Positions 1 through 36,573 of a stretch of DNA of 36,573 bases are shown here, piece after piece (positions within the stretch are counted from its first letter, which is position 1; each line of letters opens with the position of its first letter). The position numbers and the translations under genes were made by a program. Location of the stretch: IMG/VR virus record IMGVR_UViG_2728369393_000013. One strand, written 5' to 3'. Under the pieces are notes generated by a model, which made no database searches, was not told where the DNA came from, and was given only the letters and a program-made list of their open reading frames with translations. The stretch is from a virus (Duplodnaviria; Heunggongvirae; Uroviricota; Caudoviricetes).

Positions 1-234
1 ATGAAATCAAAAGACACCCTAAAGTGGTTCCCTGCGCAGCTTCCTGAAGTCAGAATTATCCTGGGAGATGCTGTCGTGGAAGTAGCAAAACAGGGAAGAC
101 CTATCAATACCAGAACATTGCTTGATTACATTGAAGGAAACATAAAGAAAAAGTCATGGCTGGATAACAAAGAATTATTACAAACAGCGATATCAGTTCT
201 TAAAGACAACCAAAATTTAAATGGTAAAGTGTAA
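1..234 (+). CDS. ydfK: Small YdfK/YnaE-like prophage protein (77 aa), complete ORF at window edge
   Basis: ATG at 1 to stop at 234; lies directly upstream of the pin gene as ydfK does in K-12 Qin; identity recalled from memory, not searched. Confidence 0.5.
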   Translation: MKSKDTLKWFPAQLPEVRIILGDAVVEVAKQGRPINTRTLLDYIEGNIKKKSWLDNKELLQTAISVLKDNQNLNGKV

Positions 235-613
235 TACCTCCCCTGAAAAATAATTTTTCAATGCATTAAAAAAATATCAACAACTACGTTATTCCGCAAC
301 AACCTACTTTTTTTACCATTTTTCCACTTTAACAACATTTTGCTCCACTTTACCACGACCAAACAACTTAAAATCTGGTTAAAATAACATACAACACTAT
401 TATTCGTCTTCCTCGAGTCCGCCCGGAGTTCGAAAAACAAACCGAGTTAAAGCCATTTTTCAAAAAATCGATTTTTGGTTACACCAAAATTACGGGACTG
501 CATCCGAATTCGTTTATTTTCGAACGTATACATACAAATATGTACAATAATAAGCGAAATAATTTTTGGATATGCATTATGATATGTACACCAATTTCGT
601 ATAGAGTCTCACT

Positions 614-1204
614 ATGTCTCGAATTTTTGCTTACTGTCGGATATCAACGCTGGATCAGACCACCGAAAATCAACGCCGGGAAATCGAAAGTGCAGGTTTT
701 AAAATCAAACCTCAGCAAATAATCGAAGAACACATTAGCGGCTCAGCAGCAACCAGTGAGCGTCCTGGTTTTAACCGGTTGCTTGCTCGCCTGAAATGTG
801 GTGATCAATTGATTGTGACAAAACTGGATCGCCTTGGTTGTAATGCAATGGATATCAGGAAAACAGTGGAACAACTGACCGAAACAGGTATCAGAGTGCA
901 TTGCTTAGCATTGGGGGGCATTGACCTGACCAGTCCAACAGGAAAAATGATGATGCAAGTAATTTCAGCAGTCGCTGAATTTGAACGAGACCTTTTACTT
1001 GAACGCACTCATTCCGGGATAGTAAGAGCCCGGGGCGCAGGGAAACGTTTTGGTCGACCACCTGTGTTAAATGAAGAACAGAAACAGGTGGTATTCGAAC
1101 GAATTAAGTCAGGTGTAAGTATAAGTGCCATTGCCCGGGAATTCAAAACCTCGCGGCAAACCATTTTAAGAGCCAAAGCAAAACTTCAGACACCTGACAT
1201 ATAA
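614..1204 (+). CDS. pin: Pin/Gin/Hin-family serine DNA invertase (196 aa)
   Basis: N-terminal [15 protein letters not shown] with catalytic-serine context typical of serine recombinases, C-terminal HTH; length matches PinQ/PinE/PinR; sits next to tail fibre assembly gene. Confidence 0.9.
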
Positions 1205-1759
1205 AAAATAATCTCGGTGTGAGATGCTTTACGTCTTCCAAGCCCCCTTCCTTGCCGTAAATGGAAAGATACATCTAATTATAGAATTTATATGTTTTAC
1301 CCTACGGCAGTGCTGGCCATTCAATATCCTGTGCAGTTGACGTATCAACACGGTTCAGCAATACCCGATACTTTTTCCATGCTTCCAGCAACGAGATTTC
1401 TTCCTCCGTTGCAATTTCCAGATCTGCAGCATCCTGAAGCGGCGCAATATGCTCACTGGCTACCTGCATCAGGTTGTTTTTTGTTTCTTCCGCCTCCCGG
1501 ATCCGGAACAGTTTTTCTGCTTCTGCATCTTTCACCCAGGCTGTGCCGTTCCACTTCTGAAACTCCCCTTCCGGCGATAACCAGGTAACATTTTCCGGTA
1601 ACGGACCGAGTTCAGAAATAAATAACGCGTCCCCTGACGCTACGTCATAAACCGTTTTACCCGATGGTCTTCAACGAGATGCCACGATGCCTCATTGAGG
1701 TAGCCTGAGTTTAACGGACACTCCTTCCTGAAATAGAATGGCATCAGAAGGAGCTAATA

Positions 1760-2062
1760 ATGAGCAGAAAAACCCAACGTTACTCTAAAGAGTTCAAAGC
1801 CGAAGCTGTCAGAACGGTTCTTGAAAATCAACTTTCGATCAGTGAAGGCGCTTCCCGATTATCTCTTCCTGAAGGCACTTTAGGACAATGGGTTACCGCC
1901 GCCAGAAAAGGGCTCGGTACTCCTGGTTCCCGCACGGTGGCTGAACTGGAATCTGAAATTCTGCAACTGCGTAAGGCGTTAAATGAAGCTCGCCTTGAGC
2001 GAGATATATTAAAAAAAGCAACAGCGTATTTTGCACAGGAGTCGCTGAAAAATACGCGTTAA
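1760..2062 (+). CDS. IS3-family transposase OrfA (HTH, leucine-zipper region), 100 aa
   Basis: MSRKTQRYSKEFKAEAVRTV... typical IS3 OrfA; ends just upstream of OrfB with slippery heptamer near 3' end. Confidence 0.85.
   Translation: MSRKTQRYSKEFKAEAVRTVLENQLSISEGASRLSLPEGTLGQWVTAARKGLGTPGSRTVAELESEILQLRKALNEARLERDILKKATAYFAQESLKNTR
2022..2028 (+). promoter_or_regulatory. Programmed -1 ribosomal frameshift slippery site AAAAAAG for OrfAB fusion transposase
   Basis: A AAA AAG motif in the orfA/orfB overlap region, the canonical IS3-family frameshift signal. Confidence 0.6.
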
Positions 2063-2097
2063 TCGAACAATGGCGACAACAATTTCCCATTGAAGCG

Positions 2098-2916
2098 ATG
2101 TGTCAGGTATTTGGTGTATCCAGGAGCGGTTATTACAACTGGGTACAGCATGAACCCTCAGACAGAAAACAAAGTGATGAGCGGCTAAAACTGGAGATTA
2201 AGGTGGCACATATCCGCACTCGCGAAACATATGGAACCCGGCGGCTCCAGACGGAGCTGGCAGAGAATGGCATCATCGTTGGTCGTGACCGACTGGCACG
2301 TCTTCGTAAGGAGCTAAGGCTACGCTGTAAGCAGAAACGCAAGTTCAGAGCGACTACGAACTCGAACCACAATCTGCCAGTTGCGCCAAATCTGCTGAAC
2401 CAGACGTTCGCTCCTACAGCACCAAATCAGGTCTGGGTGGCGGACCTGACGTATGTTGCCACACAGGAGGGATGGTTGTACCTCGCTGGCATCAAAGATG
2501 TTTATACGTGCGAAATTGTCGGCTACGCCATGGGAGAGCGCATGACAAAAGAGCTGACAGGTAAAGCCCTGTTTATGGCGCTCAGGAGCCAGCGCCCACC
2601 TGCCGGGCTAATCCACCACTCTGATCGAGGTTCACAGTACTGCGCATACGATTACCGGGTCATACAGGAGCAGTTTGGTCTGAAAACATCAATGTCGCGT
2701 AAAGGTAACTGTTACGACAACGCTCCGATGGAAAGCTTCTGGGGAACGCTGAAAAATGAGAGCCTGAGCCACTATCGTTTTAATAACCGGGATGAAGCCA
2801 TCTCAGTAATACGGGAATACATTGAGATTTTCTACAATCGTCAGCGTCGTCACTCTCGTCTGGGGAATATCTCCCCGGCAGCCTTCAGGGAAAAATATCA
2901 TCAGATGGCTGCTTAA
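2098..2916 (+). CDS. IS3-family transposase OrfB (DDE integrase core), 272 aa as annotated from first ATG
   Basis: Contains conserved integrase-core stretches ([32 protein letters not shown]); true product likely OrfAB via frameshift. Confidence 0.85.
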
Positions 2917-3142
2917 AAAAAGAACAAATGGTAGTGTCCGCTATTGCCAGTACACCTCACATCACTGTTGAAAACAGCCACAAAGCCAGCAGGAATATCT
3001 GGTGGTGCAATATCGGTACTGTTTGCTGGCAGACCTGTATGAGGCGGAATATATGCGTCACCTTCACCAATAAATTCATTAGTTCCGGCCAGCAGATTAT
3101 AAATTTTTATGGTCCGTGGTTGTTCACTCATTCTGAATGCCA

Positions 3143-3973
3143 TTATGCAAGCCTCACAATATAGTTAAATGCGATGTTTTTGACGGTGTTTTCCGTGTTA
3201 CCAGCAGCGTTAACGGTGATGGTGTGTCCATGTGAACCAATCGCAACGGAGTGCGTATGAGCACCAATACCGACAGTATGCGCGTGTGCACCTGCAGATG
3301 CTGCTGTGCCGGACAGTGAGTGGCTATGATTACCATCTGTACTGGTATTAGCTAACCACCCCGTAGACATACCTACTGAGCCTTGTACACCCCAGGTATT
3401 TTGACCTGAGCTTGTATAACCATATTGATAAGTATCTTTAAAAACACTGGGGTTAAATCGACGGCCATCTCTATGGCTGTGATTACCAGCTGCATTCGTG
3501 CTGCCACTTAAACTATGGGTATGCGCACCAGTGTTATTCGTGGATTTAGTGCCGTAATCAAACGACGATGTGGTTTTCGTCCCCAAATCCGTACTGGATG
3601 CGCTGGCGCTGTGGGTATGCGATTTAATGCCGTCCTGTTCCTGAGACAATACGGCCCGACCACTGGCAGGTTTGCCCTTAATCGTCCAGCCACGCATATC
3701 AGGGATCACGCCTGACGGATAAGCCGCTGCAAGTTTCGGGTAGGCAGATTTGTCAAAAGTCTGCCCCTGCATCAGGGCATAACCAGACGGAACGGTATCT
3801 GATGGCCACGGGATTGGTGCACCGACTGGATAAAACTCTGCAGGAGGATGAGCTGAGGTGTAAAGCTGCGCCCACGGCGACCAGTTTGCGTCGGTCGTAT
3901 CCCGTCGTGAACGAATAAATGCCGGAGCATGAGCACCGCTTGTATCCGGACGTGCTGACATCCTGTCCGGCAA
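3143..3973 (-). pseudogene. stf: Side tail fibre (stf) C-terminal receptor-binding remnant, 276 codons, lacking the N-terminal shaft
   Basis: Gly/Ser/Thr-rich sequence with repeated HxH motifs (GAHTHS, GNHSHR, GNHSHS, GAHAHT, GAHTHS, GSHGHT) typical of phage tail fibre tips; stop overlaps tfa start; upstream frame is the gene I remnant rather than stf N-terminus. Confidence 0.7.
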
Positions 3974-4162
3974 TACGCATCTGATACCAGCCGTCGCTCA
4001 GTTTCTGACGAAACGCAGGGAGCTGTGTGGCCAGCGCCCGGATGGCTTCGGCCCCGTTTTCACACGAAGGTCGATGCGGCGGCCAAATCGTTGCAAATCC
4101 CCGTAAAGGCAGATGCGTGCCATGCCCGGTGACGCCAGAGGGAGTGTGTGCGTCGCTGCCAT
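3946..4162 (-). pseudogene. I: Lambda gpI-like tail tip assembly gene remnant: 5' part only, frameshifted, 3' end deleted
   Basis: Minus-strand translation from ATG at 4162 gives MAATHTLPLASPGMARICLYGDLQRFGRRIDL, shifts frame at a G4 run (4052-4055), then [36 protein letters not shown]; homology stops at about 3946. Confidence 0.7.
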
Positions 4163-4802
4163 TTGTCGGTATACCTCTCTCGTTTGCTCAGTTGTTCAGG
4201 AATATGGTGCAGCAGCTCGCCGTCACCACAGTAAATGGCGGCATGATTCGGCACCGATGAACCAAAACAGCACAGCAGCACATCGCCCGGCTGCGCCGCT
4301 GACAACGGCACCTGATACAGCCCTGTGGCCTCCAGATTATCCAGATAGAGATTCTGACCGTGACGCCACCAGTCATCCTCGCGGTGAAAATCCGGAATCT
4401 CAATCCCCGCCAGATGGTAAGCATCCCGGAACAGCGTGTAACAGTCCGTCACCCCGTGCTCAAAGCGCCGCCCGGTAAGATGCGGCACACAGCGGAACTT
4501 GTGAATCGCCCCCGGCAGACCAGCCACCACGGCAAATCACTCTGCACCTGCAGCCGCCGGTCAGCCTCACTCAGCCAGGGCAGACCACCGGGATGACTGT
4601 GGACCAGCGCCACAATCTCACCCTGCATTTGTGCACGCAACCAGTCCTCCGGCGACATCCGGAAATACTCCTCCGGCTCACCGGAGATATTCACGCAGGG
4701 GAAATATCTTTCCCCCTCCGGCGTTCTCACTACGAAGCCGCACGACTCCGCTGGCGCACATCGTCGGGCGTGCGCCAGAATCGCTGATTCTGTCTCTGTC
4801 AT
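4060..4802 (-). pseudogene. K: Lambda gpK-like tail tip protein (NlpC/P60-type), frameshifted near 4500
   Basis: Two overlapping minus ORFs (4449-4802 and 4060-4530) carry N- and C-terminal halves of a gpK-like protein (ESCGFVV...HSHPGG and IHKFRCVPHLTGRRFEHGVTDCY). Confidence 0.75.
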
Positions 4803-4807
4803 GGGAT

Positions 4808-5506
4808 TTACTGCGAAAGTTTGTTAATGGAAAGGAAGCCGCCAAAGTTGCCGACATTATTGCGAAACTTACAGCCACTCAGGCATTTGCTGCATTTATC
4901 CTTCGTGATATCGGACGTCGGCTGGTCATATTCATCCGCGACCGCCGGACCGTGATAACCGCACTCATCACCGCGATAGGTCCAGGTGCAGGTATTAGCC
5001 AGCATGATGCGCCCCGGAAAAACGGCACCATCCGTTTCAGTCGGCGTGGACAGTACAAAGGAGGCACTGACCGCGCTCAGTTCGCTGCACTGCTCGATGC
5101 GCCAGCGGCTAATCACCTCCTGCTCCGGATCGGCGTCGCTGTTTCCGTTGACGAAGTTCACCGCATCCAGAAAACGGGCATAAACCTTACGCCTGACCAC
5201 CGTTCCGCCGACCAGACTCTGTAGATCTTCCGCCATCCCGGTGACCATGCCATACAGGTTAGAAACCGTCAGCGTGGGGCGCGTACTGGTGCCTTTGCCA
5301 TTCAGTTCGAAACCACTCCCCTGAATGGGATACGCCTGATACTGTCGCCCCTGCCAGGTGACCGGCTCACCTTTTTCGTTCTGCTCATTACAGAAAAAAT
5401 AACGTTCTCCACCAACCTCTGTCAGATCGATTTCCCAGAGCACCACGCTGGCAGACTGCTCCGCACGGGTGCATTCATTCAGTGTTTCCTGTCGGATATC
5501 CTGCAT
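4808..5506 (-). CDS. L: Lambda gpL-like tail tip assembly protein (232 aa)
   Basis: Length and position between M and K as in lambda; Cys-rich C-terminus; synteny. Confidence 0.75.
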   Translation of the reverse strand: MQDIRQETLNECTRAEQSASVVLWEIDLTEVGGERYFFCNEQNEKGEPVTWQGRQYQAYPIQGSGFELNGKGTSTRPTLTVSNLYGMVTGMAEDLQSLVGGTVVRRKVYARFLDAVNFVNGNSDADPEQEVISRWRIEQCSELSAVSASFVLSTPTETDGAVFPGRIMLANTCTWTYRGDECGYHGPAVADEYDQPTSDITKDKCSKCLSGCKFRNNVGNFGGFLSINKLSQ

Positions 5507-5835
5507 CAGTTCACCACCTGTTCAAACTCTGCGCTGAACTCAACACGCAGCATACTGACCCGCGACGACCATTTTGCGCAGGTCACCTTTATCTGCCGCC
5601 ACTCATAAGGCGGCGTCCACAGAAAGGATTTCCAGCCACCGTGCTCTTCCAGAAACGACTCCAGTACCGTGGCCTCCTCACGGGGGACAGAAAGCGTCAC
5701 GCTGTACGTTTTCAGGTTGGCATTCAGCCCGGCAGGCGCTCGCTGGGAATAGCCATCACCAAAGCGCACCTTTCTTACAGAAGGGGCCGAAGCCACATCC
5801 ATACCGGGTTTCACTTTCCAGCGGAAGGTCTTCAT
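5506..5835 (-). CDS. M: Lambda gpM-like minor tail protein (109 aa)
   Basis: Size and position immediately downstream of the tape measure gene; synteny. Confidence 0.75.
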   Translation of the reverse strand: MKTFRWKVKPGMDVASAPSVRKVRFGDGYSQRAPAGLNANLKTYSVTLSVPREEATVLESFLEEHGGWKSFLWTPPYEWRQIKVTCAKWSSRVSMLRVEFSAEFEQVVN

Positions 5836-8391
5836 CGTCCACCTCCGGAGAACAGGCCACCATCACGCATCTGTGTCTGAATTTCATCACGGGCACCCTT
5901 GCGGGCCATGTCATACACCGCCTTCAGAGCAGCCGGACCTATCTGCCCGTTCGTGCCGTCGTTGTTAATCACCACATGGTTATTCTGCTCAAACGTCCCG
6001 GACGCCTGCGACCGGCTGTCTGCCATGCTGCCCGGTGTACCGACATAACCGCCGGTGGCATAGCCGCGCATCAGCCGGTAAAGATTCCCCACGCCAATCC
6101 GGCTGGTTGCCTCCTTCGTGAAGACAAACTCACCACGGTGAACAATCCCCGCTGGCTCATATTTGCCGCCGGTTCCCGTAAATCCTCCGGTTGCAAAATG
6201 GAATTTCGCCGCAGCGGCCTGAATGGCTGTACCGCCTGACGCGGATGCGCCGACACCAACAGCCCCGCCAATGGCGCTGCCGATACTCCCGACAATCCCC
6301 ACCATTGCCTGCTTAAGCAGAATTTCTGTCATCATGGACAGCACGGAACGGGTGAAGCTGCGCCAGTTCTGCTCACTGCCGGTCAGCATCGCCGCCATAT
6401 TCTGTGCAATACCATCAAAGGTCTGCGTGGCTGCACTTTTTACCTGCGACATACTGTCCGTGGCGCTCTCTTCCCACTCACTCCAGCCGGACTTCAGGCC
6501 TGCCATCCAGTTCCCGCGAAGCTGGTCTTCAGCCGCCCAGGTCTTTTTCTGCTCTGACATGACGTTATTCAGCGCCAGCGGATTATCGCCATACTGTTCC
6601 TTCAGGCGCTGTTCCGTGGCTTCCCGTTCTGCCTGCCGGTCAGTCAGCCCCGGCTTTTCGCATCAATGGCGGCCCGTTTTGCCCGTTGCTGCTGTGCGAA
6701 TTTATCCGCCTGCTGCGCCAGCGCGTTCAGGTGCTCCTGATACGTAACCTTGTCGCCAAGTGCAGCCAGCTGGCGTTTGTACTCCAGCGTCTCATCTTTA
6801 TGCGCCAGCAGGGATTTCTCCTGTGCAGACAGCTGGCGACGTTGCGCCGCCTCCTCCAGTACCGCGAACTGACTCTCCGCCTTCCACAAATCCCGGCGCT
6901 GCTGGCTGATTTTCTCATTTGCTCCGGCATGCTTCTCCAGCGTCCGGAGTTCAGCCTGAAGCGTCAGCAGGGCAGCATGAGCACTGTCTTCCTGACGATC
7001 GCCCGCAGACATCTTCACGCCGGACTGTTTCGGCTTTCTCAGCGTCGCTTCATAGTCCTTTTTCGCCGCCGCCATCAGCGTGTTGTAATCTGCCTGCAGA
7101 ATTTTCCCGTCCTTCAGTGCCTTGTTCAGTTCTTCCTGACGGGCGGTATATTTCTCCAGCGGCGTCTGCAGCCGTTCGTAAGCTTTCTGCGCCTCTTCGG
7201 TATATTTCAGCCGTGACGCTTCAGTATCGCTCTGCTGCTGCGCATTTTTGTCCTGTTGACTCTGCTGTTCAGCCTTCTTTCTCGCGGCTTCAAGCGCAAG
7301 ACGGGCCTTTTCACGATCATCCCAGTAACGCGCCCGCGCTTCATCGTTAACAAAATAATCATCCTTGCGCAGACTCCAGATGTCGTCCGCTTTCTTAAAC
7401 GCAGCCTCTGCCTTAATCAGCATCTCCTGAGCGGTATCAGGACGACCAATATCCAGCACCGCATCCCACATGGATTTGAATGCCCGCGCTGTCCTGTCTG
7501 CCCAGGTCTCCAGCGTACCCATGTTCTCTTTCAGGCGGCGGGTCTGGTCATCAAACCCTTTCGTCGCGGCCTCGTTCGCCGCCTGCAATGCCCCGGCTTC
7601 ATCGCCGGAACGCTGCAACTGAGCAACATACGCAATCTGCTCCGCCGTCACGTTATGGAACTGGCGTGCCATCGCTGTCAGCCCTGACGTCGGGTCTGTG
7701 GTCAGCTTCCGAAGGCTTCAGCGACCTTGTCCACCTCCACGCCGGATGCAGAGGAGAAACGCGCCACACTCTGGCTGATGGATGCAATCTGAGCCTCACC
7801 GCTTACTCCCGCCTTAACCAGTGCGCTGAGTGACTCGCTGGTCTGGTTAAACGTCAGCCCTGCCGCCTGCCCGGCTCTGGACAGGACCAGCATACGATCT
7901 GCCGTCAGACCCGACTGATTGCCGGAAAGGACAAGCGTTTTGTTGAAATCGGACAGGGTTGAGTTGCCCTGATACCAGGCATACGCCAGCGCACCGGTCG
8001 CCACCGCCAGCGAGGTGGCCCCGACCATCGGCAGGGTGATCGCACCGGCAAGCCCCCGGAACATGGGGATCATCCCGCCGAAGGAGTCCTTCACCTGCCC
8101 CCCCTGTTGCAGCAGGATCAGCCACGGACTTTGCCCGCCTGCAAGCTGCGTGGCCACGTCAGTGAACTGCGCAGGCAGCATACGCATGGCGGCTTTATAC
8201 TGCCCGACGGAAATTCCCGCTTTCTGTGCAGCCAGCGCCTGCCGGTTCATCGACTGTTCAACGACTGCCGCTGTTTTTTTCGCATCACTTTCCGTACCGG
8301 AAAAATGACGCCTGACTCTGGCCATCTGCTCGTCAAATCTGGCCGCATCCAGACTCAAATCAACGACCAGATCGCCTACCGGTTCAGCCAT
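5832..8391 (-). pseudogene. H: Lambda gpH-like tail tape measure gene broken into three frames (8391-7702, 7672-6644, 6560-5832)
   Basis: N-terminal MAEPVGDLVVDLSLDAARFDEQ, middle MARQFHNV...coiled-coil Ala/Gln/Lys-rich, C-terminal MSEQKKTW...GGR; frame changes at AA-for-AAA near 7690 and G4-for-G5 near 6612. Confidence 0.8.
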
Positions 8392-8818
8392 ACCGGACTC
8401 CTCCTGCGATCCCTTCTGATACTGTCATCAGCATTACGTCATCCTCCGTCATGTCCGCCACATCCGGGGAAGTAGGGATAACTTCATTCCCGTCCGGGCC
8501 AAAGCGGACACCTCCGCCAAGCCCTGCCGCTTTCTGCATCAGCACATCATCTTCAGGCTCTTCGTCAGCCTCGCGCCGGTTCAGCAAACTGAAATCCAGC
8601 GGATGCATATCCGGATCGCTGAAAAACAGGCTGAGCACGGTGTACGTCAGCCCGGAAAAGTGCATATCCAGCAGAACATCATGAAAATAATGGGTACTGT
8701 AAAAGCGGTGCCAGTCGGCATACTCCGTGGATGACATCCCGGCAAGCATGGCACGCCAGTCGGGTCGCCCCATCTCACGCGCCAGTTTCAGGGCAAAACT
8801 CAGCTCACCGTCGAACAC
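8384..8818 (-). CDS. T: Tail assembly chaperone T region (expressed as G-T fusion by -1 frameshift)
   Basis: ORF in -1 frame overlapping 3' end of G; slippery GGGAAAG present at overlap. Confidence 0.7.
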   Translation of the reverse strand: MFDGELSFALKLAREMGRPDWRAMLAGMSSTEYADWHRFYSTHYFHDVLLDMHFSGLTYTVLSLFFSDPDMHPLDFSLLNRREADEEPEDDVLMQKAAGLGGGVRFGPDGNEVIPTSPDVADMTEDDVMLMTVSEGIAGGVRYG

Positions 8819-9222
8819 TTTCCCGCAGAAACAGGCTCTGCAGGCCCGGCGTCCTCTGCCTGTTCAGGGGCATCATTCACCACAAACTCATACATACCGG
8901 ACAGCCGGTACACCACGTTTTCAGCATGAGAAATTGCCTCTGTGGGCCAGGTGGTAAGCACTTCCTGCTCAATCTGTTTAACGGCTTCATTCATGGAAGG
9001 CTGCTTTGTCTTCTGCGGATGGTTATGCCACAGGGACATAGCCACCACAAAAGCACCGGTTCTGATGGCGTCTTCCACAGTAAACTTCCGGTTGCTGTCT
9101 GACTCCGCCTGTTCTGCCTGCCGTTTCATCAGGGCGAGATGCTCAATACGCTGCAGGGCTGACAGTTCAGAAAGCGTGACGGTCACGCCGTTATGTTCAA
9201 ATGATTCGGTTTTCAGGAACAT
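8800..9222 (-). CDS. G: Lambda gpG-like tail assembly chaperone (140 aa)
   Basis: MFLKTESFEHNGVTVTLSELSALQRIEHLALMKRQ...; position between V and H; overlap with T. Confidence 0.8.
   Translation of the reverse strand: MFLKTESFEHNGVTVTLSELSALQRIEHLALMKRQAEQAESDSNRKFTVEDAIRTGAFVVAMSLWHNHPQKTKQPSMNEAVKQIEQEVLTTWPTEAISHAENVVYRLSGMYEFVVNDAPEQAEDAGPAEPVSAGKCSTVS
8818..8824 (-). promoter_or_regulatory. Conserved G GGA AAG slippery heptamer for G to G-T programmed -1 frameshift
   Basis: Plus-strand CTTTCCC at 8818-8824 equals minus-strand GGGAAAG at the G/T overlap. Confidence 0.65.
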
Positions 9223-9237
9223 CGCTGACTCTCCGGA

Positions 9238-9978
9238 TTAACTGTCGGTGACAGTGATTTCTGCAACCGCAGCAAGTTCACCATTACCGGATACAACCGG
9301 AATGTTGACCTTACCTGCAGCAACGCCTTTCACGGTGATGGTCATACCACTGACCGACACGGTGGCTTTTGTTTTATCCGCTGACACCGCACGGAAGCTC
9401 TTGTCAGTTGCGCCCTCCGGCTGGAATGCCACGGTCAGCGTGGTGCTCTGCCCTTTCACCACCGAGGAGCTGGCAGGCGTCACGGTCATACCGGTTGCCG
9501 CCGTCACCGTACTGCGATCTTCTGCCATTGACGGACGGCCCACATTGGTGATCTTCACCGTACGGGTGATCACTTCCTTCGCCGTCACCGCCTTACCGAT
9601 ACTGCTGACCCAGCCACGGAACACATCGACCGTGCCGTTCGGGAAGCGGATTTTATAGGCACGGGTATCACCTTCATTAAACCACACCAGCAGCGCCTGC
9701 TGCCCCTGCTCTCCGGGCATCCACGCCAGCGTGAAGCTGGTATCTCCGGCGGATTTTTGCCCCTGTCCGGTCGCGGTCCAGTCTGCATCTTCATCATCGA
9801 GATAACTGTCGTCATAGGACTCAGCGGTCAGTTCGCCGGGCGTCAGGTCTTTAACTTTAGCCAGACGCGACCAGTCAACGTCTGAAAGCGGGTTCGCATA
9901 AGGGTCACCGTTCCCCTGATAAACCCACAGTGTGGTCCCGGCACCTTTCACCGGCATTACAGGATTTGGTACAGGCAT
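9238..9978 (-). CDS. V: Lambda gpV-like major tail tube protein (246 aa from MPVPNP start)
   Basis: [22 protein letters not shown]..., C-terminal Ig-like region; start chosen at ATG 9978 preceded by GAGG, 11 nt after U stop. Confidence 0.85.
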
Positions 9979-9985
9979 ATCGTCC

Positions 9986-10381
9986 TCACATTTCATAGGT
10001 AATGACATAAGTCAGATCGGCAGCACTCCACAGGCCCGCATCATCGTCGCGCCGGTAGTCATAGCCGCTGGCCACCATACTGGTGATCAAATCTGACAGT
10101 GCAGGGATATCGCTCATCACCGGATAAATCCGGGACTCCATCCACGCATCCAGCTCTGAATCCGGCACCTGAGCAGGCAGGAAAACTTCGATATGCAGCT
10201 CCGCCTGCCAGGTATCGCTGTCCAGCTCTTCGCCCGTGTATTCAGCGCCGGTGAGATAAACGGCAACTGCCGGAAAATCCGCCTCATCAAAAACAGCGGG
10301 GCGACCATCAAAAAACGTCGCCCCGGTGTCATGCTTCTCCAGTGCATCCAGTACGGCTGCACGGAGTTCAGTATGTTTCAT
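9986..10381 (-). CDS. U: Lambda gpU-like tail terminator protein (131 aa)
   Basis: [48 protein letters not shown]...; synteny. Confidence 0.85.
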
Positions 10382-10955
10382 CGCTTTATTACCATCCTCA
10401 GTTGATGCTGCAGCGCATAGCCCAGCTCTTTCGGAAGACGCTCACGCCGTATCCGCTCAATATTCTGTTTAAACGCCGTGGTCAGCGGCACCGCCATCGG
10501 GATTTTCACCACATCAATGGGGTAACGGTTTTTCCCGGCCACACGCTGCATGACATGCCAGCGGCCATTTTTCAGTTGCTGAATAAACGCGCCGGGAATA
10601 CGACGGTTTCCCACCACAAGCACGCTGCCGCCACCTTTCAGGGCTGAACGCTGCCCTTTTTACGACGCCTGCGTCGGGACAGGACAACCCGCGCGTTACC
10701 CAGCCTGATTACGGGCAAATCCCCCCGGTTAATTTTGATTCTGGCCTGCGGATTTTTGACCGTGGCCCTTTTCAGCCTGGCCCTTTCCTTTACCAGTTTC
10801 CGGTGTACCTTTGTCTCACGGGCAACCTGTGACGCCGACTGCGATATCGCGGATGAAGCAACGCGGTTAATGGCCATTGCGGAGGCACCGGGCACCGCCG
10901 TTTTGCTGATACGGCTGAGGTTTTCAACGGCCTGCTCAAGACCCTGTATGGCCAT
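10378..10955 (-). pseudogene. Z: Lambda gpZ-like tail completion gene, frameshifted (A5 instead of A6 near 10655)
   Basis: ORF 10638-10955 (MAIQGLEQAVENLSRISK...RRRRRKKG) and ORF 10378-10623 (VVGNRRIPGAFIQQLKNGRWHV...) are the two halves in different frames. Confidence 0.8.
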
Positions 10956-10966
10956 ACATCCCCCTT

Positions 10967-11320
10967 TCAGCGGCGACGGTTAACGGCAGGCGGTACGCCC
11001 CGTCCAAGCCAGAGATGACAACTTCCGCCATCATCCGGCGAAACCCGATCTACCCAGAAATTTTCCTCACCGATGGTCAGCGTGTCTCCACGCCGCAGCT
11101 GCCGCACCTCATCAGTCCGGACAAACAGGGACGGGCTGGAGCCTTCAACGCGCACGCCCTGTCCGGCATAGCTGATATTTTCAGGGTCATCAAAAACACC
11201 ACGTATCACCGCACCTGACTGCTCACCGGATGTCATGGTGGCTGACGTTCCCATGTACCCGCGTATCGTTTCATCGGCGCGGGCAATGGCAGCATCGAAC
11301 AGGTTATCGAAATCAGCCAC
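10967..11320 (-). CDS. FII: Lambda gpFII-like head-tail joining protein (117 aa)
   Basis: MADFDNLFDAAIARADETIRGYMGTSA...; synteny. Confidence 0.85.
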   Translation of the reverse strand: MADFDNLFDAAIARADETIRGYMGTSATMTSGEQSGAVIRGVFDDPENISYAGQGVRVEGSSPSLFVRTDEVRQLRRGDTLTIGEENFWVDRVSPDDGGSCHLWLGRGVPPAVNRRR

Positions 11321-11331
11321 AGCGCCTCCCG

Positions 11332-11716
11332 TTATTGCATTCTGGCCAGGCCGCGCTCTGTCATTTCGGCTGCCACACCGGCAGAGACACGAAACGCCGT
11401 TCCCGGCAGCACAAATGCCACAGGTTCATCCCGCGTGACGTGAAGTGCATCAGTATGCAGCTTCACCAGTGCCACGACCGTGACCAGTTCAGACGTATCC
11501 AGAATCACGGTATCCGGCTGCGCTGATCCCACCTCATTTTCATGTCCGGTCAGCACATTTTCCCGGCTGAGAGGGGTGTCCTGACCGGCAGTTTCATCCG
11601 TGTCATCAAGCTCCTCTTCCAGCTCTGCCACACGGAGCGCCAGTTCTTCTTTCGTCCCCGTCAGGCTGACATCACGGTTCAGTTGTTCACCCAGCGAGCG
11701 GAGACGGGCAATCAGT

Positions 11717-11730
<14 letters not shown>
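11332..11730 (-). CDS. FI: Lambda gpFI-like DNA packaging protein (132 aa from MTKDELIARL start)
   Basis: Acidic protein MTKDELIARLRSLGEQLNRDVSLTGTKEELALRVAELEEELDD...; listed ORF has a spurious N-terminal extension across the intergenic hairpin. Confidence 0.8.
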
Positions 11731-14321
<2,591 letters not shown>

Positions 14322-14347
<26 letters not shown>

Positions 14348-14670
14348 TCAGCAACCCCGGTATCAGTTCATCCAGTGCGGCTGCTTTGTTCATGGCTTTG
14401 ATGATATCCCGTTTCAGGAAATCAACATGTCGGTTTTCCAGTTCCGGAAAACGCCGCTGCACCGACAGGGGGATCCCGTCGAGAATACTGGCAATTTCAC
14501 CTGCGATCCGCGACAGCACGAAAGTACAGAATGCGGTTTCCACCACTTCAGCGGAGTCTCTGGCATTCTTCAGCTCCTGTGCGTCGGCCTGCGCACGCGT
14601 AAGTCGATGGCGTTCGTACTCAATAGTCCCTGGCTGGAGATCTGTCTCGCTGTCCTGCCTCAGTTCTTCA
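14322..14670 (-). pseudogene. Nu1: Terminase small subunit Nu1, C-terminal part, separated from its N-terminus by IS66-family insertion
   Basis: ...EELRQDSETDLQPGTIEYERHRLTRAQADAQELKNARD... continues the frame interrupted at 17203. Confidence 0.8.
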
Positions 14671-14755
14671 GTAAGCGTAAACTGACCGCCGTATGTAGCC
14701 ATCAGACGAGAATTGGTAACTTAGACGCCCATCTGATATAGACGGACATCTAAGT

Positions 14756-15181
14756 ATGGAATTACAGGACTGGCGAAAAGAACCTCGTAAAAACTATTCG
14801 AATGAATTCAAACTTCGTATGGTGGAACTGGCATCACAACCTGGAGCTTGTGTTGCACAGATTGCACGTGAAAATGGCGTCAATGATAATGTTATTTTCA
14901 AATGGCTCAGGCTCTGGCAGAACGAAGGGCGTGTTTCGCGGCGTCTTCCGGTAACGACCTCTTCTGACACTGGCGTTGAATTATTACCTGTAGAAATAAC
15001 GCCGGATGAGCAGAAAGAACCTGTGGCGGCCATTGCGCCGTCTTTATCCACTTCCACTCAGACCAGAGTCAGTGCCAGTTCCTGCAAGGTGGAATTCCGT
15101 CACGGTAACATGACGCTGGAAAATCCATCGCCAGAGCTGCTCACGGTGTTGATCCGTGAACTGACCGGGAGGGGAAGATGA
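14756..15181 (+). CDS. IS66-family accessory protein Orf1 (TnpA-like), 141 aa
   Basis: First ORF of IS66-type operon, overlaps next ORF by ATGA. Confidence 0.75.
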   Translation: MELQDWRKEPRKNYSNEFKLRMVELASQPGACVAQIARENGVNDNVIFKWLRLWQNEGRVSRRLPVTTSSDTGVELLPVEITPDEQKEPVAAIAPSLSTSTQTRVSASSCKVEFRHGNMTLENPSPELLTVLIRELTGRGR

Positions 15182-15528
15182 TCTCACTCCCATCAGGTAC
15201 CCGTATCTGGCTCGTTGCCGGCGTTACCGATATGCGTAAATCCTTCAACGGACTGGGAGAACAGGTACAACATGTGCTGAATGATAATCCCTTCTCCGGT
15301 CACCTGTTTATCTTCCGTGGCCGACGGGGTGACACCGTCAAAATTCTTTGGGCTGATGCTGATGGTCTGTGCCTGTTCACCAAACGCCTGGAGGAAGGCC
15401 AGTTTATCTGGCCTGCGGTACGTGACGGCAAGGTATCCATTACCCGCTCGCAACTGGCAATGCTCCTCGATAAGCTGGACTGGCGTCAGCCAAAAACATC
15501 CAGCCGTAACTCACTGACAATGTTGTAA
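15178..15528 (+). CDS. IS66-family Orf2 (TnpB-like), 116 aa
   Basis: Conserved IS66 Orf2 sequence (ISLPSGTRIWLVAGVTDMRKSFNGL...). Confidence 0.8.
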   Translation: MISLPSGTRIWLVAGVTDMRKSFNGLGEQVQHVLNDNPFSGHLFIFRGRRGDTVKILWADADGLCLFTKRLEEGQFIWPAVRDGKVSITRSQLAMLLDKLDWRQPKTSSRNSLTML

Positions 15529-15558
15529 AAAACTCCTGACCGCATTATAAAAACGGTC

Positions 15559-17172
15559 ATGAGTCAGAAATACCTCATTCGCATCGCAGAGCTGGAAAGA
15601 TTGCTCTCTGAGCAGGCTGAAGCCCTCCGTCAGAAAGACCAGCAACTGAGTCTGGTTGAAGAGACGGAAGCCTTCCTGCGCTCTGCACTGACACGTGCCG
15701 AAGAAAAGATCGAAGAAGATGAACGGGAAATAGAACATCTGCGGGCTCAGATAGAAAAACTGCGCCGGATGCTGTTCGGTACCCGTTCTGAAAAACTGCG
15801 TCGTGAAGTTGAACTGGCTGAGGCTCTGCTGAAACAACGTGAACAGGACAGCGATCGTTACAGTGGGCGGGAAGACGATCCTCAGGTTCCCCGCCAGTTG
15901 CGACAGTCGCGCCATCGTCGTCCGTTACCGGCACACCTTCCCCGAGAAATACACCGCCTGGAGCCAGAAGAAAGCTGTTGCCCGGAGTGTGGCGGTGAGC
16001 TGGATTATCTGGGGGAAGTCAGCGCTGAACAGCTGGAACTGGTGAGCAGTGCCCTGAAAGTGATCCGCACAGAACGGGTAAAAAAAGCCTGTACAAAATG
16101 TGACTGTATTGTTGAAGCACCGGCGCCGTCCCGCCCGATAGAGCGTGGTATCGCGGGCCCCGGATTACTTGCCCGCGTGTTAACGGGAAAATACTGCGAA
16201 CATCTGCCACTGTATCGTCAGAGTGAAATCTTTGCCCGCCAGGGTGTCGAACTGAGCCGGGCCTTACTCTCCAACTGGGTTGACGCGTGCTGCCAGTTAA
16301 TGACACCGGTGAATGATGCCCTGTACCGTTATGTAATGAACACCCGCAAGGTTCACACTGATGACACACCGGTAAAGGTACTGGCACCGGGTCAGAAAAA
16401 GGCGAAAACAGGGCGTATCTGGACGTATGTCCGGGATGATCGCAATGTGGGTTCGTCATCTCCTCCAGCGGTCTGGTTCGCGTACTCGCCGAACCGGCAG
16501 GGGAAACACCCGGAGCAACACCTCCGCCCCTTCCGGGGTATCCTGCAGGCGGATGCGTTCACAGGTTACGACAGGTTGTTCAGTGCAGAACGTGAAGGTG
16601 GTGCACTGACAGAAGTTGCGTGCTGGGCCCATGCCCGGCGAAAAATCCACGATGTATACATCAGCAGCAAAAGTGCGACGGCAGAAGAAGCCCTGAAGCG
16701 AATCAGTGAACTGTACGCCATCGAGGATGAAATACGGGGATTACCGGAGTCAGAGCGTCTTGCCGTCAGGCAGCAGCGAAGCAAAGTGTTACTGACGTCG
16801 CTGCATGAATGGATGGTGGAGAAGAATGGTACGCTGTCGAAAAAATCCAGACTGGGCGAAGCGTTCAGCTATGTACTGAATCAGTGGGATGCCCTCTGTT
16901 ATTACAGTGATGACGGTCTGGCGGAGGCGGATAATAATGCTGCGGAAAGAGCGCTTCGTGCAGTCTGTCTCGGAAAGAAAAAGTTTATGTTCTTTGGCAG
17001 CGATCACGGCGGCGAGCGTGGAGCACTGTTGTACGGGCTGATCGGCACCTGCCGTCTGAACGGTATCGATCCGGAAGCGTATCTGCGCCATATCCTGAGC
17101 GTACTGCCGGAATGGCCTTCCAACCGAGTTGATGAACTCCTGCCATGGAACGTAGTACTCACCAATAAATAA
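15559..17172 (+). CDS. IS66-family transposase Orf3 (TnpC), 537 aa
   Basis: N-terminal coiled coil, CxxC...CxxC zinc motif (CPECGG...CTKCDC), DDE-type core; stop 30 bp before right IR. Confidence 0.85.
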   Translation: MSQKYLIRIAELERLLSEQAEALRQKDQQLSLVEETEAFLRSALTRAEEKIEEDEREIEHLRAQIEKLRRMLFGTRSEKLRREVELAEALLKQREQDSDRYSGREDDPQVPRQLRQSRHRRPLPAHLPREIHRLEPEESCCPECGGELDYLGEVSAEQLELVSSALKVIRTERVKKACTKCDCIVEAPAPSRPIERGIAGPGLLARVLTGKYCEHLPLYRQSEIFARQGVELSRALLSNWVDACCQLMTPVNDALYRYVMNTRKVHTDDTPVKVLAPGQKKAKTGRIWTYVRDDRNVGSSSPPAVWFAYSPNRQGKHPEQHLRPFRGILQADAFTGYDRLFSAEREGGALTEVACWAHARRKIHDVYISSKSATAEEALKRISELYAIEDEIRGLPESERLAVRQQRSKVLLTSLHEWMVEKNGTLSKKSRLGEAFSYVLNQWDALCYYSDDGLAEADNNAAERALRAVCLGKKKFMFFGSDHGGERGALLYGLIGTCRLNGIDPEAYLRHILSVLPEWPSNRVDELLPWNVVLTNK

Positions 17173-17202
17173 GCGTCAATACGGTGCTCCGTTGACGCTT
17201 AC

Positions 17203-17407
17203 GTTCTTCAACTTCCCGGCGCAGCTTTTCGTTCTCAATTTCAGCATCCCTTTCGGCATACCATTTTATGGCGGCGGCAGAGTCATAAAGTACCTCATTA
17301 CCCTTGCCACCACCCCGCAGAACGGGCATTCCCTGCTCCTGCCAGTTCTGAATGGTACGGATACTCGCGCCGAAAATGTCAGCCAGCTGCTTTTTGTTGA
17401 CTTCCAT
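17203..17407 (-). pseudogene. Nu1: Terminase small subunit Nu1, N-terminal part (winged-helix DNA-binding domain) up to IS66 junction
   Basis: MEVNKKQLADIFGASIRTIQNWQEQGMPVLRGGGKGNEVLYDSAA...EKLRREVEE then reads into the IS. Confidence 0.8.
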
Positions 17408-17584
17408 TGTTCATTCCACGGACAAAAACAGAGAAAGGAAACGACAGAGGCCAAAAAGCCCGTTTTCAGCACCTGTCGTTTCCTTTCTTTTCAGGGGGTG
17501 TTTTAAATAAAAACATTAGGTTACGGCGAAGAAGAACGGAAACGCCTTAAACCGGAAAATTTTCATAAATAGTGAAAAACCGCG

Positions 17585-17596
17585 AGGTCGCCGCCC
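17585..17596 (-). other. Lambda-type cosN cohesive-end site (12-nt overhang sequence GGGCGGCGACCT on minus strand), with cosB/cosQ-like flanks about 17410-17700
   Basis: Plus strand AGGTCGCCGCCC preceded by CGCGAGG and followed by CGTAACCTGTCGGATC, the reverse complement of the lambda cos junction as recalled; lies upstream of Nu1. Confidence 0.8.
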
Positions 17597-17795
17597 CGTA
17601 ACCTGTCGGATCGCCGGAAAGGACCCGCAAAATGATAATAATTATCATCTACATGTCACAACGTGCATCTACGCCATCAAACCACGTCAAATAATCAATT
17701 ATGACGCAGGTATCGTATTAATTGATCTGCATCAACTTAACGTAAAAACAACTTCAGACAATACAAATCAGCGACACTGAATACGGGGCAACCTC

Positions 17796-17990
17796 ATGTC
17801 AACGAAGAACAGAACCTGCAGAACAACAACCCGCAACATCCGCTTTCCTAACCAAATGATTGAACAAATTAACATCGCTCTTGAGCAAAAAGGGTCTGGG
17901 AATTTCTCAGCCTGGGTCATTGAAGCCTGCCGTCGGAGACTAACGTCAGAAAAGAGAGCATATACATCAATCCAAAGTGATGATGGATGA
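17796..17990 (+). CDS. Small ribbon-helix-helix (Arc/CopG-like) DNA-binding protein, 64 aa
   Basis: RNIRFPNQMIEQINIALEQKGSGNFSAWVIEACRRRL matches beta-strand/helix/helix pattern of Arc-type repressors. Confidence 0.45.
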   Translation: MSTKNRTCRTTTRNIRFPNQMIEQINIALEQKGSGNFSAWVIEACRRRLTSEKRAYTSIQSDDG

Positions 17991-18240
17991 ACATCCCGGT
18001 TTCTTTACCTCCCCTCCCACCCCGCACAGGACTGGCGAGCGTGTGGGACAAATATGTGAGTCATAAACGCCTTATCCTCAGAAATGCAGTTGGCATCCGA
18101 ACAGGACGATATTGTAAATTCACCTAATTACGAGGCATTGCAGTAGTTGAATTGTAGTTCTGTATTAGCCTGACAGTGACAGAATGCGATATTGACTCTG
18201 TCACAGGTGAAATAGTTTGAATGGTTAGCAGTTATGGTGA

Positions 18241-18447
18241 TCAGTCAACCACCAGGGAATAATCCTTCGAATTCTTATCGTGCTTCACCAACGCTGCCTC
18301 AATTGCCCTGAATGCTTCCAGAGACACTTGATGTTCTATACATGCAATTACAACATCCGGATAACTCATAGAAATGGTGCTAGTGAGCATAGTTTTTACA
18401 CGGACCTGATCCAGGGATGAGTCATCAGTGTATTGATCTTTATGCAT
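18241..18447 (-). CDS. Hypothetical small prophage protein (68 aa)
   Basis: ORF only; position corresponds to ynfO/ydfO region of Qin-type prophages. Confidence 0.35.
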
Positions 18448-18742
18448 TTTGTCGCTCCATGCGTTTGCTCTTCACTTGCGGCTAAAAATATAACGTCAAA
18501 TCACTCAGCATGAAAGTGTGAAAGTTTCAGCGCGTTTCCCTTACATAATCTGTCGTTTGTATTCTCTCCAGGCATACCGAAAAGACTAGGTATTGTCACA
18601 CAACCAATACCACCGACTATCGAGATTTATATCTATTCGGTAATGTTTAAATATAACAAAACCCCGTAAAAACGAGGTTTATGGGTAAATTGTATTGTTG
18701 AATAGCATCTGACAAGAAATTGATGCTAATACTATAAACAGA

Positions 18743-18919
18743 CTAGATTAAATCAATCTTGATATCATAGCTTTCAAGACCAGTCATTTTTTCCCGTGCA
18801 GTAAACTGGATACTGGTAACTTCTTTCCCGGTCTTTTTCTTAAGCTCAATGATTTTTTTTGTTATATATTCAGAAATATCTGCTTCTGTTTTTGTTTTTA
18901 ACTCTTCAATGTTCATCAT
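18743..18919 (-). CDS. gnsB: GnsA/GnsB-family small protein (about 57 aa)
   Basis: MNIEELKTKTEADISEYITKKIIELKKKTGKEVTSIQFTAREKMTGLESYDIKI resembles GnsB; AGAGGA SD before tandem ATGs at 18919/18916. Confidence 0.7.
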   Translation of the reverse strand: MMNIEELKTKTEADISEYITKKIIELKKKTGKEVTSIQFTAREKMTGLESYDIKIDLI

Positions 18920-19088
18920 TTCCTCTTTTAGTCTGTTATGACTTTCCTGGTACACAGTAGTGTCAATTATATGGAGCAAACGTATAAAAGATAAGATGAA
19001 ACATCGCAATAATCAACATACGACGGTCTAAATTTCACACAAACAGATAAAGATGATTATCATTTATTATCAATGCATTAGAATCAAA

Positions 19089-19319
19089 TCAATTCAAGAG
19101 TCTCATTGCTGCTTCCAGAATTTCTTCTGAAGTTACATGTCGATCCGCTGCTACATAAATGACTTTATGATCTCCGGTCAGAGATGGAAACCCTGCAGCC
19201 ATTACAGTGAGGTGTGTTGTTTCGCCATTTGGATATTCACGCATGATGGTGTTAACTCCGGTCATCACTGGCACTACCATTGCTGGTTCAGAGTTAAAAA
19301 AAACTATTATTTTTTTCAT
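19089..19319 (-). CDS. YnfN-like small prophage protein
   Basis: ORF with start assumed at MKKIIVFF; synteny between gnsB and cspI. Confidence 0.4.
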   Translation of the reverse strand: MKKIIVFFNSEPAMVVPVMTGVNTIMREYPNGETTHLTVMAAGFPSLTGDHKVIYVAADRHVTSEEILEAAMRLLN

Positions 19320-19365
19320 AATGTTACCGTAATATGTGAGTATCCATCGACTAGACACTAAGCAA

Positions 19366-19390
19366 AAAAGCTCCCGAAGGAGCCTTCATT
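19366..19390 (-). terminator. Rho-independent terminator (minus strand) downstream of cspI
   Basis: Plus AAAAAAGCTCCCGAAGGAGC: on minus strand a GCTCC/GGAGC hairpin followed by T6. Confidence 0.55.
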
Positions 19391-19590
19391 TTCACTTTCT
19401 TAAATCTAACGACAGACGGCTAACATTTAAGTATTGTGAAATATTATCAAATGCAATCATCATTGATTTACAAAAGATACATTTTGCCCCGAAAGGATTC
19501 CTGTCAGAAACATCAAAAGATGATGTTCTATACTGAGAACCATGGCAACACGGGCATCTAAAGTGAATATGGTTTGTAATATTTTCTACC

Positions 19591-19803
19591 TCAAAGTGCC
19601 ACAACATGAACAGCCGCGGGGCCTTTAGGTCCGTTCTCAATACCAAATTCGACTTCCTGATTCTCAGTTAACGTTTTGAAATCGTTGCTCTGAATAGCTG
19701 AGAAATGGACAAACACATCTTTGCTACCATCTTTCGGCGTGATGAAACCAAAACCTTTTTCAGGGTTAAACCATTTCACTAAACCAGTCATTTTGTTAGA
19801 CAT
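19591..19803 (-). CDS. cspI: Cold shock protein, CspA family (70 aa)
   Basis: [38 protein letters not shown]... canonical CSD with RNP motifs. Confidence 0.9.
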
Positions 19804-20166
19804 CATTATTACCTTTTGAAGAAGTTAGCCCTTGGGCAGAATGGTCCGAAAAAAAATATCAGAGAGAAAAACCAACAAGGAAATCTCAAGAGGTACAAAT
19901 AATAAAATTATAACAATGACTGCTTCAGATAATTTTGTAACAAACCAGAACACCATTAACGCATGATTAACCAACCATAGCAAGGATTACTTTTGTAAAG
20001 AAAAACACACGAATGAAACAATAGCTTTATTTATTAATAAAACGTGTCATTCTGTCTAATGACCTTTTATCTTACCCTTAAGATTTCAAGGATTTTGACT
20101 CATGGAAGAGTCCTTTTTATTTAAATTTCACATTCAGCGCTAAAAATAATCCGATTTAATATTAAT

Positions 20167-21194
<1,028 letters not shown>

Positions 21195-21307
21195 GGATAT
21201 TTATCAGGATTTATCGGCTTCAAATCCCCGGATATGTTAAATCTTACCTCACCAGTGATGGGCACTGGCGGGAGGAGGATGTCAATCTGATAAACACAGA
21301 GGCGACT

Positions 21308-21568
21308 ATGGATTACACAAATCTACCAAAACAAACTTTTGCTGATTTAATCGCACTCAGGCAAGCAGTCGTAGCTCTAATCAACTTGTTGCCGGAGAAG
21401 GAAAAGGAATTAGTTAAAGCGCTTCTTAACAGAACTGCCGCCGATTTTTCATCATATCCACTGACAGATGACCTTGCGGACCTTCCTGAATTAATTGCAG
21501 CGTCCGCCAATAAGCTTACTGAAGAGATTTACCCTCCTCAAAAATCTTCACAAAATTCCTGCGAGTAA
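21308..21568 (+). CDS. Hypothetical small acidic protein (86 aa) on opposite strand inside lysis cassette
   Basis: ATG preceded by GAGG; followed 20 bp downstream by strong hairpin plus T8 terminator. Confidence 0.4.
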   Translation: MDYTNLPKQTFADLIALRQAVVALINLLPEKEKELVKALLNRTAADFSSYPLTDDLADLPELIAASANKLTEEIYPPQKSSQNSCE

Positions 21569-22088
21569 CTTCAATGCAATAATCGTAAAACGCCGCAAAC
21601 TGCTCATCGCGGCGTTTTTTTTCATCTTCAGAAGGAATCAGCACCGACAATTTTTTATTCAGATCAGCGACGCTGCCCTCCAGTTTTTCAATGGGCGATT
21701 CAATATCATCTTTTTCTGACCGCAATGCCGTCGGTGGCGTCTTCAGAGAACCAGTAATTCTTCCCGGTAGCTTTCCTTTGTAGGTTATCCACACATTCTG
21801 CGCCTCTAAAATTATGGGGCGCTTTTCCGGCGACTGCTCATCCCCTTCACATAACCCGGCAGCAACATCCAGGAAGACCTGTCTGATGCTCCTTCTGGCT
21901 GCTGCCTCATAAAACTCCAGCGCGGCACCTTCAACACGGTCCAGCGAGATGTCCAAGTCAAAAATTTCACCGTCAAAGTGTTTTTTGTCCCGTAAGGCTA
22001 CAGTTACCGCCACTTTATTCTCAAAATTGCGAACTCCTTTCACAACCAGTTCATAGTCTTGAGTCATTGGATTACTCTCTTCTCGCAA
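21516..22088 (-). CDS. Hypothetical protein between holin and endolysin (190 aa as listed; YdfR-position gene)
   Basis: Long ORF in lysis operon orientation overlapping holin stop; start uncertain (M1 or M8); 3' coding overlaps terminator hairpin. Confidence 0.45.
21590..21626 (+). terminator. Rho-independent terminator (hairpin ACGCCGC...GCGGCGT followed by T8), potentially bidirectional
   Basis: AAAACGCCGCAAACTGCTCATCGCGGCGTTTTTTTT seen directly. Confidence 0.65.
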
Positions 22089-22287
22089 CCTTACGCCTGT
22101 CTTCTTTAATCTTGAAATAAAGGTTTGTCAGATATGTCAGCAGGCCAAAAACCAGACTACCCAGCACACCGATTGCAGCCCACTGTGACGGAGTTACTTT
22201 ATCGAGTAACTGCAATGCCCAGAAACCAGCATTACCAGCCGATGTGCCATAGGCGATACCTGTTGTTAACTTATCCATTGATTTCAT
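22072..22287 (-). CDS. essQ: Lambdoid class II holin (71 aa)
   Basis: [66 protein letters not shown]: two TM segments, charged C-terminus. Confidence 0.8.
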
Positions 22288-22505
22288 ATCCTCACCCCGA
22301 TGTACACAGATGGTGCAATATGTTTGAAAAGATCGGAGTCTATGGGTTAGTTTTTATAGCAAACGTTGTTCTCAACGGCGCTAAAAAACAGACACATTAA
22401 AAATGTGGGTAATTATTTTAAAAGAAAATCATATATTAAATAATAATACGAGATATGTTTTCATATTTAGTGTACTGTATACGGCCATTTATACAGGAAA
22501 AGCCT

Positions 22506-22676
22506 ATGTCAGAACGTAAAGACTCAAAATCACGCCGTAATTATCTCGTTAAATGTTCCTGCCCAAACTGCACCCAAGAGTCAGAACACAGTTTTTCAAG
22601 AGTACAAAAAGGTGCTCTTTTGATCTGCCCTCATTGCAACAAAGTATTCCAGACAAATCTTAAAGCTGTAGCTTGA
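22506..22676 (+). CDS. Small zinc-ribbon protein (56 aa, CxxC...CxxC)
   Basis: MSERKDSKSRRNYLVKCSCPNCTQESEHSFSRVQKGALLICPHCNKVF; AGGA SD upstream of ATG at 22506. Confidence 0.45.
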   Translation: MSERKDSKSRRNYLVKCSCPNCTQESEHSFSRVQKGALLICPHCNKVFQTNLKAVA

Positions 22677-22735
22677 TTGATTTTATTCGTAACAAGTATT
22701 TTTTATATTTTAATAACATATTTAAAGCAGATAAT

Positions 22736-22760
22736 AAAAAACCCGCCTGAGCGGGTTTAA
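22736..22760 (-). terminator. Rho-independent terminator for cspB (minus strand; weaker on plus)
   Basis: AAAAACCCGCCTGAGCGGGTTT: CCCGC/GCGGG stem with T-run on minus strand. Confidence 0.65.
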
Positions 22761-23039
22761 TATTGTGGTGCTTTTTGTGGGAGTCATCCACTTACGCACT
22801 TTGTTTTGCTATGCTAGCAGTTAGCTTCTGCTGTAAAACTATTCATGCAGCAAACCTGCACTTCACCACAATGGTTAGCATACTTTTCCTGATTAAGTTA
22901 TTGCCAAATATGCTGGCCATTGTTTCATGTATTGGATCTCCTTACTATTTATTAAAGAGATCCAATATTCACCACTCTGTCTGTATCTCCACTCAGGCAT
23001 CAGCCTTCTTCGTTATCGTATACAGACAAACTATTAATT

Positions 23040-23255
23040 TTAATCAGTAATTATGACATTTGCTGCTGCAGGACCTTTAGCACCACTCTCTACAGAGAAG
23101 GTAACCTTTTGACCTTCAAATAAGGTTCGAAAATTATCATTCTGAATCGCAGAAAAATGCACAAACACATCTTTACTACCATCAACAGGAGAAATAAAGC
23201 CAAAACCTTTATCAGCGTTAAACCATTTTACTAAACCAGTCATTTTATTTGACAT
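23040..23255 (-). CDS. cspB: Cold shock protein CspB-like (71 aa)
   Basis: [53 protein letters not shown]... Confidence 0.9.
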
Positions 23256-23555
23256 TCTACATTCCTTAACTTGAGCCTTTCGGCATAAATGGCTTGTATA
23301 ACAGAAACGACTTCGTACTTAATTGGAGAGACTCAAAGAAGGAATAAGTGAATAACACCTGAAATGAGAACTGCTTTAGTAAACTACTTCGTATATCGTC
23401 TGTTCTTCAAACCGACGCAATCATTAACGCATAGTTGAACATATGAAGCAATGTTTATTTTAGACATCCAGCCATCTTCAACCCCATCAAAAAACTATAG
23501 CTTTCTTCAGGAACGTGTGTATAGTGCGCCAAGTTATCAGTATTAAGGAATTTTT

Positions 23556-23768
23556 TTGTCCCGTAAAATGACAGGAATTGTCAAAACCTTTGACGGCAAA
23601 AGCGGCAAGGGTCTTATCACCCCATCCGATGGTCGTATCGATGTCCAGCTTCATGTTTCAGCGCTCAATCTCCGCGATGCAGAAGAAATTACCACCGGAT
23701 TACGCGTGGAATTTTGCCGGATAAATGCTCTGCGTGGCCCTTCAGCTGCCAATGTTTACCTTTCATGA
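23556..23768 (+). CDS. cspF: Cold shock domain protein CspF/CspH-like (70 aa)
   Basis: [41 protein letters not shown]...; divergent from cspB as in Qin. Confidence 0.85.
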
Positions 23769-24060
23769 GCTATATTAAAGCTTTAATTTCAGGCCCCATC
23801 GGATCACACATGGAGAGTTTTTATGAATAACCCCGTCTGTCTTGATGACTGGTTGACTGGCTTTAAAAGCTTATGCTGTACTTTGGCCGTAATAGCTCTG
23901 CTAATAATATAATAAGCAGACTCATTGTGTTTAGGGACATTGTACTGGAAGAAAACATTTTAAACATCAGGCAAATAACCAAGTCACCAGCTAAATAATA
24001 AGTTAACAGACATGAGTCCCGGGATGAGATTCAACATTACCATTGCCCCATTTAAAGCAC

Positions 24061-24090
24061 AAAACCCGCTCATCAGCGGGTTTTCTACTT
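24061..24090 (+). terminator. Rho-independent terminator (CCCGC/GCGGG hairpin plus T-rich tail)
   Basis: AAAACCCGCTCATCAGCGGGTTTTCTACTTTTT seen directly. Confidence 0.55.
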
Positions 24091-24537
24091 TTTCTTAACC
24101 TCGGGTATACAAAGCCCATCGTTGAAAAAATTTTATCCATATTTTTTGAAAAATGCAAGCATCACGTTACCATCTTCATTGAAAAACCTTTATCGTGTTA
24201 CTTTTATCAATTGCACTTCAGTATAGAGTTATCCCAGACAGCACTTTAAAGACTTCTACATTACACACACCTTGTCTCCCCTTCTCGTCATATCTGCAAG
24301 ACCGATATGCATGACGCAGTACATACGCTGAACTGCTTTATCCATCTGCATATTCTAGTGCTAAAGCGACTTCAGTAGCAGAAGCAAAATTCTGCTACTG
24401 TGCCAAACAGGAGTAAACGTCATTTTATGTAATGTTGATTGAGTGGTCATAGTATCACCTCAATAACAACTCTCCGCCCTATCATTGAAAGCATATCTGC
24501 TATAATTAAAAAGCCACTTAACATCAGGACTTCAAAC

Positions 24538-24723
24538 ATGACTTCAAATCAATCTGAAAACGAAATAGTTAATACTGTCAAAAAATATGCATCATGTGCT
24601 GACGATGCTTTGCAGGGAGGCAAAGAAAACGTTAAAGATAAATTTAGAAATTATCCACTGACTAGCGTGGTGGTTGCTCTAAGCATAGGGTTAACGCTTG
24701 GTTTTATTATTGGCAGAAAATAA
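24538..24723 (+). CDS. Small tail-anchored membrane protein, DUF883 (ElaB/YqjD)-like C-terminus (61 aa)
   Basis: Hydrophilic N-terminus then NYPLTSVVVALSIGLTLGFIIGRK TM anchor; ATG at 24538; hairpin terminator downstream. Confidence 0.45.
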   Translation: MTSNQSENEIVNTVKKYASCADDALQGGKENVKDKFRNYPLTSVVVALSIGLTLGFIIGRK

Positions 24724-24775
24724 TCTTAAGCCTCCCATAAGTCGTACACAATCACATCTGCCAATTAATGTTCCA

Positions 24776-24808
24776 TTAGTAAAAAACCACCTCCTGTGGA
24801 GGTGGTTT
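24776..24808 (-). terminator. Rho-independent terminator, strong on minus strand (CCACCTCC/GGAGGTGG hairpin plus T6), weak on plus
   Basis: AAAAACCACCTCCTGTGGAGGTGGTTT seen directly. Confidence 0.6.
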
Positions 24809-24859
24809 AAGGATAGCAACAAAACACAACCTACTTTAAACGGCTATATTCTGCTATAT

Positions 24860-24979
24860 CTAAATAATAGGATCTCTTTTATCATCCGGTGAAAAAGGGT
24901 TCAATGGTTGCCCCTCATCAGGACGCTCAACGGGCTCATCATCAGGCTTACGGTCATCAAAATCTGGATGTTCTGACAT
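24860..24979 (-). CDS. Candidate micro-ORF, acidic proline-rich (39 aa)
   Basis: ATG preceded by GGGTGGA SD; MSEHPDFDDRKPDDEPVERPDEGQPLNPFSPDDKRDPII; followed by minus-strand terminator. Confidence 0.3.
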   Translation of the reverse strand: MSEHPDFDDRKPDDEPVERPDEGQPLNPFSPDDKRDPII

Positions 24980-25014
24980 ATTCCACCCTAGTATTTTTAT
25001 GCAGGAAAGATTAT

Positions 25015-25122
25015 TTACTCTTTCCGGTTGTCTTTTTTATTATCCTTACCCTTACTATCCTCATTGTTTTTATTCCTGTCATGAGATTTTTCATTTGAAT
25101 CACTTACATATAATGTATTCAT
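25015..25122 (-). CDS. Candidate micro-ORF, Lys/Asn/Asp-rich hydrophilic (35 aa)
   Basis: ATG preceded by GGAG SD; MNTLYVSDSNEKSHDRNKNNEDSKGKDNKKDNRKE. Confidence 0.3.
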   Translation of the reverse strand: MNTLYVSDSNEKSHDRNKNNEDSKGKDNKKDNRKE

Positions 25123-25883
25123 GGGGACTCCAGTTTTTTAACAGCACAATGCTGTATCTGTAATTATAGATGCAATTAATCATTATGATATGTATGTTTC
25201 ATGCACAAATCAGAAACGCATCTAGTGCTTTAATTAATATGGATTTTATTGCTGTAGATTTACAAAAATTTTCATAATTAACCAGCAATATAAGACAAAT
25301 ATCTCATAACATGAGGAAAATCAAGCTAATTTAAAGCAATTTATAATTTTCATCCTACTGTTTTCCCTGCACTGCCAACACAAGTTTCATCGCAACACTC
25401 TGACAAGACACCTATAAAATCAGTTTCGTTATCACCTTAATTTTCTTCATGGGTAACAAACCGGTAATACATCGATAGCCAGATTTCCGGCGTAAGCCAT
25501 TTATTTGCAGCCTGATTGATGCGCGTTACTGTTACCTCTTCCCTGCATCAGGATGGCTTCTCCAGATGATATGGTTAATCACACTGGAACATTCACGCAT
25601 AACCGTTTCCTTCATATCCTGCCGTTTTAGCATGTCTTTTCCCCTTCTTGTTAATATCAATAACTAACACAAATCTAAAAAAGCCAGCAATGTAAAAAAA
25701 CTGCATTCACGGCAACCATAATGGTTACCGTTCTGCACAAAGTTTATGTCCACAAAAAAACCACTCTGCGCGGCTTATTGATATTTTCCACCGGTATGCA
25801 TATAAGGCTCATCATTGGAAAACTCTTTGCACGTTTCCTTAGAAAATACAATCGTTATGTCGCCATCGTTCGGTGAAAATCAT

Positions 25884-26636
25884 TTATCTCGTCACTTTTC
25901 TTAATTGCACCTCAGCATATGCTTCTTCCTGCCAGCACTTTGTAACCAGTTTATCAATGACATCTGCATATCCTTTGTACCACTGATAATCCGTCAGGTC
26001 TGGTACCAGCTTCTGGACATGACACCGCGCCAGTGTCGTTGGTAAACGACTAAACCGGTTTCCATTGCAACGCCCACAAACCTTATAAACAGGCGTGCTA
26101 TGAAGCCGGGTTCTTTTTTCATCCAGGACAATACCTTTCCCCTTACACCCTCTGCACGCTGTGCTGACTTCTCCCTTACCATGGCAATGCTGACATAGTT
26201 CCTTCACCCACTCTTCCTTGATAACAGATTCCCCACTTCTGGAGTGTTTCACCACTTCGCGCAATACATTATGAAATCCAGTACCAGCACAATACTCACA
26301 GCGAGCCTTACTTGCCGCAGACCTGGAATAATCAGCAAAGGCAAAATTCACAAGGTAAGGGATGATCTGTAACCGGATTTCTTCACTCAATTTGTTCAAT
26401 GTCGGATTATCCATTGCCATCGCGTAATTGAGCAGACCTTCAATCGCAAACTGAGGATCCTGAACACCAACTTTTGCCAGGAATAAGGCAAAACCAAGCG
26501 GAGCTTTCGACTGCACCATCCCCTGCGCAGCCATCACATCTGTTATTGTTAAACCACCCGAGCCTGTCGCCGGTGCGTCATCACTCAATTTTGGAGATTT
26601 TGGGGAGTAATATTTTGGTAAAGCTTCAAGGTTCAT
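25884..26636 (-). CDS. quuQ: Late-gene antiterminator Q (250 aa, zinc-finger type)
   Basis: Cys-rich motifs (CEYCAGTG, CQHCHGKG, CRGCKGKG, CGRCNG); length and position upstream of lysis region. Confidence 0.8.
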   Translation of the reverse strand: MNLEALPKYYSPKSPKLSDDAPATGSGGLTITDVMAAQGMVQSKAPLGFALFLAKVGVQDPQFAIEGLLNYAMAMDNPTLNKLSEEIRLQIIPYLVNFAFADYSRSAASKARCEYCAGTGFHNVLREVVKHSRSGESVIKEEWVKELCQHCHGKGEVSTACRGCKGKGIVLDEKRTRLHSTPVYKVCGRCNGNRFSRLPTTLARCHVQKLVPDLTDYQWYKGYADVIDKLVTKCWQEEAYAEVQLRKVTR

Positions 26637-26649
26637 GCTCGTTCTCCAC

Positions 26650-27645
26650 TTACGCCAGTACGCCTATTGCCAGCGCACGATCGATAAAACGAAATATCAG
26701 CTCCAGCTGGGAGCCATAATTCTCTTCAAATGCCACGGTATTCGCATGCAGCTCGTCGTGATGCTTTCTGCACAAAGGCAACACAAAAAGGTCATGCGCT
26801 TTTGTACCCATTCCACCCTGACCGTGGCCTATCAGGTGGTGGGGATCATCAGCGGGCTTTCCACAACATGCACACGGCTGTGTCTTAACCCAGCGCGTGT
26901 ACTTTTCATTAACCCAGCGGCGACGTTTTGGGCGTAACATAAAAGACTCCGGCGACTCCGGATCCACTTTCAGCGCCAGCACCTTTTTCGCTTTATCCTG
27001 GATGATGCTGGTGGCAGGAACCGAAGGCACAAGGTCACTTTCCCGGGTGACAGACGGCACAACAGGCTTCGGTAATCTCAGTGCCTTACGGGCTGCACTT
27101 TCCGGTAAGGCATCCGCCAGGTCATTACGAACCAGCCACCAGCACAGTTCCGGCATTGTCACTACGTGACTGTCATCAAAACCGAGATCCCGACGCACGA
27201 CAGATAACACCCAGTGGGCACAGTTATCCGTTGCCATTGATTCCAGCCGTTCCGTGAACTGATCACGCAACTGGTTATCGCAGTGCCAACACAGACGGAT
27301 TGCGCCCGGCGCGTGTCGCATTGTGGTCATGTTCTCGCTGTGCCAGTCGGAATGAGGCCACTGACAGCCCTTTTCACGAAGTAACCAGCTTTCAAGACAT
27401 TCCACGCCACCAGCACGACGGATCACTGCCTCATTGCGGAACACGGCCCGAACGGCAGGATCATCCGCCAGCGGTTGTGATGCCGCCGGAACGGCACCAC
27501 TGGCGAAAGATGAATAACGTTCCGGCTCAGGCTCCAGCAGGACACGCCCCTGCATAAACAGGGGCATCAGCTCTGAACCTGGCCTGAACAATACGATCCC
27601 CATACGCGGGGCAATTTCAGGGGTCAGTAGTGCTCTCACGGTCAC
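26650..27645 (-). CDS. ydfU: DUF968-family protein (YdfU-like), C-terminal Cys/His-rich HNH-like region
   Basis: C-terminal CACCGKPADDPHHLIGHGQGGMGTKAHDLFVLPLCRKHHDELH; adjacent to Q as ydfU is in Qin. Confidence 0.6.
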   Translation of the reverse strand: MTVRALLTPEIAPRMGIVLFRPGSELMPLFMQGRVLLEPEPERYSSFASGAVPAASQPLADDPAVRAVFRNEAVIRRAGGVECLESWLLREKGCQWPHSDWHSENMTTMRHAPGAIRLCWHCDNQLRDQFTERLESMATDNCAHWVLSVVRRDLGFDDSHVVTMPELCWWLVRNDLADALPESAARKALRLPKPVVPSVTRESDLVPSVPATSIIQDKAKKVLALKVDPESPESFMLRPKRRRWVNEKYTRWVKTQPCACCGKPADDPHHLIGHGQGGMGTKAHDLFVLPLCRKHHDELHANTVAFEENYGSQLELIFRFIDRALAIGVLA

Positions 27646-27646
27646 C

Positions 27647-28522
27647 TCAATGAACGGTATCGAGCAGCTTTAACAGCTCAGGGAATCGGGATTCGAAGAA
27701 ATGCGGCTGCGTCTCGCGCGGATTTGCAGGACTGGTGATGTTCTTGCCGAACATGCAGCCTTTCGCCGTCAGCGACCAGAATTTTTTGATGTTGTTAATC
27801 GCGGTACGGCTGTATCGTTCGCGTTGTTCAACGATCCCCAGCTTCACCATCTGGTGATATGCCTGATTAGCCGTCAGGCGGATACCATACTGTTTCAGCA
27901 GTGCACTCAGCGACAGCGTGGGGCGACTTGAGCCATCAGGCGCGTCAGCAGGAGCATCAATGGCATAGCGCGGTGCCAGATTCGGTAAGCCAACAGCCTC
28001 CTGAAGCTTCTGACAGGCTCCAAGCACTGATGAGTTAGACAGGTTTAATTCCCGGCGCATAAAGTCCAGCAGGATCACGCCAGCCTGCATCTTGTCAGCA
28101 GCCTGCCCGGATAATTTTTCCGGTGTGCTGGTTACCATATCGAAAGTACGGATCACCTTCAGATGGAATGACGGGCTGATCCACATTGCATAGGCATACA
28201 CCAGTTCCTTGCAGACATACGTTCCTCCATTCCGCCCTTCTATTTTACTTACTGGTTTACTACCCAAATTTTGGGTAGTTTCATTGAATGAACCGACACC
28301 CAAATTTTGGGTATCGATCAATTCCTGAACCAGCTCAGTAATCTGTTGGCTGGAAAGAAACTTTCCCGGCTCCTTAGTTCTGGCATTTGCACCAGATGCA
28401 ACAGCAGCCCGATGCAGATCGTTCAGGCTGTAACGCCCATAAGCATCACGACGAACTTCAATACCATCAATGACCATCAGATTATTCATACTTCGTTTCT
28501 CCTCTTGATCAGGCGGCTGCAC
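27647..28522 (-). CDS. KilA-N domain protein, antirepressor-like (291 aa)
   Basis: N-terminal MVIDGIEVRRDAYGRYSLNDLHRAAV typical of KilA-N/APSES domain; internal TQNLG repeat. Confidence 0.55.
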   Translation of the reverse strand: MQPPDQEEKRSMNNLMVIDGIEVRRDAYGRYSLNDLHRAAVASGANARTKEPGKFLSSQQITELVQELIDTQNLGVGSFNETTQNLGSKPVSKIEGRNGGTYVCKELVYAYAMWISPSFHLKVIRTFDMVTSTPEKLSGQAADKMQAGVILLDFMRRELNLSNSSVLGACQKLQEAVGLPNLAPRYAIDAPADAPDGSSRPTLSLSALLKQYGIRLTANQAYHQMVKLGIVEQRERYSRTAINNIKKFWSLTAKGCMFGKNITSPANPRETQPHFFESRFPELLKLLDTVH

Positions 28523-28898
28523 CCGCCGTTTTCTCGTACTTACTGATAGTGATCTCGACCTTCCCTTCCGGGATAACCGGTCCCCACTCCACCAGCATTC
28601 TTTTCACCTGACTGTCGTCTTCCCACACACCCGCGTGGGTCAGGGCGTCAAACAGCGCCTTGTTATAGTTGTCCAGATCGCGGATCCGGTTATCCGGAGG
28701 AAACAACACGATCTCCACTGAAGCAGGTGCCGACGTTGGTTTCGGCAGACGACGTAACTGCTCAACTATTGCTGCACACGCCGCGCTCTGGAATTTGCGC
28801 CCCGCCGCGCTTATCAGGCTCTTACCTGCAAACGCCCCTTTGTTGGGGTGTCGCCAGTACGTGTTCACGCTGGGCGGAAAAGGCAGGATCAGCTTCAT
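28509..28898 (-). CDS. rusA: RusA-family Holliday junction resolvase (129 aa)
   Basis: Conserved DLDNYNKALFDALTHAGVWEDDSQV block and size. Confidence 0.8.
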   Translation of the reverse strand: MKLILPFPPSVNTYWRHPNKGAFAGKSLISAAGRKFQSAACAAIVEQLRRLPKPTSAPASVEIVLFPPDNRIRDLDNYNKALFDALTHAGVWEDDSQVKRMLVEWGPVIPEGKVEITISKYEKTAGAAA

Positions 28899-29581
28899 GC
28901 CACTATCTCCCTGACCAGCCGTTCTGCCTGCTGGCGAACCTGCGCCAGAAACGCCTCACCACATGCCTCAAGTTCATCGCGCCCGATGTAGCTGATTGCC
29001 GGTCCCTTCCAGGTCTTGTCAAAAACAGCAATAGCACCAGCGAAGAAAGCGCCTGTCGGCACCTGCTTCTCGTCTTTCGGGATAAACCAGGCAGGCACTT
29101 CAAAACCAATACGCCCGCGAATAAAAGCAATATGATCTGCATCTTCCGGCCACCACACTTCGCTGGTGGCAGCTTTGATCAGGAAAACATAGCGTCCGCC
29201 CTTATCACGCATGGCACTGGCATGCTTCATGATGTAACGCATGCCGGTGATGTATTGCCCCTCATGCTGACTGGCGCGGCTGTATGGGGGATTACCAAAG
29301 GCAGCACCTTTAAGCTCCGCAAGACGTTCTGACCAGTCATGCGCCAGCGCGTTGTCTTCCGCCGTGTAATACGCGGTACATTTGGCGTTATCACCGTCAG
29401 TAAACAGATCCAGGACAAACGGGCCAAACAGGGTGTTAATTCCCCAGAAAATGTTATCCGGCGTGCGCCACTGATCGCCCACTTCCTTCAGTTCATGGGC
29501 TGGTTTGTTCCGCAGCTCCACCAGCTCCTGGCAATATTTATTACTCATTAAGCCCCCACGTAATTCCCTGACAGATACCAC
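28895..29581 (-). CDS. Phage-type N6-adenine DNA methyltransferase (228 aa)
   Basis: NPPY catalytic motif (FGNPPYSR) and overall phage Dam-like architecture. Confidence 0.7.
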   Translation of the reverse strand: MVSVRELRGGLMSNKYCQELVELRNKPAHELKEVGDQWRTPDNIFWGINTLFGPFVLDLFTDGDNAKCTAYYTAEDNALAHDWSERLAELKGAAFGNPPYSRASQHEGQYITGMRYIMKHASAMRDKGGRYVFLIKAATSEVWWPEDADHIAFIRGRIGFEVPAWFIPKDEKQVPTGAFFAGAIAVFDKTWKGPAISYIGRDELEACGEAFLAQVRQQAERLVREIVA

Positions 29582-30042
29582 TCATCACCCGATACAGCGC
29601 GCTTGCTGCTTTTCCGTAAGCACCGCTCACGACGTGCCAGAAAATTGTTTCGTTCTGGCTGGGAGTGGCTTTCACGGAATGCCGCCATCCACACGGTTGC
29701 AGCACGACGGTATAAGCCCCTGGACTCCAGTTCTTCAGCCTGGCGGGTCAGGCACAAAATCACCCGGGGATCGTTAGTGCCGACATAGAAATTGCGCACA
29801 GGTCTGGTTTCACGAACTGGTTGTGGTTCCGGCTCCTGCGCTCTCTCAGTCAGGCGCGGGAAATGTCTGCGTGTATCTCCTTCACAACGGTGAGCCACAC
29901 GCCCACTCTGACGTAACTTGCTTGCAGACTGCAGAACGCGCTGCCGTGAGTAACCTGCAAAAGCATCCGCAATGTCTCCGGAAGTACACCCCGGATGGGC
30001 TTCAATGAATTTCTGAACTTCATTCAAAAGACTCATGATCAC
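29548..30042 (-). CDS. Putative PerC-family (Pch-like) transcriptional regulator with N-terminal extension (164 aa)
   Basis: AEELESRGLYRRAATVWMAAF resembles the PerC core motif as recalled; not verified by search. Confidence 0.4.
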   Translation of the reverse strand: MIMSLLNEVQKFIEAHPGCTSGDIADAFAGYSRQRVLQSASKLRQSGRVAHRCEGDTRRHFPRLTERAQEPEPQPVRETRPVRNFYVGTNDPRVILCLTRQAEELESRGLYRRAATVWMAAFRESHSQPERNNFLARRERCLRKSSKRAVSGDEWYLSGNYVGA

Positions 30043-30857
30043 CCCCTGAATCCTGCCGGGATCTGGCTGTAGTCCACGTTGTCGTAACTGGCTTTGAAGT
30101 ACGGGTCCTCGCGTCTGGCTGCAGATACCGCAGGAACTTCCCAGGATTCTTCGAAATGACGATCCGGACCAAAGAACGTGACAGCCTGTTTCACAAATTG
30201 TGTGCCGCTGTTACCCATCGCAGATACCCAGCCCGCGTAGCGTTTCACACCTTCCAGCATGGTTTCGGGTTTTACCCCCTCATTCAAACGGGCTTTCCAG
30301 GCTTTGAAGGCTGCAGATTTTGAATTGCCACCAGCACGTTTGGGATATGCCAGCCATGCCTGCTCAAACTCCGGAGAGTATTCCGGTCGGTTTGAACGAA
30401 CTCGCACAGACTCATCAGCAGATGCACCAACAGCTATTGGTTCTTTGACTGGTTCTTTGACTGGTTCAAAAGAGTGACTGGTTCTGGGTGAATCTCCTGC
30501 ACTACCCCCTGGTGCAACTCCTGCACTACCTGGTGAATTTGCTGCACCAGATAGTGAATTATTTGCACTACCCCCTAGTGAATCTCCTTCACCATCCAGA
30601 TGAAGGAGATAGATATTACTTGAGTTACCTTTTTCACCTTTCCGGGTGACTTTTTTTACCAGCCCGGACTCACAAAGGGCCGCAATATGATTCATCACAG
30701 AACGTTTGCTAATCTCGCACTGGTCAGCAATATGCTGGTAGCTGGGCCAGCACTCACCCTGATCGCTGGCATTATCAGCCAGCTTGATCAGAACCAGTTT
30801 TCGCAATGGATTACCCACTCGAATTTTCATCGCTTTAACCATCAGCTCCATACTCAT
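30039..30857 (-). CDS. Putative replication initiator (N-terminal HTH domain, Gly/Ser-rich linker encoded by iterons)
   Basis: N-terminal winged-helix-like region (LVLIKLADNASDQGECWPSYQHIADQC...); central protein repeats coincide with direct DNA repeats; position downstream of cro/cII-like genes. Confidence 0.5.
   Translation of the reverse strand: MSMELMVKAMKIRVGNPLRKLVLIKLADNASDQGECWPSYQHIADQCEISKRSVMNHIAALCESGLVKKVTRKGEKGNSSNIYLLHLDGEGDSLGGSANNSLSGAANSPGSAGVAPGGSAGDSPRTSHSFEPVKEPVKEPIAVGASADESVRVRSNRPEYSPEFEQAWLAYPKRAGGNSKSAAFKAWKARLNEGVKPETMLEGVKRYAGWVSAMGNSGTQFVKQAVTFFGPDRHFEESWEVPAVSAARREDPYFKASYDNVDYSQIPAGFRG
30437..30600. repeat. Iteron-like direct repeats inside the replication gene (candidate phage origin)
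   Basis: GGTTCTTTGACT tandem x2.5 at 30437-30467 and five imperfect ~21-bp units GTGAATCTCCTGCACTACC-like at 30485-30595, followed by AT-rich stretch 30600-30640. Confidence 0.55.
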
Positions 30858-31090
30858 GCTGCACCTCCGAGATGCTTCATGTTTTTTCCGGAGCGAAAGG
30901 CTATAAGCGGCATACTGACGCGGTAATTACGGCCCAGCGGTTCACAAACCACCTTCTGACATTCACGGTCAACCAGGCTAACACGTAGAACATGCCCTGC
31001 AGGCGTGGTGTACCACTGACCAACGGTAGGAATTGATGTTTTTTTACGCTGAAGCAAACGGCAAATATTGAGGATCAACGGATTAAGCAT
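30854..31090 (-). CDS. Hypothetical protein (78 aa), translationally coupled to neighbours
   Basis: ORF overlapping stop of upstream and start of downstream gene by 4-8 nt. Confidence 0.4.
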   Translation of the reverse strand: MLNPLILNICRLLQRKKTSIPTVGQWYTTPAGHVLRVSLVDRECQKVVCEPLGRNYRVSMPLIAFRSGKNMKHLGGAA

Positions 31091-31919
31091 GACGATGCCC
31101 TCCGCTGATATTCAGGAAACGGTGAATATGAAGATTAGCCTTATCCGCCAGACGAATACGTTCAGCCTGCAAGTTAAGAAGGGTTTCTACCAGAACCTGA
31201 TGCGCCTGCGGATCCGAAAGAGTTACCTTGCGCAGAGCACGTAGTGCAGTTGTTACATAGCTGAGTTTATGTAAGTCTTCATCATTCAGACGAGTGAGGG
31301 CTGGGACAGTAGCCATGATGGCAGCCTCCGTATGCAATGGATAACTTCCACCACCGGAAACGCCAATTTCGCTGGTGGTGAACTGAGCAGGGTTGGCGTA
31401 ACCGGCGCATACGGAAACCGGCGCACCTTTCGGTGCCCCCACCCAGCCCACCATAATTTGGGTATAGCTGAGTTGTAGCAACAAAAAAGACGCTAACGCG
31501 CCAATTGTCGCCGTATGCAATTCCAGGACGCCAATCCCGGCACCCGCTTTATAAGGTGCCTGAACAGTGTAACGTCCCGGAATGGCAGAATCAATGTGCT
31601 GGTGGTCCTTCACACTCAACAAAATCACGCCTGAATTTCCACAAAGGGCTAAAGCACTCATGCGGGTAGTCTTTGCGAAGATAGATAACGCGCTGTGTTT
31701 CTGGCTCCCAACGAATAACATGAACATAAAGTCCTCTTCCGTCACGAAACCAGCGGTTAAGTTCCTGCACAACTCGCCCCCCACAGTCAGGTAAAGTTCT
31801 CTGTGGTTACTTACAGCCAGGAGATTTGGTAATCTGCATTCATGCCGTAACAACAGGTGTTCAGCGACGCTGACCACCAGCTGTTGCGACAAACGGTTAT
31901 TTGCCGTTAAACTGTTCAT
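31083..31919 (-). CDS. Hypothetical protein (278 aa) in replication module
   Basis: Long ORF in operon orientation; no motif recognised by eye (no Walker A). Confidence 0.45.
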   Translation of the reverse strand: MNSLTANNRLSQQLVVSVAEHLLLRHECRLPNLLAVSNHRELYLTVGGELCRNLTAGFVTEEDFMFMLFVGSQKHSALSIFAKTTRMSALALCGNSGVILLSVKDHQHIDSAIPGRYTVQAPYKAGAGIGVLELHTATIGALASFLLLQLSYTQIMVGWVGAPKGAPVSVCAGYANPAQFTTSEIGVSGGGSYPLHTEAAIMATVPALTRLNDEDLHKLSYVTTALRALRKVTLSDPQAHQVLVETLLNLQAERIRLADKANLHIHRFLNISGGHRHA

Positions 31920-32427
31920 GCGTTAGTTTCTCCACAGACACAAAACGCCACGACGCCCGGAGCTGCACACTCGCGGCGTCACTCTTTTCTGGAGCGCAAA
32001 AGATTTTGTAGACCAGTGCTGCATGCTCCTGGAGCTTCGAAATTGACAGATACAACTCATCATTAATTGCTGTCTGCTCGTGTGGCTCTACTACCCCATC
32101 TTCGATTGCCGAACGAATCTGCTTTGAGTAACTCCCGATCTGTTCGATGACTTCCAGCAGGCGCTGGTTTATATCGGCGTTCTCTACTTCCTCAATTTCA
32201 GGAAGCGATACAAACACCCCACCAGCAGACTGTGCGACAGCATCCGCAATGTAGTGAGTGCCAGCCGCGCGCTGTAAAATCATTGCCCATCCCAGCGGGA
32301 AAATCTGATCGCCATCTGCACGAAGGCGGTTGAATAAAGCGTTCTCTGTTACATCCAGCCACTCAGCAGCTTCAGCGTAACCCCCGGCAACGCCGCGATA
32401 GTTTTTCTGACAGCTTTCACGTACCAC
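31897..32427 (-). CDS. Putative YdaT/CII-like regulatory protein (176 aa)
   Basis: Position immediately downstream of cro-like gene; family assignment from memory only. Confidence 0.35.
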   Translation of the reverse strand: MVRESCQKNYRGVAGGYAEAAEWLDVTENALFNRLRADGDQIFPLGWAMILQRAAGTHYIADAVAQSAGGVFVSLPEIEEVENADINQRLLEVIEQIGSYSKQIRSAIEDGVVEPHEQTAINDELYLSISKLQEHAALVYKIFCAPEKSDAASVQLRASWRFVSVEKLTHEQFNGK

Positions 32428-32508
32428 TCAGGCTGTTTTTCTACTTTCCAGTGATGCTTACCCACGGTTAGCCTCATCGTTCTGTGGTTAAAAATTGAAG
32501 GTGTTCTG

Positions 32509-32709
32509 TTAATCTTTCGGATAGATATCCGGTCTTAAGTCAGATTTCGTAATTGCACCTGACGTGCATTGCTCAAGTTTTTTAGCCAGCACAAAACTGG
32601 CTTTTTTATAACCATTGAAAACCAGCCGTAAGTAGCCTGGTGTTGAGCCAACTTTTCCGGCCAACTCGCCCTGCTGTTCTTTGGTTAAAGAGTCCCAATA
32701 CGCTTTCAT
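32509..32709 (-). CDS. Cro/YdaS-like HTH protein (66 aa)
   Basis: MKAYWDSLTKEQQGELAGKVGSTPGYLRLVFNGYKKASFVLAKKLEQ has HTH; GGAGG SD 8 nt upstream; divergent from cI. Confidence 0.6.
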   Translation of the reverse strand: MKAYWDSLTKEQQGELAGKVGSTPGYLRLVFNGYKKASFVLAKKLEQCTSGAITKSDLRPDIYPKD

Positions 32710-32799
32710 ACAATATGTACCTCCGGTATACATATTACATGATTGAGATGAATCTTCAAGATACTTGTACCTTATCGGTACAAAGGTTTTAATTTCTTT
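32710..32799. promoter_or_regulatory. Divergent cI/cro promoter-operator region with perfect palindrome TTGTACC-TTATC-GGTACAA (32765-32783)
   Basis: Palindrome seen directly; TTGAAG-16-TAATAT on minus strand toward cro; TTGTAC-18-TTTAAT on plus strand ending at cI ATG. Confidence 0.55.
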
Positions 32800-33474
32800 A
32801 TGAAAACAGTCCATGACATCCGGCGGTCTAACGCCAGAAAACTGAGAGATGGTGTTGGCGGGAATTCTTCCTTTGCCACCATGATTGATCGCGAGCCAAC
32901 CCAGACCAGCAGGTTTATGGGAGATGGTGCTACTAAAAATATCGGTGACAGCATGGCACGACACATCGAAAAATGTTTCGACCTGCCTGTCGGATGGCTC
33001 GATCAAGAACACCAGACAACGAACATCACAAAAAAACCTGATGTTTCAATCACTAATAAACAAATCACATTAGTCCCTGTCATATCATGGGTACAGGCCG
33101 GAGCATGGAAAGAAGTTGGATATTCTGAGGTTGATTTGAGCACAGCAGAAACGTATCCCTGCCCTGTACCCTGTGGGGAAATGACTTATATCTTGCGGGT
33201 GATAGGTGATTCAATGATTGATGAGTACCGCCCGGGAGACATGATTTTTGTCGATCCTGAAGTACCTGCCTGCCACGGTGACGACGTTATTGCATTGATG
33301 CACGATACAGGTGAAACCACCTTCAAAAGGTTGATAGAAGATGGGACACAGCGTTATCTCAAAGCGTTAAACCCAAACTGGCCTGAGCCTTACATTAAGA
33401 TCAACGGTAATTGCTCTATAATTGGTACTGTGATTTTCTCAGGAAAACCAAGAAGATACAAAATCAAAGCCTAA
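32800..33474 (+). CDS. CI-type repressor with C-terminal S24 (LexA-like) autopeptidase domain (224 aa)
   Basis: C-terminal GDSM (Ser nucleophile) and downstream Lys; architecture like P22 C2/lambda CI. Confidence 0.8.
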   Translation: MKTVHDIRRSNARKLRDGVGGNSSFATMIDREPTQTSRFMGDGATKNIGDSMARHIEKCFDLPVGWLDQEHQTTNITKKPDVSITNKQITLVPVISWVQAGAWKEVGYSEVDLSTAETYPCPVPCGEMTYILRVIGDSMIDEYRPGDMIFVDPEVPACHGDDVIALMHDTGETTFKRLIEDGTQRYLKALNPNWPEPYIKINGNCSIIGTVIFSGKPRRYKIKA

Positions 33475-33488
33475 TCAATGTTTATGAA

Positions 33489-33510
33489 CCTGCTTCGGCA
33501 GGTTTTTTTA
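33489..33510 (+). terminator. Rho-independent terminator after cI
   Basis: CCTGCTTCGGCAGG hairpin followed by T7. Confidence 0.75.
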
Positions 33511-33513
33511 TAC

Positions 33514-33542
33514 TTGACAGTGTACCTTTGAGATACATAATG
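33514..33542 (+). promoter_or_regulatory. Candidate sigma70 promoter (TTGACA-16-CATAAT) immediately after cI terminator
   Basis: Near-consensus -35 and -10 hexamers seen directly; overlaps TGTACC operator-like motifs. Confidence 0.45.
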
Positions 33543-33624
33543 TACCCAAGAGAAACAACAAACAGGCAGGACGCCCACGAAGTAGCCGCCTGGGGCATAT
33601 GAAGTCCAGGATGATTCGTTAGCA

Positions 33625-33650
33625 ACAAAAAAGCGCCCTATAGGACGCTT
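33625..33650 (-). terminator. Rho-independent terminator (minus strand) for DUF1311-like gene
   Basis: On minus strand AGCGTCC-TATA-GGGCGCT hairpin (one mismatch) followed by T6. Confidence 0.5.
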
Positions 33651-33676
33651 CGCTCTTTAACAATCTGGATGACTTA

Positions 33677-34189
33677 TTACTCAGATTTGAACTTTGGTTC
33701 TGGCAAAAGAGGAGGAGTTGAGTCCTCGAATCGTAGCCAGTGCTCCCAGATATCGTGGGATTGTAATTCCAGAAGACCAATTTGACGTGATGCAACTGCA
33801 GTGCCAGCTATAGTTCCTCCTGCATAATCAACCTGGACGGACTTTGACGCTTTCTCAATTAATTCTGTCCAAGCTTCACTTTCCGCGTTAAAAGAAGCAG
33901 TTAATTCCTGCAGACGCTGTGGATCATCCTTGTTGTCTTGTTTCAAACGATTCAGGGCGGCCACCGAATACTTATTCTTAACCCAACTAACCTGAGCTAA
34001 CTGAACTCTCTGACAAGCGTCCATATCAGTAGTTGTTTCCTGAGGCATATCAAAGCAGGAAATAAAAAAAGTCTCAACACCATCATTTAGACTACTGCTC
34101 GGCTGGTTCAAAGCATCAGAAGCATTGGATGCTATCGGTATTATCAGTGCTACCGACAGAATCAAACGTTTAACATAAATCGCTCCCAT
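33677..34189 (-). CDS. Secreted DUF1311 (LprI lysozyme-inhibitor-like) protein, 170 aa, moron between cI and pL
   Basis: N-terminal signal peptide (KRLILSVALIIPIASNA); C-terminal EAWTELIEKASKSVQVDYAGGTIAGTAVASRQIGLLELQSHDIWE matches DUF1311 pattern as recalled; SD GAGGGG before ATG. Confidence 0.5.
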   Translation of the reverse strand: MGAIYVKRLILSVALIIPIASNASDALNQPSSSLNDGVETFFISCFDMPQETTTDMDACQRVQLAQVSWVKNKYSVAALNRLKQDNKDDPQRLQELTASFNAESEAWTELIEKASKSVQVDYAGGTIAGTAVASRQIGLLELQSHDIWEHWLRFEDSTPPLLPEPKFKSE

Positions 34190-34477
34190 TTAATTATCCC
34201 CTCTAAGAACAGAGTCATCCAGATTAGCCGAATCCTTGTTGTTGGGGAATAACCAGGCCCACCTCGCCTGATGTGGCTAAAAGCAGGCACATAACAGCTA
34301 AGTATTTTCAACCAGAGAGAATCCTTAGCGTTGTGGTGAATGCGGCTCAGCGCACGCGGGTTAAGGTTGAGGCTGACAGTCGACCTTCTGTGGATACCCA
34401 CCCGCCTGGTGTGCAACCTTCGCCAGGCACCGGGAGGCACCCGGCACCACAACTTTATGCTGTGTGTAGTCCTGGCG

Positions 34478-34511
34478 GTACCAGTTTGTACCCTTGCTTC
34501 CGGCTGGTACC
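34478..34511. promoter_or_regulatory. Putative OL/pL operator region with three GTACC-core motifs
   Basis: GGTACC (34478-34483), TTGTACC (34486-34492), GGTACC (34506-34511) resemble half-sites of the OR palindrome. Confidence 0.4.
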
Positions 34512-34608
34512 GCTCTTTTTACAAAACAGAGAAGAGCATCACCGGACGACGGGCTCATAACCCAATCCATCCGGGCGGCTGCCACCGCAGGTGTTCTTCT
34601 CTGTTTTG
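34512..34608 (+). other. Structured leader element: boxA-like CGCTCTTTTTA followed by long imperfect stem-loop (arms 34522-34536 and 34594-34608)
   Basis: Inverted repeat CAAAACAGAGAAGAG / TTCTTCTCTGTTTTG (14 of 15 bp complementary) enclosing 57 nt with internal GC-rich pairing. Confidence 0.4.
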
Positions 34609-34657
34609 TGGAGAAACCAACCGACCTTGCAGGGTCGATATGATTAGGAGTAGCAAA

Positions 34658-35020
34658 ATGGCTAGCGAACGCAGTACCAACGTGCAGGAATTTATCGTAG
34701 AACTGGACGGCGGCGTATTTGAAACCAAACTCGGCGCAGTTCTCAGCGAAGTCGCTTCCGGTGTGATGAACACGAAAAACAAAGGTAAAGTCTCGGTCAA
34801 TCTGGACATCGAACCGTTTGATGAGAACCGTGTGAAAATCAAACACAAACTCTCATATGTTCGCCCGACTAACCGCGGGAAAATTTCCGAAGAAGACACC
34901 ACCGAAACGCCGATGTATGTCAATCGCGGTGGTCGCCTGACTATTCTGCAGGAAGACCAGGGACAGTTACTGACTCTTGCCGGTGAACCTGACGGAAAAC
35001 TCCGCGCAGCAGGTCGTTAA
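34658..35020 (+). CDS. Hypothetical early protein (120 aa), first gene of leftward operon
   Basis: AGGAG SD 7 nt upstream of ATG at 34658; longer listed ORF is an upstream extension across the leader. Confidence 0.55.
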   Translation: MASERSTNVQEFIVELDGGVFETKLGAVLSEVASGVMNTKNKGKVSVNLDIEPFDENRVKIKHKLSYVRPTNRGKISEEDTTETPMYVNRGGRLTILQEDQGQLLTLAGEPDGKLRAAGR

Positions 35021-35085
35021 TATCGTTTTTAATAAACTGATTATTTATCTCATCACTGAATATCTTTATATAGTGAGGACTTATT

Positions 35086-35910
35086 ATGTCTCAGAACTTA
35101 GACGCAACCGCAATTAATCAAATCCATGCTCTTATTTCTGCTCAGGGTGTTAATGAAATTATCAGTAAGATTGGTGCCGATGCCGTGGCATTGCCTGAGA
35201 ATTTCCGCATTCATGATCTGGAAAAATTTAATTTAAATCGCTTCCGTTTCCGTGGTGCGCTTTCCACTGCCAGCATTGATGACTTTACCCGTTATTCTAA
35301 AGATCTTGCAGATGAAGGCACCCGCTGCTTTATCGATGCCGATAATATGCGAGCCGTCAGTGTGCTTAACCTGGGTACTATTGATGAACCAGGTCACGCA
35401 GATAACACCGCCACTCTCAAACTGAAAAAGACAGCACCGTTCTCTGCCCTGTTGTCTGTTAACGGCGAGCGTAACTCCCAGAAGTCACTGGCAGAATGGA
35501 TTGAAGACTGGGCCGACTACCTTGTGGGCTTTGATGCTAATGGTGACGCCATTCAGGCAACAAAAGCGGCTGCGGCAGTCCGTAAAATCACGATTGAAGC
35601 AAACCAGACCGCTGATTTTGAAGATAGTGACTTCAGCGGCAAACGCTCCCTGATGGAATCTGTCGAAGCGAAGACCAAAGACATTATGCCAGTGGCATTT
35701 GAATTTAAATGCGTTCCGTTTGAAGGCCTGAAAGAACGTCCGTTTAAATTACGCCTCAGCATTATCACTGGCGATCGTCCTGTACTGGTTCTGCGCATTA
35801 TTCAGCTGGAAGCAGTGCAGGAAGAAATGGCTAACGAATTTCGTGATCTGCTTGTTGAGAAATTCAAAGACAGCAAAGTAGAAACCTTTATTGGTACTTT
35901 TACCGCCTGA
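35086..35910 (+). CDS. yfdQ: YfdQ-like (DUF2303) prophage protein, 274 aa
   Basis: Length and gene order match CPS-53 yfdQ-yfdR pair; assignment from memory. Confidence 0.5.
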
Positions 35911-36036
35911 TTTCCTTACTGCAAATGCCCCTGCGGGGCATTTATGGAAACATAATTGACTCAATAATCGCCTGATGGCGAGGGTTTTCTTTAACCAAAA
36001 TTCAGCGCGGTGCAGCGCATATACGTGGAGAACAAA

Positions 36037-36573
36037 ATGTCATTTATTAAAACTTTTTCCGGGAAGCATTTTTATTATGACAAGATAAATAAAGACGACA
36101 TCGTGATTAACGATATCGCGGTTTCCCTTTCAAATATCTGTCGCTTTGCAGGACATCTTTCACACTTCTACAGCGTCGCCCAGCATGCGGTGCTTTGCAG
36201 CCAGCTGGTACCGCAGGAATTTGCTTTTGAAGCGTTAATGCATGATGCAACAGAAGCGTATTGCCAGGACATCCCGGCTCCACTGAAACGCCTTCTTCCT
36301 GATTATAAACGGATGGAAGAAAAAATAGACGCCGTAATCCGTGAGAAATACGGGTTACCCCCGGTTATGAGCACACCTGTGAAATATGCCGATCTCATCA
36401 TGCTGGCAACCGAACGCCGCGATCTCGGACTTGATGATGGCTCTTTCTGGCCTGTACTGGAAGGCATCCCGGCAACAGAGATGTTCAAAGTTATTCCACT
36501 GGCTCCGAGCCATGCCTACGGGATGTTTATGGAGCGCTTTAACGAGTTATCGGAGTTACGCACATGCGCATGA
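36037..36573 (+). CDS. yfdR: HD-domain phosphohydrolase, YfdR-like (178 aa)
   Basis: HD-domain motifs H...H (LSHFYSVAQHAV) and HD (ALMHDATEAY); start at MSFIKTF; stop at window end. Confidence 0.6.
   Translation: MSFIKTFSGKHFYYDKINKDDIVINDIAVSLSNICRFAGHLSHFYSVAQHAVLCSQLVPQEFAFEALMHDATEAYCQDIPAPLKRLLPDYKRMEEKIDAVIREKYGLPPVMSTPVKYADLIMLATERRDLGLDDGSFWPVLEGIPATEMFKVIPLAPSHAYGMFMERFNELSELRTCA

Follow-up and report, generated by a model that had tools for sequence, protein, structure and literature searches.

IS600 in the tail fibre assembly gene tfa of a cryptic lambdoid prophage of Escherichia coli O145:H25, next to a probable error of consensus sequence

Lambda-type Tfa proteins are known from phages lambda, mEp460 and 2H10, and also as the products of tfaQ and tfaR of Qin and Rac. 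What these systems share is a Caudo_TAP domain along with a gene, tfa, that is located adjacent to stf. Of 5426 complete genomes of E. coli, 3749 contain an intact, 576-bp tfa with a coverage of at least 80%, and the gene is present in lambdoid phages as well. The uninterrupted allele that a sequence-only reading of the locus described here had proposed to look for in other genomes does exist.

IS600, a member of the IS3 group of the IS3 family, was first described in Shigella sonnei. A match that covers at least 80% of this element is contained in 1614 of the 5426 complete genomes of E. coli. Ooka et al., in 2009, are said to have described for another element, IS629, the driving of prophage and genome diversification in EHEC O157. 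The locus considered here likewise involves the spread of an IS3-family element into a prophage gene, as also is the case with the IS-driven diversification of EHEC O145:H25 that is treated by Lorenz et al. (2017, PMC5567499). There, O145:H25 strains are credited with 53–54 chromosomal copies of IS600, most of them with complete ends and most judged to be active, with disruption by IS600 of iee, the gene for an IS-excision enhancer, proposed as a reason for the expansion. A supplementary table of the same paper lists IS600 at 1264 bp, and its supplement includes a prophage, P07/P09, at prfC; the passages of text and supplement that were searched do not single out an insertion in tfa.

The stretch of DNA analysed (the window) is 36,573 nucleotides in length and was obtained as viral record IMGVR_UViG_2728369393_000013. 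It is from a cryptic, mEp460/2H10-like lambdoid prophage that adjoins prfC in E. coli of EHEC O145:H25. The locus in question is the right end of this prophage, where the order is ydfK (positions 1–234), a recombinase gene, and tfa together with its IS600, beyond which are tail genes encoded by the minus strand (Table 1). Here, it is very likely that a complete IS600 has transposed into codon 61/62 of tfa, and probable that the additional frameshift carried by this gene in the window is an error of consensus. In comparison with lambda-type Tfa systems generally, that is, tfa of the window is split at 61/62, is frameshifted, and has as its partner an stf that is truncated.

Table 1. Features at the right end of the prophage, with positions counted from the first letter of the window
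Feature	Position	Strand	Remarks
Pin-like serine recombinase (invertase)	614..1204	+	Pfam Resolvase and HTH_7; convergent with tfa
tfa, 3' fragment	1302..1695	-	From codon 61/62 through codon 191, ending with TAG (1302-1304); carries a frameshift in the window
Contracted run CCC	1660..1662		CCCC in each relative compared (alignments to L001, L002, L003, L006)
Target-site duplication CAT, left copy	1693..1695		Single CAT in intact alleles
IS600 (IS3 family), complete	1696..2959	+	1264 bp; transposase genes antiparallel to tfa
IRL, TGAGGTAGCC...	1696..1722	+	27 nt, 70% complementary to 2933-2959 (repeat search)
orfA	1760..2062	+	100 aa; HTH_Tnp_1
Slippery run A7G	2011..2018	+	orfA frame TTA AAA AAA GCA; heptamer A AAA AAA
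Hairpin, candidate frameshift stimulator	2024..2057	+	Arms 2024-2035 and 2046-2057
orfB	2098..2916	+	272 aa; HTH_21 and rve DDE integrase core
IRR, ...TACACCTCA	2933..2959	+	27 nt, pairs with IRL (repeat search)
Target-site duplication CAT, right copy	2960..2962		Single CAT in intact alleles
tfa, 5' fragment	2960..3143	-	Codons 1-61, first base of codon 62 and duplicated CAT
stf remnant	3143..3944	-	C-terminal ~265 codons, without native start; Pfam Collar and Phage_fiber
Tail assembly gene I remnant	3945..4124	-	First ~150-180 nt; PGAP 'tail assembly protein, missing C-terminus'

The element begins with TGAGGT at 1696 and ends with ACCTCA at 2959, and the limits, length and ends which the sequence-only reading had assigned to it are exact. 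Its terminal inverted repeats are imperfect and are of the form 5'-TG...CA-3', as is expected of the IS3 family. Over the whole of its 1264 bp it is 100% identical in nucleotide sequence to copies annotated as 'IS3-like element IS600 family transposase', and such identical, annotated copies reside on plasmids of S. sonnei and E. coli and also on E. coli chromosomes. The element had been described earlier as 'IS600-like', of which the IS600 is to be retained while the '-like', given identity of this degree, is to be dropped. Between it and annotated IS600 copies (e.g., BCV59_RS11805, WP_085948186.1, of E. coli CFSAN004176) there is no detectable difference, so that it is in its lineage-specific site alone that it departs from other IS600 copies. 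As judged from its sequence, then, the element is IS600 itself, in complete copy, and it is the one copy of IS600 found in the window.

The coding capacity of the element also is in order. OrfB matches the NCBIfam model NF033516 (transpos_IS3) at 7e-100, and no stop interrupts the -1 frame, that of orfB, between the slippery site and orfB itself. This site had been given previously as A6G, which is incorrect, as the run instead is A7G. Upon translation, a -1 slip within that run results in an open OrfAB of 385 aa, i.e., one without stops, and this fusion matches the Pfam families rve (6e-26), HTH_Tnp_1 (2e-23) and HTH_21 (3e-13). The identical copy in CFSAN004176 is annotated by PGAP as a two-piece CDS with 'programmed frameshift'. 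Starting 6 nt 3' of the slippery run is a hairpin with a stem of 12 nt, 92% complementary, which is present too in the minimum free energy (MFE) fold of positions 2011–2100 and which may serve to stimulate frameshifting. Both of its inverted repeats being in place, along with orfA and orfB and a 385-aa fusion that is open, the earlier description of the element as intact is borne out.

By analogy with the biology of other IS3-family elements, OrfAB would be produced by ribosomes that slip into the -1 frame on A AAA AAA G, as presumably aided by the hairpin. That protein would then drive copy-out-paste-in transposition by way of a circular intermediate, and staggered cuts, 3 bp apart in the target, would give rise to the duplication of CAT.

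Whether that duplication is genuine can be addressed by means of empty sites. For this comparison the window minus 1696–2962 was aligned to tfa of E. coli A3 (L001, positions 6008–6583) and of phage 2H10 (L002, positions 3008–3583), and against neither is there an alignment gap at the excision joint. The empty site, that is, contains one CAT, from which it follows that the 3-bp duplication is genuine rather than a coincidence of 1/64, just as had been proposed on the basis of the identical CAT flanks. Direct duplication of 3 bp of target also is as expected of the IS3 family. The insertion point is codon 61/62 of tfa, and the junction, …GATGCCTCAT/TGAGGTAGCC…, occurs, among the 5426 complete genomes of E. 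coli, in that of CFSAN004176 (NZ_CP014583.1) alone. The same junctions are found as well in assembly GCA_003015325.1 (L006). A scan for the exact 30-nt left junction among contigs, with one genome per species, gave no match, which says little about an insertion that is confined to one lineage of E. coli. That tfa might be a hot spot for IS600 was considered but rejected, as the junction is present in that one complete genome only. The insertion itself already is on record, since in RefSeq BCV59_RS11805 has on each side a fragment of tfa that is annotated as a pseudogene.

What has been interrupted is a genuine tfa of the lambda type, which in the window is a pseudogene. Its identification as tfa, as made by the sequence-only reading, is upheld both by the existence of uninterrupted, 576-bp homologues, to which the excised gene is 99.3% identical in E. 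coli and 98.8% identical in phage 2H10, and by the match of the repaired protein, of 191 aa, to PF02413 (Caudo_TAP) at 3e-43. That protein is 2 residues away from Tfa of E. coli A3 (WP_024240243.1). None of the NCBIfam models matches either Tfa or the stf remnant. In terms of position, tfa is found directly 3' of stf, with the stf stop overlapping the tfa ATG (TAATG) at 3143. The 5' part of the gene as now present is an open reading frame of 76 aa, spanning 2913–3143, which runs 15 codons into IRR, and the product of the tfa 5' fragment matches PF28596 (Caudo_TAP_N). IS600 therefore parts the N-terminal 61 residues, Caudo_TAP_N, from the Caudo_TAP domain, and tfa is inactivated as a consequence. 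Owing to IS600 along with the frameshift at 1660–1662, what is seen in the window is not the single, intact open reading frame of approximately 191–194 codons of a lambda-type tfa.

The GGGG that is present on the coding strand of intact tfa alleles is GGG in the window, at a point 30 nt beyond the insertion as the gene is read. The earlier reading held that deletion of 1696–2959 restores a single, uninterrupted tfa frame, which it does not: The frame from the ATG at 3143 stops early following excision, with or without removal of one CAT, and the continuation, GKTVYDV...WPALP*, is found in another frame. This failure is a consequence of the contraction by one base of the run at 1660–1662. Both of the other assemblies which possess the same insertion, CFSAN004176 and GCA_003015325.1, have C4 at this point, as do both outgroups, E. 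coli A3 and phage 2H10, and in the former two a 191-aa Tfa is split cleanly. The claim of a 'cleanly split' tfa consequently does not hold for the window, with its 1-bp contraction, though probably it does for the organism.

The contraction in tfa is not on its own. As a whole, the window aligns to positions 2069005–2105587 of CFSAN004176 (NZ_CP014583.1) with 10 indels and 2 substitutions, and every one of those indels is a single-base contraction, in the window, of a run of C or of G (at 1660, 4051, 4508, 6647, 7708, 10653, 14294, 31974, 32380 and 35934). One is within tfa, one within what is left of tail assembly gene I, and one within an intergenic stretch. Broken by the remaining seven are K, the tape measure gene (twice), a tail protein gene, the gene for the terminase large subunit, and ymfL (twice). 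Each of these genes is unbroken in CFSAN004176, with K intact in GCA_003015325.1 as well. The frameshifted products specific to the window, an N-terminal 117 aa of K and an N-terminal 229 aa of the tape measure protein, have no counterpart on record. One of the differences of another kind, at position 662, is an A in the window, as also in A3 and 2H10, versus a C in both other assemblies, where the recombinase has Pro in place of Thr as a result. As to the origin of the sequences compared, CFSAN004176 and its sister CFSAN004177 are described in PMC5567499 as EHEC O145:H25 that were assembled with HGAP3/Quiver from PacBio RS II P4/C2 reads. The length given there for the prfC prophage of CFSAN004176 is 52,094 bp, versus 52,084 bp for that of CFSAN004177, a difference of exactly 10 bp, and the window probably derives from CFSAN004177 or a similar sister assembly.

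Ten homopolymer frameshifts versus two substitutions within 36.5 kb are the signature of long-read consensus error. The CCC at 1660–1662 accordingly is read, from this pattern of differences, as probably a homopolymer error in the consensus of a long-read assembly, and not as a second mutation. It may be asked nevertheless whether tfa has been subject to two real, independent lesions, that is, first IS600 and then the true loss of 1 bp from the G4/C4 run in the course of pseudogene decay. The window does after all have CCC there, a second hit on a gene that already was dead would have been neutral, and the window sequence, given its retention of the ancestral A at 662, is from an isolate distinct from those of the two other assemblies, one that could carry real private mutations. 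Counting further against an artefact is a strand bias, with 8 of the 10 contractions in C runs of the plus strand. What renders two real lesions unlikely is that such an explanation must accommodate all of the contractions and not just one: 10 of these versus at most 2 substitutions over 36.5 kb, or about 1 frameshift per 3.6 kb, with the contractions striking genes that are unbroken in a genome which is nearly identical. Extrapolated, that rate corresponds to more than 1000 frameshifts per genome. No viable clinical isolate can credibly bear such a number, whereas unpolished long-read consensus sequences typically do. Very improbable, by comparison, are two further ideas: that all ten contractions are real, as a strain-specific burst restricted to a silent prophage and due, for instance, to a transient defect in mismatch repair or to error-prone repair, or instead that a hybrid open reading frame is expressed as an N-terminally swapped chaperone. 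This hybrid frame begins with an ATG at 1744, at the IRL end of the element, and is directed outward into the Caudo_TAP domain, with a length of 147 aa in the assemblies that have C4.

With a consensus error thus retained as the probable basis of the frameshift, the insertion proper also may be questioned. With more than 50 identical copies in the lineage, IS600 is just the type of repeat that assemblers misplace, and the repeat conceivably could have been collapsed or misplaced into a tfa that in reality is uninterrupted. That such an artefact could result in two precise junctions along with a 3-bp target duplication, and do so in common across three deposits (the window, NZ_CP014583.1 and GCA_003015325.1), is scarcely conceivable; an IS of 1.26 kb is bridged by long reads, which measure 10 kb or more, and the published assemblies, according to PMC5567499, were verified by optical maps. 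Somewhat less remote, though still quite improbable, is that the copy is complete but nonetheless transpositionally dead or silenced. An inhibition at high copy number that is mediated by OrfA/OrfB is possible, as discussed in PMC5567499, but the lineage shows a recent expansion to 53–54 copies. The copy in tfa moreover is 100% identical to many others, including copies on plasmids of the same strain, and has all of its open reading frames and both of its ends intact. To describe the IS600 copy in tfa as 'intact and possibly active', as was done originally, would on these sequence grounds seem reasonable.

The prophage into which IS600 presumably transposed is decayed in additional ways. Homology of stf to that of E. 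coli A3 stops at 3944, with the remnant annotated by PGAP as 'phage tail protein, missing N-terminus', and window positions 3946–6500 align to H-M-L-K-I' of phage 2H10. Approximately 7 kb has been lost at the joint between 3944 and 3945, comprising the greater part of I, the whole of J and lom, and ~2.3 kb from the 5' end of stf. This I'-'stf joint is seen in 1 of 5426 genomes. A tie between the deletion and IS600 was considered and set aside, as there is no sign of one, with the joint found 985 bp from IRR. Elsewhere, head genes are missing, truncation has left the portal gene joined near FI, and ISEc23, of the IS66 family, splits the small terminase gene, nu1. The neighbourhood of the recombinase on the other hand is normal, with 97 bp separating its gene from tfa, and it was asked whether stf and tfa might be an invertible cassette that is flipped by this Pin-like enzyme (cf. 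Mu G, P1 C, e14 P). This was rejected: The order stf-tfa-pin-ydfK is common to E. coli A3 and phage 2H10, and as this arrangement, lacking a second cassette, is normal in these intact relatives, there is no invertible segment. With I, J, lom and stf lost, in whole or in part, the tail fibre can no longer be made, and for that reason the consequence of losing Tfa is nil and the insertion is of little functional weight.

For anyone making use of this sequence, the approximately one homopolymer frameshift per 3.6 kb of window implies that every call of a pseudogene or frameshift here may be a consensus error. With regard to the insertion, nothing is new as such, the burst of IS600 having been published and the insertion annotated. 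IS600 in tfa, that is, is one more among the 53–54 chromosomal insertions that have been reported from O145:H25, with an importance that extends little beyond correct annotation. Being restricted, each of them, to a single genome among the 5426 complete E. coli genomes, the tfa::IS600 junction and the 3944/3945 joint are possible markers of the O145:H25 lineage.

Window and CFSAN004176 (the E. coli O145:H25 chromosome NZ_CP014583.1, here 'the reference') are distinguished by substitutions at only two positions, 662 and 30270, along with ten single-base contractions in the window, every one found in a C or G homopolymer run (eight in C and two in G, as read on the plus strand) and with no expansions seen at all. 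The contractions break K, a tail protein gene, the large terminase gene, ymfL, and the tape measure gene, the latter being divided as a result into three ORFs. Probably these ten changes are consensus errors of the long-read assembly from which the window derives.

The substitution at 662 lies within the pin-like serine recombinase gene. There the window's A is the ancestral state, that is, one held in common with E. coli A3 and phage 2H10, relatives in which the tail fibre assembly gene, tfa, is intact. Both sister assemblies, i.e., the reference as well as GCA_003015325.1, which carries the same IS600 insertion in tfa, possess instead the C, and the window therefore represents a distinct sister source.

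Features of the window, with sequence differences stated relative to CFSAN004176
Feature	Position	Strand	Details
Recombinase substitution	662		codon 17; A (Thr) in window vs C (Pro)
Second substitution	30270		T vs G; adjoins a G run
Single-base C/G-run contractions	1660, 4051, 4508, 6647, 7708, 10653, 14294, 31974, 32380, 35934		
Predicted hybrid ORF, IRL end	1744 downward	minus	ATG in IRL; reads outward into Caudo_TAP (Tfa) domain
Predicted hybrid ORF, IRR end	2913-3143	minus	tfa N-terminal fragment plus 15 codons of IRR; 76 aa
Deletion joint	3944/3945		5' ~150-180 nt of I (tail assembly) joined to last ~800 nt of stf (side tail fibre)
Portal gene, N-terminal fragment only	~11730-12223		annotated 'missing C-terminus'
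IS66-family element in nu1 (small terminase)	~14670-17176		tnpA 14756-15181, then tnpB and transposase
Cargo genes	1-234 and ~19000-24000		ydfK, cspI, cspB, cspF, ynfN, gnsB, ynfQ

The deletion between I and stf spans about 7 kb when measured on phage 2H10: J and lom are gone entirely, I has lost most of its length, and stf lacks ~2.3 kb. This joint is present in only one of 5426 complete E. coli genomes. Just ~50 bp separate the truncated portal gene from FI (DNA packaging), so the genes for the head protease, decoration protein and major capsid protein appear to have been deleted from this prophage. PGAP annotation of the identical reference identifies the element in nu1 as ISEc23, and annotation of that same reference indicates as well a cold-shock and small-protein cargo set which resembles that of Qin.

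Hybrid ORFs are predicted at both ends of IS600, with that starting in IRL called as a 147-aa gene in an assembly retaining the intact C4 run (CCCC) of tfa. Junction promoters are a typical feature of IS3-family circles. At the right end of IS600, 9 nt from its terminus, is an outward-facing TTGCCA hexamer (2945-2950), and IRL contains TAGCCT; together these could supply a candidate IS600 circle-junction promoter, i.e., one with a spacing of ~18 given a 3-bp spacer.

Follow-up and report, generated by a model that had tools for sequence, protein, structure and literature searches.

How did a lambda-type tail region come to have a fragment of gene I running almost directly into the C-terminal end of a tail fibre gene? 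The arrangement occurs in IMG/VR record IMGVR_UViG_2728369393_000013, a stretch of 36,573 nucleotides that was analysed as a whole and is called the window below. According to the ORF list, the left 17 kb of the window form a lambda-type morphogenesis region on the minus strand. In gene direction the order is nu1 (interrupted by an IS)-A-W-B'-FI-FII-Z-U-V-G-T-H-M-L-K, followed by an I-like piece, a tail-fibre C-terminal ORF and tfa (also IS-interrupted); a pin-type invertase gene and ydfK lie on the plus strand at the left end. Identity to phage lambda is 96-98% across the head and tail genes. As argued below, a defective lambda-like prophage next to prfC in Escherichia coli of the EHEC O145:H25 type has very probably undergone an internal deletion at this site. 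Two genes frame the region of interest:

614..1204, plus strand: pin-type serine invertase, intact, at the prophage end (ORF; PGAP 'recombinase family protein'; 96.6% DNA identity to the mEp460 tfa-pin region)
4060..4802, minus strand: gene K, tail-tip assembly protein with JAB/MPN and NlpC/P60 domains (Pfam Prok-JAB and NLPC_P60 on the CFSAN004176 copy; PGAP 'C40 family peptidase')

Results and Discussion

Carriers of the locus

A 121-nt probe across the junction was fully covered in one of 5426 complete E. coli genomes, that of CFSAN004176 (NZ_CP014583), with 100% identity. A junction 29-mer gave 0 matches in each of three collections: the GTDB species representatives, IMG/VR and the JGI metagenome contigs. 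The EHEC O145:H25 strain CFSAN004176 was isolated from a patient with haemolytic uraemic syndrome; its prophage P07 (52,094 bp, at prfC) is listed as 'mEp460, lambda-like', and the copy in the sister strain, CFSAN004177_P09, has 52,084 bp (PMC5567499). At the matching CFSAN004176 locus, PGAP assigned Qin-type names (rzpQ, rrrQ, essQ, cspI, cspB, cspF and ydfT). Rfam places two cspA-type thermoregulator leaders upstream of the prophage cold-shock genes cspI and cspB (19545-19961 and 22977-23416, minus strand).

Position and sequence of the junction

The breakpoint was located by alignment to intact I of E. coli JNE181771 and to intact stf of mEp460_ev081 and of E. coli 2014C-3011.

3944..3945, minus strand: deletion junction I'/'stf (three-way alignment to I and stf of parental type; BLAST matches from either side stop at 3944)

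When window positions 3100-4900 were searched by megablast against the 5426 complete E. coli genomes, the L-K-I matches, which numbered in the thousands, ended at query 845-847, corresponding to window 3944-3946. Among phage genomes, the stf tip and the start of tfa matched mEp460_ev081 at 99.3%, in an alignment ending at the same base, 3944. In lambda numbering, homology extends through L-K-I to nt 14990-14991 (I codon 73 of 223) and resumes inside orf-314 (stf). An earlier note on this DNA had described a deletion joining the 5' part of I to the C-terminal tip of stf, with the I-like frame ending at about 3946 and the tail-fibre frame starting within a few bases. Alignment to the parental-type genes bears out this description, and the position was correct within 2 nt.

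On the minus strand the junction reads ...GATGTCAGCACGTCCGGAT|ACAAGCGGTGCTCATGCT..., while parental I continues past the break as ...CCGGAT|TAACGGCG and parental stf reads ...GGAGTGGT|ACAAGCGG across it. The I-derived and stf-derived sequences overlap by a single T (3944, minus strand), the only base that fits both parents. The same alignments with parental-type I and stf revealed neither filler DNA nor an IS end at the join. Microhomology-mediated deletion, with at least 2-3 nt common to the two parents at the join, is ruled out by this overlap of 1 nt. A 1-nt overlap is expected from blunt, homology-free joining about half the time, and it gives no pointer to the enzymatic route of the join. 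The microhomology first suspected in the DVSTSG/PDTSG region exists at the amino-acid level only. Both parents encode T-S-G near the break, using different codons (ACG TCC GGA versus ACA AGC GGT), and both TSG copies were kept, in tandem, at the junction; the likeness is a protein-level coincidence.

Repeats and hairpins around the junction amounted to short imperfect matches of the chance type. A crossover core for Pin/Hin/Gin invertases (AAACC-NN-GGTTT-like) had no match within 2 mismatches near 3930-3960, and over the whole window such cores numbered 15 against 18.4 expected by chance. An invertase-mediated rearrangement finds no support, the crossover core not being found at the junction.

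The two stumps and their reading frames

The join leaves three features:

3944..4162, minus strand: I', 5' stump of tail assembly gene I, 73 of 223 codons plus 1 nt (Pfam, phrog, identity to JNE181771, PGAP)
3143..3944, minus strand: 'stf, 3' stump of the side tail fibre gene, last 266 of 1023 codons plus stop (DNA identity, tblastn, Pfam, phrog, PGAP)
3753..3943, minus strand: out-of-frame read-through of I', 63 codons in the +1 frame of stf, stop at 3753-3755 (CFSAN004176 translation; ORF 3753..3980)

The I stump matches Pfam Lambda_tail_I (PF06805) over profile positions 2-57 of 83 (E 1.8e-16, 60.8 bits, cut-off 23.8) and phrog_4244 (E 3e-46). Up to position 3944 it is 100% identical to I of E. 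coli JNE181771 and ~95% identical to that of lambda. Its start (4162) overlaps the 3' end of K (4802..4060), and J, its neighbour on the other side, is missing. Full-length I has ~190-223 amino acids with a glycine-rich hydrophobic middle; 73 native codons are left here, the C-terminal 150 being missing from the window. In the window copy a 1-base deletion in a C-run at ~4051 also splits the stump into two frames, a detail not in the earlier note.

The stf stump corresponds to the last 801 nt of a 3072-nt gene of the mEp460 type, kept from nt 2271/2272 (codon 758) onwards. Its DNA is 99.0% identical to mEp460_ev081 (stf nt 2271-3072) and 99.8% identical to E. coli 2014C-3011, and tblastn with mEp460 Stf returned residues 758-1023 only (98.9%). 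Pfam finds a Collar domain (E 2.6e-12) and Phage_fiber (E 4.4e-6), and phrog_295 is matched at its C-terminal positions 577-794 of 794 (E 1e-139). With its Collar domain and HxH-rich fibre repeats, the stump retains what makes up the receptor-binding tip; the N-terminal tail-attachment domain and the alanine/serine-rich shaft (~750 codons) are missing. The start of tfa overlaps the stf stop at 3143. That the stf ORF might be a complete unrelated gene can be set aside: it holds the last 266 of the 1023 Stf codons and lacks the native start.

The fusion is out of frame, which the earlier note had missed. In CFSAN004176, where the sequence is uncorrupted, translation of I' gives 136 amino acids, of which residues 74-136 are nonsense. 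This read-through tail is a by-product of the fusion and no gene. In the stf frame, a 276-codon ORF (3143..3973) runs back into I-derived DNA as far as a stop. PGAP labels the stumps in CFSAN004176 'tail assembly protein, incomplete, missing C-terminus' and 'phage tail protein, incomplete, missing N-terminus'; with both annotated as pseudogenes in RefSeq, the scar is already on record.

Extent of the missing DNA

Missing are the 3' two-thirds of I, the complete J and lom genes, and stf up to codon 757. Searching the 36.6-kb window by tblastn with two J and two Lom proteins gave no match at E<=1e-3. The PGAP annotation of the matching prophage locus in CFSAN004176 contains neither gene, and neither do the next 16 kb rightwards of the window there, which fall inside the published 52-kb boundaries and carry no phage structural genes. 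The proposed absence of J and lom therefore holds for the window and for the flanks in the matching genome, and a check for a J-like gene elsewhere in the prophage found none.

Both mEp460_ev081 (LR597641) and lambda (J02459) have an intact I-J-lom-stf-tfa region with the same gene order on the two sides of the scar. The L-K-I part of the window is 94-95% identical to mEp460 and lambda, and the stf tip-tfa-pin part is 97-99% identical to mEp460. The points joined in the window lie 6.1-6.9 kb apart in these intact phages: the gap is 6905 bp on mEp460, ~6.76 kb on a JNE181771-type parent and ~6.1 kb on lambda. The loss of about 5 kb proposed earlier is too small for any of these parent types. 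Both the size and the assumption of a single step rest on the conserved lambda gene order, because, when one was sought, no undeleted parent of this very prophage was found. The best matches to I (JNE181771) and to stf (2014C-3011, mEp460) come from different genomes. JNE181771, the closest carrier of I, has a different stf tip (Stf tip 77% identical only), and 2014C-3011, the closest carrier of the stf tip, has kept stf intact and lost its tail genes.

Origin of the scar

We infer that the ancestral tail region had the order H-M-L-K-I-J-lom-stf-tfa-pin and that 6.1-6.9 kb, from I codon 74 to stf codon 757, would have been lost from it in a single illegitimate, homology-independent joining of a break or in a replication error. 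The ends would have been joined without meaningful homology (1 base common) and out of frame, leaving two presumably dead stumps, I' with 73 real and 63 nonsense codons and 'stf, whose 266 codons lack a native start. The scar itself is probably without function.

Insertion sequences might have taken part. An IS3-family element (IS600 or IS629) in the J-lom-stf interval could have been lost together with its flanks, for example by IEE-promoted excision, leaving a clean junction. Such elements abound in O145:H25 strains, which carry more than 50 copies of IS600 and in which the iee gene is now interrupted by this element (PMC5567499). Within the window, one IS600 lies 985 bp from the junction, in tfa, and a second IS lies in nu1:

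2960..3143, minus strand: tfa', first 61 codons, cut by IS600 (100% to mEp460 Tfa residues 1-61; phrog_105; PGAP partial)
1696..2959, plus strand: IS600 (IS3 family), 1264 bp, in tfa (PGAP 'IS3-like element IS600 family transposase, programmed frameshift'; ends and duplication read directly)
1302..1695, minus strand: 'tfa, 3' part (Pfam Caudo_TAP, E 2.5e-43; tblastn residues 73-191, 99%)
14671-17202: ISEc23 (IS66 family, tnpA-tnpB-transposase) in nu1, with the 8-bp target duplication GTTCTTCA at 14663-14670 and 17203-17210

The IS600 copy has the ends TGAGGT.../...ACCTCA and a 3-bp target duplication, CAT, at 1693-1695 and 2960-2962. Its size, terminal inverted repeats, duplication and two-ORF transposase are those of a simple insertion. 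Because the duplication is intact, the element is not the end-point of an IS-mediated deletion; it entered tfa earlier or later and does not mark the edge of an adjacent deletion. The junction has neither an IS end nor filler. Excision of an IS, or by IEE, may leave no trace. We consider an IS-associated origin unlikely. As a separate observation, Rfam reports IS009 (221 bits) within the 3' part of tfa (1336-1534, minus strand).

An illegitimate exchange between two lambdoid prophages or phages, one contributing I' and the other 'stf-tfa-pin, appears extremely unlikely. It would account for the best matches lying in different genomes (I 100% identical to JNE181771, whose Stf tip is 77% identical; the stf tip 99% identical to mEp460, whose L-K-I is 94% identical), and the host genome does contain several lambdoid prophages, with eight matching places in CFSAN004176. 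However, lambdoid mosaicism leads one to expect differing best matches even with a single parent, and the genes flanking the scar are arranged and oriented exactly as in a single lambda-type tail region. An exchange is not needed to explain the data, and its outcome would be the same: J lost and both genes truncated.

That the 276-codon ORF is a working gene, encoding either a receptor-binding tip that acts by itself or a novel fusion of I with Stf, has next to no probability. The ORF is long, it offers a TTG start and an in-frame ATG, and its tip sequence is 99% identical to the tips of functional phages. Yet the I and stf frames differ, so that no I-Stf fusion can be made, and the TTG and ATG both sit in I-derived sequence in which, read directly, neither is preceded by a Shine-Dalgarno motif. 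Tfa is a fibre assembly chaperone, and in this same prophage its gene is cut by IS600. PGAP calls the ORF a pseudogene, and the high identity of the tip would be expected after a recent deletion no less than under selection.

Quality of the assembly

Compared with CFSAN004176, the window shows two substitutions (662 and 30270) and ten 1-base deletions over its 36.6 kb, all of the deletions in C/G homopolymer runs (~1659, 4051, 4508, 6647, 7708, 10653, 14294, 31974, 32380 and 35934). The deletions break I, K, H (twice, giving three ORFs), Z, A, ymfL and tfa. K, for example, is whole in CFSAN004176 and split in the window by the C-run deletion at ~4508, and the 3' part of tfa has acquired an added C-run deletion at ~1659. 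In CFSAN004176 the genes concerned are intact apart from the IS-cut tfa; I' is still a deletion stump there. Because the genes other than the IS-cut tfa lack the frameshifts in CFSAN004176, the ten deletions are probably PacBio sequencing errors. Pseudogene counts taken from the window assembly are affected accordingly, most of the extra frameshifts probably being sequencing errors.

Errors of this long-read type could raise the suspicion that the junction, too, is an artefact of a collapsed or mis-joined long-read assembly, but we regard this as virtually excluded: CFSAN004176, assembled separately and differing from the window at 12 further sites, has the identical junction, the site contains no repeat on which an assembly could collapse, and the two O145:H25 genomes, both PacBio-only assemblies, were checked against optical maps (PMC5567499). 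The scar is real, being common to both assemblies and optical-map checked.

Other lesions in the prophage

The head genes carry a deletion of their own:

11780-11783, minus strand: B'/'E head-gene deletion (lambda 3279 to 7149)

Here the portal gene B breaks off at about codon 148 and continues into the final 12 nt of E. About 3.87 kb (lambda nt 3280-7148) are removed: the remainder of B, the genes C, nu3 and D, and almost the whole of E. This join has 3-4 nt of microhomology (CAAC/AAC), as against 1 nt at the I'/'stf join. The ISEc23 insertion in nu1 lies at lambda nt 388-395.

In the window and the CFSAN004176 flank, we found no integrase, no excisionase (beyond yfdR) and no recombination module in the prophage. 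Beyond yfdQ/yfdR (window 36010-36573 and onwards) follow a LysR regulator, a hydrolase, IS elements, fosA7.5, nanM/nanC and fimB. The published 52-kb limit was apparently stretched to reach fimB, which encodes a recombinase.

The early region of the prophage also holds a pair of small RNA sites, in or beside an 'ash family protein' ORF:

31371-31458 and 31483-31559, minus strand: C4 antisense RNA (Rfam, 80.7 bits) and the adjoining isrK Hfq-binding RNA (Rfam, 61.2 bits)

Comparison with other prophages

The end module of the window, with ynfT/ydfK, the pin invertase, tfa and a C-terminal piece of stf, is the same as in Qin and Rac of E. coli K-12, whose ends we take to be ydfK-pinQ-tfaQ-stfQ' and pinR-tfaR-stfR, respectively. 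Qin and Rac are presumably further-reduced relatives, cryptic lambdoid prophages in which internal deletions removed J along with other morphogenesis genes. In contrast to them, the element in the window keeps far more of the head and tail region (A, W, B', FI-FII and Z-U-V-G-T-H-M-L-K-I'), is located at prfC and has its own private breakpoints.

Independent deletions removing J were found at the same ynfT-ydfK-pin-tfa type of locus in four other E. coli lineages, and all the breakpoints differ:

E. coli 94-3024 and CFSAN002236: J'/'stf deletion
E. coli EC21Z-048: I'/'stf deletion, 108 nt of stf left
E. coli EC596: K'/'stf deletion
E. coli FCI56: a more fragmented J-removing version

As in the window, tail-tip genes are fused to the residual 3' end of stf and annotated as pseudogenes. 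All four lineages keep the ynfT-ydfK-pin-tfa end together with a residual 3' piece of stf (108-1869 nt). Conceivably, the stf tip-tfa-pin end is kept by selection, as a reservoir of receptor-binding tips that are recombined into incoming lambdoid phages; the stf end-point of the deletion would then be constrained by selection and not random. We judge this very unlikely. Nothing in the window supports it, and here tfa is broken by IS600 and the stf stump has no start.

Predicted consequences for the prophage

In lambda, J (the tail-tip, host-specificity protein) and I are needed to start assembly of the tail tip. The M-L-K-I-J tail-tip module of the window lacks the J that it requires. Because J and a complete I are missing, lambda tail-assembly genetics predict that the prophage would have no tail initiator and would be unable to make tails. 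Because of its several other lesions, it should also be unable to make heads, to package DNA or to excise.

The scar is ordinary prophage decay, private to one EHEC lineage. The P07/P09 prophage of O145:H25 (PMC5567499) is best regarded as a dead remnant, which should not be counted as a potentially inducible phage.

Follow-up and report, generated by a model that had tools for sequence, protein, structure and literature searches.

The window, the whole 36,573-nucleotide stretch of virus DNA analysed here, carries a terminase small subunit gene, Nu1, that is split by a mobile element. The locus raises the question of how the split arose and what it means for the prophage that carries it. We conclude, with a probability of about 0.96, that a single simple insertion placed an intact ISEc23 in codons 66-69 of Nu1, in a lambda-like prophage of EHEC O145:H25, with an 8-bp duplication, and that this insertion is one of several lesions. 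The element and its ends lie at the following positions.

14671 to 17202, plus strand: complete ISEc23 (IS66 family), 2,532 bp
14663 to 14670, no strand: left copy of the target-site duplication, GTTCTTCA, single-copy in intact Nu1 homologs
17203 to 17210, no strand: right copy of the target-site duplication, GTTCTTCA
14671 to 14694, plus strand: left inverted repeat (IRL) of ISEc23, GTAAGCGTAAACTGACCGCCGTAT, pairing with IRR at 20 of 24 positions
17179 to 17202, plus strand: right inverted repeat (IRR) of ISEc23, 24 nt, the reverse complement of ATACGGTGCTCCGTTGACGCTTAC

A preliminary description of this DNA had proposed an 8-bp target duplication at the 14663 and 17210 flanks and inverted repeats at both ends of the element, and both proposals were confirmed. 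The duplication of GTTCTTCA is a perfect 8 bp and flush with both element ends, and no further base of repeat is present on either side. Duplications made by IS66 are reported to be 8 bp in size (PMC6778807). The chance of 8-bp identity at fixed positions is 4^-8, about 1.5e-5, and GTTCTTCA occurs only 4 times on the plus strand of the 36.6-kb window. The 24-nt inverted repeats are imperfect, complementary at 20/24 positions, and share the same opening 8 nt (GTAAGCGT). Terminal inverted repeats of the IS66 family are imperfect and about 20-30 bp long, and reportedly they typically start with GTAAGCG.

Alignments of many unrelated loci began 10-19 nt before the end of the IS, as might be seen if the boundary of the IS were shifted or if it preferred a certain target sequence. 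The list of junction matches was ranked by coverage, which put chance-extended alignments at the top. Both readings were rejected after inspection of locus L005, where the element has the same 2,532-bp boundaries and a different duplication; the early starts are chance extensions.

Three genes fill the element.

14756 to 15181, plus strand: tnpA, 141 aa, HTH_Tnp_1 accessory protein (PF01527), WP_000422741.1 in RefSeq
15178 to 15528, plus strand: tnpB, 116 aa, TnpB_IS66 (PF05717), Pfam model positions 2-100 of 101
15559 to 17172, plus strand: tnpC, 537-aa DDE transposase, WP_032285709.1, with Pfam domains LZ_Tnp_IS66, zf-IS66, DDE_Tnp_IS66 and IS66_C

The ORFs and their Pfam matches give the gene order tnpA-tnpB-tnpC, as required of the IS66 family, and the start of tnpB overlaps the stop of tnpA in the sequence ATGA (15178-15181). 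All three ORFs had been described as full length, and the Pfam models are indeed spanned end to end. In the tnpC product, DDE_Tnp_IS66 (PF03050) matches over model positions 1-283 of 284 (E=1.1e-96), and PF13005, PF13007 and PF13817 each exceed the gathering score. The earlier assignment to the IS66 family likewise stands: Pfam detects TnpB_IS66 and DDE_Tnp_IS66 together with zf-IS66, LZ_Tnp_IS66 and IS66_C, and RefSeq gives the ISEc23 label to copies that are 99.8-100% identical. Each of the IS66-family features examined here (TnpC domains, accessory genes, imperfect inverted repeats and 8-bp duplication) was present.

The element is called ISEc23 after the RefSeq/PGAP labels; in RefSeq the near-identical copies bear the label 'IS66-like element ISEc23 family transposase' and are accompanied by annotated tnpA and tnpB genes. 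Under the ISfinder rule, isoforms are elements with >95% nucleotide or 98% amino-acid identity. ISEc23 of E. coli chromosomes and plasmids shares with this copy the length of 2,532 bp, 99.8-100% nucleotide identity, the tnpA-tnpB-tnpC layout and 8-bp duplications, and its TnpA and TnpB accessions are identical to those found here (WP_000422741.1 and WP_000624722.1). The sole difference is the insertion site, apart from slight variation in TnpC (WP_032285709.1 here, the commoner form being WP_000080195.1). The IS66 and IS679 prototypes are built alike, with three ORFs of which tnpA and tnpB overlap, a DDE transposase of the IS66 type and a duplication of 8 bp, but they are different members of the family, and ISEc23 is likened to them by organisation, not by sequence (Machida et al. 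1984; Han et al. 2001, J Bacteriol 183:4296).

The interrupted gene and its neighbours lie on the opposite strand.

17203 to 17407, minus strand: Nu1 5′ fragment with codons 1-68 and one further nt, coding for the winged-HTH DNA-binding domain (Phage_Nu1 positions 1-72; 1J9I)
14322 to 14662, minus strand: Nu1 3′ fragment from the remainder of codon 69 through the stop, coding for the part that self-assembles and binds gpA (Phage_Nu1 positions 67-164)
12423 to 14347, minus strand: gene A for the large terminase subunit, which overlaps Nu1 and follows it directly downstream
17408 to 17610, minus strand: lambda-type cos region, intact, with the R sites of cosB and with the cosN junction at 17596/17597

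Nu1 is broken after codon 68 by 2,540 bp and is not an intact gene. Both fragments match the 164-position Pfam model of Nu1 (PF07471), over positions 1-72 and 67-164 respectively. The 68-residue chain of the Nu1 DNA-binding domain in the PDB (1J9I) aligns over residues 1-68, which is the extent of the N-terminal fragment. The claim that the DNA-binding N-terminus had been cut off from the C-terminus was thus correct, the split falling after the residue at which the 1J9I construct ends. The ORF that contains the 5′ fragment (17159-17407, 82 aa) consists of residues 1-68 followed by 14 residues encoded by the IS. On the other side, an ATG at 14702 opens an ORF of 126 aa in frame with the 3′ fragment (14702 down to 14322); this ATG lies within the IRL.

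Excision of the IS and one copy of the duplication in silico, the check suggested in the preliminary description, gave a continuous Nu1 frame of 181 aa, so that the outcome named there as refuting, a frame left broken by excision, did not occur. The restored protein is identical to lambda Nu1 (NC_001416, 191-736) at 177/181 positions, the differences being A46V, D72A, T75A and I132L. When the flanks were compared with lambda by BLAST, they matched lambda 3279-388 and 395-1, and the two matches overlap by exactly the 8 duplicated bases. In a multiple alignment, TGAAGAAC is present once each in lambda nu1, in nohD of 95-3322 and in the ST131 homolog. Of 5,426 complete E. coli genomes, 3,925 contain the reconstructed 600-bp empty site without interruption, and its best match (99.7% over 600 bp) is annotated as an intact 546-bp nohD, or DNA-packaging, gene. 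Nu1 lies directly downstream of cos, and its 3′ end overlaps gene A. The restored protein thus has the length (181 aa), the place after cos and the gene A overlap of lambda Nu1 and of nohA and nohD of cryptic prophages, whereas the gene in the window, being broken after codon 68, is a pseudogene.

Other copies of ISEc23 were sought in the 5,426 complete E. coli genomes, where 3,333 records contain the element at ≥80% coverage; the best of these match at 99.8-100% over exactly positions 1-2532. Independent full-length copies with the same boundaries have their own 8-bp duplications: CGTCGGCC at locus L002, AGTAGTTC at L005 and TTTTTTTA at L011/L012. The copy in the window is identical at 2532/2532 positions to same-lineage copies with different duplications, such as that at L011/L012, and strain CFSAN004176 contains a second copy elsewhere in its genome that is 100% identical to the one in the window. 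Identical copies at different sites in the same lineage point to recent transposition, and so to recent activity of ISEc23, within the clone. Given its intact ORFs and ends and these identical copies, ISEc23 is probably competent for transposition. The copies at L008 and L016 have no duplications, as expected after recombination between IS copies.

ST131 strain 2017_APHA has a second, independent ISEc23 in its Nu1 homolog, 73 bp away and in the same orientation. Because ISEc23 sites and Nu1 copies each number in the thousands among the 5,426 genomes, the two hits in Nu1 do not demonstrate a hotspot; by a rough estimate, two hits are within chance expectation.

A short match between the element and its target was also seen. 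Positions 15790-15813 of tnpC agree at 21/24 nt with the reverse complement of Nu1 17207-17230, which adjoins the insertion site, and both segments encode EKLRREVE. Among 1.7e8 comparisons of the IS with the rest of the window, no other match is as strong. A uniform model predicts about 0.035 such matches, and a 2-2.5-fold correction for real sequence, equal to the excess seen at lower thresholds, raises the expectation to roughly 0.1. Homology-guided targeting was rejected: the four other ISEc23 loci that could be scored (L005, L008, L011/L012 and L016) have only background similarity (15-17/24), and the Nu1 sequence at the match is ancestral, being the same in lambda. The match looks like a coincidence between two segments that encode coiled coils, and it is formally unexplained.

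The window contains, letter for letter, a 4,614-bp stretch of CP014670.1 from EHEC O145:H25 strain CFSAN004177, and it is assigned to that strain. The exact junction was found only in assemblies of the O145:H25 lineage (CFSAN004176, CFSAN004177 and GCA_003015325.1), and among the 5,426 complete RefSeq genomes an identical junction is present in CFSAN004176 only. The insertion is already known, in that RefSeq marks both halves of Nu1 as pseudogene fragments; it involves a known IS, a known gene and a published genome. The halves are annotated on either side of the ISEc23 genes as "DNA-packaging protein, incomplete, missing N-terminus" and "terminase small subunit, incomplete, missing C-terminus". 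The preliminary description had noticed neither this public annotation nor the other inactivating lesions of the prophage.

Those lesions were read from collinearity with lambda and from the RefSeq annotation. A deletion of 3.87 kb in the head genes removes lambda 3280-7148, that is most of portal gene B followed by C, Nu3, D and E, and leaves a 4-nt overlap at window positions 11780-11783. A deletion in the tail genes (I′ to stf), at 3824-3945, cuts off I in its 3′ part, removes J and lom entirely and takes out the larger share of the side tail fibre genes. An IS600 of 1,264 bp with a 3-bp duplication lies within the tail-fibre assembly gene tfa (1696-2959). The lambda-like prophage is defective regardless of ISEc23, and with this insertion its structural lesions number at least four. 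As the prophage is without portal, protease, scaffold, decoration and capsid genes, the share of the Nu1 lesion in its phenotype is not separable. The cos region, in turn, is about 96% identical to that of lambda. Other IS-disrupted lambdoid prophages of EHEC (IS629 in O157 Sakai; IS600 in O145:H25) likewise combine IS elements with deletions in morphogenesis genes and are defective. The account of such prophages in the O145:H25 genome paper emphasises IS3-family elements (PMC5567499), whereas Nu1 in the window carries an element of the IS66 family.

Compared with sibling assemblies, gene A lacks 1 nt at 14294/5 and so reads as 60 aa plus 581 aa. In both CFSAN004176 and GCA_003015325.1 a further C is present and gene A is intact at 641 aa. 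Relative to CFSAN004176 the window has two substitutions and nine deletions of a single base, the deletions all falling in runs of C or G and including the one at 14294. Sequencing was by PacBio RS II with P4/C2 chemistry and Quiver consensus, and optical maps and read mapping served to check the assemblies (PMC5567499). The nine deletions are most likely consensus errors because of this chemistry and consensus method. A real frameshift in gene A was rejected, since the gene is intact in the sibling assemblies; the missing base is probably a PacBio homopolymer consensus error.

These single-base errors show that the assembly is not error-free, and the genome contains many IS and lambdoid prophage copies, so that an IS copy might have been misplaced in a repeat-rich prophage during long-read assembly. 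Such an artefact is extremely improbable. The same junctions and duplication occur in at least three separately assembled genomes, misassembly would not make a perfect 8-bp duplication of a sequence that is single-copy in the intact gene, and the published checks on the assemblies apply here also. The two halves of Nu1 might instead have been joined by homologous recombination between ISEc23 copies of different prophages. The strain has 14 prophages, most of them lambda-like (PMC5567499), and the duplication-free L008 and L016 copies indicate that IS-mediated rearrangements do occur. Recombination of this kind is nevertheless very unlikely at this locus, where identical 8-bp flanks, a single Nu1 frame and a lambda-collinear order cos-Nu1-A-W are those of an unrearranged primary insertion.

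A further possibility concerns why the insertion has been kept: it might be useful, either by locking the prophage in the chromosome or through hindrance of superinfecting lambda-type phages by Nu1(1-68) and cosB. The Nu1 fragment does match an autonomously folding DNA-binding domain, the cos region is intact and close to that of lambda, and Nu1 was hit independently in the ST131 strain. The O145:H25 chromosomes each contain 101-102 IS, most of the elements lying in prophages, plasmids and integrative elements, and a role of IS in the fixation of mobile elements has been suggested (PMC5567499). Useful retention is all the same improbable, if slightly less so than the readings above. The prophage is already immobilised by two large deletions, the insertion is limited to one clone, the two Nu1 hits are within rough chance expectation, and no outward promoter-like site was found at the IS ends. 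In particular, none reads outward from the left IS end in the direction of gene A and the 3′ fragment of Nu1, the site counts being those of the shuffled expectation. IS-driven expression of the 3′ fragment and gene A was rejected for this reason, and for the same reason IS-driven expression of the 126-aa ORF is unsupported. It is very doubtful, too, that the 82-aa fragment, if expressed from the late operon beside the intact cos, acts as a dominant-negative or decoy against packaging by superinfecting lambda-type phages; were it to do so, an IS-truncated terminase subunit would be an accidental defence factor. We infer instead that the insertion is recent and either neutral or passively retained.

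On the preferred reading, a single simple insertion that nothing observed contradicts, the course of events is as follows. The DDE transposase inserted ISEc23 into codons 66-69 of Nu1, and a staggered cut followed by repair duplicated the 8-bp target GTTCTTCA. Nu1 was thereby truncated past its 68-residue DNA-binding domain, with the self-assembly and gpA-binding part detached. In lambda terminase, Nu1 self-association and gpA binding lie outside the N-terminal domain that recognises cosB. The truncated protein would be predicted to keep cosB recognition and to lack the regions for self-association and gpA binding, so that the prophage would not assemble its own holoenzyme at cos. The Nu1 lesion alone would be enough to end cos-specific packaging of DNA by the prophage, and the split of Nu1 has probably cost the prophage its packaging function.

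Annotators would do well to join the two Nu1 fragments into a single pseudogene, because the ORFs of 126 aa and 82 aa called there by some gene finders (L010) are artefacts of the split. The junction could also be used to mark the lineage of this clone. Beyond such bookkeeping the insertion has little significance, and it illustrates cleanly how a prophage in EHEC O145:H25 decays through IS insertion.

The prophage carries two large deletions relative to lambda, in addition to its insertions and the single-base differences discussed below. The features concerned are as follows (window positions; strand where it applies).

1696-2959: IS600 (IS3 family), 1,264 bp, inside the tail-fibre assembly gene
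3824-3945: deletion of lambda ~14991-21244
11780-11783: deletion junction with a 4-nt overlap; lambda 3280-7148 missing
14322-14702 (-): 126-aa ORF in frame with the C-terminal part of Nu1; its ATG lies inside the left inverted repeat of the IS
17408-17610: intact lambda-type cos (cosN and the R sites of cosB), ~96% identical to lambda
18000-31000: Qin-like lysis and cold-shock gene block, downstream of cos (RefSeq annotation)
1659, 4051, 4508, 6647, 7708, 10653, 14294, 31974, 32380: 1-nt deletions relative to CFSAN004176

The deletion at the 4-nt overlap removed most of the portal gene B, together with C, Nu3, D and E. Even without the Nu1 insertion, head assembly is impossible for this prophage. 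In the other deletion, J and lom are gone entirely, as are the 3′ part of I and the bulk of the side tail fibre genes; 122 nt lacking a lambda match remain there. The tail-fibre assembly gene is interrupted by IS600, which is flanked by a 3-bp duplication corresponding to lambda 22154-22156. IS600 is the expanded IS of the O145:H25 lineage, with more than 50 copies (PMC5567499).

Each of the nine positions at which the window is 1 nt shorter than the sibling genome CFSAN004176 lies inside a C or G homopolymer run. The deletion at 14294 breaks the large terminase gene A into parts of 60 and 581 aa; the gene is intact (641 aa) in two sibling assemblies. All nine probably reflect errors in the PacBio consensus and not true sequence differences.

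The 126-aa ORF is listed as a Phage_Nu1 protein by some gene callers (as at L010, a locus retrieved for comparison). An outward promoter-like signal for this ORF was looked for and not found. Separately, tnpC 15790-15813 and Nu1 17207-17230, which adjoins the insertion site, match in inverted orientation at 21 of 24 nt, and both encode EKLRREVE. No second match as strong was present between ISEc23 and the other 34 kb of the window, where ~0.1 would be expected. Nothing similar to the tnpC segment was seen at the four other ISEc23 loci scored. The match was set aside as coincidence.

An independent ISEc23 insertion was found in ST131 2017_APHA (NZ_CP051615.1; L002, 6220-8751), with the duplication CGTCGGCC. 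It sits in a Nu1 homolog belonging to a different lambdoid prophage, in the same orientation as the window copy and at a site 73 bp deeper in the gene. The 8-bp flanks of the copies at two further retrieved loci (L008, 613-3144; L016, 74-2605) do not match; this points to IS copies recombining with one another, or to deletion of adjacent DNA, in these related genomes.

The block downstream of cos includes essQ, rrrQ, rzpQ, cspB/F/I, gnsB, ynfN and ydfK (RefSeq annotation). It is joined to a lambda-like morphogenesis block, and the prophage is therefore a mosaic. With its cos intact, the defective prophage could in principle still be cut or packaged in trans by a lambda-specificity terminase of another prophage.

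Follow-up and report, generated by a model that had tools for sequence, protein, structure and literature searches.

A probable convergent gene pair between the holin and lysozyme genes of a Qin-type lambdoid lysis cassette

The lysis cassette and its long ydfR gene

The window, by which we mean the whole 36,573-nucleotide stretch of Caudoviricetes DNA analysed here (IMG/VR record IMGVR_UViG_2728369393_000013), carries on its minus strand, from 20167 to 22287, a lysis cassette of the Qin/phage-21 type in which Pfam models recognize a holin, a YdfR/DUF1327 protein, a lysozyme, and an Rz protein. Judged by sequence, these are the late lysis genes of a Qin/phage-21-like lambdoid prophage, read leftwards, and their neighbours include the Qin-type prophage marker genes cspI, cspB, cspF, ynfU, and ydfT. 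An earlier note on this DNA had described a minus-strand ORF, an 86-aa plus-strand ORF with a Shine-Dalgarno sequence, and a hairpin followed by a run of eight T residues between the holin and endolysin genes, and all of these are present. The minus-strand features are the following.

22072–22287, minus strand: class II (phage 21 S-type), essQ-like holin of 71 aa, the first gene of the cassette (Pfam PF04971, Phage_holin_2_1, E = 7.3e-34)
21516–22067, minus strand: gene for the long form of YdfR, 183 aa (phrog_2091, E = 8.1e-112, aligned over aa 1–183 of 183)
21732–22067, minus strand: DUF1327 domain of YdfR, aa 1–112 (Pfam PF07041, 143.4 bits, E = 2.6e-42)
21516–21731, minus strand: C-terminal tail module of the long YdfR, aa 113–183, predicted to be helical (homology; phrog_36381 and phrog_15975)
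20661–21194, minus strand: rrrQ-like lysozyme of 177 aa with a hydrophobic N-terminus (Pfam PF00959, E = 2.6e-24)
20167–20664, minus strand: Rz-like spanin, rzpQ, DUF2514 (Pfam PF10721, E = 1.9e-38)

The ydfR gene is located between the class II holin and lysozyme genes, in the same order as in the K-12 Qin prophage, and 321 nt separate the ydfR stop codon from the start of the lysozyme gene. The N-terminus of the lysozyme is typical of SAR endolysins, and we presume from its sequence and from prior knowledge that the enzyme is of this type. In a RefSeq locus of 100% identity, the holin is named essQ and the lysozyme rrrQ. Across 21150–22300, E. coli CFSAN004176 is 100% identical to the window, while CFT073, S88, and APEC O1 are 98.9% identical. 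The module also occurs in the viable phages PhiR63_1, 2H10, PhiR12_1, and PhiR5_1, with its central 537 bp being 100% identical in PhiR63_1 (from ECOR13) and 99.6% identical in 2H10. Our literature search found nothing on the PhiR phages.

Read from a TTG at 22088, the minus-strand ORF (21516–22088) encodes 190 aa. The credible start for YdfR is the ATG at 22067, which is 4 nt past the holin stop codon and yields a protein of 183 aa. Its first 112 residues align to positions 1–92 of the 93 in the PF07041 profile at a score well over the gathering cut-off of 25, confirming the DUF1327/YdfR assignment that had been expected for this ORF. AlphaFold2 (AF2) predicted three beta-strands and one helix within aa 5–73, and two further helices in the tail (aa 123–143 and 147–182) at low to moderate pLDDT. 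In a search of 5.8 billion proteins, full-length 183-aa homologues were found at 78–95% identity, together with variants (176, 171, 211, and 296 aa) whose length differences arise from in-frame indels only (21, 36, and 84 nt) and whose C-terminal end is unchanged. Homology of the tail extends to a 73-aa protein that stands alone in L110/L168 with its own ATG (BLASTP E = 1e-5, 43% identity over 35 aa), and the tail recurs on an unrelated N-terminus in a 222-aa protein of L022 that has no DUF1327 domain; it also has homologous segments inside the 222- and 296-aa forms. Given the full-length homologues, the in-frame indels, and the homology of the tail to both a separate gene and these longer forms, the long ydfR reads as a real gene up to its C-terminus, with no shortening of its 3’ end. 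Thus, the earlier suspicion that the 190-aa gene is shorter than listed holds for its 5’ end, where the ATG replaces the TTG, but not for its 3’ end.

The opposite view is that the long ydfR is a pseudogene in which only the DUF1327 domain (aa 1–112) is functional, while the last 71 codons are an accidental read-through into an inserted antisense cassette with its own terminator. In its favour, the NCBI annotation pipeline PGAP labels positions 21732–22067 as "YdfR family protein, incomplete, missing C-terminus" in CFSAN004176, CFT073, A22, and others, short YdfR forms of 114–116 aa that end just past residue 112 are very common, and the Pfam domain itself ends at residue 112. However, the PGAP label stems from a model of the short forms, and the 103-aa YdfR of K-12 is itself a probable deletion derivative. 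The tail is kept in the 183-, 176-, 211-, and 296-aa forms with in-frame indels only, it also exists on unrelated N-termini and as a 73-aa gene with its own start, and it has PHROG families of its own. Furthermore, the hairpin sequence is also found in L022 and L009, forms that lack a plus-strand ORF at that place, so the hairpin was not delivered by such a cassette. We therefore regard the pseudogene view as very improbable indeed, and it should be noted that the long protein is annotated at full length in phages PhiR63_1 and 2H10.

The only experimental lead on function comes from the K-12 protein: its aa 1–72 bind the N-terminal domain (catalytic half) of RNase E, and it co-purifies with RNA (PMC13232886). 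In the literature searched, DUF1327 was only named in passing in one paper, and no paper tied ydfR to the holin. The window protein resembles K-12 YdfR in that its N-terminal 112 aa form a clear DUF1327 domain and its gene occupies the same essQ-rrrQ position, but it carries a 71-aa helical tail that is absent from the K-12 form. In K-12 Qin, ydfR encodes 103 aa and overlaps the rrrQ start codon. This arrangement is most simply explained as a derivative created by a deletion of ~570 bp, with the junction at GATATTTAT/GATGAGGACG, and the deletion appears to have taken out a tail together with a convergent gene.

The antisense ORF between ydfR and the lysozyme gene

On the opposite strand, the interval between ydfR and the lysozyme gene contains the following features.

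21308–21568, plus strand: 86-aa antisense gene for a predicted acidic three-helix protein with a disordered tail (phrog_2572, E = 4.4e-53, aa 1–86 to profile positions 1–86)
21298–21302, plus strand: AGAGG as the Shine-Dalgarno sequence, separated by 5 nt from the ATG of the 86-aa gene (from the sequence)
21516–21568, both strands: 3’-3’ overlap of the two convergent genes, 53 nt (from the sequence)
21197–21238, plus strand: conserved block upstream of the plus-strand gene, consisting of ATATTTATCAGG (21197–21208), TTTATC (21210–21215), a 17-nt spacer, and TATGTT (21233–21238) (from a comparison of three lineages)

Protein searches, which the earlier note had proposed for both ORFs, thus returned full-length PHROG matches for each of them (phrog_2091 and phrog_2572). 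The AF2 model of the 86-aa protein (pLDDT 74) has helices at residues 8–26, 30–48, and 56–74, with the last 12 residues disordered. A first k-mer-indexed protein search yielded close relatives in the same context, and remote relatives surfaced only in an exhaustive profile search (HMM search of 1.84 billion representative proteins). These are P0146 (93 aa, E = 9e-14, 49% identity) and P0147 (89 aa, E = 2e-11, 41% identity), both of which match phrog_2572 end to end. Matches of 975 and 1521 aa, both repetitive, and of 95 aa were set aside from the same search, as they look compositional.

The remote relatives lie in the same convergent arrangement as the window gene. In L113, L164, L170, and L172, all E. 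coli, a 93-aa gene is located between the lysozyme gene and a ydfR gene of 174 or 243 codons and converges with ydfR, whereas in L110/L168 the relative of the plus-strand gene is placed between Rz and the gene for the small terminase and is convergent with the 73-aa gene of the tail module. Both L110/L168 and L113/L170/L172 have a 59-nt overlap. Thus, in all three lineages the plus-strand ORF overlaps by 53–59 nt a gene that ends in the same ~70-aa tail module. In the window and in one further lineage, this module is joined to DUF1327, and in the third it is a separate 73-aa gene downstream of Rz. Translation signals precede the ORF in the other two lineages as well, with TAAGGA located 7–8 nt ahead of an ATG or GTG start codon. 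The last 17 codons of the plus ORF were considered as an accidental run into ydfR, and this was rejected, since homology extends into the C-terminal tail of the remote homologues, which show the same overlap. A relationship to the 106-aa plus-strand ORF of L022 was also considered and rejected, as there is no homology between the two.

Diverged relatives at 41–49% identity in the same convergent arrangement, a conserved Shine-Dalgarno sequence, the pattern of codon-position differences, and the predicted fold together indicate that the 86-aa antisense ORF is most likely a real gene. The alternative is that the 321 nt separating ydfR from the lysozyme gene are non-coding, either as the leader of the lysozyme (R) gene or as a recombination scar, with the ORF being a chance or shadow frame and the hairpin a by-product of the KKRR...AAF codons of YdfR. 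We regard this as unlikely, though it is the most serious of the competing explanations. Relatives in three lineages keep the length, the start codon with its Shine-Dalgarno sequence, and the position of the stop codon; no lysozyme gene follows the segment in L110/L168, so it is not an R leader there; and the AF2 model is compact and helical. Counts of differences between lineages at codon positions 1/2/3 of the plus frame were 29/20/37 for the window versus L170 and 32/18/36 for L013 versus L172. The order of position 3 over position 1, with position 1 equal to or above position 2, is the opposite of what coding in the shadow frame predicts. Among ~100 loci, no frameshift was found within the 86-aa ORF and every indel in the ORF body is a multiple of 3, whereas five of the six indels in the 113-nt spacer upstream of the ORF are not.

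Several observations nevertheless suit the non-coding explanation. Within the window's own lineage, 30 distinct substitutions in 21308–21515 comprised 12 synonymous and 18 non-synonymous changes against an expected synonymous fraction of 0.24–0.30, with a pN/pS of 0.39–0.93. Purifying selection on the ORF inside this lineage is weak, and this within-lineage dN/dS comparison is underpowered and gives an identical signal for the antisense frame, which shares its third codon positions with the plus frame and is not separable from it. The codon-position pattern between lineages favours the plus frame, while evidence from within the window's lineage is weak. Broken alleles also exist: the start codon is lost (ATG>ACG) in the widespread lineage of the 176-aa YdfR, L100 has a nonsense allele (Q19*), and IS3 insertions occur. 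Some annotators skip the ORF (strain A22, PhiR63_1, and 2H10), and covariation in the hairpin described below is not significant. The taxonomic spread is very narrow, with the phrog_2572 family being found at one locus only, in an E. coli, in a scan of contigs from 185,579 species-representative genomes. Pfam gave no credible match for the 86-aa protein, and the "DUF1823" label in the PhiR12_1 and PhiR5_1 records proved to be noise (E = 0.02–0.13). PADLOC, which models families of anti-phage defence and toxin-antitoxin systems, returned no match to either protein (86 or 183 aa) at E ≤ 0.1, and Foldseek returned none with E < 1 for the AF2 model of the 86-aa protein against BFVD.

A scan for sigma-70 consensus promoters upstream of the plus-strand gene called no promoter and no site with 9/12 matches in any lineage, which is a further point for the non-coding explanation. 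The TTTATC-N17-TATGTT element of the conserved block matches the promoter consensus at 7/12 positions. The block is invariant in all three lineages except that its last hexamer is either TATGTT or TATTGT, and this includes L110/L168, where no lysozyme gene is adjacent. Read on the minus strand, it is the leader of the lysozyme gene and adjoins its start codon. We consider it a candidate for a weak promoter or an operator.

Taking the 86-aa ORF as a gene, the earlier idea of an antisense gene within the late operon is supported by the full-length relatives with the same convergent overlap. The note had also named an outcome that would speak against it, namely a minus-strand protein conserved to its C-terminus opposite a plus-strand ORF that is not conserved; the minus-strand protein is indeed conserved to its C-terminus, but the plus-strand ORF is conserved too.

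The hairpin within the ydfR codons

Downstream of the plus-strand gene lies one further feature.

21587–21622, plus strand: hairpin AAAACGCCGC / 12-nt loop / GCGGCGTTTT with a T8 run, a candidate intrinsic terminator or 3’ stabiliser of the plus-strand gene (from fold energy and position)

The arms occupy 21587–21596 (AAAACGCCGC) and 21609–21618 (GCGGCGTTTT), the T8 run occupies 21615–21622, and the structure starts 19 nt past the stop codon of the plus ORF. It spans YdfR codons 149–161 (KKRR...AAF), in agreement with the earlier placement of the hairpin inside the 3’ coding region of the minus-strand ORF. The stem of 6 GC and 4 AU pairs is a codon palindrome, with AAA (K) opposite TTT (F) and CGC (R) opposite GCG (A). 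Folding of the plus strand yielded -15.6 kcal/mol (z = -3.05), with none of 200 shuffled sequences folding as well, and folding of the minus strand yielded -18.7 kcal/mol (z = -2.98).

The earlier note had called this a strong terminator shared by both genes, and neither adjective stands. A consensus scan for rho-independent terminators, which demands a GC-rich stem, a loop of 3–8 nt, and an immediately following U-run, does not report the hairpin because its 12-nt loop exceeds the 8-nt maximum; "strong" is therefore an overstatement. In PhiR12_1, an A>G change creates a 12-bp stem with an 8-nt loop. The hairpin is located 69–104 nt upstream of the stop codon of the minus-strand gene rather than between the two stop codons, and its stem is followed by only UUUUAC (U4) on the minus strand versus U8 on the plus strand. 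It is not a shared terminator, because the late transcript must cross it to reach the lysozyme and Rz genes. As a 3’ element, it is possible for the plus-strand gene only. Like bidirectional intrinsic terminators, it has a GC stem with an A-run on one side and a T-run on the other and folds on both strands, but it differs from them in lying within the minus-strand coding sequence, in its 12-nt loop, in its unequal U-runs (8 vs 4), and in that the lysozyme and Rz genes depend on minus-strand read-through.

A hairpin is found 19–23 nt after the plus-strand stop codon in all three lineages. In L113/L170, its stem is AACGCCACC/GGTGGCGTT, which includes one G-C to A-U double change and one extra C-G pair; both changes of the double change are non-synonymous in the minus-strand protein (RR to RHH and AA to VA). 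The 3’ U-tract of L113/L170 is poor (TTGTCGCTCATTT), and the window's lineage alone has a good U-run. The hairpin has been lost through a 15-nt deletion in the 296-aa forms, which do not have the plus-strand gene, and in L025 a synonymous GCG>GCT change weakens it. Overall, this pattern would fit a selected structure that is linked to the plus-strand gene. The number of base pairs with changes on both sides is two, which 109 of 500 shuffles reach as well, so the covariation is not significant; for the most part, the stem may just reflect inheritance of the codons for the conserved KRR...AA motif. No Rfam family was found at the hairpin or in the cassette. As a best inference, the hairpin is the putative terminator of the plus-strand gene.

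The convergent pair as probable mobile cargo

The slot between ydfR and the lysozyme gene is occupied differently in other genomes. It is empty in K-12, it holds an in-frame C-terminal domain and no plus-strand ORF with the 296-aa YdfR, a 106-aa plus-strand ORF of another family in L022, and a 210-aa plus-strand gene in L024, which is of the O157/Stx1a type. The 210-aa gene is unannotated by RefSeq, yet it is clearly real; homologues at 53–65% identity lie beside sodC in Salmonella and in a tail-gene block elsewhere. From 21273 to ~21535, the window has no similarity to the slot contents of other phages. A remnant of the C-terminal domain of the 296-aa form was considered for 21273–21535 and rejected, as neither blastn nor tblastx showed any similarity. 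The GC content of the cassette is 0.414, compared to 0.517 for rrrQ, 0.488 for the DUF1327 part of ydfR, and 0.417 for the ydfR tail. Between phages, pS in this cassette is 0.06–0.14 versus 0.46–0.59 in the flanking holin and lysozyme genes, and a cassette so much less diverged than its flanks argues for its spread as a block by recombination. The pair thus appears to behave as a mobile cassette in the ydfR-lysozyme slot.

Morons are a familiar concept for lambdoid phages (Hendrix/Juhala), and lambda bor adjoins the lysis genes on the opposite strand. The 86-aa gene shares two properties with morons, in being an extra gene between genes that are adjacent in K-12 Qin and in having a base composition unlike that of rrrQ. 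It further resembles bor in its orientation opposite to the late operon, in a GC content lower than that of its neighbours, and in the hairpin with a U-run after its stop codon. We take the L110/L168 homologue to sit exactly at the place of bor, between the Rz and terminase genes. There are also clear differences. The 3’ end of the 86-aa gene overlaps its partner by 53–59 nt, and its putative terminator is located in the codons of that partner; in three lineages the partner is co-inherited; a good promoter is not recognisable; and the 86-aa protein is unrelated to Bor, with neither a lipoprotein signal nor a Pfam family. Literature searches returned no transcript data for expression of the gene from a repressed prophage.

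From these results, we favour, with reasonable though far from full confidence, the interpretation that both ORFs are real and form a conserved convergent pair, in which the plus-strand gene is moron-like cargo that is transcribed alone and terminated inside its neighbour. Under this interpretation, the plus-strand gene would be transcribed on its own in the manner of lambda bor, probably in the lysogen, from a putative weak promoter in the conserved block that adjoins the lysozyme start codon. Its transcription would end at the hairpin and U8 run within the KKRR...AAF codons of YdfR, which would prevent run-on into ydfR and the holin gene. Late transcription would meet the same hairpin with a U4 run only, read through it with the aid of Q antitermination, and thereby reach the lysozyme and Rz genes.

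A different role can be envisaged for the overlap itself. The lambda oop RNA, which is antisense to the 3’ end of cII, is a convergent arrangement of this kind in a temperate phage, and the two genes of the window are likewise convergent units overlapping at their 3’ ends, with the potential for an RNA duplex and for transcriptional interference; they differ from oop/cII in that both partners encode proteins, and any regulatory effect is putative. The pair might accordingly be a regulatory or addiction-type module with the overlap as its mechanism: the plus-strand transcript of the lysogen, being antisense both to the ydfR tail and to the leader of the lysozyme gene, would damp leaky late genes, and late transcription would silence the plus-strand gene through collision or an RNA duplex, with the hairpin as a site of processing or stability. 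This would account for the retention of a 53–59-nt overlap and of the hairpin position across three lineages and two genomic positions despite only 41–49% protein identity, for the folding of the hairpin on both strands, and for the binding of RNase E, and perhaps of RNA, by the DUF1327 domain of the partner (PMC13232886). Against it, the overlap could persist merely because the cassette moves as one block, as the mosaic pattern indicates, and there is no toxin-like feature in either protein and no PADLOC match. We consider such a module very unlikely. A broader version, which we hold to be quite unlikely as well, is that the 86-aa gene and the ~70-aa tail module form an unrecognised two-gene unit of lambdoid phages in which the overlap and the in-gene hairpin function as a strand-switch device. 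The plus-strand gene would be on in the lysogen, with its RNA antisense to the ydfR tail and lysozyme leader, and would be silenced by late transcription, while the hairpin would act as a terminator in one direction and as a site of RNA processing or stability in the other, with a possible tie to the RNase E-binding DUF1327 domain.

Returning to the interpretation of a conserved convergent pair with moron-like cargo, what is new is the recognition of the two families as such a pair, along with the annotation errors that result, as both families are already present in PHROGs under "unknown function". The RefSeq pipeline systematically calls the long ydfR a pseudogene, and the antisense ORF is annotated inconsistently. 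The antisense gene occurs in prophages of uropathogenic (CFT073 and S88), avian-pathogenic (APEC O1), and Shiga-toxin-type E. coli, in addition to viable phages, and opposite-strand cargo in phage late regions often proves to encode lysogenic conversion or defence. Should the overlap and the in-gene hairpin lack a function, the gene would be an ordinary moron. If they are functional, the pair would be a compact case of a terminator written in protein-coding sequence and would also exemplify the coupling of lysogenic and lytic transcription through antisense RNA.

Annotation and mosaicism of the central cassette

The long YdfR forms (183 and 296 aa, among others) are systematically annotated by RefSeq/PGAP as pseudogenes labeled 'incomplete, missing C-terminus', both in the window and at the comparison loci L001, L002, L003, L019, L020, L021, L023, L024, and L025. 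Despite this label, full-length long forms of YdfR are widely conserved. For the antisense 86-aa ORF, annotation is present in some genomes and left out in others.

Window 21732-22067, minus strand: YdfR part under the RefSeq/PGAP pseudogene label

Comparing window positions 20661-22287 with three loci from other phages (L013, L006, and L098) revealed strong mosaicism. Between phages, pS was 0.31-0.73 in the genes for holin and lysozyme vs. only 0-0.16 for the central cassette, which comprises the spacer, the 86-aa ORF, and the YdfR tail (0.06-0.14 against L013). As the central cassette values are far below those of the holin and lysozyme genes, the cassette has spread recently among otherwise diverged lysis cassettes. 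In some genomes, the module is interrupted by IS3-family elements.

L017 2959-4172: IS3-family insertion in the YdfR tail
L021 236-1449: IS3-family insertion inside the 86-aa ORF, at approximately window position 21369

Alternative occupants of the ydfR/lysozyme slot and a probable K-12 deletion

Other opposite-strand genes are found in the slot between ydfR and the lysozyme gene, one of which is also present there in Stx1a-converting phages and another of which belongs to a second convergent pair found in E. coli ST130 and Stx2a phages (L022).

L024 778-1410, plus strand: 210-aa gene of E. coli 90-3040, unannotated in RefSeq
L022 717-1037, plus strand: 106-aa opposite-strand ORF, phrog_1853
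L022 1017-1685, minus strand: 222-aa protein with the tail module and a C-domain, without DUF1327

The 210-aa gene has full-length homologues with 53-65% identity, adjoining sodC in Salmonella (L107) and within a lambda-like tail-gene block (L109). Its product had no match in Pfam, PHROG, or PADLOC. The two L022 genes overlap by 21 nt, and the phrog_1853 family is distinct from that of the 86-aa ORF.

Comparison of E. coli K-12 ydfR (L004 4055-4366) with a diverged lineage carrying the convergent pair (L170 2385-2951) suggests that the 103-aa K-12 reference YdfR is a derivative from which ~570 bp have been deleted, with the junction at GATATTTAT|GATGAGGACG. The deletion appears to have taken out the C-terminal tail along with the small convergent gene, and thus the last ydfR codons would be drawn from the conserved block beside rrrQ.

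Window 21197-21238: conserved block adjoining the lysozyme start codon

Within this block, ATTTATC-AGG-ATTTATC forms a direct repeat, and TTTATC and TATGTT form a pair with the spacing TTTATC-N17-TATGTT; both features are unchanged in three diverged lineages, including phages without an adjacent lysozyme gene. It is possibly an operator or promoter.

RNA elements and a functional lead for YdfR

The lysis cassette is flanked by two cspA-type thermoregulator leaders, so that the late lysis genes have a cold-shock gene on either side, an arrangement also found in Qin. The remaining Rfam matches lie elsewhere in the prophage, outside the lysis cassette.

Window 22977-23416 and 19545-19961, minus strand: leaders of cspB and cspI, respectively (Rfam RF01766)
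Window 22739-22758, minus strand: canonical terminator, stem-loop plus T-run
Window 1336-1534, minus strand: IS009 (Rfam, 221 bits)
Window 31371-31458, minus strand: C4 antisense RNA (Rfam, 81 bits)
Window 31483-31559, minus strand: isrK Hfq-binding RNA (Rfam, 61 bits)

The terminator (AAACCCGC-TCAG-GCGGGTTT, followed by the T-run) is on the late strand, ahead of the holin gene, and is presumably the terminator of cspB, the tR'-type terminator of the late transcript, or the two combined.

Residues 1-72 of K-12 YdfR (the DUF1327 core) bound RNase E through its N-terminal, catalytic half, as shown by two-hybrid and co-purification assays, and K-12 YdfR also pulled down RNA (PMC13232886). This RNase E/RNA binding is the sole functional lead for the YdfR family.

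Follow-up and report, generated by a model that had tools for sequence, protein, structure and literature searches.

A convergent three-gene cassette as probable mobile cargo in the late region of a Qin-like prophage

What does it mean when small open reading frames lie downstream of a Q antiterminator gene, in a region where PR', qut and tR' are expected? The question arises in a stretch of 36,573 nucleotides (hereafter the window; Caudoviricetes, IMG/VR record IMGVR_UViG_2728369393_000013), for which an initial annotation had proposed small stress proteins or a Q-controlled leader transcript. We identify the window as a Qin-like lambdoid prophage and consider it probable (roughly 0.6) that the region holds a ~0.8-kb mobile moron in the prophage late region, encoding three small proteins under putative transcription signals of its own. 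The physical elements listed in the initial annotation are all present: a 61-aa plus-strand ORF with a hydrophobic C-terminal stretch, two late-strand micro-ORFs of 35 and 39 aa with Shine-Dalgarno (SD) sequences (weaker for the latter), a strong minus-strand terminator, and the hairpin ACAGCA-CAA-TGCTGT at 25141-25155. They form two units, orf61 on the plus strand and the bicistronic orf35-orf39 on the late (minus) strand, which converge on a single hairpin terminator.

24470 to 25290, no strand: mobile cassette common with Enterobacter-type prophages, approximate extent set by the limits of alignable sequence
24500 to 24510, plus strand: -10-like element of orf61, C-TATAAT-TAAA, ~30 nt upstream of the ATG (upstream alignment)
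24538 to 24723, plus strand: orf61, a 61-aa C-tail-anchored protein (WP_000203370.1, "hypothetical" in PGAP; phrog_11629)
24776 to 24808, minus strand: shared bidirectional intrinsic terminator of the convergent orf61 and orf39 (stem, U tract, folding energy)
24860 to 24979, minus strand: orf39, a 39-aa acidic, proline-rich micro-protein, pI 4.1 (ORF call; homolog)
25015 to 25122, minus strand: orf35, a 35-aa highly charged K/N/D-rich micro-protein, pI 8.1, GRAVY -2.5 (ORF call; homolog)
25128 to 25169, minus strand: orf35-orf39 leader, with C-TATAAT at 25169-25163, a hairpin at 25155-25141 and the SD GGAG at 25131-25128 (alignment of the window with type 2)

A cassette within a mosaic insert

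Compared with K-12 Qin, the window carries an extra 1.69-kb insert; in K-12 Qin and in TUM1226, cspF is joined to Q and the equivalent site holds no insert. The insert consists of decayed Rha and ren-like fragments around a ~0.8-kb AT-rich core, and it is flanked by two diverged copies of a module made up of the 3' end of Q, a late-promoter-like sequence and a terminator, with an offset of 1694 nt between the copies of direct repeat D1.

24061 to 24189, minus strand: copy B, an intact late-promoter-like module (close to K-12 Qin; looser match to O111 and mEp460 in promoter and terminator elements)
24190 to 24247, minus strand: remnant of a second Q gene, its last ~18 codons (…EVQLIKVTR*, in-frame stop; direct repeat D1, translations)
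24248 to 25883, no strand: insert relative to K-12 Qin (cassette, decayed gene fragments and upstream promoter copy)
24268 to 24462, minus strand: N-terminal part of a Rha/antirepressor gene, a fragment (79% DNA identity to Rha / P22AR-C genes)
25420 to 25632, minus strand: ren-like / mEp460_052-like pseudogene, frameshifted (blastn matches with ren and with the part of mEp460 that follows Q; translations)
25758 to 25883, minus strand: copy A, an apparently decayed module (alignments A11 and A12)
25884 to 26636, minus strand: Q antiterminator, QuuQ/YdfT-like, 250 aa (Pfam PF03589, E = 4e-50; PGAP name ydfT)

At the level of sequence, these features demonstrate that the cassette arrived in the window inside a mosaic insert bracketed by the Q-3'/late-promoter/terminator copies. 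Among the 5426 complete E. coli genomes, 40 to 42 have the insert. Two isolated phages, PhiR63_1 and HannyBb, have it too, in an arrangement identical to that of the window, which speaks for the viability of such phages; carriers include pathogenic lineages, among others O121:H19 and O103 STEC strains. The diversity of the insert is low relative to its flanks, with 97.2% identity in loci L017-L020 over 23400-25485 and 94.5 to 94.9% over 25509-26700. G+C content is 27 to 38% across 24450-25350, compared with 43 to 59% from Q leftwards into the early region. The neighbors of the cassette in the window are cspF and cspB, and the adjoining csp cargo is AT-rich as well. When the insert was compared by blastn in "distant" mode with genomes of E. 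coli, with phages and with plasmids, the matches were confined to gene fragments (Rha, ren and the mEp460 region) and to a terminator hairpin of generic type, with none for the micro-ORFs; Rfam (E ≤ 1, over 23300-26100) gave chance-level matches only.

With respect to the initial proposal of a Q-controlled leader, the location of the Q-linked elements speaks against it. K-12 Qin, an O111 prophage, EC19 and phage mEp460 have related Q genes and share a downstream module (-35 TTGCAT, a 17-nt spacer, -10 TAAAAT or TAAGAT, ~55 nt, then a terminator) that comes without micro-ORFs. This module is present twice in the window, once directly after Q (copy A) and once at 24061-24189 (copy B), the distal copy spanning 24061-24247 when the Q remnant is included. 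Copy A has a -35 of TTGTAT at 25851-25846, a -10 degraded to AAAGAG at 25828-25823 and a weak hairpin at 25776-25758 (-7.8 kcal/mol, z = +0.6). Copy B has an intact -35 (TTGCAT, 24158-24153), -10 (TAAAAT, 24135-24130) and terminator (24084-24061; hairpin -23.9 kcal/mol, z = -7.6), and from its position and conservation we infer that it is PR'/tR'. The micro-ORF unit lies between the two copies, and it is to these copies, not to the unit, that the Q-type-specific sequence expected directly 3' of Q maps.

The same conclusion is reached from other phages. A syntenic homologous cassette is found in Enterobacter wuhouensis (L031) and in 16 metagenomic or viral loci, with the order and the orientation to late transcription being the same as in the window. 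In 16 type-2 loci the cassette occupies a site between Rz and gnsB/terminase, far from Q, with gnsB (PF08178, E = 4.5e-23) and the small terminase gene as neighbors, so that the micro-ORF unit follows Rz and not Q. Its place between the module copies in the window and its distance from Q elsewhere argue that it is not a Q-loading leader transcript. The idea that the micro-ORF transcript is a PR' leader equivalent to lambda 6S RNA or StxS, with 24776-24808 as tR', does draw on real likenesses, namely, a late-strand unit downstream of Q with a strong intrinsic terminator at its end, and short PR' RNAs are able to gain functions, as StxS illustrates (PMC7547250). However, the true homologs of the PR'-tR' element are the two modules, and the micro-ORF unit differs from such leader RNAs in sequence, in its predicted length of ~380 nt, in its two predicted ORFs and in being separable from Q. 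Contradicted by this comparative anatomy, the leader explanation retains almost no credibility.

Three protein-coding genes under purifying selection

A recombination scar could also hold meaningless frames in AT-rich junk, a reading that fits the Rha, ren-like and Q remnants in the insert and the annotation status of the micro-ORFs. PGAP calls orf61 here but neither micro-ORF, and annotation of the latter is confined to phage annotators that over-predict and to a small number of GenBank submissions. Neither has a family match: orf39 gave none in Pfam, NCBIfam, PHROG, PADLOC or PDB, and orf35 none in Pfam, NCBIfam, PHROGs or PADLOC. In addition, the type-1 micro-ORF SNPs are all non-synonymous (3 non-synonymous, 0 synonymous), although they are too few to judge selection, and frameshift variants in an A6 run are present in some assemblies.

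Comparison with the Enterobacter-type cassette speaks against this reading. The initial annotation had named lack of amino-acid conservation of the micro-ORFs in related prophages as grounds for rejecting them, and we observe that they are conserved: their homologs follow each other as in the window and adjoin an orf61 homolog and a terminator. Amino-acid identity between the window and the Enterobacter-type cassette is 34 to 59% (31 to 59% with the full orf35 range), and in type 2 both micro-ORFs keep their reading frames, start codons and SD sites. Variable sites make up 2.2 to 6.4% of the ORFs compared with 17 to 22% of the non-coding flanks (P = 5e-6 to 3e-8), a variability three- to ten-fold lower, and indels are of 18 nt and 6 nt, in frame, within ORFs and of 1 and 2 nt in the flanks. 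Furthermore, the ren-like pseudogene has taken a 32-nt deletion in L017-L019, whereas all three ORFs are intact in every locus collected.

The evidence differs in strength among the three genes. The orf39 homolog has 45 aa and 59% identity (tblastn E = 1e-12) with an 18-nt in-frame indel, and none of 5000 shuffles scores as well as orf39. In micro-ORF statistics that consist of one deep comparison (two diverged alleles) plus shallow polymorphism, orf39 has a dN/dS of about 0.28 (Fisher P = 0.005) and, within type 2, 3 synonymous and 0 non-synonymous changes with 2.2% variable sites, while orf35 has a pN of about 0.35 against a pS of about 0.95 and, within type 2, 3 non-synonymous changes against 1 synonymous, with 4.0% variable sites and a 6-nt in-frame insertion in one locus (L059). 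The orf35 homolog (41 aa, 31 to 42% identity) keeps the start context CTGGAGT..CCC ATG; orf35 is compositionally biased, and 16 of 5000 composition-preserving shuffles score as well. With respect to orf61, distant homologs with 36 to 57% identity were reached by an exhaustive HMMER search followed by an alignment-based genome scan, the family ranges from 61 to 82 aa, 0 of 5000 shuffles score as well, and the type-2 set contains ~11 synonymous versus 5 non-synonymous changes, which indicates purifying selection. Other searches returned less: a word-indexed protein search with all three ORFs found near-identical copies only, a first scan of the genome collection with orf61 by itself found nothing, and tblastn of type-2 orf61 against isolated phages matched only the two type-1 phages.

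Taken together, these comparative tests establish orf61, orf39 and orf35 as genuine protein-coding genes under purifying selection, and the syntenic recurrence confirms that the whole arrangement is more than chance. Contradicted by the conservation tests, with all three ORFs significant against shuffles, the notion of chance frames is highly improbable. A single larger frameshifted gene across the micro-ORFs was also considered and dropped, since each frame and its start context are separately conserved in the homologous cassette.

Transcription signals and the tail-anchored protein

The terminator between the two units has a perfect 11-bp stem (24784-24794 / 24798-24808) with a tract of six U behind it on the minus strand, and it folds at -24 kcal/mol with its flanks (z = -3.4); the tail on the plus strand has three U only. 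A consensus scanner missed it solely because A/U pairs lengthen the stem. In type 2 the equivalent place is taken by another hairpin, AAACCGCCTAAGGGCGGTTT, with 0 variable sites among 17 loci.

On the upstream side, both units have a conserved C(-13)-TATAAT -10 and no recognizable -35. The -10-like element of orf61, which we take to resemble the sigma-S extended -10 consensus, is the sole block kept when the upstream regions of five orf61-family genes are aligned, where it appears as CTATAATTAA, CTATGATTAA, CTATACTTAA (twice) and CTATACTGAA, with the pattern CTATA(A/C)T-TAA. TATAAT is not rare in DNA of 33% G+C, and promoters, start sites and sigma-S dependence are suggested here at the level of motifs. 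The ribosome-binding sites, as read from the sequence, are AGGA, 8 nt before the ATG, for orf61; GGAG at 25131-25128, 5 nt before the ATG, for orf35; and a weaker GGGTGG for orf39. The leader of orf35-orf39, which probably contains the start site and promoter of the unit, has 6% variable sites. Its hairpin ACAGCA-N3-TGCTGT is by itself no better than shuffled sequence (z = 0.0), yet it appears meaningful because it is kept in the divergent homologous cassette with identical stems and different loops, and the only stem change, A to G in L041 and L064, retains a G-U pair. The same palindrome was considered as a LexA box and dropped, the orientation of its half-sites being wrong.

The C-terminal hydrophobic stretch of orf61, PLTSVVVALSIGLTLGFIIGRK, has a GRAVY of +1.44, and an AlphaFold model of low-to-moderate confidence (pLDDT 68) predicts two helices with a break at Tyr39/Pro40. 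The initial annotation had called this protein DUF883-like, which holds for the C-terminal anchor and fails at the Pfam threshold. In hhalign, the orf61 profile matches ElaB/YqjD/YgaM with 88.4% probability (E = 2.8e-6) over 28 columns, confined to columns 37-64, i.e., the C-terminal anchor. In contrast, orf61 scores 12.3 bits (E = 0.14) against PF19029 (DUF883_C) and its homologs 11.8 to 17 bits, below the gathering cut-off of 27, and no Pfam match to the DUF883 N-terminal domain was found at E ≤ 10. A PDB profile search with orf61 gave noise only, and a literature search found no paper naming WP_000203370.

ElaB, YqjD and YgaM are inner-membrane proteins of E. coli with roles in stress or ribosome binding. 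They are stationary-phase-induced and tail-anchored (PMC6389858; bioRxiv 10.1101/2024.08.16.608256), and the family hallmarks described for YqjD, namely, a helix-breaking Pro, Gly in the transmembrane helix and a terminal RK/RR (bioRxiv 10.1101/2024.08.16.608256), are all found in orf61. Its transmembrane helix lies at the extreme C terminus and is preceded by the proline, its glycines are spaced as a glycine zipper, its cytoplasmic N-terminal part is predicted to be helical, and across the family alignment P40, G55, G59 and R60 are invariant and the proteins end in GRK or GRR. The RpoS dependence documented for ElaB and YqjD (PMC6389858; bioRxiv 10.1101/2024.08.16.608256) likewise has a possible counterpart in the sigma-S-like -10 upstream of orf61. 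The differences are nevertheless considerable: 61 to 82 aa in the orf61 family versus about 101 to 109 aa, no DUF883 N-terminal domain (the ribosome-binding part in YqjD), Leu, Ala, Thr or Arg in place of the conserved Trp that follows the Pro in YqjD/ElaB/YgaM, and a location on prophages and islands rather than in the core genome, with no yqjE/yqjK neighbors. As judged from sequence, the likeness is limited to the C-terminal anchor, and functional transfer from YqjD to orf61 is weak because the Pfam thresholds failed and both the N-domain and the conserved Trp are absent.

A small, predicted membrane-inserting protein in a convergent layout brings to mind type I toxin-antitoxin systems. In the par (Fst) locus and in several type I systems of prophages, convergent units share a bidirectional terminator, and one may picture orf61 as a toxin and the convergent ~380-nt transcript as its antisense RNA, acting via the terminator with the micro-ORFs incidental; the three U on the plus strand make read-through into the antisense of orf39 conceivable. 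However, complementarity between the units is restricted to the terminator hairpin, with no extended antisense, and the convergent transcript, unlike that of par/Fst-like loci, encodes two proteins under purifying selection, with protein-level constraint on orf39 and conserved SD sites and start codons. Moreover, orf61 differs from typical type I toxins in its long hydrophilic N-terminus and its DUF883_C-type anchor, and its homologs occur without the convergent unit in four other lineages (Leclercia, Atlantibacter, Silvania and type-3 viral contigs). We therefore regard a toxin-antitoxin-like pair as very unlikely. The occurrence of orf61 homologs without micro-ORFs also indicates that the three genes need not act together.

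Prophage cargo and its possible roles

The best explanation that remains is the mobile moron. A few prophages of E. coli and Enterobacter carry the cassette, which is present or absent among close relatives, stands apart in base composition and occupies differing positions in different phages; as for its own signals, the terminator is well supported and the putative promoters consist of conserved -10 motifs. Like other lambdoid morons (lambda bor and lom; Qin cspB, cspF, cspI and gnsB), it is AT-rich, has promoter-like and terminator elements, and lies between late-region genes at the classic Q-to-holin and Rz-to-terminase cargo sites; orf61, like lambda bor, runs against the direction of late transcription. 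Unlike them, it has a convergent two-unit design with a shared terminator, and its content is new: two 35- to 45-aa micro-protein families without a database family, and a mini tail-anchored protein.

The genes might instead serve the phage directly and not the stress tolerance of the lysogen. Lytic growth would then be the main time of synthesis of the micro-proteins, perhaps also of orf61, from the antiterminated late transcript, and they might, for example, time lysis, exclude superinfecting phages at the membrane or counteract host defence. In line with this, orf35 and orf39 are on the late strand in both contexts, by Q/PR' or by the lysis cassette and terminase, the micro-ORFs were found in prophage contexts only, and lysis-associated genes also occupy late-region cargo sites. 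Against it, the unit has its own conserved -10, leader and terminator, which late genes do not need; the cassette of the window would lie upstream of the functional late promoter if copy A is dead; no PADLOC or PHROG functional match was obtained; and orf61 homologs are found in chromosomal islands too. On balance, we consider such phage-directed accessory genes unlikely.

Within the moron reading, a mechanism can be sketched. Each unit would have its own sigma-S-like promoter, and if these are sigma-S-type promoters, stationary phase or stress would lead to expression of the cassette while the prophage stays repressed. The mRNA of orf35-orf39 would be ~380 nt, with its 5' end at the conserved hairpin or slightly upstream of it and its 3' end at the 24808-24776 terminator; the hairpin may stabilize the 5' end. 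A DUF883_C-type glycine zipper at its tail would anchor the orf61 protein in the inner membrane, with a ~38-residue helix displayed to the cytoplasm, and the protein would act like a miniature ElaB/YqjD/YgaM. The basic orf35 and the acidic, proline-rich orf39, both very hydrophilic, would be intrinsically disordered micro-proteins, and their opposite charges may mean that they act as a pair. In lytic growth, antiterminated polymerases would run through the micro-ORFs as well, given that these are on the late strand in both genomic settings.

The suggestion of small stress proteins in the initial annotation is borne out as far as small, conserved proteins are concerned, and stress or stationary-phase expression is what we infer from promoter motifs and analogy. 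In its full form, the proposal would be that orf61 and the basic/acidic pair, expressed from convergent sigma-S-type promoters, alter the stationary-phase ribosome/membrane physiology of the lysogen, and that the cassette spread between E. coli and Enterobacter phages. We put this forward as a speculative and rather doubtful scenario; were it true, it would amount to lysogenic conversion by micro-proteins and would add two new protein families.

No current model is overturned by the cassette. It adds to the catalogue of prophage cargo two mostly unannotated micro-protein families (35 to 45 aa) and a short DUF883-like tail-anchored family, and it offers a clean example of cargo movement, being bracketed by duplicated Q-3'/late-promoter modules here and, in another genus, occupying a separate hot spot of the late region. 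If the genes are expressed in lysogens under RpoS control, the cassette would provide a tractable case of small-protein lysogenic conversion.

Anatomy of the small-gene cluster and probable position of the late promoter

The window is an E. coli prophage, lambdoid and Qin-like, whose late genes lie on the minus strand. The initial annotation had described a gene for a 61-aa C-tail-anchored protein (orf61) and two late-strand micro-ORFs (orf39 and orf35) downstream of Q, and all three lie exactly where it placed them. Copies A and B are the Q-proximal and distal copies of a module that comprises the Q 3' end, a late-promoter-like sequence and a terminator.

Features from cspF to Q (window coordinates)
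23556-23768, plus: cspF
24061-24247, minus: copy B, a second-Q remnant with the same downstream module as copy A
24268-24462, minus: Rha/antirepressor N-terminal (5') fragment, 79% DNA identity, abutting the second-Q remnant (24190-24247)
24538-24723, plus: orf61, 61 aa
24784-24808, minus: terminator hairpin, perfect 11-bp stem with a minus-strand tail of six U
24860-24979, minus: orf39, 39 aa
25015-25122, minus: orf35, 35 aa
25371-25483, minus: ren-like fragment (blastn)
25420-25632, minus: frameshifted ren-like pseudogene, translated N-terminus like mEp460 gene 052 and another frame like Ren
25603-25757, minus: mEp460-like region, homologous to sequence upstream of mEp460 gene 052
25758-25941, minus: copy A, true Q 3' end and downstream sequence
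25884-26636, minus: Q, QuuQ/YdfT-like (Pfam PF03589, E = 4e-50)

The strong minus-strand terminator proposed for the micro-ORFs is present (-24 kcal/mol with flanks, z = -3.4), with a U tail of only three on the plus-strand side; the hairpin reported at 25141-25155 is likewise there, its energy alone being unremarkable (z = 0.0). An A6 run within orf35 (25029-25034) shows a 1-nt change in some public assemblies, giving an altered orf35 C-terminus in protein-search match P0011 and a 73-aa fusion ORF continuing into orf39 in match P0003, which could be true phase-like variation or homopolymer sequencing error.

Segment 24400-25900 occurs in 42 of 5,426 complete E. coli genomes, 40 of them with essentially all of it at at least 99% identity, and also in the isolated phage pair PhiR63_1 and HannyBb; in K-12 Qin and other relatives, cspF is joined to Q without the insert. 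The extra 1.69 kb is flanked in alignment by a diverged direct repeat with a 1,694-nt offset, formed by copies A and B, the remnant in copy B retaining the last ~18 Q codons (…EVQLIKVTR*) with an in-frame stop. Three insert fragments, all on the minus strand, were found by blastn in 'distant' mode (Rha/antirepressor, ren-like and mEp460-like, the last with its counterpart downstream of Q in mEp460), and the ren-like pseudogene carries a 32-nt deletion in the near-identical loci L017-L019. The same search gave no DNA-level match for the central ~0.8 kb (about 24470-25290) except a generic terminator hairpin; this part is AT-rich (27-38% G+C).

As read from K-12 Qin, an O111 prophage, phage mEp460 and strain EC19, the Q-downstream module consists of a -35 TTGCAT, a 17-nt spacer, a -10 TAAAAT/TAAGAT, ~55 nt and a strong hairpin that ends in a U-tract; because of where it lies and because it is conserved together with Q, we take it to be PR'/tR'. 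Copy B keeps the whole module (hairpin -23.9 kcal/mol, z = -7.6). In copy A, AAAGAG stands at the -10 position and most of the hairpin is gone (-7.8 kcal/mol, z = +0.6), which probably puts the functional late promoter at a distance of 1.7 kb from Q, with the small-gene cluster between the two; the viable phages PhiR63_1 and HannyBb have the same duplicated-module layout. The cluster had been read as the PR'/qut/tR' region itself, but the module maps to either side of it, and since the cluster sits between Q and the intact copy B, the reading as a Q-controlled leader transcript does not hold.

Several observations concern the rest of the window. Farther to the left of cspF are cspB, holin, lysozyme and rzpQ, and a PGAP-annotated 29-aa hydrophobic ORF, conserved in K-12 Qin, directly follows cspF (23823-23912, plus); the copy-B hairpin doubles as plus-strand terminator of this cspF unit. 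Rfam cspA-thermoregulator matches above gathering score at 22977-23416 and 19545-19961 (both minus) mark the leaders of cspB and of a second csp gene, and thus several cold-shock cargo genes in the late region; a gnsB-family ORF lies at 18746-18916 (minus). Adjacent C4 antisense RNA (31371-31458, minus) and IsrK Hfq-binding RNA (31483-31559, minus), both above Rfam gathering scores, suggest that the early part of the prophage has an antirepressor region under antisense control of the P1/P7 type. An Rfam IS009 match (1336-1534, minus; 221 bits) is far above its gathering score.

Conservation of the micro-ORFs and their occurrence elsewhere

Neither micro-ORF is called by PGAP or matched in the family libraries searched, and a word-indexed protein search returned near-identical copies only. 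Among 18 near-identical (type 1) loci, SNPs are few and uninformative (D36E in orf39, S13T and S23G in orf35; two non-synonymous and one synonymous in orf61), while Q and cspF change mostly synonymously. An exhaustive HMMER search recovered orf61 homologs at 36-50% identity; when species-representative genomes were scanned with an alignment, these proved to lie in Leclercia, Atlantibacter, Silvania and Enterobacter wuhouensis. The E. wuhouensis contig repeats the whole arrangement: orf61 homolog, hairpin terminator, and opposite-strand homologs of orf39 (45 aa; tblastn 55% identity, E = 1e-12) and orf35 (41 aa; 42%, E = 7e-5). A further 16 loci of this diverged type 2, found in Enterobacter-type prophages, were recovered from metagenomes and IMG/VR by scanning with the orf39 alignment.

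Between types, orf39 shows 59% amino-acid identity in alignment, an 18-nt in-frame indel and dN/dS of 0.28 (pS 0.50, pN 0.20; Fisher p = 0.005), and orf35 has pS of about 0.95 and pN of about 0.35. Composition-preserving shuffles matched the amino-acid alignment scores in 0/5000 cases for orf39, 16/5000 for orf35 and 0/5000 for orf61. Across the 17 type-2 loci, four DNA haplotypes encode a single orf39 homolog (orf39h; 3 synonymous, 0 non-synonymous changes), orf35h has three conservative replacements beside a single synonymous change, plus a 6-nt in-frame insertion, and in orf61h about 11 changes are synonymous and 5 non-synonymous. The ORFs vary at fewer sites than the flanks (p = 5e-6 to 3e-8). 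Homologs, dN/dS, shuffles and site density all speak for amino-acid conservation of the micro-ORFs in related prophages, on which the initial annotation had made their standing depend.

Variable sites among type-2 loci
orf39h: 2.2%
orf35h: 4.0%
orf61h: 6.4%
leader: 6%
terminator: 0%
non-coding flanks: 17-22%, with 1- and 2-nt indels also present

The type-2 order is holin, lysozyme, Rz, a 65-aa 'NEWEDEGG' ORF, orf35h, orf39h, orf61h (opposite strand), a GnsA/GnsB-family gene (PF08178, E = 4.5e-23) and small terminase (PF03592). This different order of neighbours places the cassette in two different cargo hot spots, one per phage group; in both groups the micro-ORFs are on the late strand and orf61 is opposite. 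Flanking lysis and terminase genes range from 30% to 100% identity among type-2 loci, and cassette proteins from 93 to 100%. Homologs of orf61 also occur without micro-ORFs. Some are in chromosomal islands, where the Leclercia homolog adjoins ars genes and an integrase-like ORF; others are in type-3 viral contigs, one of which again has its homolog downstream of a Q homolog. The gap between Q and the late promoter may, from such arrangements, be a recurrent landing site of the orf61 family.

This layout is seen in the unrelated viral contig L089, where a Q homolog (39% identity; about 3052-3800, minus) has an orf61 homolog (53%; 1795-1974, plus) downstream of it. Enterobacter-type prophages, Leclercia/Atlantibacter islands and type-3 contigs have, beside their orf61 homologs, an ORF of 62-65 aa whose motif is (Q)EEW..S.NEWEDEGGA (loci L065, 1879-2076; L026, 2591-2779; L089-L091). 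It is absent from the window and, without a match in Pfam or PHROG, may be another unannotated small-protein family.

Protein properties, candidate promoters and overall reading

Over its last 28 columns, and only there, the orf61 profile matches that of E. coli ElaB, YqjD and YgaM (probability 88%, E = 2.8e-6). Like these proteins, the family retains the pre-TM proline, TM glycines and terminal RK/RR that are hallmarks according to Njenga et al. (bioRxiv 10.1101/2024.08.16.608256), and the structural model has helices at 4-38 and 40-60 with a break at 39-40 (pLDDT 68). Together, these features predict that the membrane end acts like a tail-anchored DUF883 protein, family membership being unproven. 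The DUF883-like label given earlier therefore holds for the C-terminal anchor but not beyond it: all family members fall below the Pfam DUF883_C cut-off and, unlike DUF883 proteins, they have neither the conserved Trp nor the N-domain and measure 61-82 aa rather than about 100 aa. Both micro-ORF products are extremely hydrophilic and probably disordered, orf35 being half charged residues (pI 8.1-9.9, GRAVY -2.5) and orf39 acidic (pI 4.1) with 8-10 prolines and conserved motifs MS..PDFDD, EGQP and PDDKRD. From their opposite charges and predicted co-transcription, we speculate that the two may act as a pair.

Upstream of orf35, a block can be aligned between the window (tCTATAATTAcagatACAGCAttgTGCTGTtaaaaaaCTGGAGTccccATG) and type 2 (aCTATAATAAacatACAGCAattTGCTGTcattatcaCTGGAGTtacccATG), with a -10-like hexamer with C at -13, a 6-bp stem and the SD kept in both; the loop differs, and the single stem change preserves a G-U pair. 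If transcription started ~7 nt past the hexamer, this hairpin would lie at or beside the 5' end of the orf35-orf39 mRNA; 5'-end hairpins of this kind stabilise mRNAs. For orf61, the sole conserved upstream block across five genera is CTAT(A/G)(A/C)T(T/G)AA, about 30 nt upstream of the ATG, a candidate promoter that we take to agree with the sigma-S extended -10 consensus (C at -13, TATACT, TAA). In either type a hairpin terminator separates the convergent genes, but its sequence is not the same in the two.

What stands of the earlier interpretation is thus that the small genes are real and conserved and have a terminator of their own, but not the PR'/qut/tR' region or the Q-controlled leader. 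The best explanation, to which we give a probability of roughly 0.6, is an autonomous moron encoding three small proteins, which would probably be transcribed in the lysogen from sigma-S-like promoters and probably be read through in the course of late transcription. The cassette belongs to a known class of element, its three-protein content is new, and it is of modest interest for small-protein annotation and prophage cargo.

Follow-up and report, generated by a model that had tools for sequence, protein, structure and literature searches.

A class-specific palindrome at a fixed position within phage KilA-N genes: a candidate cognate DNA site

The stretch of DNA analysed here (hereafter the window; 36,573 nucleotides of a Caudoviricetes virus, IMG/VR record IMGVR_UViG_2728369393_000013) is a lambdoid prophage. 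Its minus strand carries a KilA-N domain gene at positions 27647-28489, encoding 280 amino acids plus a stop codon. Translation starts at an ATG (28489-28487) with an AGAGGAG Shine-Dalgarno sequence upstream and stops at 27649-27647. The local genes all lie on the minus strand, in the order replication gene (HTH_36/DnaD_N), PerC-like, Dam methylase, RusA, KilA-N, DUF968/HNH-like and antiterminator Q. Residues 8-121 of the product matched the Pfam KilA-N family (PF04383) with an E-value of 6e-21 and 74.7 bits against a gathering cut-off of 23.8, which places the protein in this domain family; its C-terminal domain gave no Pfam match. The gene was assigned to PHROG 129 ('transcriptional regulator') and has a 100% identical counterpart in Escherichia phage PhiR63_1. 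It has homologues in mEp460 (gp48), SfV (orf44) and ST64B (sb46) and belongs to the mEp460/SfV/SfII/ST64B group, and its KilA-N domain is 44% identical to that of P1 KilA (tblastn). Relatives of the gene were present in 2293 of 5426 complete E. coli genomes.

An earlier note on this DNA had described two copies of a 15-bp near-palindrome inside the KilA-N gene, 36 bp apart and encoding TQNLG twice, and had suggested that such a palindromic direct repeat embeds a protein-binding site. The observation was confirmed. The sequence ACCCAAATTTTGGGT is present at 28262-28276 and at 28298-28312, both copies being exact, and on the coding strand each 15-mer reads ACC CAA AAT TTG GGT, giving TQNLG at residues 72-76 and 60-64, respectively. 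The direct repeat common to both sites is 16 nt long, ACCCAAATTTTGGGTA, with a start-to-start spacing of 36; we calculate that about 1e-3 exact repeats of 16 nt, with copies no more than 100 bp apart, would be expected in 36.6 kb. Both copies continue outward into 21-bp palindromes of the form 10+1+10. The 3'-proximal one in gene orientation (28259-28279), ACTACCCAAA-T-TTTGGGTAGT, is perfect and encodes T-TQNLG-S (residues 71-77), and the 5'-proximal one (28295-28315), GACACCCAAA-T-TTTGGGTATC, has one arm mismatch and encodes D-TQNLG-V (residues 59-65). The window contains six perfect palindromes with arms of at least 9 and loops of at most 8 nucleotides, versus 0.9 expected from shuffles, and 28259-28279 is among them. 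The further copies that the note had proposed to look for did not turn up: the window holds no other ACCCAAATTTTGGGT, its sole near match (31449-31463) having three mismatches, and in the window, mEp460, SfII and ST64B genomes no second site was found outside the KilA-N gene.

The 3' palindrome shares its position with single-copy alleles, directly before the residues xPVxxI/V..G..GTYVCK, and its core, ACCCAAAATTTGGGT, was the same in 33 of 33 loci of the window allele. The 5' palindrome is the extra copy. Among sister alleles, a 36-bp (12-codon) unit, TQNLGVGSFNET, which occupies 28277-28312 on the minus strand of the window, was found zero, one or two times ahead of the resident palindrome, resulting in one, two or three palindromes and in the protein variants ...IDTQNLGSKPV..., ...TQNLGVGSFNETTQNLGSKPV... 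and ...TQNLGVGSFNETTQNLGVGSFNETTQNLGSKPV..., respectively. The window's two-copy allele falls in a 1048-sequence cluster. Its two units show no sequence relationship beyond the 16-nt core, and the helix upstream of the 5' copy is that of another TQNLG sub-allele. The window pair probably arose when out-of-register recombination or slippage between 16-bp cores duplicated the 36-bp unit. The direct repeat that had first drawn attention is thus a secondary duplication rather than the functional unit, as alleles with one, two and three copies occur; the single palindrome, not its doubling, is what matters. ST64B carries two palindromes of its own (CGAGGGCGGAATTCCACCCTCG and GATACCCAAAATTTGGGTATC), 61 bp apart. 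Duplications at the site recur in the window, ST64B, L071 and other alleles, and some alleles repeat 'GIP'-type motifs.

The palindrome was then followed through 84 distinct KilA-N alleles from 375 loci in many Proteobacteria, with hosts including Enterobacterales, Proteus, Morganella, Gilliamella, Xenorhabdus, Janthinobacterium, Xanthomonas and Tepidiphilus. We defined a zone of 55 nt (7% of the gene) that runs from 95 to 40 nt ahead of where the GTYVCK codons end. In 64 of the 84 alleles this zone held the best perfect stem found anywhere in the gene. Stems of at least 8 bp were found within the zone in 59 alleles, versus 11 alleles for the other 93% of the gene. When tested against a null in which synonymous codons were shuffled with the protein preserved, 48 of the 84 alleles gave p<=0.05; this null is conservative because the peptide itself is adapted to the palindrome. 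The inverted repeats have arms of 8-14 bp and centres of 0-8 nt, and some 38 different arm sequences occur among them. The centre lies between codon positions 1 and 2 in 18 of 27 distinct palindromes, so that third positions pair with third positions.

Alleles of unrelated peptide sequence carry unrelated palindromes at this shared position. The SfII class (peptide ELQICNS) has CGAGTTGCA-gatt-TGCAACTCG, the SAPxITGA class CGCTCCTG-N6-CAGGAGCG, the KAGIPAL class TGCCAAAGCAGGAATTCCTGCTTTGGCA, the NSAPAQS class AAACTCTGCGCCGGCGCAGAGTTT and the TPDLAFA class AACGCCA-gatt-TGGCGTT, and there are many further allele classes in which an unrelated peptide is likewise palindrome-encoded. About a quarter of the alleles are without a good palindrome, among them the frequent GGIPP allele of Stx2c type, whose GGGTGGAATTCCGCCT contains two G:T mismatches. 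As a more distant sample, twelve phage genes were examined singly. In P1 kilA the corresponding codons, 76-84, contain a stem of 11 bp without mismatch, GAAACTATGCA-gaat-TGCATAGTTTC, and a 34-nt BLAST query found no second place in P1-type records. Stems of 7-11 bp were seen in the Myxococcus phages Mx4 and Mx9, ST104 orf45, Emek ant, Flyfo Tbat2_3 and Ralstonia phage Heva, and stems of 6-7 bp in APSE-2, Vibrio 1.054.O and Aeromonas BUCT695; among the twelve, Vibrio phages 1.013.O and VaK had no palindrome. Cumulatively, a family-wide, position-fixed and class-specific palindrome in KilA-N genes is a finding wider than the window.

To score conservation at synonymous positions, as the earlier note had proposed, we used five classes with 4-15 diverged members each and counted columns of codons whose degenerate amino acid is invariant. 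Synonymous variation was present in 37 of 40 flanking columns and in both of the 2 columns in the palindrome centre, and in none of the 17 columns in the arms (Fisher p = 8e-12). Among TQxxG alleles the codons ACC, AAT (GAT in TQDLG) and GGT are always used, with Erwinia, Serratia, TQNPG, TQNMG and TQDLG sequences included, and the neighbouring codons are free. Codon pairs flanking TQNLG are complementary and lengthen the palindrome: GAT..ATC (D..I), ACT..AGT (T..S) and AAC..GTT (N..V). In the SAPxITGA class, GCT CCT G...ACA GGA GCG is kept from E. coli relatives to Proteus; around these arms GAA/GAG, TTA/CTT/CTA, CCG/CCC/CCA and GTT/GTC/GTG vary, as do the six central bases. Edwardsiella has CACTCCTG/CAGGAGTG where its relatives have CGCTCCTG/CAGGAGCG, at the cost of changing A to T and A to V, and a compensated change from ACA..CCT to ACG..CCC separates two sub-classes. 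Because the arms are synonymously invariant, the changes compensatory and unrelated palindromes share one gene position, the palindrome is not a by-product of the peptide. These results leave hardly any doubt that a real element is under selection at the nucleotide level. A structure that single-step changes can hardly alter would show invariant arms too, though to a smaller extent.

The earlier note had further held that homologous genes keeping the protein repeat and lacking the palindromes would speak against an embedded site. Homologues of this kind seemed to exist, with CAG for CAA in mEp460-type sequences and CTG for TTG in the 5' palindrome of the mEp460_4F5-type sister allele, the latter at +2 from the centre. 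We initially took them as synonymous changes that break the palindrome and then dropped this reading, because the changes lie ±2 from the centre, in a spacer that is variable in every class. No sequence that retains TQNLG has lost the arms ACCCA/TGGGT, and the invariant core over all TQxxG variants is ACCC/GGGT. The refutation test, applied as it stood, would have misled. As to the embedded site itself, the part of the claim that stands is a nucleic-acid element within coding sequence, borne out by invariant arms, compensatory changes and unrelated palindromes at a shared position; the further part, that a protein binds it, fits the selection on DNA and is argued below from the pattern of conservation.

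The palindrome lies within a hypervariable cassette of the KilA-N domain (residues 30-89; 28223-28402, minus strand) that was delimited by alignment and is predicted to encode two helices, a palindrome-encoded loop and a beta-hairpin. In allele alignments the cassette is swapped as a block: flanks of 95-100% identity enclose a segment that cannot be aligned. Thus the window and SfII alleles have flanks of 100% and 98% identity and a pre-palindrome helix of 26% identity, and their palindromes differ. Several palindrome classes coexist in E. coli phages in this way, within genes that are 95-100% identical outside about 180 bp. By contrast, alleles from distant taxa that share a palindrome have 60-91% identity in the pre-palindrome helix versus 37-65% in the flanks. 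This correlation could be plain physical linkage. In ST64B, the TQNLG palindrome is paired with a different type of upstream helix. A first AF2 model was too poor for use. A model of a single-copy allele (pLDDT 77, moderate) placed helices at residues 41-46 and 48-60, a loop at about 60-67 (TQNLGVD) and strands at 68-71 and 78-81, a predicted layout that resembles a helix-turn-helix followed by a wing. A Foldseek search of the PDB with the second AF2 model returned nothing significant, Mbp1 and PCG2 appearing only at E above 1, and a PDB sequence search gave no match; the modelled link between the cassette and DNA-contacting surfaces is weak.

From these patterns we infer that the element would act as double-stranded DNA, read by a dimer. 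Within classes it has the make-up of an operator, with symmetric half-sites conserved in sequence and a variable spacer, and a protein site in double-stranded DNA fits because the conservation is sequence-specific and lacks a G·U signature. The reading we prefer, and hold with middling confidence, is that the KilA-N protein would itself be the reader of this double-stranded DNA, with the palindrome as its cognate site. As gene content, all carrier loci have just the KilA-N domain in common; C-terminal domains and neighbours differ. A dimer of the protein would bind, as double-stranded DNA, the palindrome in its own gene. This palindrome lies in the codons of a predicted loop, with the cassette's second helix on one side and the beta-hairpin on the other, and combines class-specific arms of 8-12 bp with a short, tolerant centre. 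The variable protein segment and its site would then constitute one inseparable specificity cassette, both being moved as a block by recombination. The bound site may serve self-recognition or autoregulation, for example by holding the protein on its own genome (titration or tethering) or through a block to transcription across the gene. No promoter was found at the palindromes. A unique site within an open reading frame is an unusual location for an operator, and we counted this against self-binding.

We asked whether the inverted repeat could instead function as an RNA hairpin in the KilA-N mRNA, acting on translation, on decay (by RNase III or RNase E) or on transcriptional pausing, with only the pairing under selection. 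The sense RNA of the window does fold into two strong hairpins (-44.9 kcal/mol, z = -6.6; antisense -32.6), the centres of 4-6 nt are loop-sized, and pairing is kept while classes differ in sequence, with compensatory changes. The Stx2c-type allele, moreover, deviates solely by changes that are G·U-compatible on the sense strand. However, when sense and antisense folding were compared over 64 alleles, the sense strand was not favoured (mean difference 0.16 kcal/mol, Wilcoxon p = 0.31), and control windows taken in these genes likewise gave no difference between the strands. Transitions of the G·U type (ACA to ACG, GGA to GGG) were absent from the arms among 15 diverged sequences, and they are missing within classes although flanking synonymous sites are saturated. 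Many palindromes run continuously through their centre and would be loopless. A scan for intrinsic terminators over 28259-28315 on both strands found nothing and no U-tract, and Rfam 15 covariance models gave no match over 27400-28900 up to E = 10. An RNA hairpin is therefore unlikely on this evidence, if still deserving of some weight. The boxB-type hairpin has a 5-bp stem and a pentaloop; a boxB-like N-utilisation hairpin was rejected, since the site is in an open reading frame far from the pL/pR leaders, the loop sequence is unconserved and there is no strand bias.

A hairpin or cruciform formed by the DNA itself would be read by a structure-specific factor. Its role could be that of a substrate for a junction resolvase (RusA, encoded next door, is one candidate), of a signal for a primosome or for single-strand initiation, or of a hotspot for the recombination that exchanges cassettes. 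The arms are perfectly symmetric in Watson-Crick terms on both strands, rusA is directly upstream in the mEp460/SfV/SfII/ST64B phage group, and the site is within a mosaic cassette in which duplications recur (in the window, ST64B, L071 and others). By contrast, the sequence of the arms is itself conserved within classes, beyond what pairing calls for. The neighbouring genes are wholly different in P1, the Myxococcus phages and P22-like phages, and the palindrome is located inside the cassette, away from the borders. Arms of 8-14 bp are also short for cruciform extrusion. We regard a DNA hairpin as quite improbable.

Class-specific conservation of nucleotides shows only that something reads the sequence, and the reader might be another sequence-specific protein, of host or phage, rather than the KilA-N protein. 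Against such a binder, only the KilA-N domain is common to all carrier loci, and one host factor of fixed specificity cannot read all of the several classes that coexist in E. coli phages; we consider it very unlikely. Most of the probability not assigned to self-binding is shared by the RNA-hairpin, DNA-hairpin and other-binder readings. Codon coincidence, our initial reading, in which the usual codons of a conserved TQNLG repeat happen to be self-complementary, can be dismissed as next to impossible: within the subfamily the motif never varies in its T, Q and G, and the CAG and CTG alleles do seem to break the 15-mer, but ACC, AAT and GGT stay fixed across the variants, the flanks covary, unrelated peptides are palindrome-encoded at the same place, and arm and flanking columns differ as described above.

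The preferred reading, of a KilA-N protein that binds a palindrome in its own gene, has its closest precedent in the BstA-aba system, a likeness in logic rather than membership. The prophage protein BstA, which has a KilA-N-like N-domain and mediates abortive infection, is neutralised by a homologue-specific cognate element that acts as DNA (Owen et al. 2021, Cell Host Microbe; PMC8585504). The 63 bp of this element, aba, consist of 29 bp upstream and the first 34 bp of bstA, with terminal direct CCCGCC repeats (PMC8585504), and in literature quoted there KilA-N counts as a DNA-binding domain with fungal APSES factors among its relatives. Both cases would thus join a KilA-N or KilA-N-like protein to a short cognate DNA element at its own gene that differs between homologues. 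They differ in that aba spans the start codon and has direct repeats, whereas the KilA-N element is an inverted repeat within codons 59-77. The window protein does not belong to the BstA family: a search of PADLOC-DB gave only a weak PDC-S22 match, and BLASTP against BstA-BTP1 an E-value of 0.14. Near the equivalent region, BstA-BTP1 carries a weak overlapping palindrome with 9-nt arms, CCTTGATCA/TGATCAGGG, which are 89% complementary.

Tentatively, bacterial and phage KilA-N domains may be self-referential in general, in that a hypervariable segment of about 60 codons, which would specify the helices and hairpin that read DNA, would also contain in its loop codons the very palindrome that the protein recognises; we think this possible, though on balance rather doubtful. 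Were it true, each KilA-N gene would bear a private 'address label', the self/non-self logic of BstA-aba would extend across the family, including P1 KilA and Ant-type antirepressors, and dozens of natural protein-site pairs would be at hand for reading the recognition code. Few domains are as common as KilA-N in temperate phages and large DNA viruses, and hardly any mechanism has been assigned to it. The element yields a testable prediction of the binding target, allele by allele, would explain the hypervariable, mosaic middle of the domain, and ties ordinary KilA-N proteins to the self-versus-non-self case already studied in BstA-aba. Irrespective of the binder, synonymous sites in KilA-N genes are not neutral, which is relevant to recoding, phage engineering and dN/dS analyses. 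Our literature search found no paper combining KilA-N with a palindrome, and the P1 record, very detailed around kilA (promoters, an operator, Dam sites, an antisense promoter), has no entry at the palindrome; the KilA-N palindrome is a previously unannotated element.

KilAC is described as the toxic, division-inhibiting part of such proteins, and KilA-N as one of several N-terminal DNA-binding domains fused to it (preprint). HK022 Roi reads, from its sequence, as a Rha-type N-terminus joined to KilAC and not as KilA-N, and was dropped as a direct homologue. Alternative specificities are also swapped as cassettes between near-identical genomes in the lambdoid immunity modules (repressor/operators and N/boxB). 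In the KilA-N gene, unlike these modules, determinant and site would overlap within about 180 bp of one open reading frame, and the site is intragenic, single or duplicated, and has no nearby promoter. Sites inside the gene of their own binder include the lambda ori iterons in gene O, parS within spo0J and the HK022 Roi site within roi. As proposed for KilA-N, these are cis sites in a constraint-tolerant coding segment of the binder, and protein and site are therefore inherited together. An origin of the lambda O/ori type calls for three or more direct repeats and an adjacent AT-rich region inside a replication initiator gene. The KilA-N gene has one to three palindromes, without multiple iterons or an AT-rich unwinding region, and its product does not initiate replication and is not a ParB either; the element does not qualify as an origin iteron. 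Iteron-like tandem repeats are present elsewhere in the window, at 30438-30572, within the HTH_36/DnaD_N replication gene.

The exact 17-mer TACCCAAAATTTGGGTA occurs beyond KilA-N genes, which account for 45 of the 80 contigs that carry it. It also turns up in contigs of uncultured phages that form a single, unrelated family (L395, L398, L400 and about 25 further IMG/VR loci), where it is placed after an ORF resembling a winged-helix replication initiator; in some contigs of this family, tandem repeats encoding TTQNLR precede the 17-mer. Outside the KilA-N gene, the sole occurrence in the window is an isolated half-site, TACCCAAA, on the minus strand at 31449-31464, inside an Ash-family ORF (31083-31919). 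This half-site is compatible with a chance origin because about 1.1 occurrences are expected.

Two different palindromes can be found together in a single KilA-N gene. In sb46 of phage ST64B (L378), the palindromes at 33787-33808 and 33848-33868 lie 61 bp apart; one is of the GGIPP type with one mismatch, and the other is a perfect TQNLG-type palindrome. This allele appears to be chimeric, combining two of the hypervariable cassettes of the KilA-N domain coding sequence. The HK022 locus (L392) contains a 16-bp near-palindrome, AAACTTTGCAAAGGTT, at 2111-2126 in the C-terminal half of the roi gene. Judged by eye from its sequence, HK022 Roi is read as a protein of Rha-N and KilAC domains rather than a KilA-N protein. 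Roi has been reported to bind a site inside roi.

Directly downstream of the KilA-N gene of the window is a DUF968 gene (26650-27645), the product of which has a marginal HNH-nuclease match (26.7 bits versus a cut-off of 26.6). The KilA-N and DUF968 gene pair is kept in mEp460, SfII and ST64B, and is absent in P1 and the Myxococcus phages. In Vibrio phage VaK (L385), the KilA-N reading frame (601-1493) is interrupted, stopping after about 84 codons, and is annotated as two CDSs. This copy, which may be decaying, has no palindrome.

Other repeated and mobile sequences were also located in the window. Three overlapping tandem-repeat arrays with periods of 12, 24 and 21 span 30438-30572, inside the minus-strand HTH_36/DnaD_N replication gene (30039-30857); these arrays probably represent iterons of an origin that lies within the gene of its initiator. 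Three perfect palindromes with arms of 10-11 bp, at 24061, 24373 and 24784 (span 24061-24806), lie downstream of the Q gene (25884-26636) and may act as terminators in the leader of the late operon. Finally, an IS66-family element composed of three plus-strand ORFs (HTH_Tnp_1, TnpB_IS66 and DDE_Tnp_IS66) is inserted at 14756-17172, within a block of ORFs of mostly minus-strand direction.

Follow-up and report, generated by a model that had tools for sequence, protein, structure and literature searches.

Does a prophage gene whose product carries the label of a PerC family regulator encode a regulator of virulence, or an early function of the phage itself? The question is raised by two neighboring genes on the minus strand of a 36,573-nucleotide stretch of Caudoviricetes DNA (IMG/VR record IMGVR_UViG_2728369393_000013; referred to here as the window), namely dam, which encodes an N6-adenine DNA methyltransferase, and yfdN, which were read in an earlier note as cargo that could affect host gene expression or restriction evasion. 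YfdN is a very common Escherichia coli prophage protein. The searchable literature yielded no experiment on what this protein does, mentions being limited to over-expression and expression screens and to a ler reporter strain from which the gene had been deleted as a precaution. A table of differential expression for CFT073 (PMC5320621) lists yfdN beside neighboring prophage genes.

In this study, the locus was analyzed by comparison of its sequences, predicted structures and gene contexts. It is considered probable that the region is the early rightward (replication or nin-like) operon of a degraded lambdoid prophage of the SfV/mEp460/e14 type in the E. coli chromosome, and this estimate applies jointly to the whole of the preferred explanation, that is, the operon setting, an orphan Dam and YfdN as an early modulator. 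Both genes, which belong to the early region of a prophage common in E. coli, are already known and ordinary, since RefSeq names both of them in strain CFSAN004176 ('phage N-6-adenine-methyltransferase' and 'yfdN: PerC family transcriptional regulator') and 47% of the complete E. coli genomes (2547 of 5426, K-12 included) have yfdN. With this dam in about a third of the same genomes (1725), the locus as it stands is of little importance.

The probable early operon and its prophage

The window matches E. coli CFSAN004176 (NZ_CP014583.1) with 99.98% identity over 28 kb and 100% identity over 2.5 kb. This strain is an O145:H25 HUS isolate with the LEE at pheU (PMC5567499), so that the host background, which the earlier note had singled out for checking, is LEE-positive. 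The gene order on the minus strand runs from the cro-like ymfT via ash, rep, yfdN, dam, rusA, kilA-N and DUF968 to the Q-like antiterminator gene ydfT (25884-26636). The replication initiator gene rep (30039..30857, minus strand; HTH_36/DnaD-like; Pfam HTH_36, 44.1 bits; phrog_270, E 2.5e-88) lies directly upstream of yfdN, and the gene of the RusA Holliday-junction resolvase (28509..28898, minus strand; Pfam RusA, 56.4 bits) lies directly downstream of dam. The label 'nin region' given previously is fair in terms of position, as dam and yfdN lie between the replication gene and ydfT. The prophage is degraded, with ISEc23, an IS66 family element, inside the terminase small-subunit gene and with a truncated portal gene, so that any part that yfdN and dam play in the phage life cycle may be vestigial in this strain.

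The four genes are joined by overlapping codons: the TGA stop codon of rep overlaps the GTG of yfdN (GTGA), yfdN and dam share one base in TAATG given the ATG start of dam, and dam and rusA overlap at the Dam stop codon (ATGA). An overlap between the methyltransferase and regulator ORFs had been described before and does exist, but with the annotated ATG it amounts to 1 nt and not to 34 nt. Two further statements have to be revised. The methyltransferase was said to be followed by the regulator, whereas the direction of transcription on the minus strand places yfdN before dam, and the reading as cargo does not hold for yfdN, which is a translationally coupled gene of an early operon (as seen from the overlaps of rep, yfdN, dam and rusA) and not a moron-type gene such as pchA.

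A crude promoter scan of the minus strand from 28.5 to 31 kb returned no promoter-like site, and no convincing internal promoter or terminator was found within rep-yfdN-dam-rusA. An internal dam promoter, placed within orf40 in the SfV record, was considered at the equivalent site inside yfdN and rejected, as the hexamers are poor (TTGCGC/TACGGA) and the -35 element is not conserved here. Because of the overlapping stop and start codons and the lack of convincing internal signals, the early promoter most probably drives rep, yfdN, dam and rusA as one unit, as judged from gene spacing and the crude scan. This promoter would fire once the YmfK repressor (LexA/CI type) has been inactivated, leading to the expression of all four genes.

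The genomic context was surveyed in 80 IMG/VR loci retrieved with an alignment of seven regulator sequences. In 79 of these loci the regulator immediately follows a replication gene, as it does in all phages examined, including those whose regulator is only 33-45% identical, while the downstream gene varies. Apart from the E. coli genomes, the module is found in SfV, SfII, SfIV, mEp460, the Stx2a/2c/2k phages, ST64B (68%) and F1055 (45%). The invariant place directly after the replication initiator suggests that YfdN belongs functionally to the replication/early module. The same position, together with the overlap between the yfdN start and the rep stop codon, could be taken to mean that YfdN, rather than being a usual transcription factor, is an accessory of replication: it would pair with the HTH_36/DnaD-like initiator or regulate it at the origin, or it would have a Ren-like exclusion role. 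A weak PHROG match to a Ren-like exclusion protein (E 0.0069) is consistent with such a role, as is the location of PchE in Sakai Sp7, which likewise follows primase and SSB genes. However, adjacency is evidence of position only, and the nin-region genes of lambda follow P without acting in replication. Furthermore, phage cdtI keeps rep and dam with the regulator reduced to 28 codons, so that the gene is dispensable for the organization of that genome, and the sole relatives characterized by experiment, PerC and Pch, act on transcription and H-NS. An accessory role in replication is thus regarded as fairly unlikely, and a role of YfdN in early transcription is preferred.

The Dam methyltransferase and its place after yfdN

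The dam gene (28895..29548, minus strand; RefSeq WP_069357288.1) encodes a phage orphan N6-adenine DNA methyltransferase of the T1/HP1/SfV type with 217 aa. Its start at ATG 29548 is that of the RefSeq annotation and is used by all homologues, the interval 28895-29581 being merely the longest mechanical ORF, which begins at a GTG. The protein matches Pfam PF05869 with 155.7 bits (cut-off 28.1; E 1.2e-45; HMM positions 3-167 of 169) and TIGR01712 with 253.2 bits (cut-off 97.05; positions 1-165 of 165), and the NPPY catalytic motif IV can be read from the sequence and its translation at residues 86-89 (29282..29293, minus strand) in the context FGNPPYS; the earlier identification of an N6-adenine methyltransferase with an NPPY motif is borne out by these results. 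A sequence search of the PDB returned no relative of Dam or of YfdN. No restriction endonuclease gene adjoins dam, the neighbors of which are yfdN and rusA in an early phage operon, and the enzyme is thus an orphan.

The specificity of the enzyme is suggested by its counterpart in SfV, with which it shares 97% identity. The SfV gene orf41 was reportedly shown by experiment to encode a Dam methylase (Allison et al. are said to have described GATC methylation in 2002). Because of this identity, Dam would be expected to methylate GATC in replicating phage DNA, and in host DNA, after induction, and progeny DNA would thereby be kept fully methylated and shielded against any GATC-sensitive restriction that the next host imposes.

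The slot downstream of the regulator is occupied by Dam in 59 of the 80 loci, by an MT-A70 methylase in four and directly by a LexA_DNA_bind gene in 16; in 54 of the loci, a small gene of the latter kind stands between dam and rusA. The frequency of Dam in this slot is what would be expected if YfdN and the methylase were a functional pair whose adjacency is selected, for instance if YfdN controlled the methylase or recognized GATC sites in their methylated state. In addition, a methylase is adjacent in three of seven regulator clusters (90% identity), two of which have an unrelated MT-A70 (PF05063, 85-87 bits) in the slot of Dam, resembling a non-orthologous replacement, and the adjacency persists in F1055 at 45% regulator identity. 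However, the other four clusters, like the 16 loci, are without a methylase in the slot and have the LexA_DNA_bind gene directly next; cdtI has dam without the regulator; yfdN is clearly commoner in E. coli genomes than this dam (2547 against 1725); and methylases are routinely shuffled in mosaic nin-type regions. A functional pair is accordingly judged to be quite improbable, and co-expression within the early operon remains the preferred description of the two genes. Gene fusion or a programmed frameshift between YfdN and Dam was also considered from two clusters that carry both Pfam domains (P0021 and P0024); these are singletons and probably reflect sequencing or assembly errors.

Architecture of YfdN and the extent of its PerC match

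The yfdN gene (29548..30042, minus strand; RefSeq WP_072147590.1) encodes a winged-helix and PerC-core protein of 164 aa when read from GTG 30042, but its true start is probably ATG 30036 (162 aa), because the distant homologues all begin with MS(L/I). The earlier note had described the C-terminal half of the 164-aa ORF as PerC/Pch-like and had made this assignment depend on an HMM search of 29548-30042. The search gave a significant match to Pfam PF06069 (PerC) at residues 100-153 (38.1 bits, E 1.9e-9; HMM positions 5-58 of 90), which clears the gathering threshold of 22.6, so that the likeness stands, limited to a 55-residue core. The core signature A-x2-LE-x2-G-[LF]-[YW]-RRAA-x2-W ... RR-x2-C is present, with A102, L105, G109, R113, A114, A115 and C141 invariant in the alignments, and the YfdN family aligns with PerC/Pch in hhalign over 55 columns (probability 98.9%, E 1.9e-17). 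The whole length of YfdN is covered by phrog_1324, 'transcriptional activator' (E 1.3e-78), and these Pfam and PHROG scores are far beyond chance. YfdN nevertheless does not share the full-length single-domain architecture of PerC (∼90-104 aa), as HMM positions 59-90 are unmatched and, where PerC/Pch have their C-terminal half, YfdN has a different tail with the conserved motif W-x-L-[SA]-G-x-[YF]-x-G.

In the structure predicted by AlphaFold2, YfdN has a winged-helix domain, which would bind DNA, at its N terminus, followed by a linker that is flexible and by a module of three helices. It is this module that shares homology with the first 55 residues of PerC/Pch. The N-terminal domain (residues 2-62; 29857..30039, minus strand) consists of H2-15, H21-27, H33-46, E49-54 and E57-62, with block-mean pLDDT values of 77-90. 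Foldseek matched these ∼60 residues to SmtB, BlaI, MecI, MepR, PerR and SlyA over ∼60 columns (rmsd 1.6-3.1 Å), that is, to winged-helix proteins of the SmtB/ArsR, BlaI/MecI, MarR and Fur/PerR families, with E-values that are modest (0.03-0.2) despite a probability of 1.00. Winged-helix profiles match YfdN itself weakly (phrog_1687 MarR, E 7.8e-5; BilQ, 17 bits), and distant members of the family lie above the Pfam thresholds (P0184 for MarR_2, 32.5 versus 27; P0200 for Penicillinase_R, 22.9 versus 22.6). The Pro/Glu-rich linker (residues 63-91; 29770..29856, minus strand) is modeled with low confidence (pLDDT <50 for residues 65-83), and it is variable in length and gapped in the alignments of homologues. 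It is followed by the PerC-core module (residues 92-151; 29590..29769, minus strand), the helices of which span residues 92-107, 111-124 and 128-151 with pLDDT >90.

These data bear on the proposal that YfdN regulates virulence in the manner of PerC/Pch and, once brought by the prophage into a LEE-positive EHEC, activates ler/LEE1, the activity by which PerC and PchA/B/C are defined, or other PerC/Pch targets (curli, flagella or fimbriae). The Pfam threshold is passed, the conserved core is retained, CFSAN004176 is LEE-positive and one laboratory, calling yfdN 'the K12 unique PerC homologue', removed it from its K-12 ler::lacZ reporter (PMC5931665); no published test of LEE1/ler activation by YfdN was found in the literature. 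However, the PerC HMM is matched in part only, without the C-terminal half, and even the full-length PerC homologues PchD and PchE have little effect on the LEE (PMC6265319; PMC5931665). Furthermore, yfdN is not tied to the LEE, because nearly half of the complete E. coli genomes, that of K-12 among them, have it and phages of Shigella and Salmonella carry it as well. The suggested connection with virulence is a weak one, because the gene is just as common in LEE-negative hosts. It also lies inside a translationally coupled early operon, whereas pchA is a separate gene. A role of YfdN in LEE control therefore looks unlikely, as does the broader explanation as a virulence regulator. The label 'PerC family' is not to be taken as 'LEE activator', because just the 55-residue core is common to both, and the architecture and genomic context differ.

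By analogy with Pch, which displaces H-NS and relieves H-NS/StpA silencing at LEE1 (PMC4764244), YfdN would instead act as a sequence-targeted modulator of early transcription or as an anti-silencer. Binding to DNA through the winged helix and any contact with H-NS are predictions, and the target would most probably be phage DNA or other horizontally acquired AT-rich DNA in the lytic programme, rather than dedicated LEE activation.

Comparison with known systems

PerC from EPEC (pEAF/pMAR2) and PchA-E from EHEC O157 have the 55-residue helical core (A-x2-LE-x2-GLYRRAA-x2-W...RR-x2-C) in common with YfdN, and PchA and YfdN are 40% identical over 50 aa in BLASTP. Each PerC or Pch protein consists of one domain (89-104 aa), whereas YfdN adds the N-terminal winged helix and a different C-terminal tail; PerC, PchA and PchE match the whole 90-position HMM (1-89/90) with 143-153 bits, compared with positions 5-58 and 38 bits for YfdN. 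The genomic settings also differ, in that pchA stands alone, on the opposite strand, within the Sp4 late region and perC is plasmid-borne and follows perA/perB, while yfdN is coupled to a phage replication gene.

A small three-helix module such as the PerC core of YfdN is also found in the AraC negative regulators (ANR; Aar/Cnr; NF033650), among which Aar binds H-NS (PMC5570504). The NCBIfam ANR model matches the PerC core in the same register throughout, in YfdN, PerC, PchA and PchE as well as in most relatives, with YfdN at 23.5 bits, below the 32-bit cut-off, and one PerC-family protein (P0202) passes both the PerC and ANR models. Homology between PerC and ANR was not supported by hhalign, in which the ETEC p948 ANR protein gave probabilities of 2.8% and 0.2% against the PerC and YfdN profiles, respectively, neither of which is significant.

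It is conceivable, although doubtful, that the YfdN-type proteins (winged helix and PerC core, 138-165 aa) are a distinct family of phage early regulators, invariably coupled to the HTH_36/Phg_2220_C initiator. In such a family, the winged helix would bring to specific DNA a PerC core that serves as a portable anti-silencing module, directed at H-NS and possibly related to ANR; PerC/Pch would be domain-minimized offshoots of a regulator of the phage life cycle, and the next slot would preferentially take up N6-adenine methylases whose folds are unrelated, either PF05869 Dam or MT-A70. If the winged helix, the initiator coupling and the possible ANR/H-NS relation are true, the locus would offer an entry point to the origin of PerC/Pch-type anti-silencers from phage early genes.

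The closest counterparts of the locus itself are found in SfV and K-12. In SfV, Dam (orf41) and the YfdN homologue (orf40) are each 97% identical to the proteins described here and follow the replication gene in the same order; unlike in the window, where dam leads directly to rusA, a LexA_DNA_bind gene (orf42) separates these two genes in SfV and most relatives. In the cryptic K-12 prophage CPS-53 (KpLE1), YfdN (b2357), which is listed as uncharacterized, is 96% identical over all 164 aa, and the order yfdO (a replication gene fragment), yfdN and yfdM (methylase) is the same, but yfdM (91 aa) and yfdO are truncated remnants in K-12, whereas their counterparts in the window are of full length.

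Gene boundaries and the early operon

Every gene between 26 and 32 kb of the window lies on the minus strand, and among them are the two genes in which the earlier note had recognized a Dam-like methyltransferase and a PerC-like regulator, a finding that is correct and previously known. The maximal methylase ORF (28895-29581, minus strand) opens at a GTG codon; RefSeq and every homologue share a start at ATG 29548, so that the phage N-6-adenine-methyltransferase has 217 aa. The proposed overlap with the PerC-like ORF does exist and amounts to one base (TAATG, the yfdN stop and the dam ATG); an overlap of 34 nt arises only from mechanical choice of the GTG. The product matches Pfam PF05869 'Dam' at 155.7 bits (cut-off 28.1) and TIGR01712 'phage N-6-adenine-methyltransferase' at 253.2 bits (cut-off 97), and residues 86-89 read NPPY, which bears out both the methyltransferase and its motif. 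The protein is 97% identical to SfV Dam, and SfV orf41 has reportedly been confirmed by experiment as a Dam. Together with its family membership, this makes it a probable orphan Dam of GATC specificity, which would be produced after induction and methylate both replicating phage DNA and host DNA. GATC is rarer than expected from a second-order Markov estimate across the window (1-36573; 112 observed versus 160.6 expected) and is at expectation when the early region (26-34 kb) is counted alone (41 versus 40.9).

The yfdN ORF (29548-30042, minus strand, 164 aa) overlaps the stop of the upstream replication gene through GTGA, and the dam stop overlaps the ATG of rusA through ATGA (28895-28898). 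Because all distant homologues of YfdN begin with MS(L/I), the real yfdN start is probably the ATG at 30036. A crude scan of 28.5-31 kb found no promoter-like sites on the minus strand. In the GenBank record of SfV, a dam promoter with weak hexamers (-35 TTGCGC, -10 TACGGA) is marked within orf40; the site corresponds to 29613-29639 inside yfdN, where the -35 is not kept and reads CTGGCA. An internal dam promoter is doubtful owing to these poor hexamers and the changed -35. We infer that the genes would be co-transcribed from an early promoter adjoining the YmfK repressor and the ymfT gene. The label 'nin region' is fair as a position, since the replication gene lies before yfdN and dam and the Q-type antiterminator gene ydfT (25884-26636) after them.

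The 2.5 kb around yfdN and dam are 100% identical to the chromosome of Escherichia coli CFSAN004176 (NZ_CP014583.1), to which 28 kb of the window show 99.98% identity and in which RefSeq names the genes 'phage N-6-adenine-methyltransferase' and 'yfdN: PerC family transcriptional regulator'. In the RefSeq annotation of window ∼12-17.5 kb (3380-9008 of the corresponding database locus, L001), the terminase small-subunit gene is interrupted by ISEc23, an IS66 family element, only part of the portal gene is left and a further DNA-packaging gene is cut short. By this annotation the prophage is degraded and probably incapable of virion formation; its early operon looks intact.

Predicted two-domain architecture of YfdN

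YfdN residues 100-153 match Pfam PF06069 'PerC' at 38.1 bits, well above the gathering score of 22.6, so that the PerC-like identity proposed for 29548-30042 stands, and phrog_1324 'transcriptional activator' is matched across the full length of the product. Judged from these alignments, the similarity is real but partial. YfdN covers only positions 5-58 of the Pfam model, whereas EPEC PerC, PchA and PchE cover all 90 positions at 143-153 bits. BLASTP gives 40% identity to PchA over 50 residues, and comparison of a 19-member YfdN-type profile with the PerC/Pch profile reaches 98.9% probability (E 1.9e-17) yet spans only 55 columns. Furthermore, the YfdN-type family shares a conserved tail at the C-terminus that PerC/Pch lack, W-x-L-[SA]-G-x-[YF]-x-G.

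AlphaFold2 predicts YfdN (mean pLDDT 77) as a winged helix of three helices and a beta-hairpin at residues 2-62 (block-mean pLDDT 77-90), joined by a linker of low confidence (63-91) to three further helices at 92-151 (block-mean pLDDT at least 90 over 91-140, down to 72 for 141-150). Foldseek aligns the N-terminal domain with SmtB/ArsR, BlaI/MecI, MarR-type and Fur/PerR winged helices (rmsd 1.6-3.1 Å, ∼60 columns), and two distant relatives pass Pfam winged-helix models, namely MarR_2 (protein P0184) and Penicillinase_R (P0200). When 1.84 billion representatives were searched exhaustively with YfdN by HMMER, 103 matches came up, more than 20 of them proteins of 138-165 aa aligned near full length across both domains. 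Six stretches of another protein, P0201 (462 aa), match the PerC core; Pfam matches there are only of low-complexity type, and P0201 is probably no true multi-PerC repeat but a repetitive or compositionally biased protein.

The PerC core of YfdN (aa 100-153, window 29584-29745) is also matched by the NCBIfam ANR model, at 23.5 bits (cut-off 32). This model also picks up PerC, PchA, PchE and the majority of relatives, always in the same register and mostly under the cut-off; matches are listed for P0202 and at L006:18487-18756, L004:28365-28679 and L005:21772-22044, and P0202, a PerC-family protein, passes both models. With hhalign, a genuine ETEC ANR protein (L090:43990-44184) gave no significant match to the PerC or YfdN profiles. 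Neither of two key ANR papers names PerC or Pch, and in the literature searched no paper brought PerC, ANR and Aar together. A PerC-ANR relationship is possible but unproven; its interest lies in H-NS being a target of both Aar and Pch.

Predicted role and the question of LEE

Pch relieves silencing by H-NS/StpA/Hha and lowers H-NS occupancy at LEE1 (PMC4764244). From domain content and context, we infer that YfdN is probably an early-expressed DNA-binding modulator whose PerC-type module would act in the manner of Pch. No functional test of YfdN was found in the open literature; one ler::lacZ reporter strain had yfdN deleted as a precautionary step (PMC5931665), YfdN has surfaced in over-expression or expression screens, and a CFT073 nitric-oxide transcriptome lists it with prophage genes from its neighbourhood.

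The host check suggested earlier is positive for LEE, since CFSAN004176 is an O145:H25 EHEC, isolated from an HUS patient, with LEE at pheU (PMC5567499). A dedicated LEE role for YfdN is nevertheless unlikely, because the PerC resemblance is partial, the full-length homologues PchD and PchE have little LEE effect and yfdN is equally frequent among LEE-negative hosts. The 'PerC family' label carries no implication of LEE activation.

Neighbourhood and known relatives

In 80 IMG/VR loci encoding YfdN relatives, an HTH_36/Phg_2220_C replication gene lies directly upstream of the regulator in 79. Downstream of the regulator, 59 loci have a PF05869 Dam and four have an MT-A70 methylase (PF05063, 85-87 bits) unrelated to it, and a LexA_DNA_bind gene directly follows the regulator in 16. 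The most frequent order is rep, regulator, dam, lexA-N-like gene and rusA (54/80). In phage cdtI, rep and dam are kept and the regulator is reduced to 28 codons. The constant partner of the regulator is therefore the replication gene; a methylase in the next slot is frequent, not obligatory. At two loci (L011:3914-4609 and L013:3941-4594), an MT-A70 methylase with DPPW/DPAW (PF05063, 85-87 bits) comes right after regulators that are distant YfdN relatives (33-35% identity), so that two unrelated adenine-methylase folds occupy one slot between regulator and rusA.

The yfdN/dam module is also present in SfV, SfII, SfIV, mEp460 and Stx2a/2c/2k phages, as well as in ST64B (68% identity) and Salmonella phage F1055 (45%). 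Among 5426 complete E. coli genomes, yfdN (at least 80% of the gene found) occurs in 2547 and the window dam in 1725. The two are a very common, previously named pair, and both are ordinary members of the early operon in a type of prophage that is widespread. The present analysis makes modest additions, namely the mended gene boundaries, the two domains predicted in YfdN and the constancy with which its gene follows the replication gene.

The setting of yfdN contrasts with that of pchA in Sakai Sp4, a separate gene on the opposite strand in the late region. In Sp7 of E. coli O157 Sakai (L005:14711-30171), pchE belongs to a small 'untypable' element that runs integrase, primase, SSB, pchE, then head, protease, portal and terminase, a layout like that of a capsid-forming phage satellite, with a PerC homologue again just behind replication genes. 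SfV carries a small LexA_DNA_bind gene (orf42) between dam and rusA, whereas the window has no counterpart. K-12 YfdN (b2357) is 96% identical to that of the window, and the cryptic prophage CPS-53 keeps the same order, from the replication-gene fragment yfdO through yfdN to the methylase fragment yfdM.

Follow-up and report, generated by a model that had tools for sequence, protein, structure and literature searches.

In phage P4 the origin iterons, TGTTCACC, lie outside the gene and are bound by the winged-helix domain of a primase-helicase, the alpha protein. In the DnaA-trio system of bacterial chromosomal origins a repeat guides the initiator onto single-stranded DNA. The origin of phage lambda and of the Stx phages 933W and P27 (ori-lambda) is located inside the initiator gene, in the linker DNA between the regions coding for the N- and C-terminal domains, and consists of 4–6 iterons of 18–19 bp with dyad symmetry and a spacing of 20–24 bp. 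The number of iterons varies among lambdoid Stx phages (4 or 6); effective production of Shiga toxin reportedly requires that these phages replicate (PMC7466680). The replication regions Eru5, 6, 8, 11 and 13 of Stx phages have been termed 'non-lambdoid', and their HTH proteins carry HTH_36; the papers on these types classify gene content only and state that the replication of Eru phages is unknown (PMC8951638). Neither the HTH_36 papers nor the Eru papers mention an origin or iterons.

The window (the whole stretch of DNA analysed, 36,573 nucleotides of a Caudoviricetes virus, record IMGVR_UViG_2728369393_000013) likewise carries, in the linker DNA of an initiator gene, five 19-mers spaced by 21–24 bp. 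The segment 30437–30594 is probably the replication origin of an SfV/Eru6-type lambdoid prophage, embedded in its own initiator gene. The best reading of the computational evidence is an origin that is lambda-like in architecture, without homology of its initiator to lambda O. The features of the locus are as follows.

30039–30857, minus strand: initiator gene, an ORF of 272 aa (N-terminal winged-helix domain, disordered linker, helical C-terminal domain)
30594–30857, minus strand: coding region of the winged-helix DNA-binding domain, aa 1–88 (AlphaFold model, Pfam HTH_36)
30598–30657, no strand assigned: mildly AT-rich stretch, GC 0.35, encoding the conserved wing KGEKGNSSNIYLL
30576–30594, minus strand: iteron 1, TGGTGAAGGAGATTCACTA, dyad score 6/9
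30552–30570, minus strand: iteron 2, TAGTGCAAATAATTCACTA, dyad score 6/9
30531–30549, minus strand: iteron 3, TGGTGCAGCAAATTCACCA, dyad score 6/9
30510–30528, minus strand: iteron 4, TAGTGCAGGAGTTGCACCA, dyad score 6/9
30486–30504, minus strand: iteron 5, TAGTGCAGGAGATTCACCC, abutting the box, dyad score 4/9
30451–30487, minus strand: conserved 37-bp box, CCAGAACCAGTCAC TCTTTT GAACCAGTCA AA GAACC, encoding P-RTSHSFEPVKEP in the disordered linker
30437–30484, minus strand: array of GAACC motifs in phase, the four of them beginning (coding strand) at 30484, 30467, 30455 and 30443, at intervals of 17, 12 and 12
30042–30386, minus strand: coding region of the C-terminal domain, aa ~158–272 (PHROG matches)

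The 272-aa protein matches Pfam HTH_36 at aa 17–67 (1.8e-11, 44.1 bits at a cut-off of 25) and PHROG 270 "replication initiation protein" at 2.5e-88, and its C-terminal domain matches PHROG 26426 'replication protein' (1.2e-62) and PHROG 1701 'DnaD-like helicase loader' (6e-33). A total of 5569 homologues are found at E <= 1e-5, and annotations of the gene that follows the initiator in homologues are P-like loader, DnaB-type helicase or gp4-type helicase. The relation to replication initiators, on which an earlier note on this DNA had relied, is thus borne out by the PHROG 270 and HTH_36 matches and by the genes that follow in homologues. In the AlphaFold model aa 1–70 have pLDDT of 81–94 and fold into helices 3–11, 17–28, 40–47 and 51–64 and strands 67–73 and 79–85; the predicted recognition helix is aa 51–64 and the wing is aa 67–85. 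The linker with the box-encoded peptide is modelled at pLDDT below 50. Foldseek returns only generic winged-helix folds, including DnaD-N (E >= 9e-3), so the fold indicates DNA binding and nothing more specific, and a sequence search among solved structures gave no relative. Recruitment of host replication proteins is probably the task of the C-terminal domain. This domain is modular, as phiP27 has only this domain in common with the initiator.

The position of the gene fits a lambdoid early operon, downstream of cI/cro/cII-like genes. The S24 repressor gene (32800–33474, plus strand) is followed on the minus strand by a CII(CP76)-like gene, an Ash-like gene, a 78-aa ORF and the initiator gene, and after the latter by a PerC/YfdN-like gene and then Dam, RusA and KilA-N. 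No helicase or loader gene is present in the examined early region (27.6–33.5 kb), and no P gene lies downstream in the window. Over its full length the initiator gene, the single gene compared, is 98.8% identical in nucleotides to AP012537.1 / NC_049941.1 (Stx2a_WGPS2, reference phage for Eru6); the prophage belongs to the SfV/mEp460/Stx "Eru6" type. Matches to the gene occur in 2718 of 5426 complete E. coli genomes, with at least 80% of the gene covered in 897 of them. The early region of the initiator is also carried by phage-sized circular records (e.g. 44.6 kb), for which no plasmid replicon type is given; in one circular record, the 8.8-kb stretch examined has no other gene annotated for replication.

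The iterons read on the coding strand as 19-bp imperfect palindromes T(A/G)GTG-N9-CAC(C/T)A, five in register, at a spacing of 24, 21, 21 and 24 bp (about two helical turns). Tandem Repeats Finder reports a 24-bp period at 30487–30537 (score 63), the 12-bp unit repeated 2.5 times at 30438–30467 (100% matches, score 60) and a 21-bp period at 30521–30572 (score 55); these are the top three arrays of the window, every other one scoring 39 or less. The 12-bp unit and the five repeats of about 21 bp described in the earlier note are therefore real and lie within the coding region, the gene being on the minus strand. The stretch 30486–30594 encodes the Gly/Ser/Ala-rich aa ~88–124, part of the linker that joins the winged-helix domain to the C-terminal domain and is predicted to be disordered; the 12-bp repeats encode EPVK-EPVK-EP.

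Similarity between the units and their symmetry were compared with 20,000 synonymous recodings in which the protein sequence was kept. Pairs among the five 19-mers agree on average at 14.1/19 positions (8.4 +/- 0.6 in the recodings), and the mean dyad score of the five is 5.6/9 (2.6 +/- 0.5), neither value being reached in any of the 20,000; a 10-mer present three times was likewise produced by none of them. Because the five iterons of the window all share a reading frame, recent duplication of a unit cannot be told from selection on the window by itself, and this distinction rests on the homologues. A rival explanation takes the repeats as an unbound, slippage-driven by-product of a low-complexity flexible linker, in which any constraint is on the protein. 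The repeats do encode a Gly/Ser/Ala/Pro-rich segment predicted to be disordered, recent duplication by itself gives high DNA identity between units within one gene, and alleles of E. coli that are nearly identical differ in the number of units, which can be anything from 1 to 9. This variable number also lends support to the origin, as lambdoid Stx phages vary likewise.

Among the homologues the picture is different from that expected of such a linker. Codons and iterons were compared in 47 non-redundant homologues, and the box was surveyed in 80 prophage loci picked solely on similarity of the N-terminal domain of the protein; the counts given here are not phylogenetically independent. Homologous genes carry arrays of 3–6 iterons whose distances from the box are constant (-19/-21, -45, -66, -87 and -110), the last one beginning 19–24 nt before the AGA codon of the box, so that the repeats of the earlier note recur in the family. 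In 22 of the 47 genes one iteron is in a different reading frame, with a spacing of 23+22 in place of 21+24. One and the same DNA unit is read in two or three frames and gives differing peptides (GGSAGDSP or GVVQEIHQ; PPMPSDGT or GVCHEIA), and in a Shewanella homologue the iteron of the window is present in reverse-complement orientation. The iteron consensus has a dyad score of at least 5/9 in 43/47 genes, a value reached by 5.5% of the other 19-mers of the same genes.

The arms of the iterons also co-vary with the predicted recognition helix. Helices of the form CE[IM]S[KR]RS are paired with TRGTG..CACYA iterons, CECSKSAVR with TATGCC..GCA and CEIDRSTVRK with TGTAGGCCC..AGCAC, and M-R-H helices are paired with GTGAC..GTCAC arms in 4/4 cases. 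Palindromy far beyond chance, fixed offsets, units read in several frames and inverted in Shewanella, and co-variation with the helix all stand against the slippage explanation, which we consider highly improbable. Palindromy, the frame shifts and the helix co-variation equally support the candidate origin that the earlier note had placed in the initiator gene.

Palindromes that follow the recognition helix could still serve another purpose, namely as operators for the initiator or another regulator (autoregulation, incompatibility, exclusion), with the true origin elsewhere. Repressor operators are typically palindromic, and cloned lambda iterons inhibit replication of incoming phage (PMC3349717). 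Here, however, no promoter-like site is found in 29900–31200, the sites are within the gene and downstream of the DNA-binding domain, as in lambda, and their layout is origin-like, with 3–6 sites every two helical turns beside a conserved unstructured DNA element. As the window contains no other repeat cluster either, the operator explanation is very unlikely, and the iterons are best taken as sites of the candidate origin.

The conserved element next to the iterons is the 37-bp box. Its family form is CCAGAACCAGTCAC-TCTTTT-GAACCAGTCA-nn-GAACC, and the phased GAACC array includes the tandem GAACCAGTCAAA x2.5. The 12-bp unit singled out by the earlier note therefore exists, but it is a part of the box and not a separate element. 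The window has three exact copies of the motif GAACCAGTCA, none of them outside 30446–30484. The box is found in 74/80 prophage loci from about ten orders of Gammaproteobacteria; its conservation profile extends from -2 to +34 and ends abruptly at +35. The box is the most conserved DNA of the initiator gene family. Pairs of homologues with the same residue use an identical codon in 96.4% of cases in the box vs 38.7% in the N-terminal domain (47 non-redundant homologues): arginine is AGA in 71/71 genes and the two serines are AGT and TCT (69/69 each). In 25 Pseudomonas copies AGA makes up 1.6% of the Arg codons outside the box and is used in 25/25 inside. The substitutions seen in the box are single-base and non-synonymous, with none synonymous at the six-fold degenerate codons. 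In 7/80 loci the box is translated in another frame; in Shewanella its DNA is read as HPEPVTLEPV, not PRTSHSFEPV. GAACC arrays with 11–12 bp phasing are also present in distant homologues (LESphi3/MD8, Psychrobacter Y8A and Arthrobacter Abidatro), the 11-bp period of the latter being read in three frames. The comparison of sequences thus indicates that the iterons and the box are constrained as DNA, independently of the reading frame, rather than as protein. Inspection by eye revealed no co-variation of box variants with wing residues; for example, the homologues L133 and L136 share the same wing and differ at box position +4.

Ten unrelated clusters of C-terminal domains, that of the window being one of them, follow one and the same module of N-terminal domain, iterons and box. 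The box lies exactly at the joint, and this, together with the abrupt end of conservation, might suggest a recombination linker between exchangeable modules, kept by recurrent recombination; the iterons could still be an origin in this case. We regard such a linker as unlikely: every position is kept across hosts of very different base composition and against local codon usage (AGA in Pseudomonas), synonymous changes are missing where six-fold degenerate codons would allow them, and distant homologues that share no 27-mer for recombination still keep phased GAACC arrays. A role of the box in mRNA (sRNA target, pause site or frameshift site), and not in DNA, appears barely credible. The frame shifted by one base does stop shortly after the box (PEPVTLLNQSKNQSKNQ*), and two truncated alleles, L150 and L181, end in the shifted frame. 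Against this, no Rfam family matches the box and repeat region, single strands of the box are no more stably folded than shuffled ones (z = +0.65 and +1.25), and the box is kept though translated in different frames in different homologues, which is incompatible with a frame-specific recoding signal. The preferred reading of the box remains that of a DNA element of the candidate origin.

The AT-rich stretch which the earlier note placed next to the repeats corresponds to a mild GC dip. Of all 60-nt segments near the repeats, 30598–30657 is the poorest in GC (it ranks at about the 10th percentile within the window and about the 4th within the early region), and an AT excess of 8–10% is found across the family at -135..-105 relative to the box. 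This dip is weak, and its place relative to the repeats is N-terminal, the opposite of lambda, in which the AT-rich region is C-terminal. As an unwinding element the stretch is a weak candidate, since Lys/Asn/Tyr codons in the conserved wing account for most of its AT content, and it was rejected. After the last iteron, too, the family-wide AT excess is only 7–11%, and AT content in the 40 bp that come after the box's first part is 62% vs 78% in lambda. No DnaA box or IHF consensus is present in 29900–31000, and GATC is absent between 30161 and 30761. The closest the box comes to the IHF consensus, read by eye, is two mismatches.

In the mechanism that we propose, dimers of the N-terminal winged-helix domain would bind the iterons and form a complex resembling the O-some. 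The GAACC box, with its single strands predicted to be unstructured, may then be the site of duplex opening; alternatively, it could be a second, conserved contact made by the initiator or by a host protein. As the examined part of the early region (27.6–33.5 kb) contains no loader or helicase gene, the C-terminal domain would subsequently recruit the host helicase. Transcription of the initiator gene would traverse the origin, as in lambda. We infer the role of the box from its conservation and position alone. It is possible, though tentative, that the GAACC box represents an unrecognised and widely shared origin element, at which the duplex is opened or the helicase let in, either by HTH_36-type initiators acting through conserved parts or by a universal host protein, much as at DnaA-trios beside DnaA boxes; temperate phages in the thousands, from Gammaproteobacteria to Actinobacteria and with any helicase system, would then share it.

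No published description of an origin in this initiator gene or of the box was found; the SfV genome paper (PMC134923) was outside the search and may contain an earlier mention. Literature searches with GAACCAGTCA and RTSHSFEP as strings gave no phage paper. The locus provides a base-pair-resolved candidate origin for a very common group of enterobacterial prophages, including the "Eru" Stx phages. It is also a case of overlapping codes, in which coding DNA appears to be held letter-for-letter by a non-coding function and the encoded peptide can change frame freely. As a new conserved candidate origin element, the phased GAACC box is present whatever helicase or loader module follows. The succession of winged-helix domain, 3–6 palindromes and box may be used as an annotation rule, which could mark the origins of phage genomes by the thousand and indicate which of these phages have an origin specificity in common.

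Several known systems resemble this locus in part. DnaA boxes with the DnaA-trio are likewise double-strand sites followed by a short phased repeat conserved across distant taxa; the period of the trio is 3 nt, in contrast to 11–12 nt here (17 for the first interval), and the initiator of the window is not an AAA+ protein. A lead towards P4 is that the right arm of the window iterons reads (A/G)TTCACC. Iteron-type plasmid origins (RepE, pi, TrfA) similarly combine a winged-helix initiator and phased sites with short direct repeats about one helical turn apart nearby, but in plasmids Rep monomers bind directly repeated iterons that lie in non-coding DNA, whereas the iterons of the window are palindromes in coding sequence (PMC4980987). 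The plasmid origins also have DnaA boxes and an AT-rich 13-mer unwinding element; the window has no DnaA box around the initiator gene (29900–31000), and its repeated element is not AT-rich.

The parallel with ori-lambda drawn by the earlier note holds for the architecture and fails for homology. Lambda O belongs to Phage_rep_O (PF04492, 5.7e-36), while the initiator of the window matches HTH_36 and not PF04492. An alignment of its N-terminal domain compared with lambda O by hhalign has a probability of 5%, which means no detectable similarity, and homology of the two proteins was rejected. A link of lambda O to HTH_36 by HHpred has been reported (PMC5509034) and was not reproduced in the present comparison. 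Where lambda has a 38-bp region of 78% AT, the window has in the same place the 37-bp box of 54% AT with its phased GAACC motifs, and the position directly downstream, held in lambda by the P-type loader gene, is taken here by the PerC/YfdN-like gene. Changes in iteron number lengthen or shorten the protein in both systems (for the lambdoid side, PMC7466680), and in both the N-terminal domain and the origin form one module with an exchangeable C-terminal domain.

The region 30437–30640, which an earlier note had proposed as an origin resembling ori-lambda, lies inside a minus-strand ORF (30039–30857, 272 aa). Its product is a relative of replication initiators, as had been claimed: it matches PHROG 270 "replication initiation protein" (2.5e-88) and its residues 17–67 match Pfam HTH_36 (1.8e-11), with DnaD_N as a sub-threshold Pfam match. 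In the AlphaFold model a confident winged helix (aa 1–89, the N-domain; recognition helix aa 51–64, wing aa 67–85) is followed by residues 90–157 with pLDDT <50 and then by a helical C-domain, whose PHROG matches include "DnaD-like helicase loader" and "primosomal protein". The setting of the gene is a typical lambdoid early region:

32800–33474 (+): S24 repressor gene
between the S24 repressor and initiator genes (−): CII(CP76)-like gene, Ash-like gene and 78-aa ORF
30039–30857 (−): initiator gene
27647–30042, after the initiator gene: PerC/YfdN-like, Dam, RusA and KilA-N genes

The start of the PerC/YfdN-like gene and the stop of the initiator gene share 4 nt (30039–30042). No helicase, primase or loader gene comes after the initiator gene, and neither a helicase nor a loader gene is present in the part of the early region that was examined (27.6–33.5 kb). 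Just upstream of the initiator gene, within or adjoining the Ash-like 278-aa ORF, Rfam detects C4 antisense RNA (31371–31458, minus strand, 80.7 bits) and isrK Hfq-binding RNA (31483–31559, minus strand, 61.2 bits), both with scores exceeding the gathering threshold, which suggests a P1/P7-type c4-ant immunity module. Rfam also places two cspA-type thermoregulator leaders (19545–19961 and 22977–23416, both minus strand; 109.8 and 159.4 bits) and IS009 RNA (1336–1534, minus strand, 221.4 bits) in the window. A single terminator-like hairpin with a T-run, antisense to the initiator gene (30634–30649, plus strand), is within chance expectation in number.

Nucleotide relatives of the initiator gene with 98–99% identity are found in SfV, mEp460, cdtI, Stx2c phages and Stx2a_WGPS2, and 2718 of 5426 complete E. 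coli genomes contain a match (at least 80% of the gene covered in 897). Stx2a_WGPS2 is the reference phage of the "Eru6" replication type (PMC8951638); according to the authors of this scheme nothing is known about Eru replication, and no origin is mentioned (PMC8951638; PMC8044961).

Three arrays within the initiator gene are the top tandem arrays of the 36.5-kb window according to Tandem Repeats Finder, all others scoring 39 or less. The predicted 12-bp unit repeated 2.5 times was recovered at 30438–30467 (100% matches, score 60) and translates as EPVK-EPVK-EP; the other arrays have periods of 24 bp (30487–30537, score 63) and 21 bp (30521–30572, score 55). The motif TGACTGGTTC occurs three times (30446, 30458 and 30475). 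The five imperfect direct repeats of about 21 bp were likewise borne out; they encode GEGDSLG, GSANNSL, SGAANSP, GSAGVAP and GGSAGDSP and can be aligned in register as 19-mers spaced by 24, 21, 21 and 24 bp:

30486–30594 (−), iterons, coding strand:
iteron 1: TGGTGAAGGAGATTCACTA
iteron 2: TAGTGCAAATAATTCACTA
iteron 3: TGGTGCAGCAAATTCACCA
iteron 4: TAGTGCAGGAGTTGCACCA
iteron 5: TAGTGCAGGAGATTCACCC
30451–30487 (−): conserved 37-bp box adjoining the last iteron

The AT-rich stretch claimed beside the repeats exists but is weak: GC is 0.35 at 30598–30657, which ranks near the 10th percentile within the window, and this stretch codes for the wing, a conserved part of the DNA-binding domain.

The iteron consensus, T(A/G)GTG-N9-CAC(C/T)A, is palindromic. 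As a null model, 20,000 recodings were generated with the protein unchanged and codons drawn from local usage. The mean pairwise identity of the iterons is 14.1/19 vs 8.4 ± 0.6 in the recodings, and their mean dyad score is 5.6/9 vs 2.6 ± 0.5; neither observed value was attained in any recoding. The nested palindromes make the single strands of the iteron region fold better than shuffled sequences (z = −2.6 and −3.2). Since residues 90–157 have pLDDT <50, the linker encoded by iterons and box is predicted to be disordered.

For comparison, 80 prophage loci were chosen by N-domain protein similarity alone, one genome per species, and supplemented with phage homologues from tblastn, giving 47 genes non-redundant at <85% N-domain nucleotide identity. 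Each has 3–6 units at near-fixed offsets from the box (−19/−21, −45, −66, −87, −110), so the repeats do recur in homologous initiator genes. In 22 of the 47 one unit is read in a different frame, with a spacing of 23+22 instead of 21+24, which results, for example, in GVVQEIHQ in place of GGSAGDSP or GVCHEIA in place of PPMPSDGT. The unit of a Shewanella locus (L197), CCTAGTGAATCTCCTGCACTACC, is the reverse complement of that of the window; in this and two further Shewanella loci (L198, L200) the iterons are inverted relative to gene and box, and the internal spacer of the box is shorter by 2 nt (GTCAC-TTTA-GAACC). In a common register the dyad score of the consensus units is 5/9 or higher in 43 and 6/9 or higher in 31 of the 47 genes; for control 19-mers from the same genes the values are 5.5% and 1.25%. 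The iteron class also tracks the recognition helix:

Recognition helices and iteron classes among the 47 genes
CE[IM]S[KR]RS: TRGTG..CACYA
CECSKSAVR: TATGCC..GCA
CEIDRSTVRK: TGTAGGCCC..AGCAC
CEVSRSTVKS (phi24B): TGGGGCAGGAGCTGCCC
helices with M-R-H (n = 4): arms GTGA(C/T)..GTCAC

This co-variation, with counts that are phylogenetically non-independent, is the pattern that direct recognition would predict. Slippage in a low-complexity linker accounts neither for multi-frame units nor for palindromy and helix co-variation, and is a very improbable source of the repeats. That the iterons act as operators only is quite improbable, as no promoter-like site is present in 29900–31200.

Near-identical E. 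coli alleles of the gene contain 1, 2, 5, 7, 8 or 9 iterons and 1–3 EPVK units (proteins of 242–302 aa), and cdtI has three additional iterons. This parallels the lambdoid Stx phages, in which the iterons number 4 or 6 and O has 13 additional residues (PMC7466680). E. coli alleles that have just one or two iterons may belong to replication-defective prophages.

The last iteron is followed directly by the box, CCAGAACCAGTCAC-TCTTTT-GAACCAGTCA-nn-GAACC, of which the 12-bp unit is a part; the window has four GAACC motifs spaced by 17, 12 and 12 nt. Of the 80 loci chosen by protein similarity, 74 contain the box (letter-perfect in 32); its conservation spans positions −2 to +34 and ends abruptly at +35. 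Its hosts presumably belong to about ten orders of Gammaproteobacteria, as judged from record titles. At least 120 viral contigs contain the exact 27-mer of the box, in this gene family in every case, preceded by 74 different linker variants. In the box, gene pairs that agree in a residue also agree in its codon in 96.4% of cases (7050/7317; 47 genes). In the N-domain the value is 38.7% (at most 61% in any single column), and 16% in its invariant Arg and Ser columns. With the box defined by peptide alone, its codons are AGA for Arg (71/71 genes), AGT and TCT for Ser (69/69 each) and GAA for Glu (69/69); the variants seen are single-base and non-synonymous. In 25 Pseudomonas copies (GC3 = 0.68) the Arg codon of the box is AGA every time (25/25), against 1.6% AGA among the Arg codons outside it. 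Shewanella translates the first half of the box in a different frame (HPEPVTLEPV), and in Avibacterium the second half is read as N-Q-S. As a single strand the box is predicted to be unstructured (z = +0.65 and +1.25). Action of the box in RNA is contradicted by both the frame independence and the absence of predicted structure, and its probability is close to nil.

In Pseudomonas bharatica (L150) and Erwinia tracheiphila (L181) the box is entered in a shifted frame with a stop just after it (..HPEPVTLLNQ*), leaving an N-domain-only protein; these alleles are possibly pseudogenes, or else encode naturally truncated DNA-binding forms. The phi24B O gene and a Morganella phage (L009) carry an extra AACCAGTCAA upstream of the iterons, in the wing codons for LNQSN, which may represent another copy of the box motif, on the opposite flank of the array, or a chance occurrence.

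The full box is missing from distant homologues, but several of them have short phased repeats in its position:

Repeats at the box position in distant homologues
LESphi3, MD8: GAACC x4, ~11–12 nt
Psychrobacter Y8A: GAACCTATCAAT x3
Arthrobacter Abidatro: GAACCGTCCTT x3, 11-bp period, therefore read in three frames
Vibrio pA2SJ1: 12-bp repeat GATCCTAACAAT x2 and a degenerate third copy
Bifidobacterium PMBT6: perfectly palindromic iterons GGTGAC-ACCCAT-GTCACC, then one GAACC

In SfII this position is occupied by other repeats, without a GAACC motif. The C-terminal parts of the 47 genes form 10 unrelated clusters that re-assort with the iteron classes, the box being constant throughout. A recombination linker could account for the location of the box, but not for its being held against codon usage; moreover, phased GAACC arrays persist in homologues without recombinogenic identity, and this explanation is unlikely. 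The genes downstream of homologues are variously annotated, as P-like loader in RAH1, MD8 and Y8A, as replicative helicase in BUCT708 and as gp4-type helicase in phi24B. They support the initiator role of the shared N-domain and show that the box does not depend on a single helicase system.

Computation establishes a DNA-level constraint on iterons and box, with palindromy, phasing, fixed geometry and helix/iteron co-variation, in a coding context predicted to be disordered. At this probable origin N-domain dimers would bind the iterons, the box would serve for opening or for a second conserved contact, and the C-domain, in view of its loader and primosomal matches, would recruit host helicase functions. 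Plasmid collections include phage-sized records with this initiator family (NZ_CP148393.1, 44.6 kb; CP077666.1, 38.9 kb; NZ_CP118695.1, 41.5 kb; others), probably excised or replicating phage genomes. NZ_CP148393.1 is circular, carries a window-type early region without a given plasmid replicon type, and has no other annotated replication gene in the examined 8.8-kb stretch. Such circular records provide circumstantial backing for an origin. The literature covered yielded no description of the GAACC box, of iterons translated in more than one frame or of an origin for the HTH_36-type initiator family; the SfV genome paper, where an early mention is conceivable, lies outside it. The evidence throughout is computational.

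An origin within an O-like gene is textbook knowledge. In lambda, gene O contains four 18-bp dyad iterons (39034–39118) followed by a 38-bp AT-rich region (PMC3349717). The likeness to ori-lambda proposed earlier holds for the layout, with iterons inside the initiator gene, and does not extend to descent or surroundings: lambda O belongs to Pfam PF04492, the window N-domain to HTH_36, and no similarity between them is detectable; the DNA after the iterons is 54–62% AT in the window vs 78% in lambda; and, unlike in lambda, no P gene follows. Because initiator family, AT content and the missing P gene differ, the element is filed, by analogy, as one that would work like ori-lambda and not as a member of the ori-lambda family.

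Follow-up and report, generated by a model that had tools for sequence, protein, structure and literature searches.

The window analysed here is the whole stretch of viral DNA IMGVR_UViG_2728369393_000013, 36,573 nucleotides long, and positions 30854-32427 within it belong to the central part of the early-right operon of an e14/CPS-53-like lambdoid prophage of E. coli. ORFs of 176, 278 and 78 aa had originally been predicted between the cro-like gene and the initiator, and they lie exactly where they were placed. With the cro-like gene, ymfT, as its upstream border, the region contains the following genes and reading frames:

32509..32709, minus strand: ymfT, the cro-like gene, with a YdaS-family HTH (a PGAP CDS in a 99.9 % identical record; weak YdaS_toxin and HTH_3 Pfam matches)
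31916..32465, minus strand: ymfL, CII-like regulator, 183 aa if intact (alignment, three-frame translation, Phage_CP76, NF041471 and the CII-like phrog_101)
31897-32427, minus strand: the 176-aa ORF (ORF listing)
31083-31919, minus strand: the 278-aa ORF (ORF listing)
31591..31770, minus strand: DUF4222 gene, 59 aa, GTG start, in a frame different from that of the 278-aa ORF (Pfam PF13973, phrog_1343)
31083..31316, minus strand: orf77, 77 aa, at the position of icd in P1 and anrP in Gifsy-1
30854..31090, minus strand: the 78-aa ORF (ORF listing), encoding a conserved small protein (phrog_1153)
30039..30857, minus strand: replication initiator, 272 aa (HTH_36 Pfam match)
29548..30042, minus strand: yfdN, 164 aa, with a PerC-family C-terminal part (PGAP, Pfam, PHROG)

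A known regulator gene, ymfL, accounts for the 176-aa ORF, which is a frameshifted fragment of it. No intact ymfL frame is present in the window, because two single-nucleotide homopolymer deletions have spread the gene over three frames, the middle one of which is the 176-aa ORF. Relative to NZ_CP014583, one G is missing from a G3 run near 31974 (G3 to G2) and one C from a C6 run near 32380 (C6 to C5); 1,922 matching E. coli records include no example of the former deletion, and six of 1,100 have the latter allele. The fragment matches the Phage_CP76/CII family (PF06892) with an E-value of 9e-13 (48.8 bits, cut-off 26), and the repaired or intact frame matches the YmfL equivalog NF041471 at 169 bits (cut-off 90).

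The 278-aa ORF is a run-on composite frame and not one evolving protein. It spans, in order, the DUF4222 gene in its other frame, an IsrK-type RNA with a terminator, a C4 antisense RNA and orf77. Its ATG and the ymfL stop share the sequence ATGA, at the position where ymfM of K-12 e14 starts, and over the first 50 codons after this overlap no other frame is open, either in the window or in K-12. PGAP annotates only 31083-31628 in the 99.9 % identical record, as an 'ash family protein', while the equivalent ORF of phage Ayreon is labelled 'immunity region'. The e14 element (ymfL, ymfM encoding the SfiC division inhibitor, oweE) is a close relative of this arrangement: ymfK, ymfT and ymfL are about 90 % identical, the same ATG lies over the ymfL stop, and a DUF4222 ORF is again found in the other frame. 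However, e14 has no IsrK/C4 cassette, its ymfM frame ends after 112 codons, and the gene coupled directly to its DUF4222 ORF is oweE, a truncated initiator gene.

Within the composite, purifying selection acts on the DUF4222 frame, which matches PF13973 at 51.1 bits (threshold 27; E-value 1e-13) and phrog_1343 with an E-value of 1e-36. Its pN/pS is 0.23, as against 1.55 for the overlapping part of the 278-aa frame, and pairwise differences among six loci are distributed over the codon positions as 145/107/350; the start column is GTG, ATG or TTG, depending on the locus. The next part of the 278-aa ORF matches the Pfam family Ash (PF10554; E-value 2e-17, 64 bits against a gathering threshold of 26) over residues 117-210, i.e. 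nucleotides 31571-31290, a stretch that coincides with the IsrK and C4 RNAs. No third-position excess is observed in the Ash frame, with 749/765/869 differences over 84/86/90 sites. This is not the pattern of a part evolving as a protein domain, although the frame is kept open. The elements of the RNA cassette itself are:

31566..31594, minus strand: candidate promoter PisrK, read from the sequence, with -35 TTGATT (31594-31589), a 17-nt spacer and -10 TACACT (31571-31566)
31483..31559, minus strand: IsrK-type RNA (Rfam RF01394), the equivalent of the c4-a1b1 element and the P4 seqA element
31535-31528, minus strand: a1 target copy ATTGGCGT, inside IsrK
31520-31511, minus strand: b1 target copy TTGCATACGG, inside IsrK
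31502-31489 plus T6, minus strand: IsrK intrinsic terminator (terminator search)
31371..31458, minus strand: C4 antisense RNA (Rfam RF01695)
31415-31407, minus strand: C4 hairpin-2 loop b' TCCGTATGC
31399-31393, minus strand: C4 3' junction a' ACGCCAA
31325..31367, minus strand: leader of orf77, the probable regulated gene, holding a2 and b2
31367-31360, minus strand: a2 target ATTGGCGT, in the orf77 leader
31337-31327, minus strand: b2 target TTGCATACGGA, in the orf77 leader

The C4 RNA matches RF01695 over its full length (model positions 1-87) at 80.7 bits, against a gathering score of 45, and the IsrK-type RNA matches RF01394 at 61.2 bits, against 50; the score with RF03163 (c4-a1b1), 21.4 bits, is below the 46.7 threshold. 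Across eight loci, all 27 of the 27 base pairs in the C4 structure, a long outer stem with two hairpins inside it, are 100 % paired, eight of them having changed on both sides, while control alignments that had been slid gave only 33-46 % pairing. The C4 loop and junction are complementary to the site pairs in IsrK and in the orf77 leader, and loop, junction and sites co-vary in the eight loci, which comprise eight different loop (b') sequences and four junction (a') types. Each of the four junction specificities is matched in both target copies. For the loops, the mean duplex energy with the target is -15.3 kcal/mol for cognate and -7.8 kcal/mol for non-cognate combinations, the cognate partner being the best in seven of eight loci for the leader and in eight of eight for IsrK. 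In the window, b2 overlaps the Shine-Dalgarno sequence of orf77 (GGAGG, 31329-31325), and the loop-to-leader duplex of 11 bp (-16.7 kcal/mol) covers it. A third copy of ATTGGCG is present in the IsrK terminator stem.

Judging from the sequence, the cassette may have a promoter of its own, the candidate PisrK. The candidate agrees with the consensus at eight of twelve positions and was not reported by the promoter scan; it predicts a start near 31559, and its hexamers are kept in two loci with unrelated upstream DNA (L012 and L018). Its -35 hexamer contains the DUF4222 stop codon.

The original prediction described three unrecognised replication-module proteins, free of Walker motifs and other recognisable signatures. 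As to Walker motifs that description holds, since no Walker A motif was found in the early region among stop-to-stop frames of 80 aa or longer. The lack of other signatures is contradicted for two of the three ORFs: for the 176-aa ORF by its CII and repaired-frame YmfL matches, and for the 278-aa ORF by the Ash match, the overlapping DUF4222 gene and two Rfam matches above their gathering scores. The 78-aa ORF is indeed unrecognised, in that it matches no curated family in Pfam or NCBIfam. A frameshift fragment and a composite frame thus explain two of the three supposed proteins, and a false lead is removed, in that there are no three unknown replication proteins in the window. Clear homology of the 278-aa protein to a known replication factor was not found either, the ORF being accounted for otherwise.

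The conservation of the IsrK/C4 segment tracks RNA pairing rather than codons, yet one frame is still open, and knowledge of this combination allows such regions to be annotated, and experiments on them designed, more precisely. In seven of eight loci no stop interrupts the frame that is in phase with the orf77 ATG, and the RNA regions, 271-280 nt in length, all keep the phase of that ATG. A conserved ATG within C4, at 31454, is the equivalent of the Gifsy-1 orf45 start; its distance from the orf77 ATG is 135-141 nt and always a multiple of three, Gifsy-1 excepted (134 nt). The open frame and the in-phase lengths imply that ribosomes probably traverse the RNA region, and a longer protein, of 123 or 278 aa, may conceivably exist.

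At the orf77 start, GAGG-N8-ATGGCTAC is common to all eight loci with minor variation (ATGACCAC in Gifsy-1), while the sequence 3' of this SD-ATG differs completely between loci, identifying a mosaic joint at the ATG, after which come Rha, Ant, AnrP or orf77. In the window orf77 starts from a strong ribosome-binding site of its own, GGAGG-ATG, and it is probably the effector regulated by C4. It has few database homologues: its C-terminal part matches phrog_4908 and phrog_3960, and a 38 % identical homologue is found in Hafnia phage yong2, on strongly diverged DNA.

Given that the 278-aa ORF is open in all relatives, with indels that keep the frame, it might instead be translated whole from the ymfL-coupled ATG as a multi-domain 'Ash family' (Bro-network) regulator, the RNAs being embedded in a true CDS. 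The overlap of this ATG with the ymfL stop, the openness of the first 50 codons as the sole frame in two unrelated sequence types, the PHROG families labelled 'transcriptional regulator' that cover residues 61-278, and the detectable translation of Gifsy-1 orf45 (PMC4825925) are all consistent with such a protein. However, the pN/pS values over the DUF4222 overlap and the lack of a third-position excess across the Ash part argue against it, as do the intrinsic terminator inside the ORF, the conserved SD-ATG before the last 77 codons, at which downstream domains are swapped exactly, and the fact that the Gifsy-1 frame stops at the downstream ATG. Whole translation as a regulator is consequently considered unlikely.

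The RNA cassette under the composite frame can be compared with known systems. The immI regions of P1 and P7 (c4, icd, ant1/ant2) have the same succession of a promoter, a1/b1, C4, a2/b2 with the last over the ribosome-binding site, a small ORF and coupled genes, the layout annotated in P1 being a1, b1, c4, a2, b2, icd, ant. As there, the RNA is a member of Rfam C4, and the complementarity to both target pairs co-varies between loci. By contrast, orf77 has no similarity to Icd; it is followed by the 78-aa gene and the initiator rather than by an Ant, Rha or KilA antirepressor; the cassette lies inside a lambdoid pR operon and not in a separate C1-controlled operon; and the window keeps a reading frame open through the RNA. 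P4 immunity is based on a processed small RNA with two complementary sites, upstream and downstream, ahead of the replication operon. The P4 CI/seqA/seqC arrangement resembles the window in that a small RNA and paired sites precede replication genes, although CI acts through premature transcription termination ahead of the primase-helicase gene alpha, while in the window an O-like initiator lies downstream. The Rfam C4 and isrK models detect relatives of CI and seqA, and CI is found inside a 'Bro network' ORF with Pfam Phage_ASH (PMC10111431).

In Gifsy-1, for which the mechanism linking IsrK, orf45 (STnc1160) and AnrP has been described (Hershko-Shalev et al. 2016, PMC4825925), the IsrK and C4 matches are likewise in tandem with the same spacing, IsrK carries a terminator, and C4 contains the conserved ATG from which orf45 starts. 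In both cases conservation is seen in the nucleotide sequence and not in the amino-acid sequence (PMC4825925, and the codon-position counts here). The two differ in that orf45 stops at the anrP ATG, whereas the frame in the window is fused to orf77; in that Gifsy-1 has a consensus-like promoter and the window a weak promoter match; and in location, the Gifsy-1 cassette lying downstream of Q and controlling an antirepressor, and that of the window between the cII-like and the replication genes.

The IsrK/C4 stretch is, then, an immunity-type RNA cassette inserted upstream of replication genes, and not a replication factor. Its absence from sister replication modules means that it is not intrinsically part of replication. 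A by-product of the analysis is that the Pfam 'Ash' family largely reflects IsrK/C4 RNA genes; in gene calling and in Pfam, this cassette passes for an 'Ash family protein' or for the N-terminal 'Ash domain' of Rha and Ant. In recent Stx-phage literature, Ash is still regarded as a protein domain of unknown function, maybe linked to replication (PMC8951638).

By analogy with P1 c4-icd-ant, P4 CI/seqA and Gifsy-1 IsrK-orf45-AnrP, the C4 RNA would block translation of orf77, with IsrK as a competing or remodelling partner. Because the successive genes from orf77 through the 78-aa gene and the initiator to yfdN all overlap at their ends, a switch of this kind may act by polarity to limit expression of the replication genes as well. 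The 78-aa start overlaps the orf77 end by 8 nt, its TGA overlaps the initiator ATG (ATGA), and the yfdN GTG overlaps the initiator stop. The 78-aa gene (GGAGG) and the initiator each have a strong Shine-Dalgarno sequence of their own, however, so that C4 may control orf77 only.

A bolder version sees in the cassette a P4-like RNA gate within a lambdoid pR operon; it is a serious possibility, if one falling short of an even chance. Transcripts from cro and ymfL would run into the IsrK terminator and, beyond it, an orf77 start blocked by C4, and the coupled genes from orf77 on, through the 78-aa gene and the initiator towards Q, would be expressed only once the antisense repression is relieved; the 'Ash' frame would be open only so that ribosomes, as in a leader peptide, unfold the RNA. 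Were this so, the switch would constitute a second, sequence-specific layer of immunity over replication, and the 'Ash domains' in many Rha, Ant and Ash proteins, including those of the Stx-phage 'Eru' replication units, would be RNA-switch footprints.

Downstream of the cassette, the initiator consists of a winged helix (residues 1-85), a disordered linker (91-155) and a helical C-terminal domain (about 160-240), which is confidently predicted and conserved but belongs to no Pfam family. The linker-coding part of the gene contains the presumed origin:

30488..30592, plus strand: five 15-bp iterons GTGMAWYWNYTKCAC, spaced 21-24 bp

These five exact copies are clustered, when 0.92 would be expected in the whole window even with one mismatch allowed. 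An N-terminal DNA-binding domain and iterons inside its own gene are features of a lambda-type O protein: as in lambda O/P, a DNA-binding domain is followed by a flexible linker with iterons in the coding DNA and a C-terminal partner-binding domain, and the lambda ori also lies within gene O. The N-terminal domain is, however, HTH_36 and not Phage_rep_O (PF04492), for which the initiator has no match, and the adjoining gene, in the position of lambda P, is yfdN. The C-terminal domain is represented in 4,478 clusters and is joined to N-terminal domains of the HTH_36, DUF1376, Phage_rep_O and Lin1244_N types; a Stx-phage 'O' protein, after which an IstB/DnaC-like ATPase is encoded, also carries it, with 72 % identity.

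That no P, DnaC-like or helicase partner is evident, as originally noted, was borne out. None of the nine ORFs spanning 28895-33474 has a Pfam match to a P-loop, AAA+, DnaB_C or P domain, and the PGAP annotation of the 99.9 % identical prophage likewise includes no gene named DnaC, DnaB or P. In their place, and in contrast to both lambda and the sister modules, the window has YfdN (PerC family) and Dam; in prophages of Klebsiella, Raoultella and Citrobacter, initiators 70-74 % identical to that of the window stand ahead of IstB/DnaC-like and DnaB-like genes. The loader-less order of initiator, YfdN and Dam is also present in two complete phages, Ayreon, with K-12 as its host, and PhiR55_1, with E. 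coli C as its host; a scan of ten Ayreon proteins whose names were otherwise lacking or doubtful revealed no helicase or loader domain. Of 5,426 complete E. coli genomes, 487 carry a near-identical 4-kb stretch at a coverage of 80 % or more, and at 97 % identity the initiator belongs to a cluster of 2,852 sequences. The missing loader is normal for a common E. coli prophage type and no anomaly, and from its gene content the module presumably uses host DnaC and DnaB. The winged helix would bind the five iterons, and the C-terminal domain would recruit a DnaC-type loader with a DnaB-type helicase, encoded as a pair in the sister prophages and presumably supplied by the host in this variant, where YfdN and Dam stand instead. 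As one initiator family occurs both with and without DnaC-like and DnaB-like genes of its own, the C-terminal domain is a good candidate for the surface that recruits helicase and loader. The account as a whole, comprising a ymfL fragment, a run-on frame over an RNA cassette and orf77, control by C4 and use of the host loader, is considered likely.

The 78-aa protein or YfdN could in principle be a new helicase-recruiting partner replacing lambda P. The only strong match of the 78-aa protein is to phrog_1153 (E-value 2e-42), a PHROG family of unknown function; its homologues form 46 database clusters, all labelled 'hypothetical', and its similarity to DUF4222 is not significant. The family stands directly upstream of initiators with different N-terminal domains, in a coupled position that the DUF4222 gene occupies in e14, and the YfdN start overlaps the initiator stop, as would suit such a partner. 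But 78-aa homologues also occur in Stx phages that own DnaC-like and DnaB-like genes and in a Citrobacter locus without an adjoining initiator, while Hafnia phage yong2 has none; the PerC-type domain of YfdN belongs to a family annotated as transcriptional activators, and neither protein contains an ATPase motif. A replacement partner of this kind is therefore very improbable. The prophage is plainly decayed, with IS600 and ISEc23 insertions, truncated tail, portal and terminase genes and the frameshifted ymfL. Loss of the loader through decay to a non-functional module, which this state and the DnaC-like and DnaB-like genes of the sister modules might suggest, is the weakest proposal and hardly credible in view of the two complete phages with the same gene order, the 487 genomes and the size of the initiator cluster.

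The module of Rac (ydaS/ydaT/ydaU/ydaV), with which comparison had been recommended, is only partly similar. The cro-like gene is a weak match to the YdaS family, and the initiator C-terminal domain is also carried on DUF1376 (YdaU-type) N-terminal domains; no ORF of the region matched a Pfam family named for YdaT, and a DnaC-like gene, as Rac ydaV is commonly classed, is absent. Only one Walker A match is found in the whole window; it lies at 20343, within the lysis region, at a place where a near-identical record has rzpQ (DUF2514) in its PGAP annotation.

The original prediction placed ORFs of 176, 278 and 78 aa between the cro-like gene and the initiator, a 272-aa HTH protein, and the coordinates agree with this arrangement. 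Its description of the products as lacking recognisable signatures is not upheld for the 176- and 278-aa ORFs, which match known families, and the interpretation built upon it was mostly wrong. Only the 78-aa protein and orf77, a 77-aa gene, fall outside the families already in public libraries. The 278-aa ORF contains an RNA cassette of a known kind, comprising an IsrK-type RNA and a C4 antisense RNA.

Features of the region (window positions)
30039-30857, minus strand: initiator, 272-aa HTH protein
30854-31090, minus strand: 78-aa ORF
31083-31919, minus strand: 278-aa ORF (mechanical)
31316, minus strand: ATG of orf77, product 77 aa, with GGAGG at 31329-31325
31371-31458, minus strand: C4 antisense RNA, Rfam 80.7 bits (gathering score 45)
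31483-31559, minus strand: IsrK RNA, Rfam 61.2 bits (gathering score 50)
31591-31770, minus strand: DUF4222 gene, 59 aa, Pfam, in a frame other than that of the 278-aa ORF
31897-32427, minus strand: 176-aa ORF

The cassette shares its architecture with that of Gifsy-1 and with the order annotated in P1 (promoters, a1, b1, c4, a2, b2, icd, ant), and the P1 site names are used for its pairing elements. P4 CI RNA is said to sit inside a 'Bro network' gene and to be picked up by the Rfam C4 and isrK models (PMC10111431).

Pairing elements of the cassette
a1, 31535-31528, in IsrK: ATTGGCGT
b1, 31520-31511, in IsrK: TTGCATACGG
b', 31415-31407, loop of C4 hairpin 2: TCCGTATGC
a', 31399-31393, 3' junction of C4: ACGCCAA
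a2, 31367-31360, orf77 leader: ATTGGCGT
b2, 31337-31327, orf77 leader, overlapping the Shine-Dalgarno sequence: TTGCATACGGA

These parts have the potential to pair with one another, and they co-vary between loci. Across eight loci with related cassettes, all 27 base pairs of C4 are formed in every case (8/8), eight of them having changed on both sides, against 33-46 % pairing in slid controls. The loop sequences of C4 are different in all eight loci and b1 and b2 change in step, such that the mean duplex energy is -15.3 kcal/mol for cognate combinations and -7.8 kcal/mol for non-cognate ones, with the cognate partner being the best in 7/8 rows for the leader and 8/8 for IsrK. The C4 junction falls into four specificity types, and for every type both copies of the target match it. 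IsrK ends at its 3' side in an intrinsic terminator, and a TTGATT-N17-TACACT motif, retained even in loci with unrelated upstream DNA, would put the start of transcription at the 5' end of the Rfam IsrK match. This motif matches the consensus weakly, and a sigma-70 promoter scan of 30800-32800 found no promoter, leaving it unreported as well; it is proposed as the cassette promoter on conservation only. ATTGGCG, the C4 target of type a, recurs a third time in the terminator stem of IsrK, where it makes up the 5' half (31499-31505, minus strand). As it lies within this stem, pairing with C4 could influence termination, as P4 CI does.

Directly after C4, the eight loci have in common GAGG-N8-ATGGCTAC with minor variation (8/8), and past the shared ATG their sequences are unrelated. 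The gene that follows is orf77 in the window and Hafnia phage yong2, Rha in Citrobacter and PhiR55_1, Ant in a Stx1 phage and AnrP in Gifsy-1. A search for homologues of orf77 gave only 8 matches. The yong2 homologue is 38 % identical, on strongly diverged DNA, and P1 Icd has no similarity to orf77.

By analogy with the characterised systems, C4 would block the ribosome-binding site of orf77, IsrK would compete with or remodel the pairing between C4 and the leader, and downstream expression may be limited through polarity. Such polarity is possible because each gene runs into the next: orf77 shares 8 nt with the 78-aa gene, which in turn overlaps the initiator at ATGA, and the initiator overlaps yfdN at GTGA. 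Strong gating of the downstream genes is opposed by two further GGAGG sites, one belonging to the 78-aa gene and one to the initiator, and also by sister replication modules free of the cassette: neither C4 nor IsrK was found in those of Klebsiella and Citrobacter, hence the cassette is an optional insert outside the replication unit. A counterpoint is provided by the coupling in yong2, where orf77 is joined by ATGA straight to a different type of initiator.

The 278-aa ORF is a composite. The Pfam Ash family covers its residues 117-210 (nt 31571-31290), coinciding with the IsrK and C4 RNA genes, and PGAP calls both an Ash and a DUF4222 gene, with 'ash' shortened to 181 aa. In an alignment of six loci, pairwise differences in the DUF4222 frame are distributed 145/107/350 over the codon positions, with a pN/pS of 0.23, against 1.55 in the 278-aa frame; at the DUF4222 start, the aligned codon is GTG, ATG or TTG. 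Across the IsrK-C4 stretch no third-position excess is seen in the Ash frame (749/765/869 differences over 84/86/90 sites). Evolution of the 278-aa ORF as one protein is excluded.

The frame that leads into the orf77 ATG is nevertheless stop-free in 7/8 loci, and the lengths of the region (271-280 nt) all keep phase with this ATG. The other two frames have up to five stops per locus (mean about two). An ATG internal to C4 (31454) is 135, 138 or 141 nt from the downstream ATG; the spacing is 134 nt in Gifsy-1, where consequently the TGA of orf45 overlaps the anrP ATG. This orf45 shares its DNA with IsrK and with a processed RNA of about 80 nt; its translation is needed by the coupled antirepressor gene, and it is conserved in nucleotide but not in amino-acid sequence (PMC4825925). 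With the frame kept open and the lengths keeping phase, ribosome passage through the RNA seems to be selected, and the sequence of the peptide does not. Over the 50 codons that follow the ATGA shared with ymfL, this is the only open frame both in the window and in the unrelated sequence of E. coli K-12, so a 123-aa or even a 278-aa product may be made.

The K-12 counterpart of window positions 31591-31770 (NC_000913 1204001-1204180) lies in ymfM of the e14 prophage, annotated 'cell division inhibitor' (SfiC), and contains a DUF4222 ORF of 59 codons that is unannotated and lies in a different frame, with a strong AAGGAG-N7-TTG start and a stop overlapping the oweE ATG. Purifying selection across the six loci is apparent in the DUF4222 frame relative to the ymfM frame (the same pN/pS values of 0.23 and 1.55). 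The published pBAD24-ymfM clone, the preprint on which does not mention DUF4222, would hold 53 of the 59 DUF4222 codons. Since the clone would span most of a selected frame, the filamentation phenotype might be due to either ymfM or DUF4222.

The 176-aa ORF matches phage CII (Phage_CP76) and is the middle piece of ymfL. Alignment with a near-identical record, NZ_CP014583, reveals single-base losses from two homopolymers of the window, a C6 run (near 32380) and a G3 run (near 31974), which split the 183-aa ymfL over three frames; the intact allele scores 169 bits against the YmfL equivalog NF041471 (cut-off 90). The C6-run deletion occurs in 6/1,100 matching records and the G3-run deletion in none of 1,922, so the latter is a private mutation or else a read error in the homopolymer. 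Scanning the genome collection with YmfL identified 11 loci, two of which have the cassette. Directly after the ymfL stop is a stem-loop, CAACAGCTGGTGGTCAGC...GCTGAACACCTGTTG (31855-31890, minus strand). The stem-loop between ymfL and DUF4222 is different in each lineage (the window, locus L004 and K-12), with a folding energy that is ordinary relative to shuffled sequence (z between -0.6 and -1.2).

The 78-aa protein falls into phrog_1153, a PHROG without assigned function, and into 46 database clusters, every one of them labelled hypothetical; no match was found in Pfam or NCBIfam. Its homologues directly precede initiators in PhiR55_1 and Stx phages, and one is in a Citrobacter locus without an initiator. 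There are weak reciprocal PHROG matches between this family and DUF4222, but a relationship between them was not significant by profile-profile comparison (probability 0.7 %).

The lack of an evident helicase partner is borne out, as no Walker A motif is present in the window's early region and the initiator is followed by yfdN (PerC family) and dam in place of loader and helicase genes. Decay of the module is rejected as the cause because the complete phages Ayreon (MF807953) and PhiR55_1 likewise have yfdN and dam after the initiator; a scan of ten unnamed or doubtfully named Ayreon proteins detected no helicase or loader domain. Beside the Ayreon integrase, a 729-aa protein with a CHAT (caspase-like) domain (26917-29106) is possibly a defence or moron gene; it is unrelated to replication. 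The initiator sequence has no match in the PDB and its C-terminal domain no Pfam family. This domain is found in 4,478 representative clusters, joined to HTH_36, DUF1376 (YdaU-type), Phage_rep_O and Lin1244_N N-terminal domains. A Stx-phage 'O' protein has the same C-terminal domain (72 % identity), and downstream of its gene are those of an IstB/DnaC-like ATPase and a replication protein of 466 aa; DnaC-like and DnaB-like genes also follow the full-length homologues (70-74 % identity) of Klebsiella, Raoultella and Citrobacter prophages. We infer that the role of the C-terminal domain is to recruit a DnaC-type loader with a DnaB-type helicase, and that the variant in the window relies on those of the host. 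Five exact 15-bp iterons (30488-30592), the presumed origin, lie in the linker-coding part of the initiator gene; only 0.92 matches would be expected in the whole window. Adjoining them are tandem 12-mers, TGGTTCTTTGAC (30438-30485), which encode EPVKEPVKEP of the linker and may be part of the origin, for instance by serving in unwinding or as a spacer.

The window, a decayed lambdoid E. coli prophage, shares 99.9 % identity with NZ_CP014583 over the flagged stretch, and a near-identical 4-kb stretch (coverage at least 80 %) is present in 487 of 5,426 complete E. coli genomes. The prophage is defective: that of NZ_CP014583 has structural genes that are truncated and insertions of IS600 and ISEc23, and within window positions 1-17500 these two elements split tail-fibre and terminase genes, alongside truncated portal and tail genes. 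Within the region under study, the ymfL frameshifts are the sole damage. A mechanical ORF of 226 aa (34340-35020, plus strand), leftward in the immunity region, corresponds to two PGAP calls in NZ_CP014583, a hypothetical pseudogene marked 'frameshifted' and, after it, a hypothetical protein of 120 aa. Elsewhere, prophage cold-shock genes are preceded by two Rfam cspA thermoregulator matches (at 19545-19961 and 22977-23416, both on the minus strand), and an IS009 RNA match (1336-1534, minus strand) is located in an IS3-family element.
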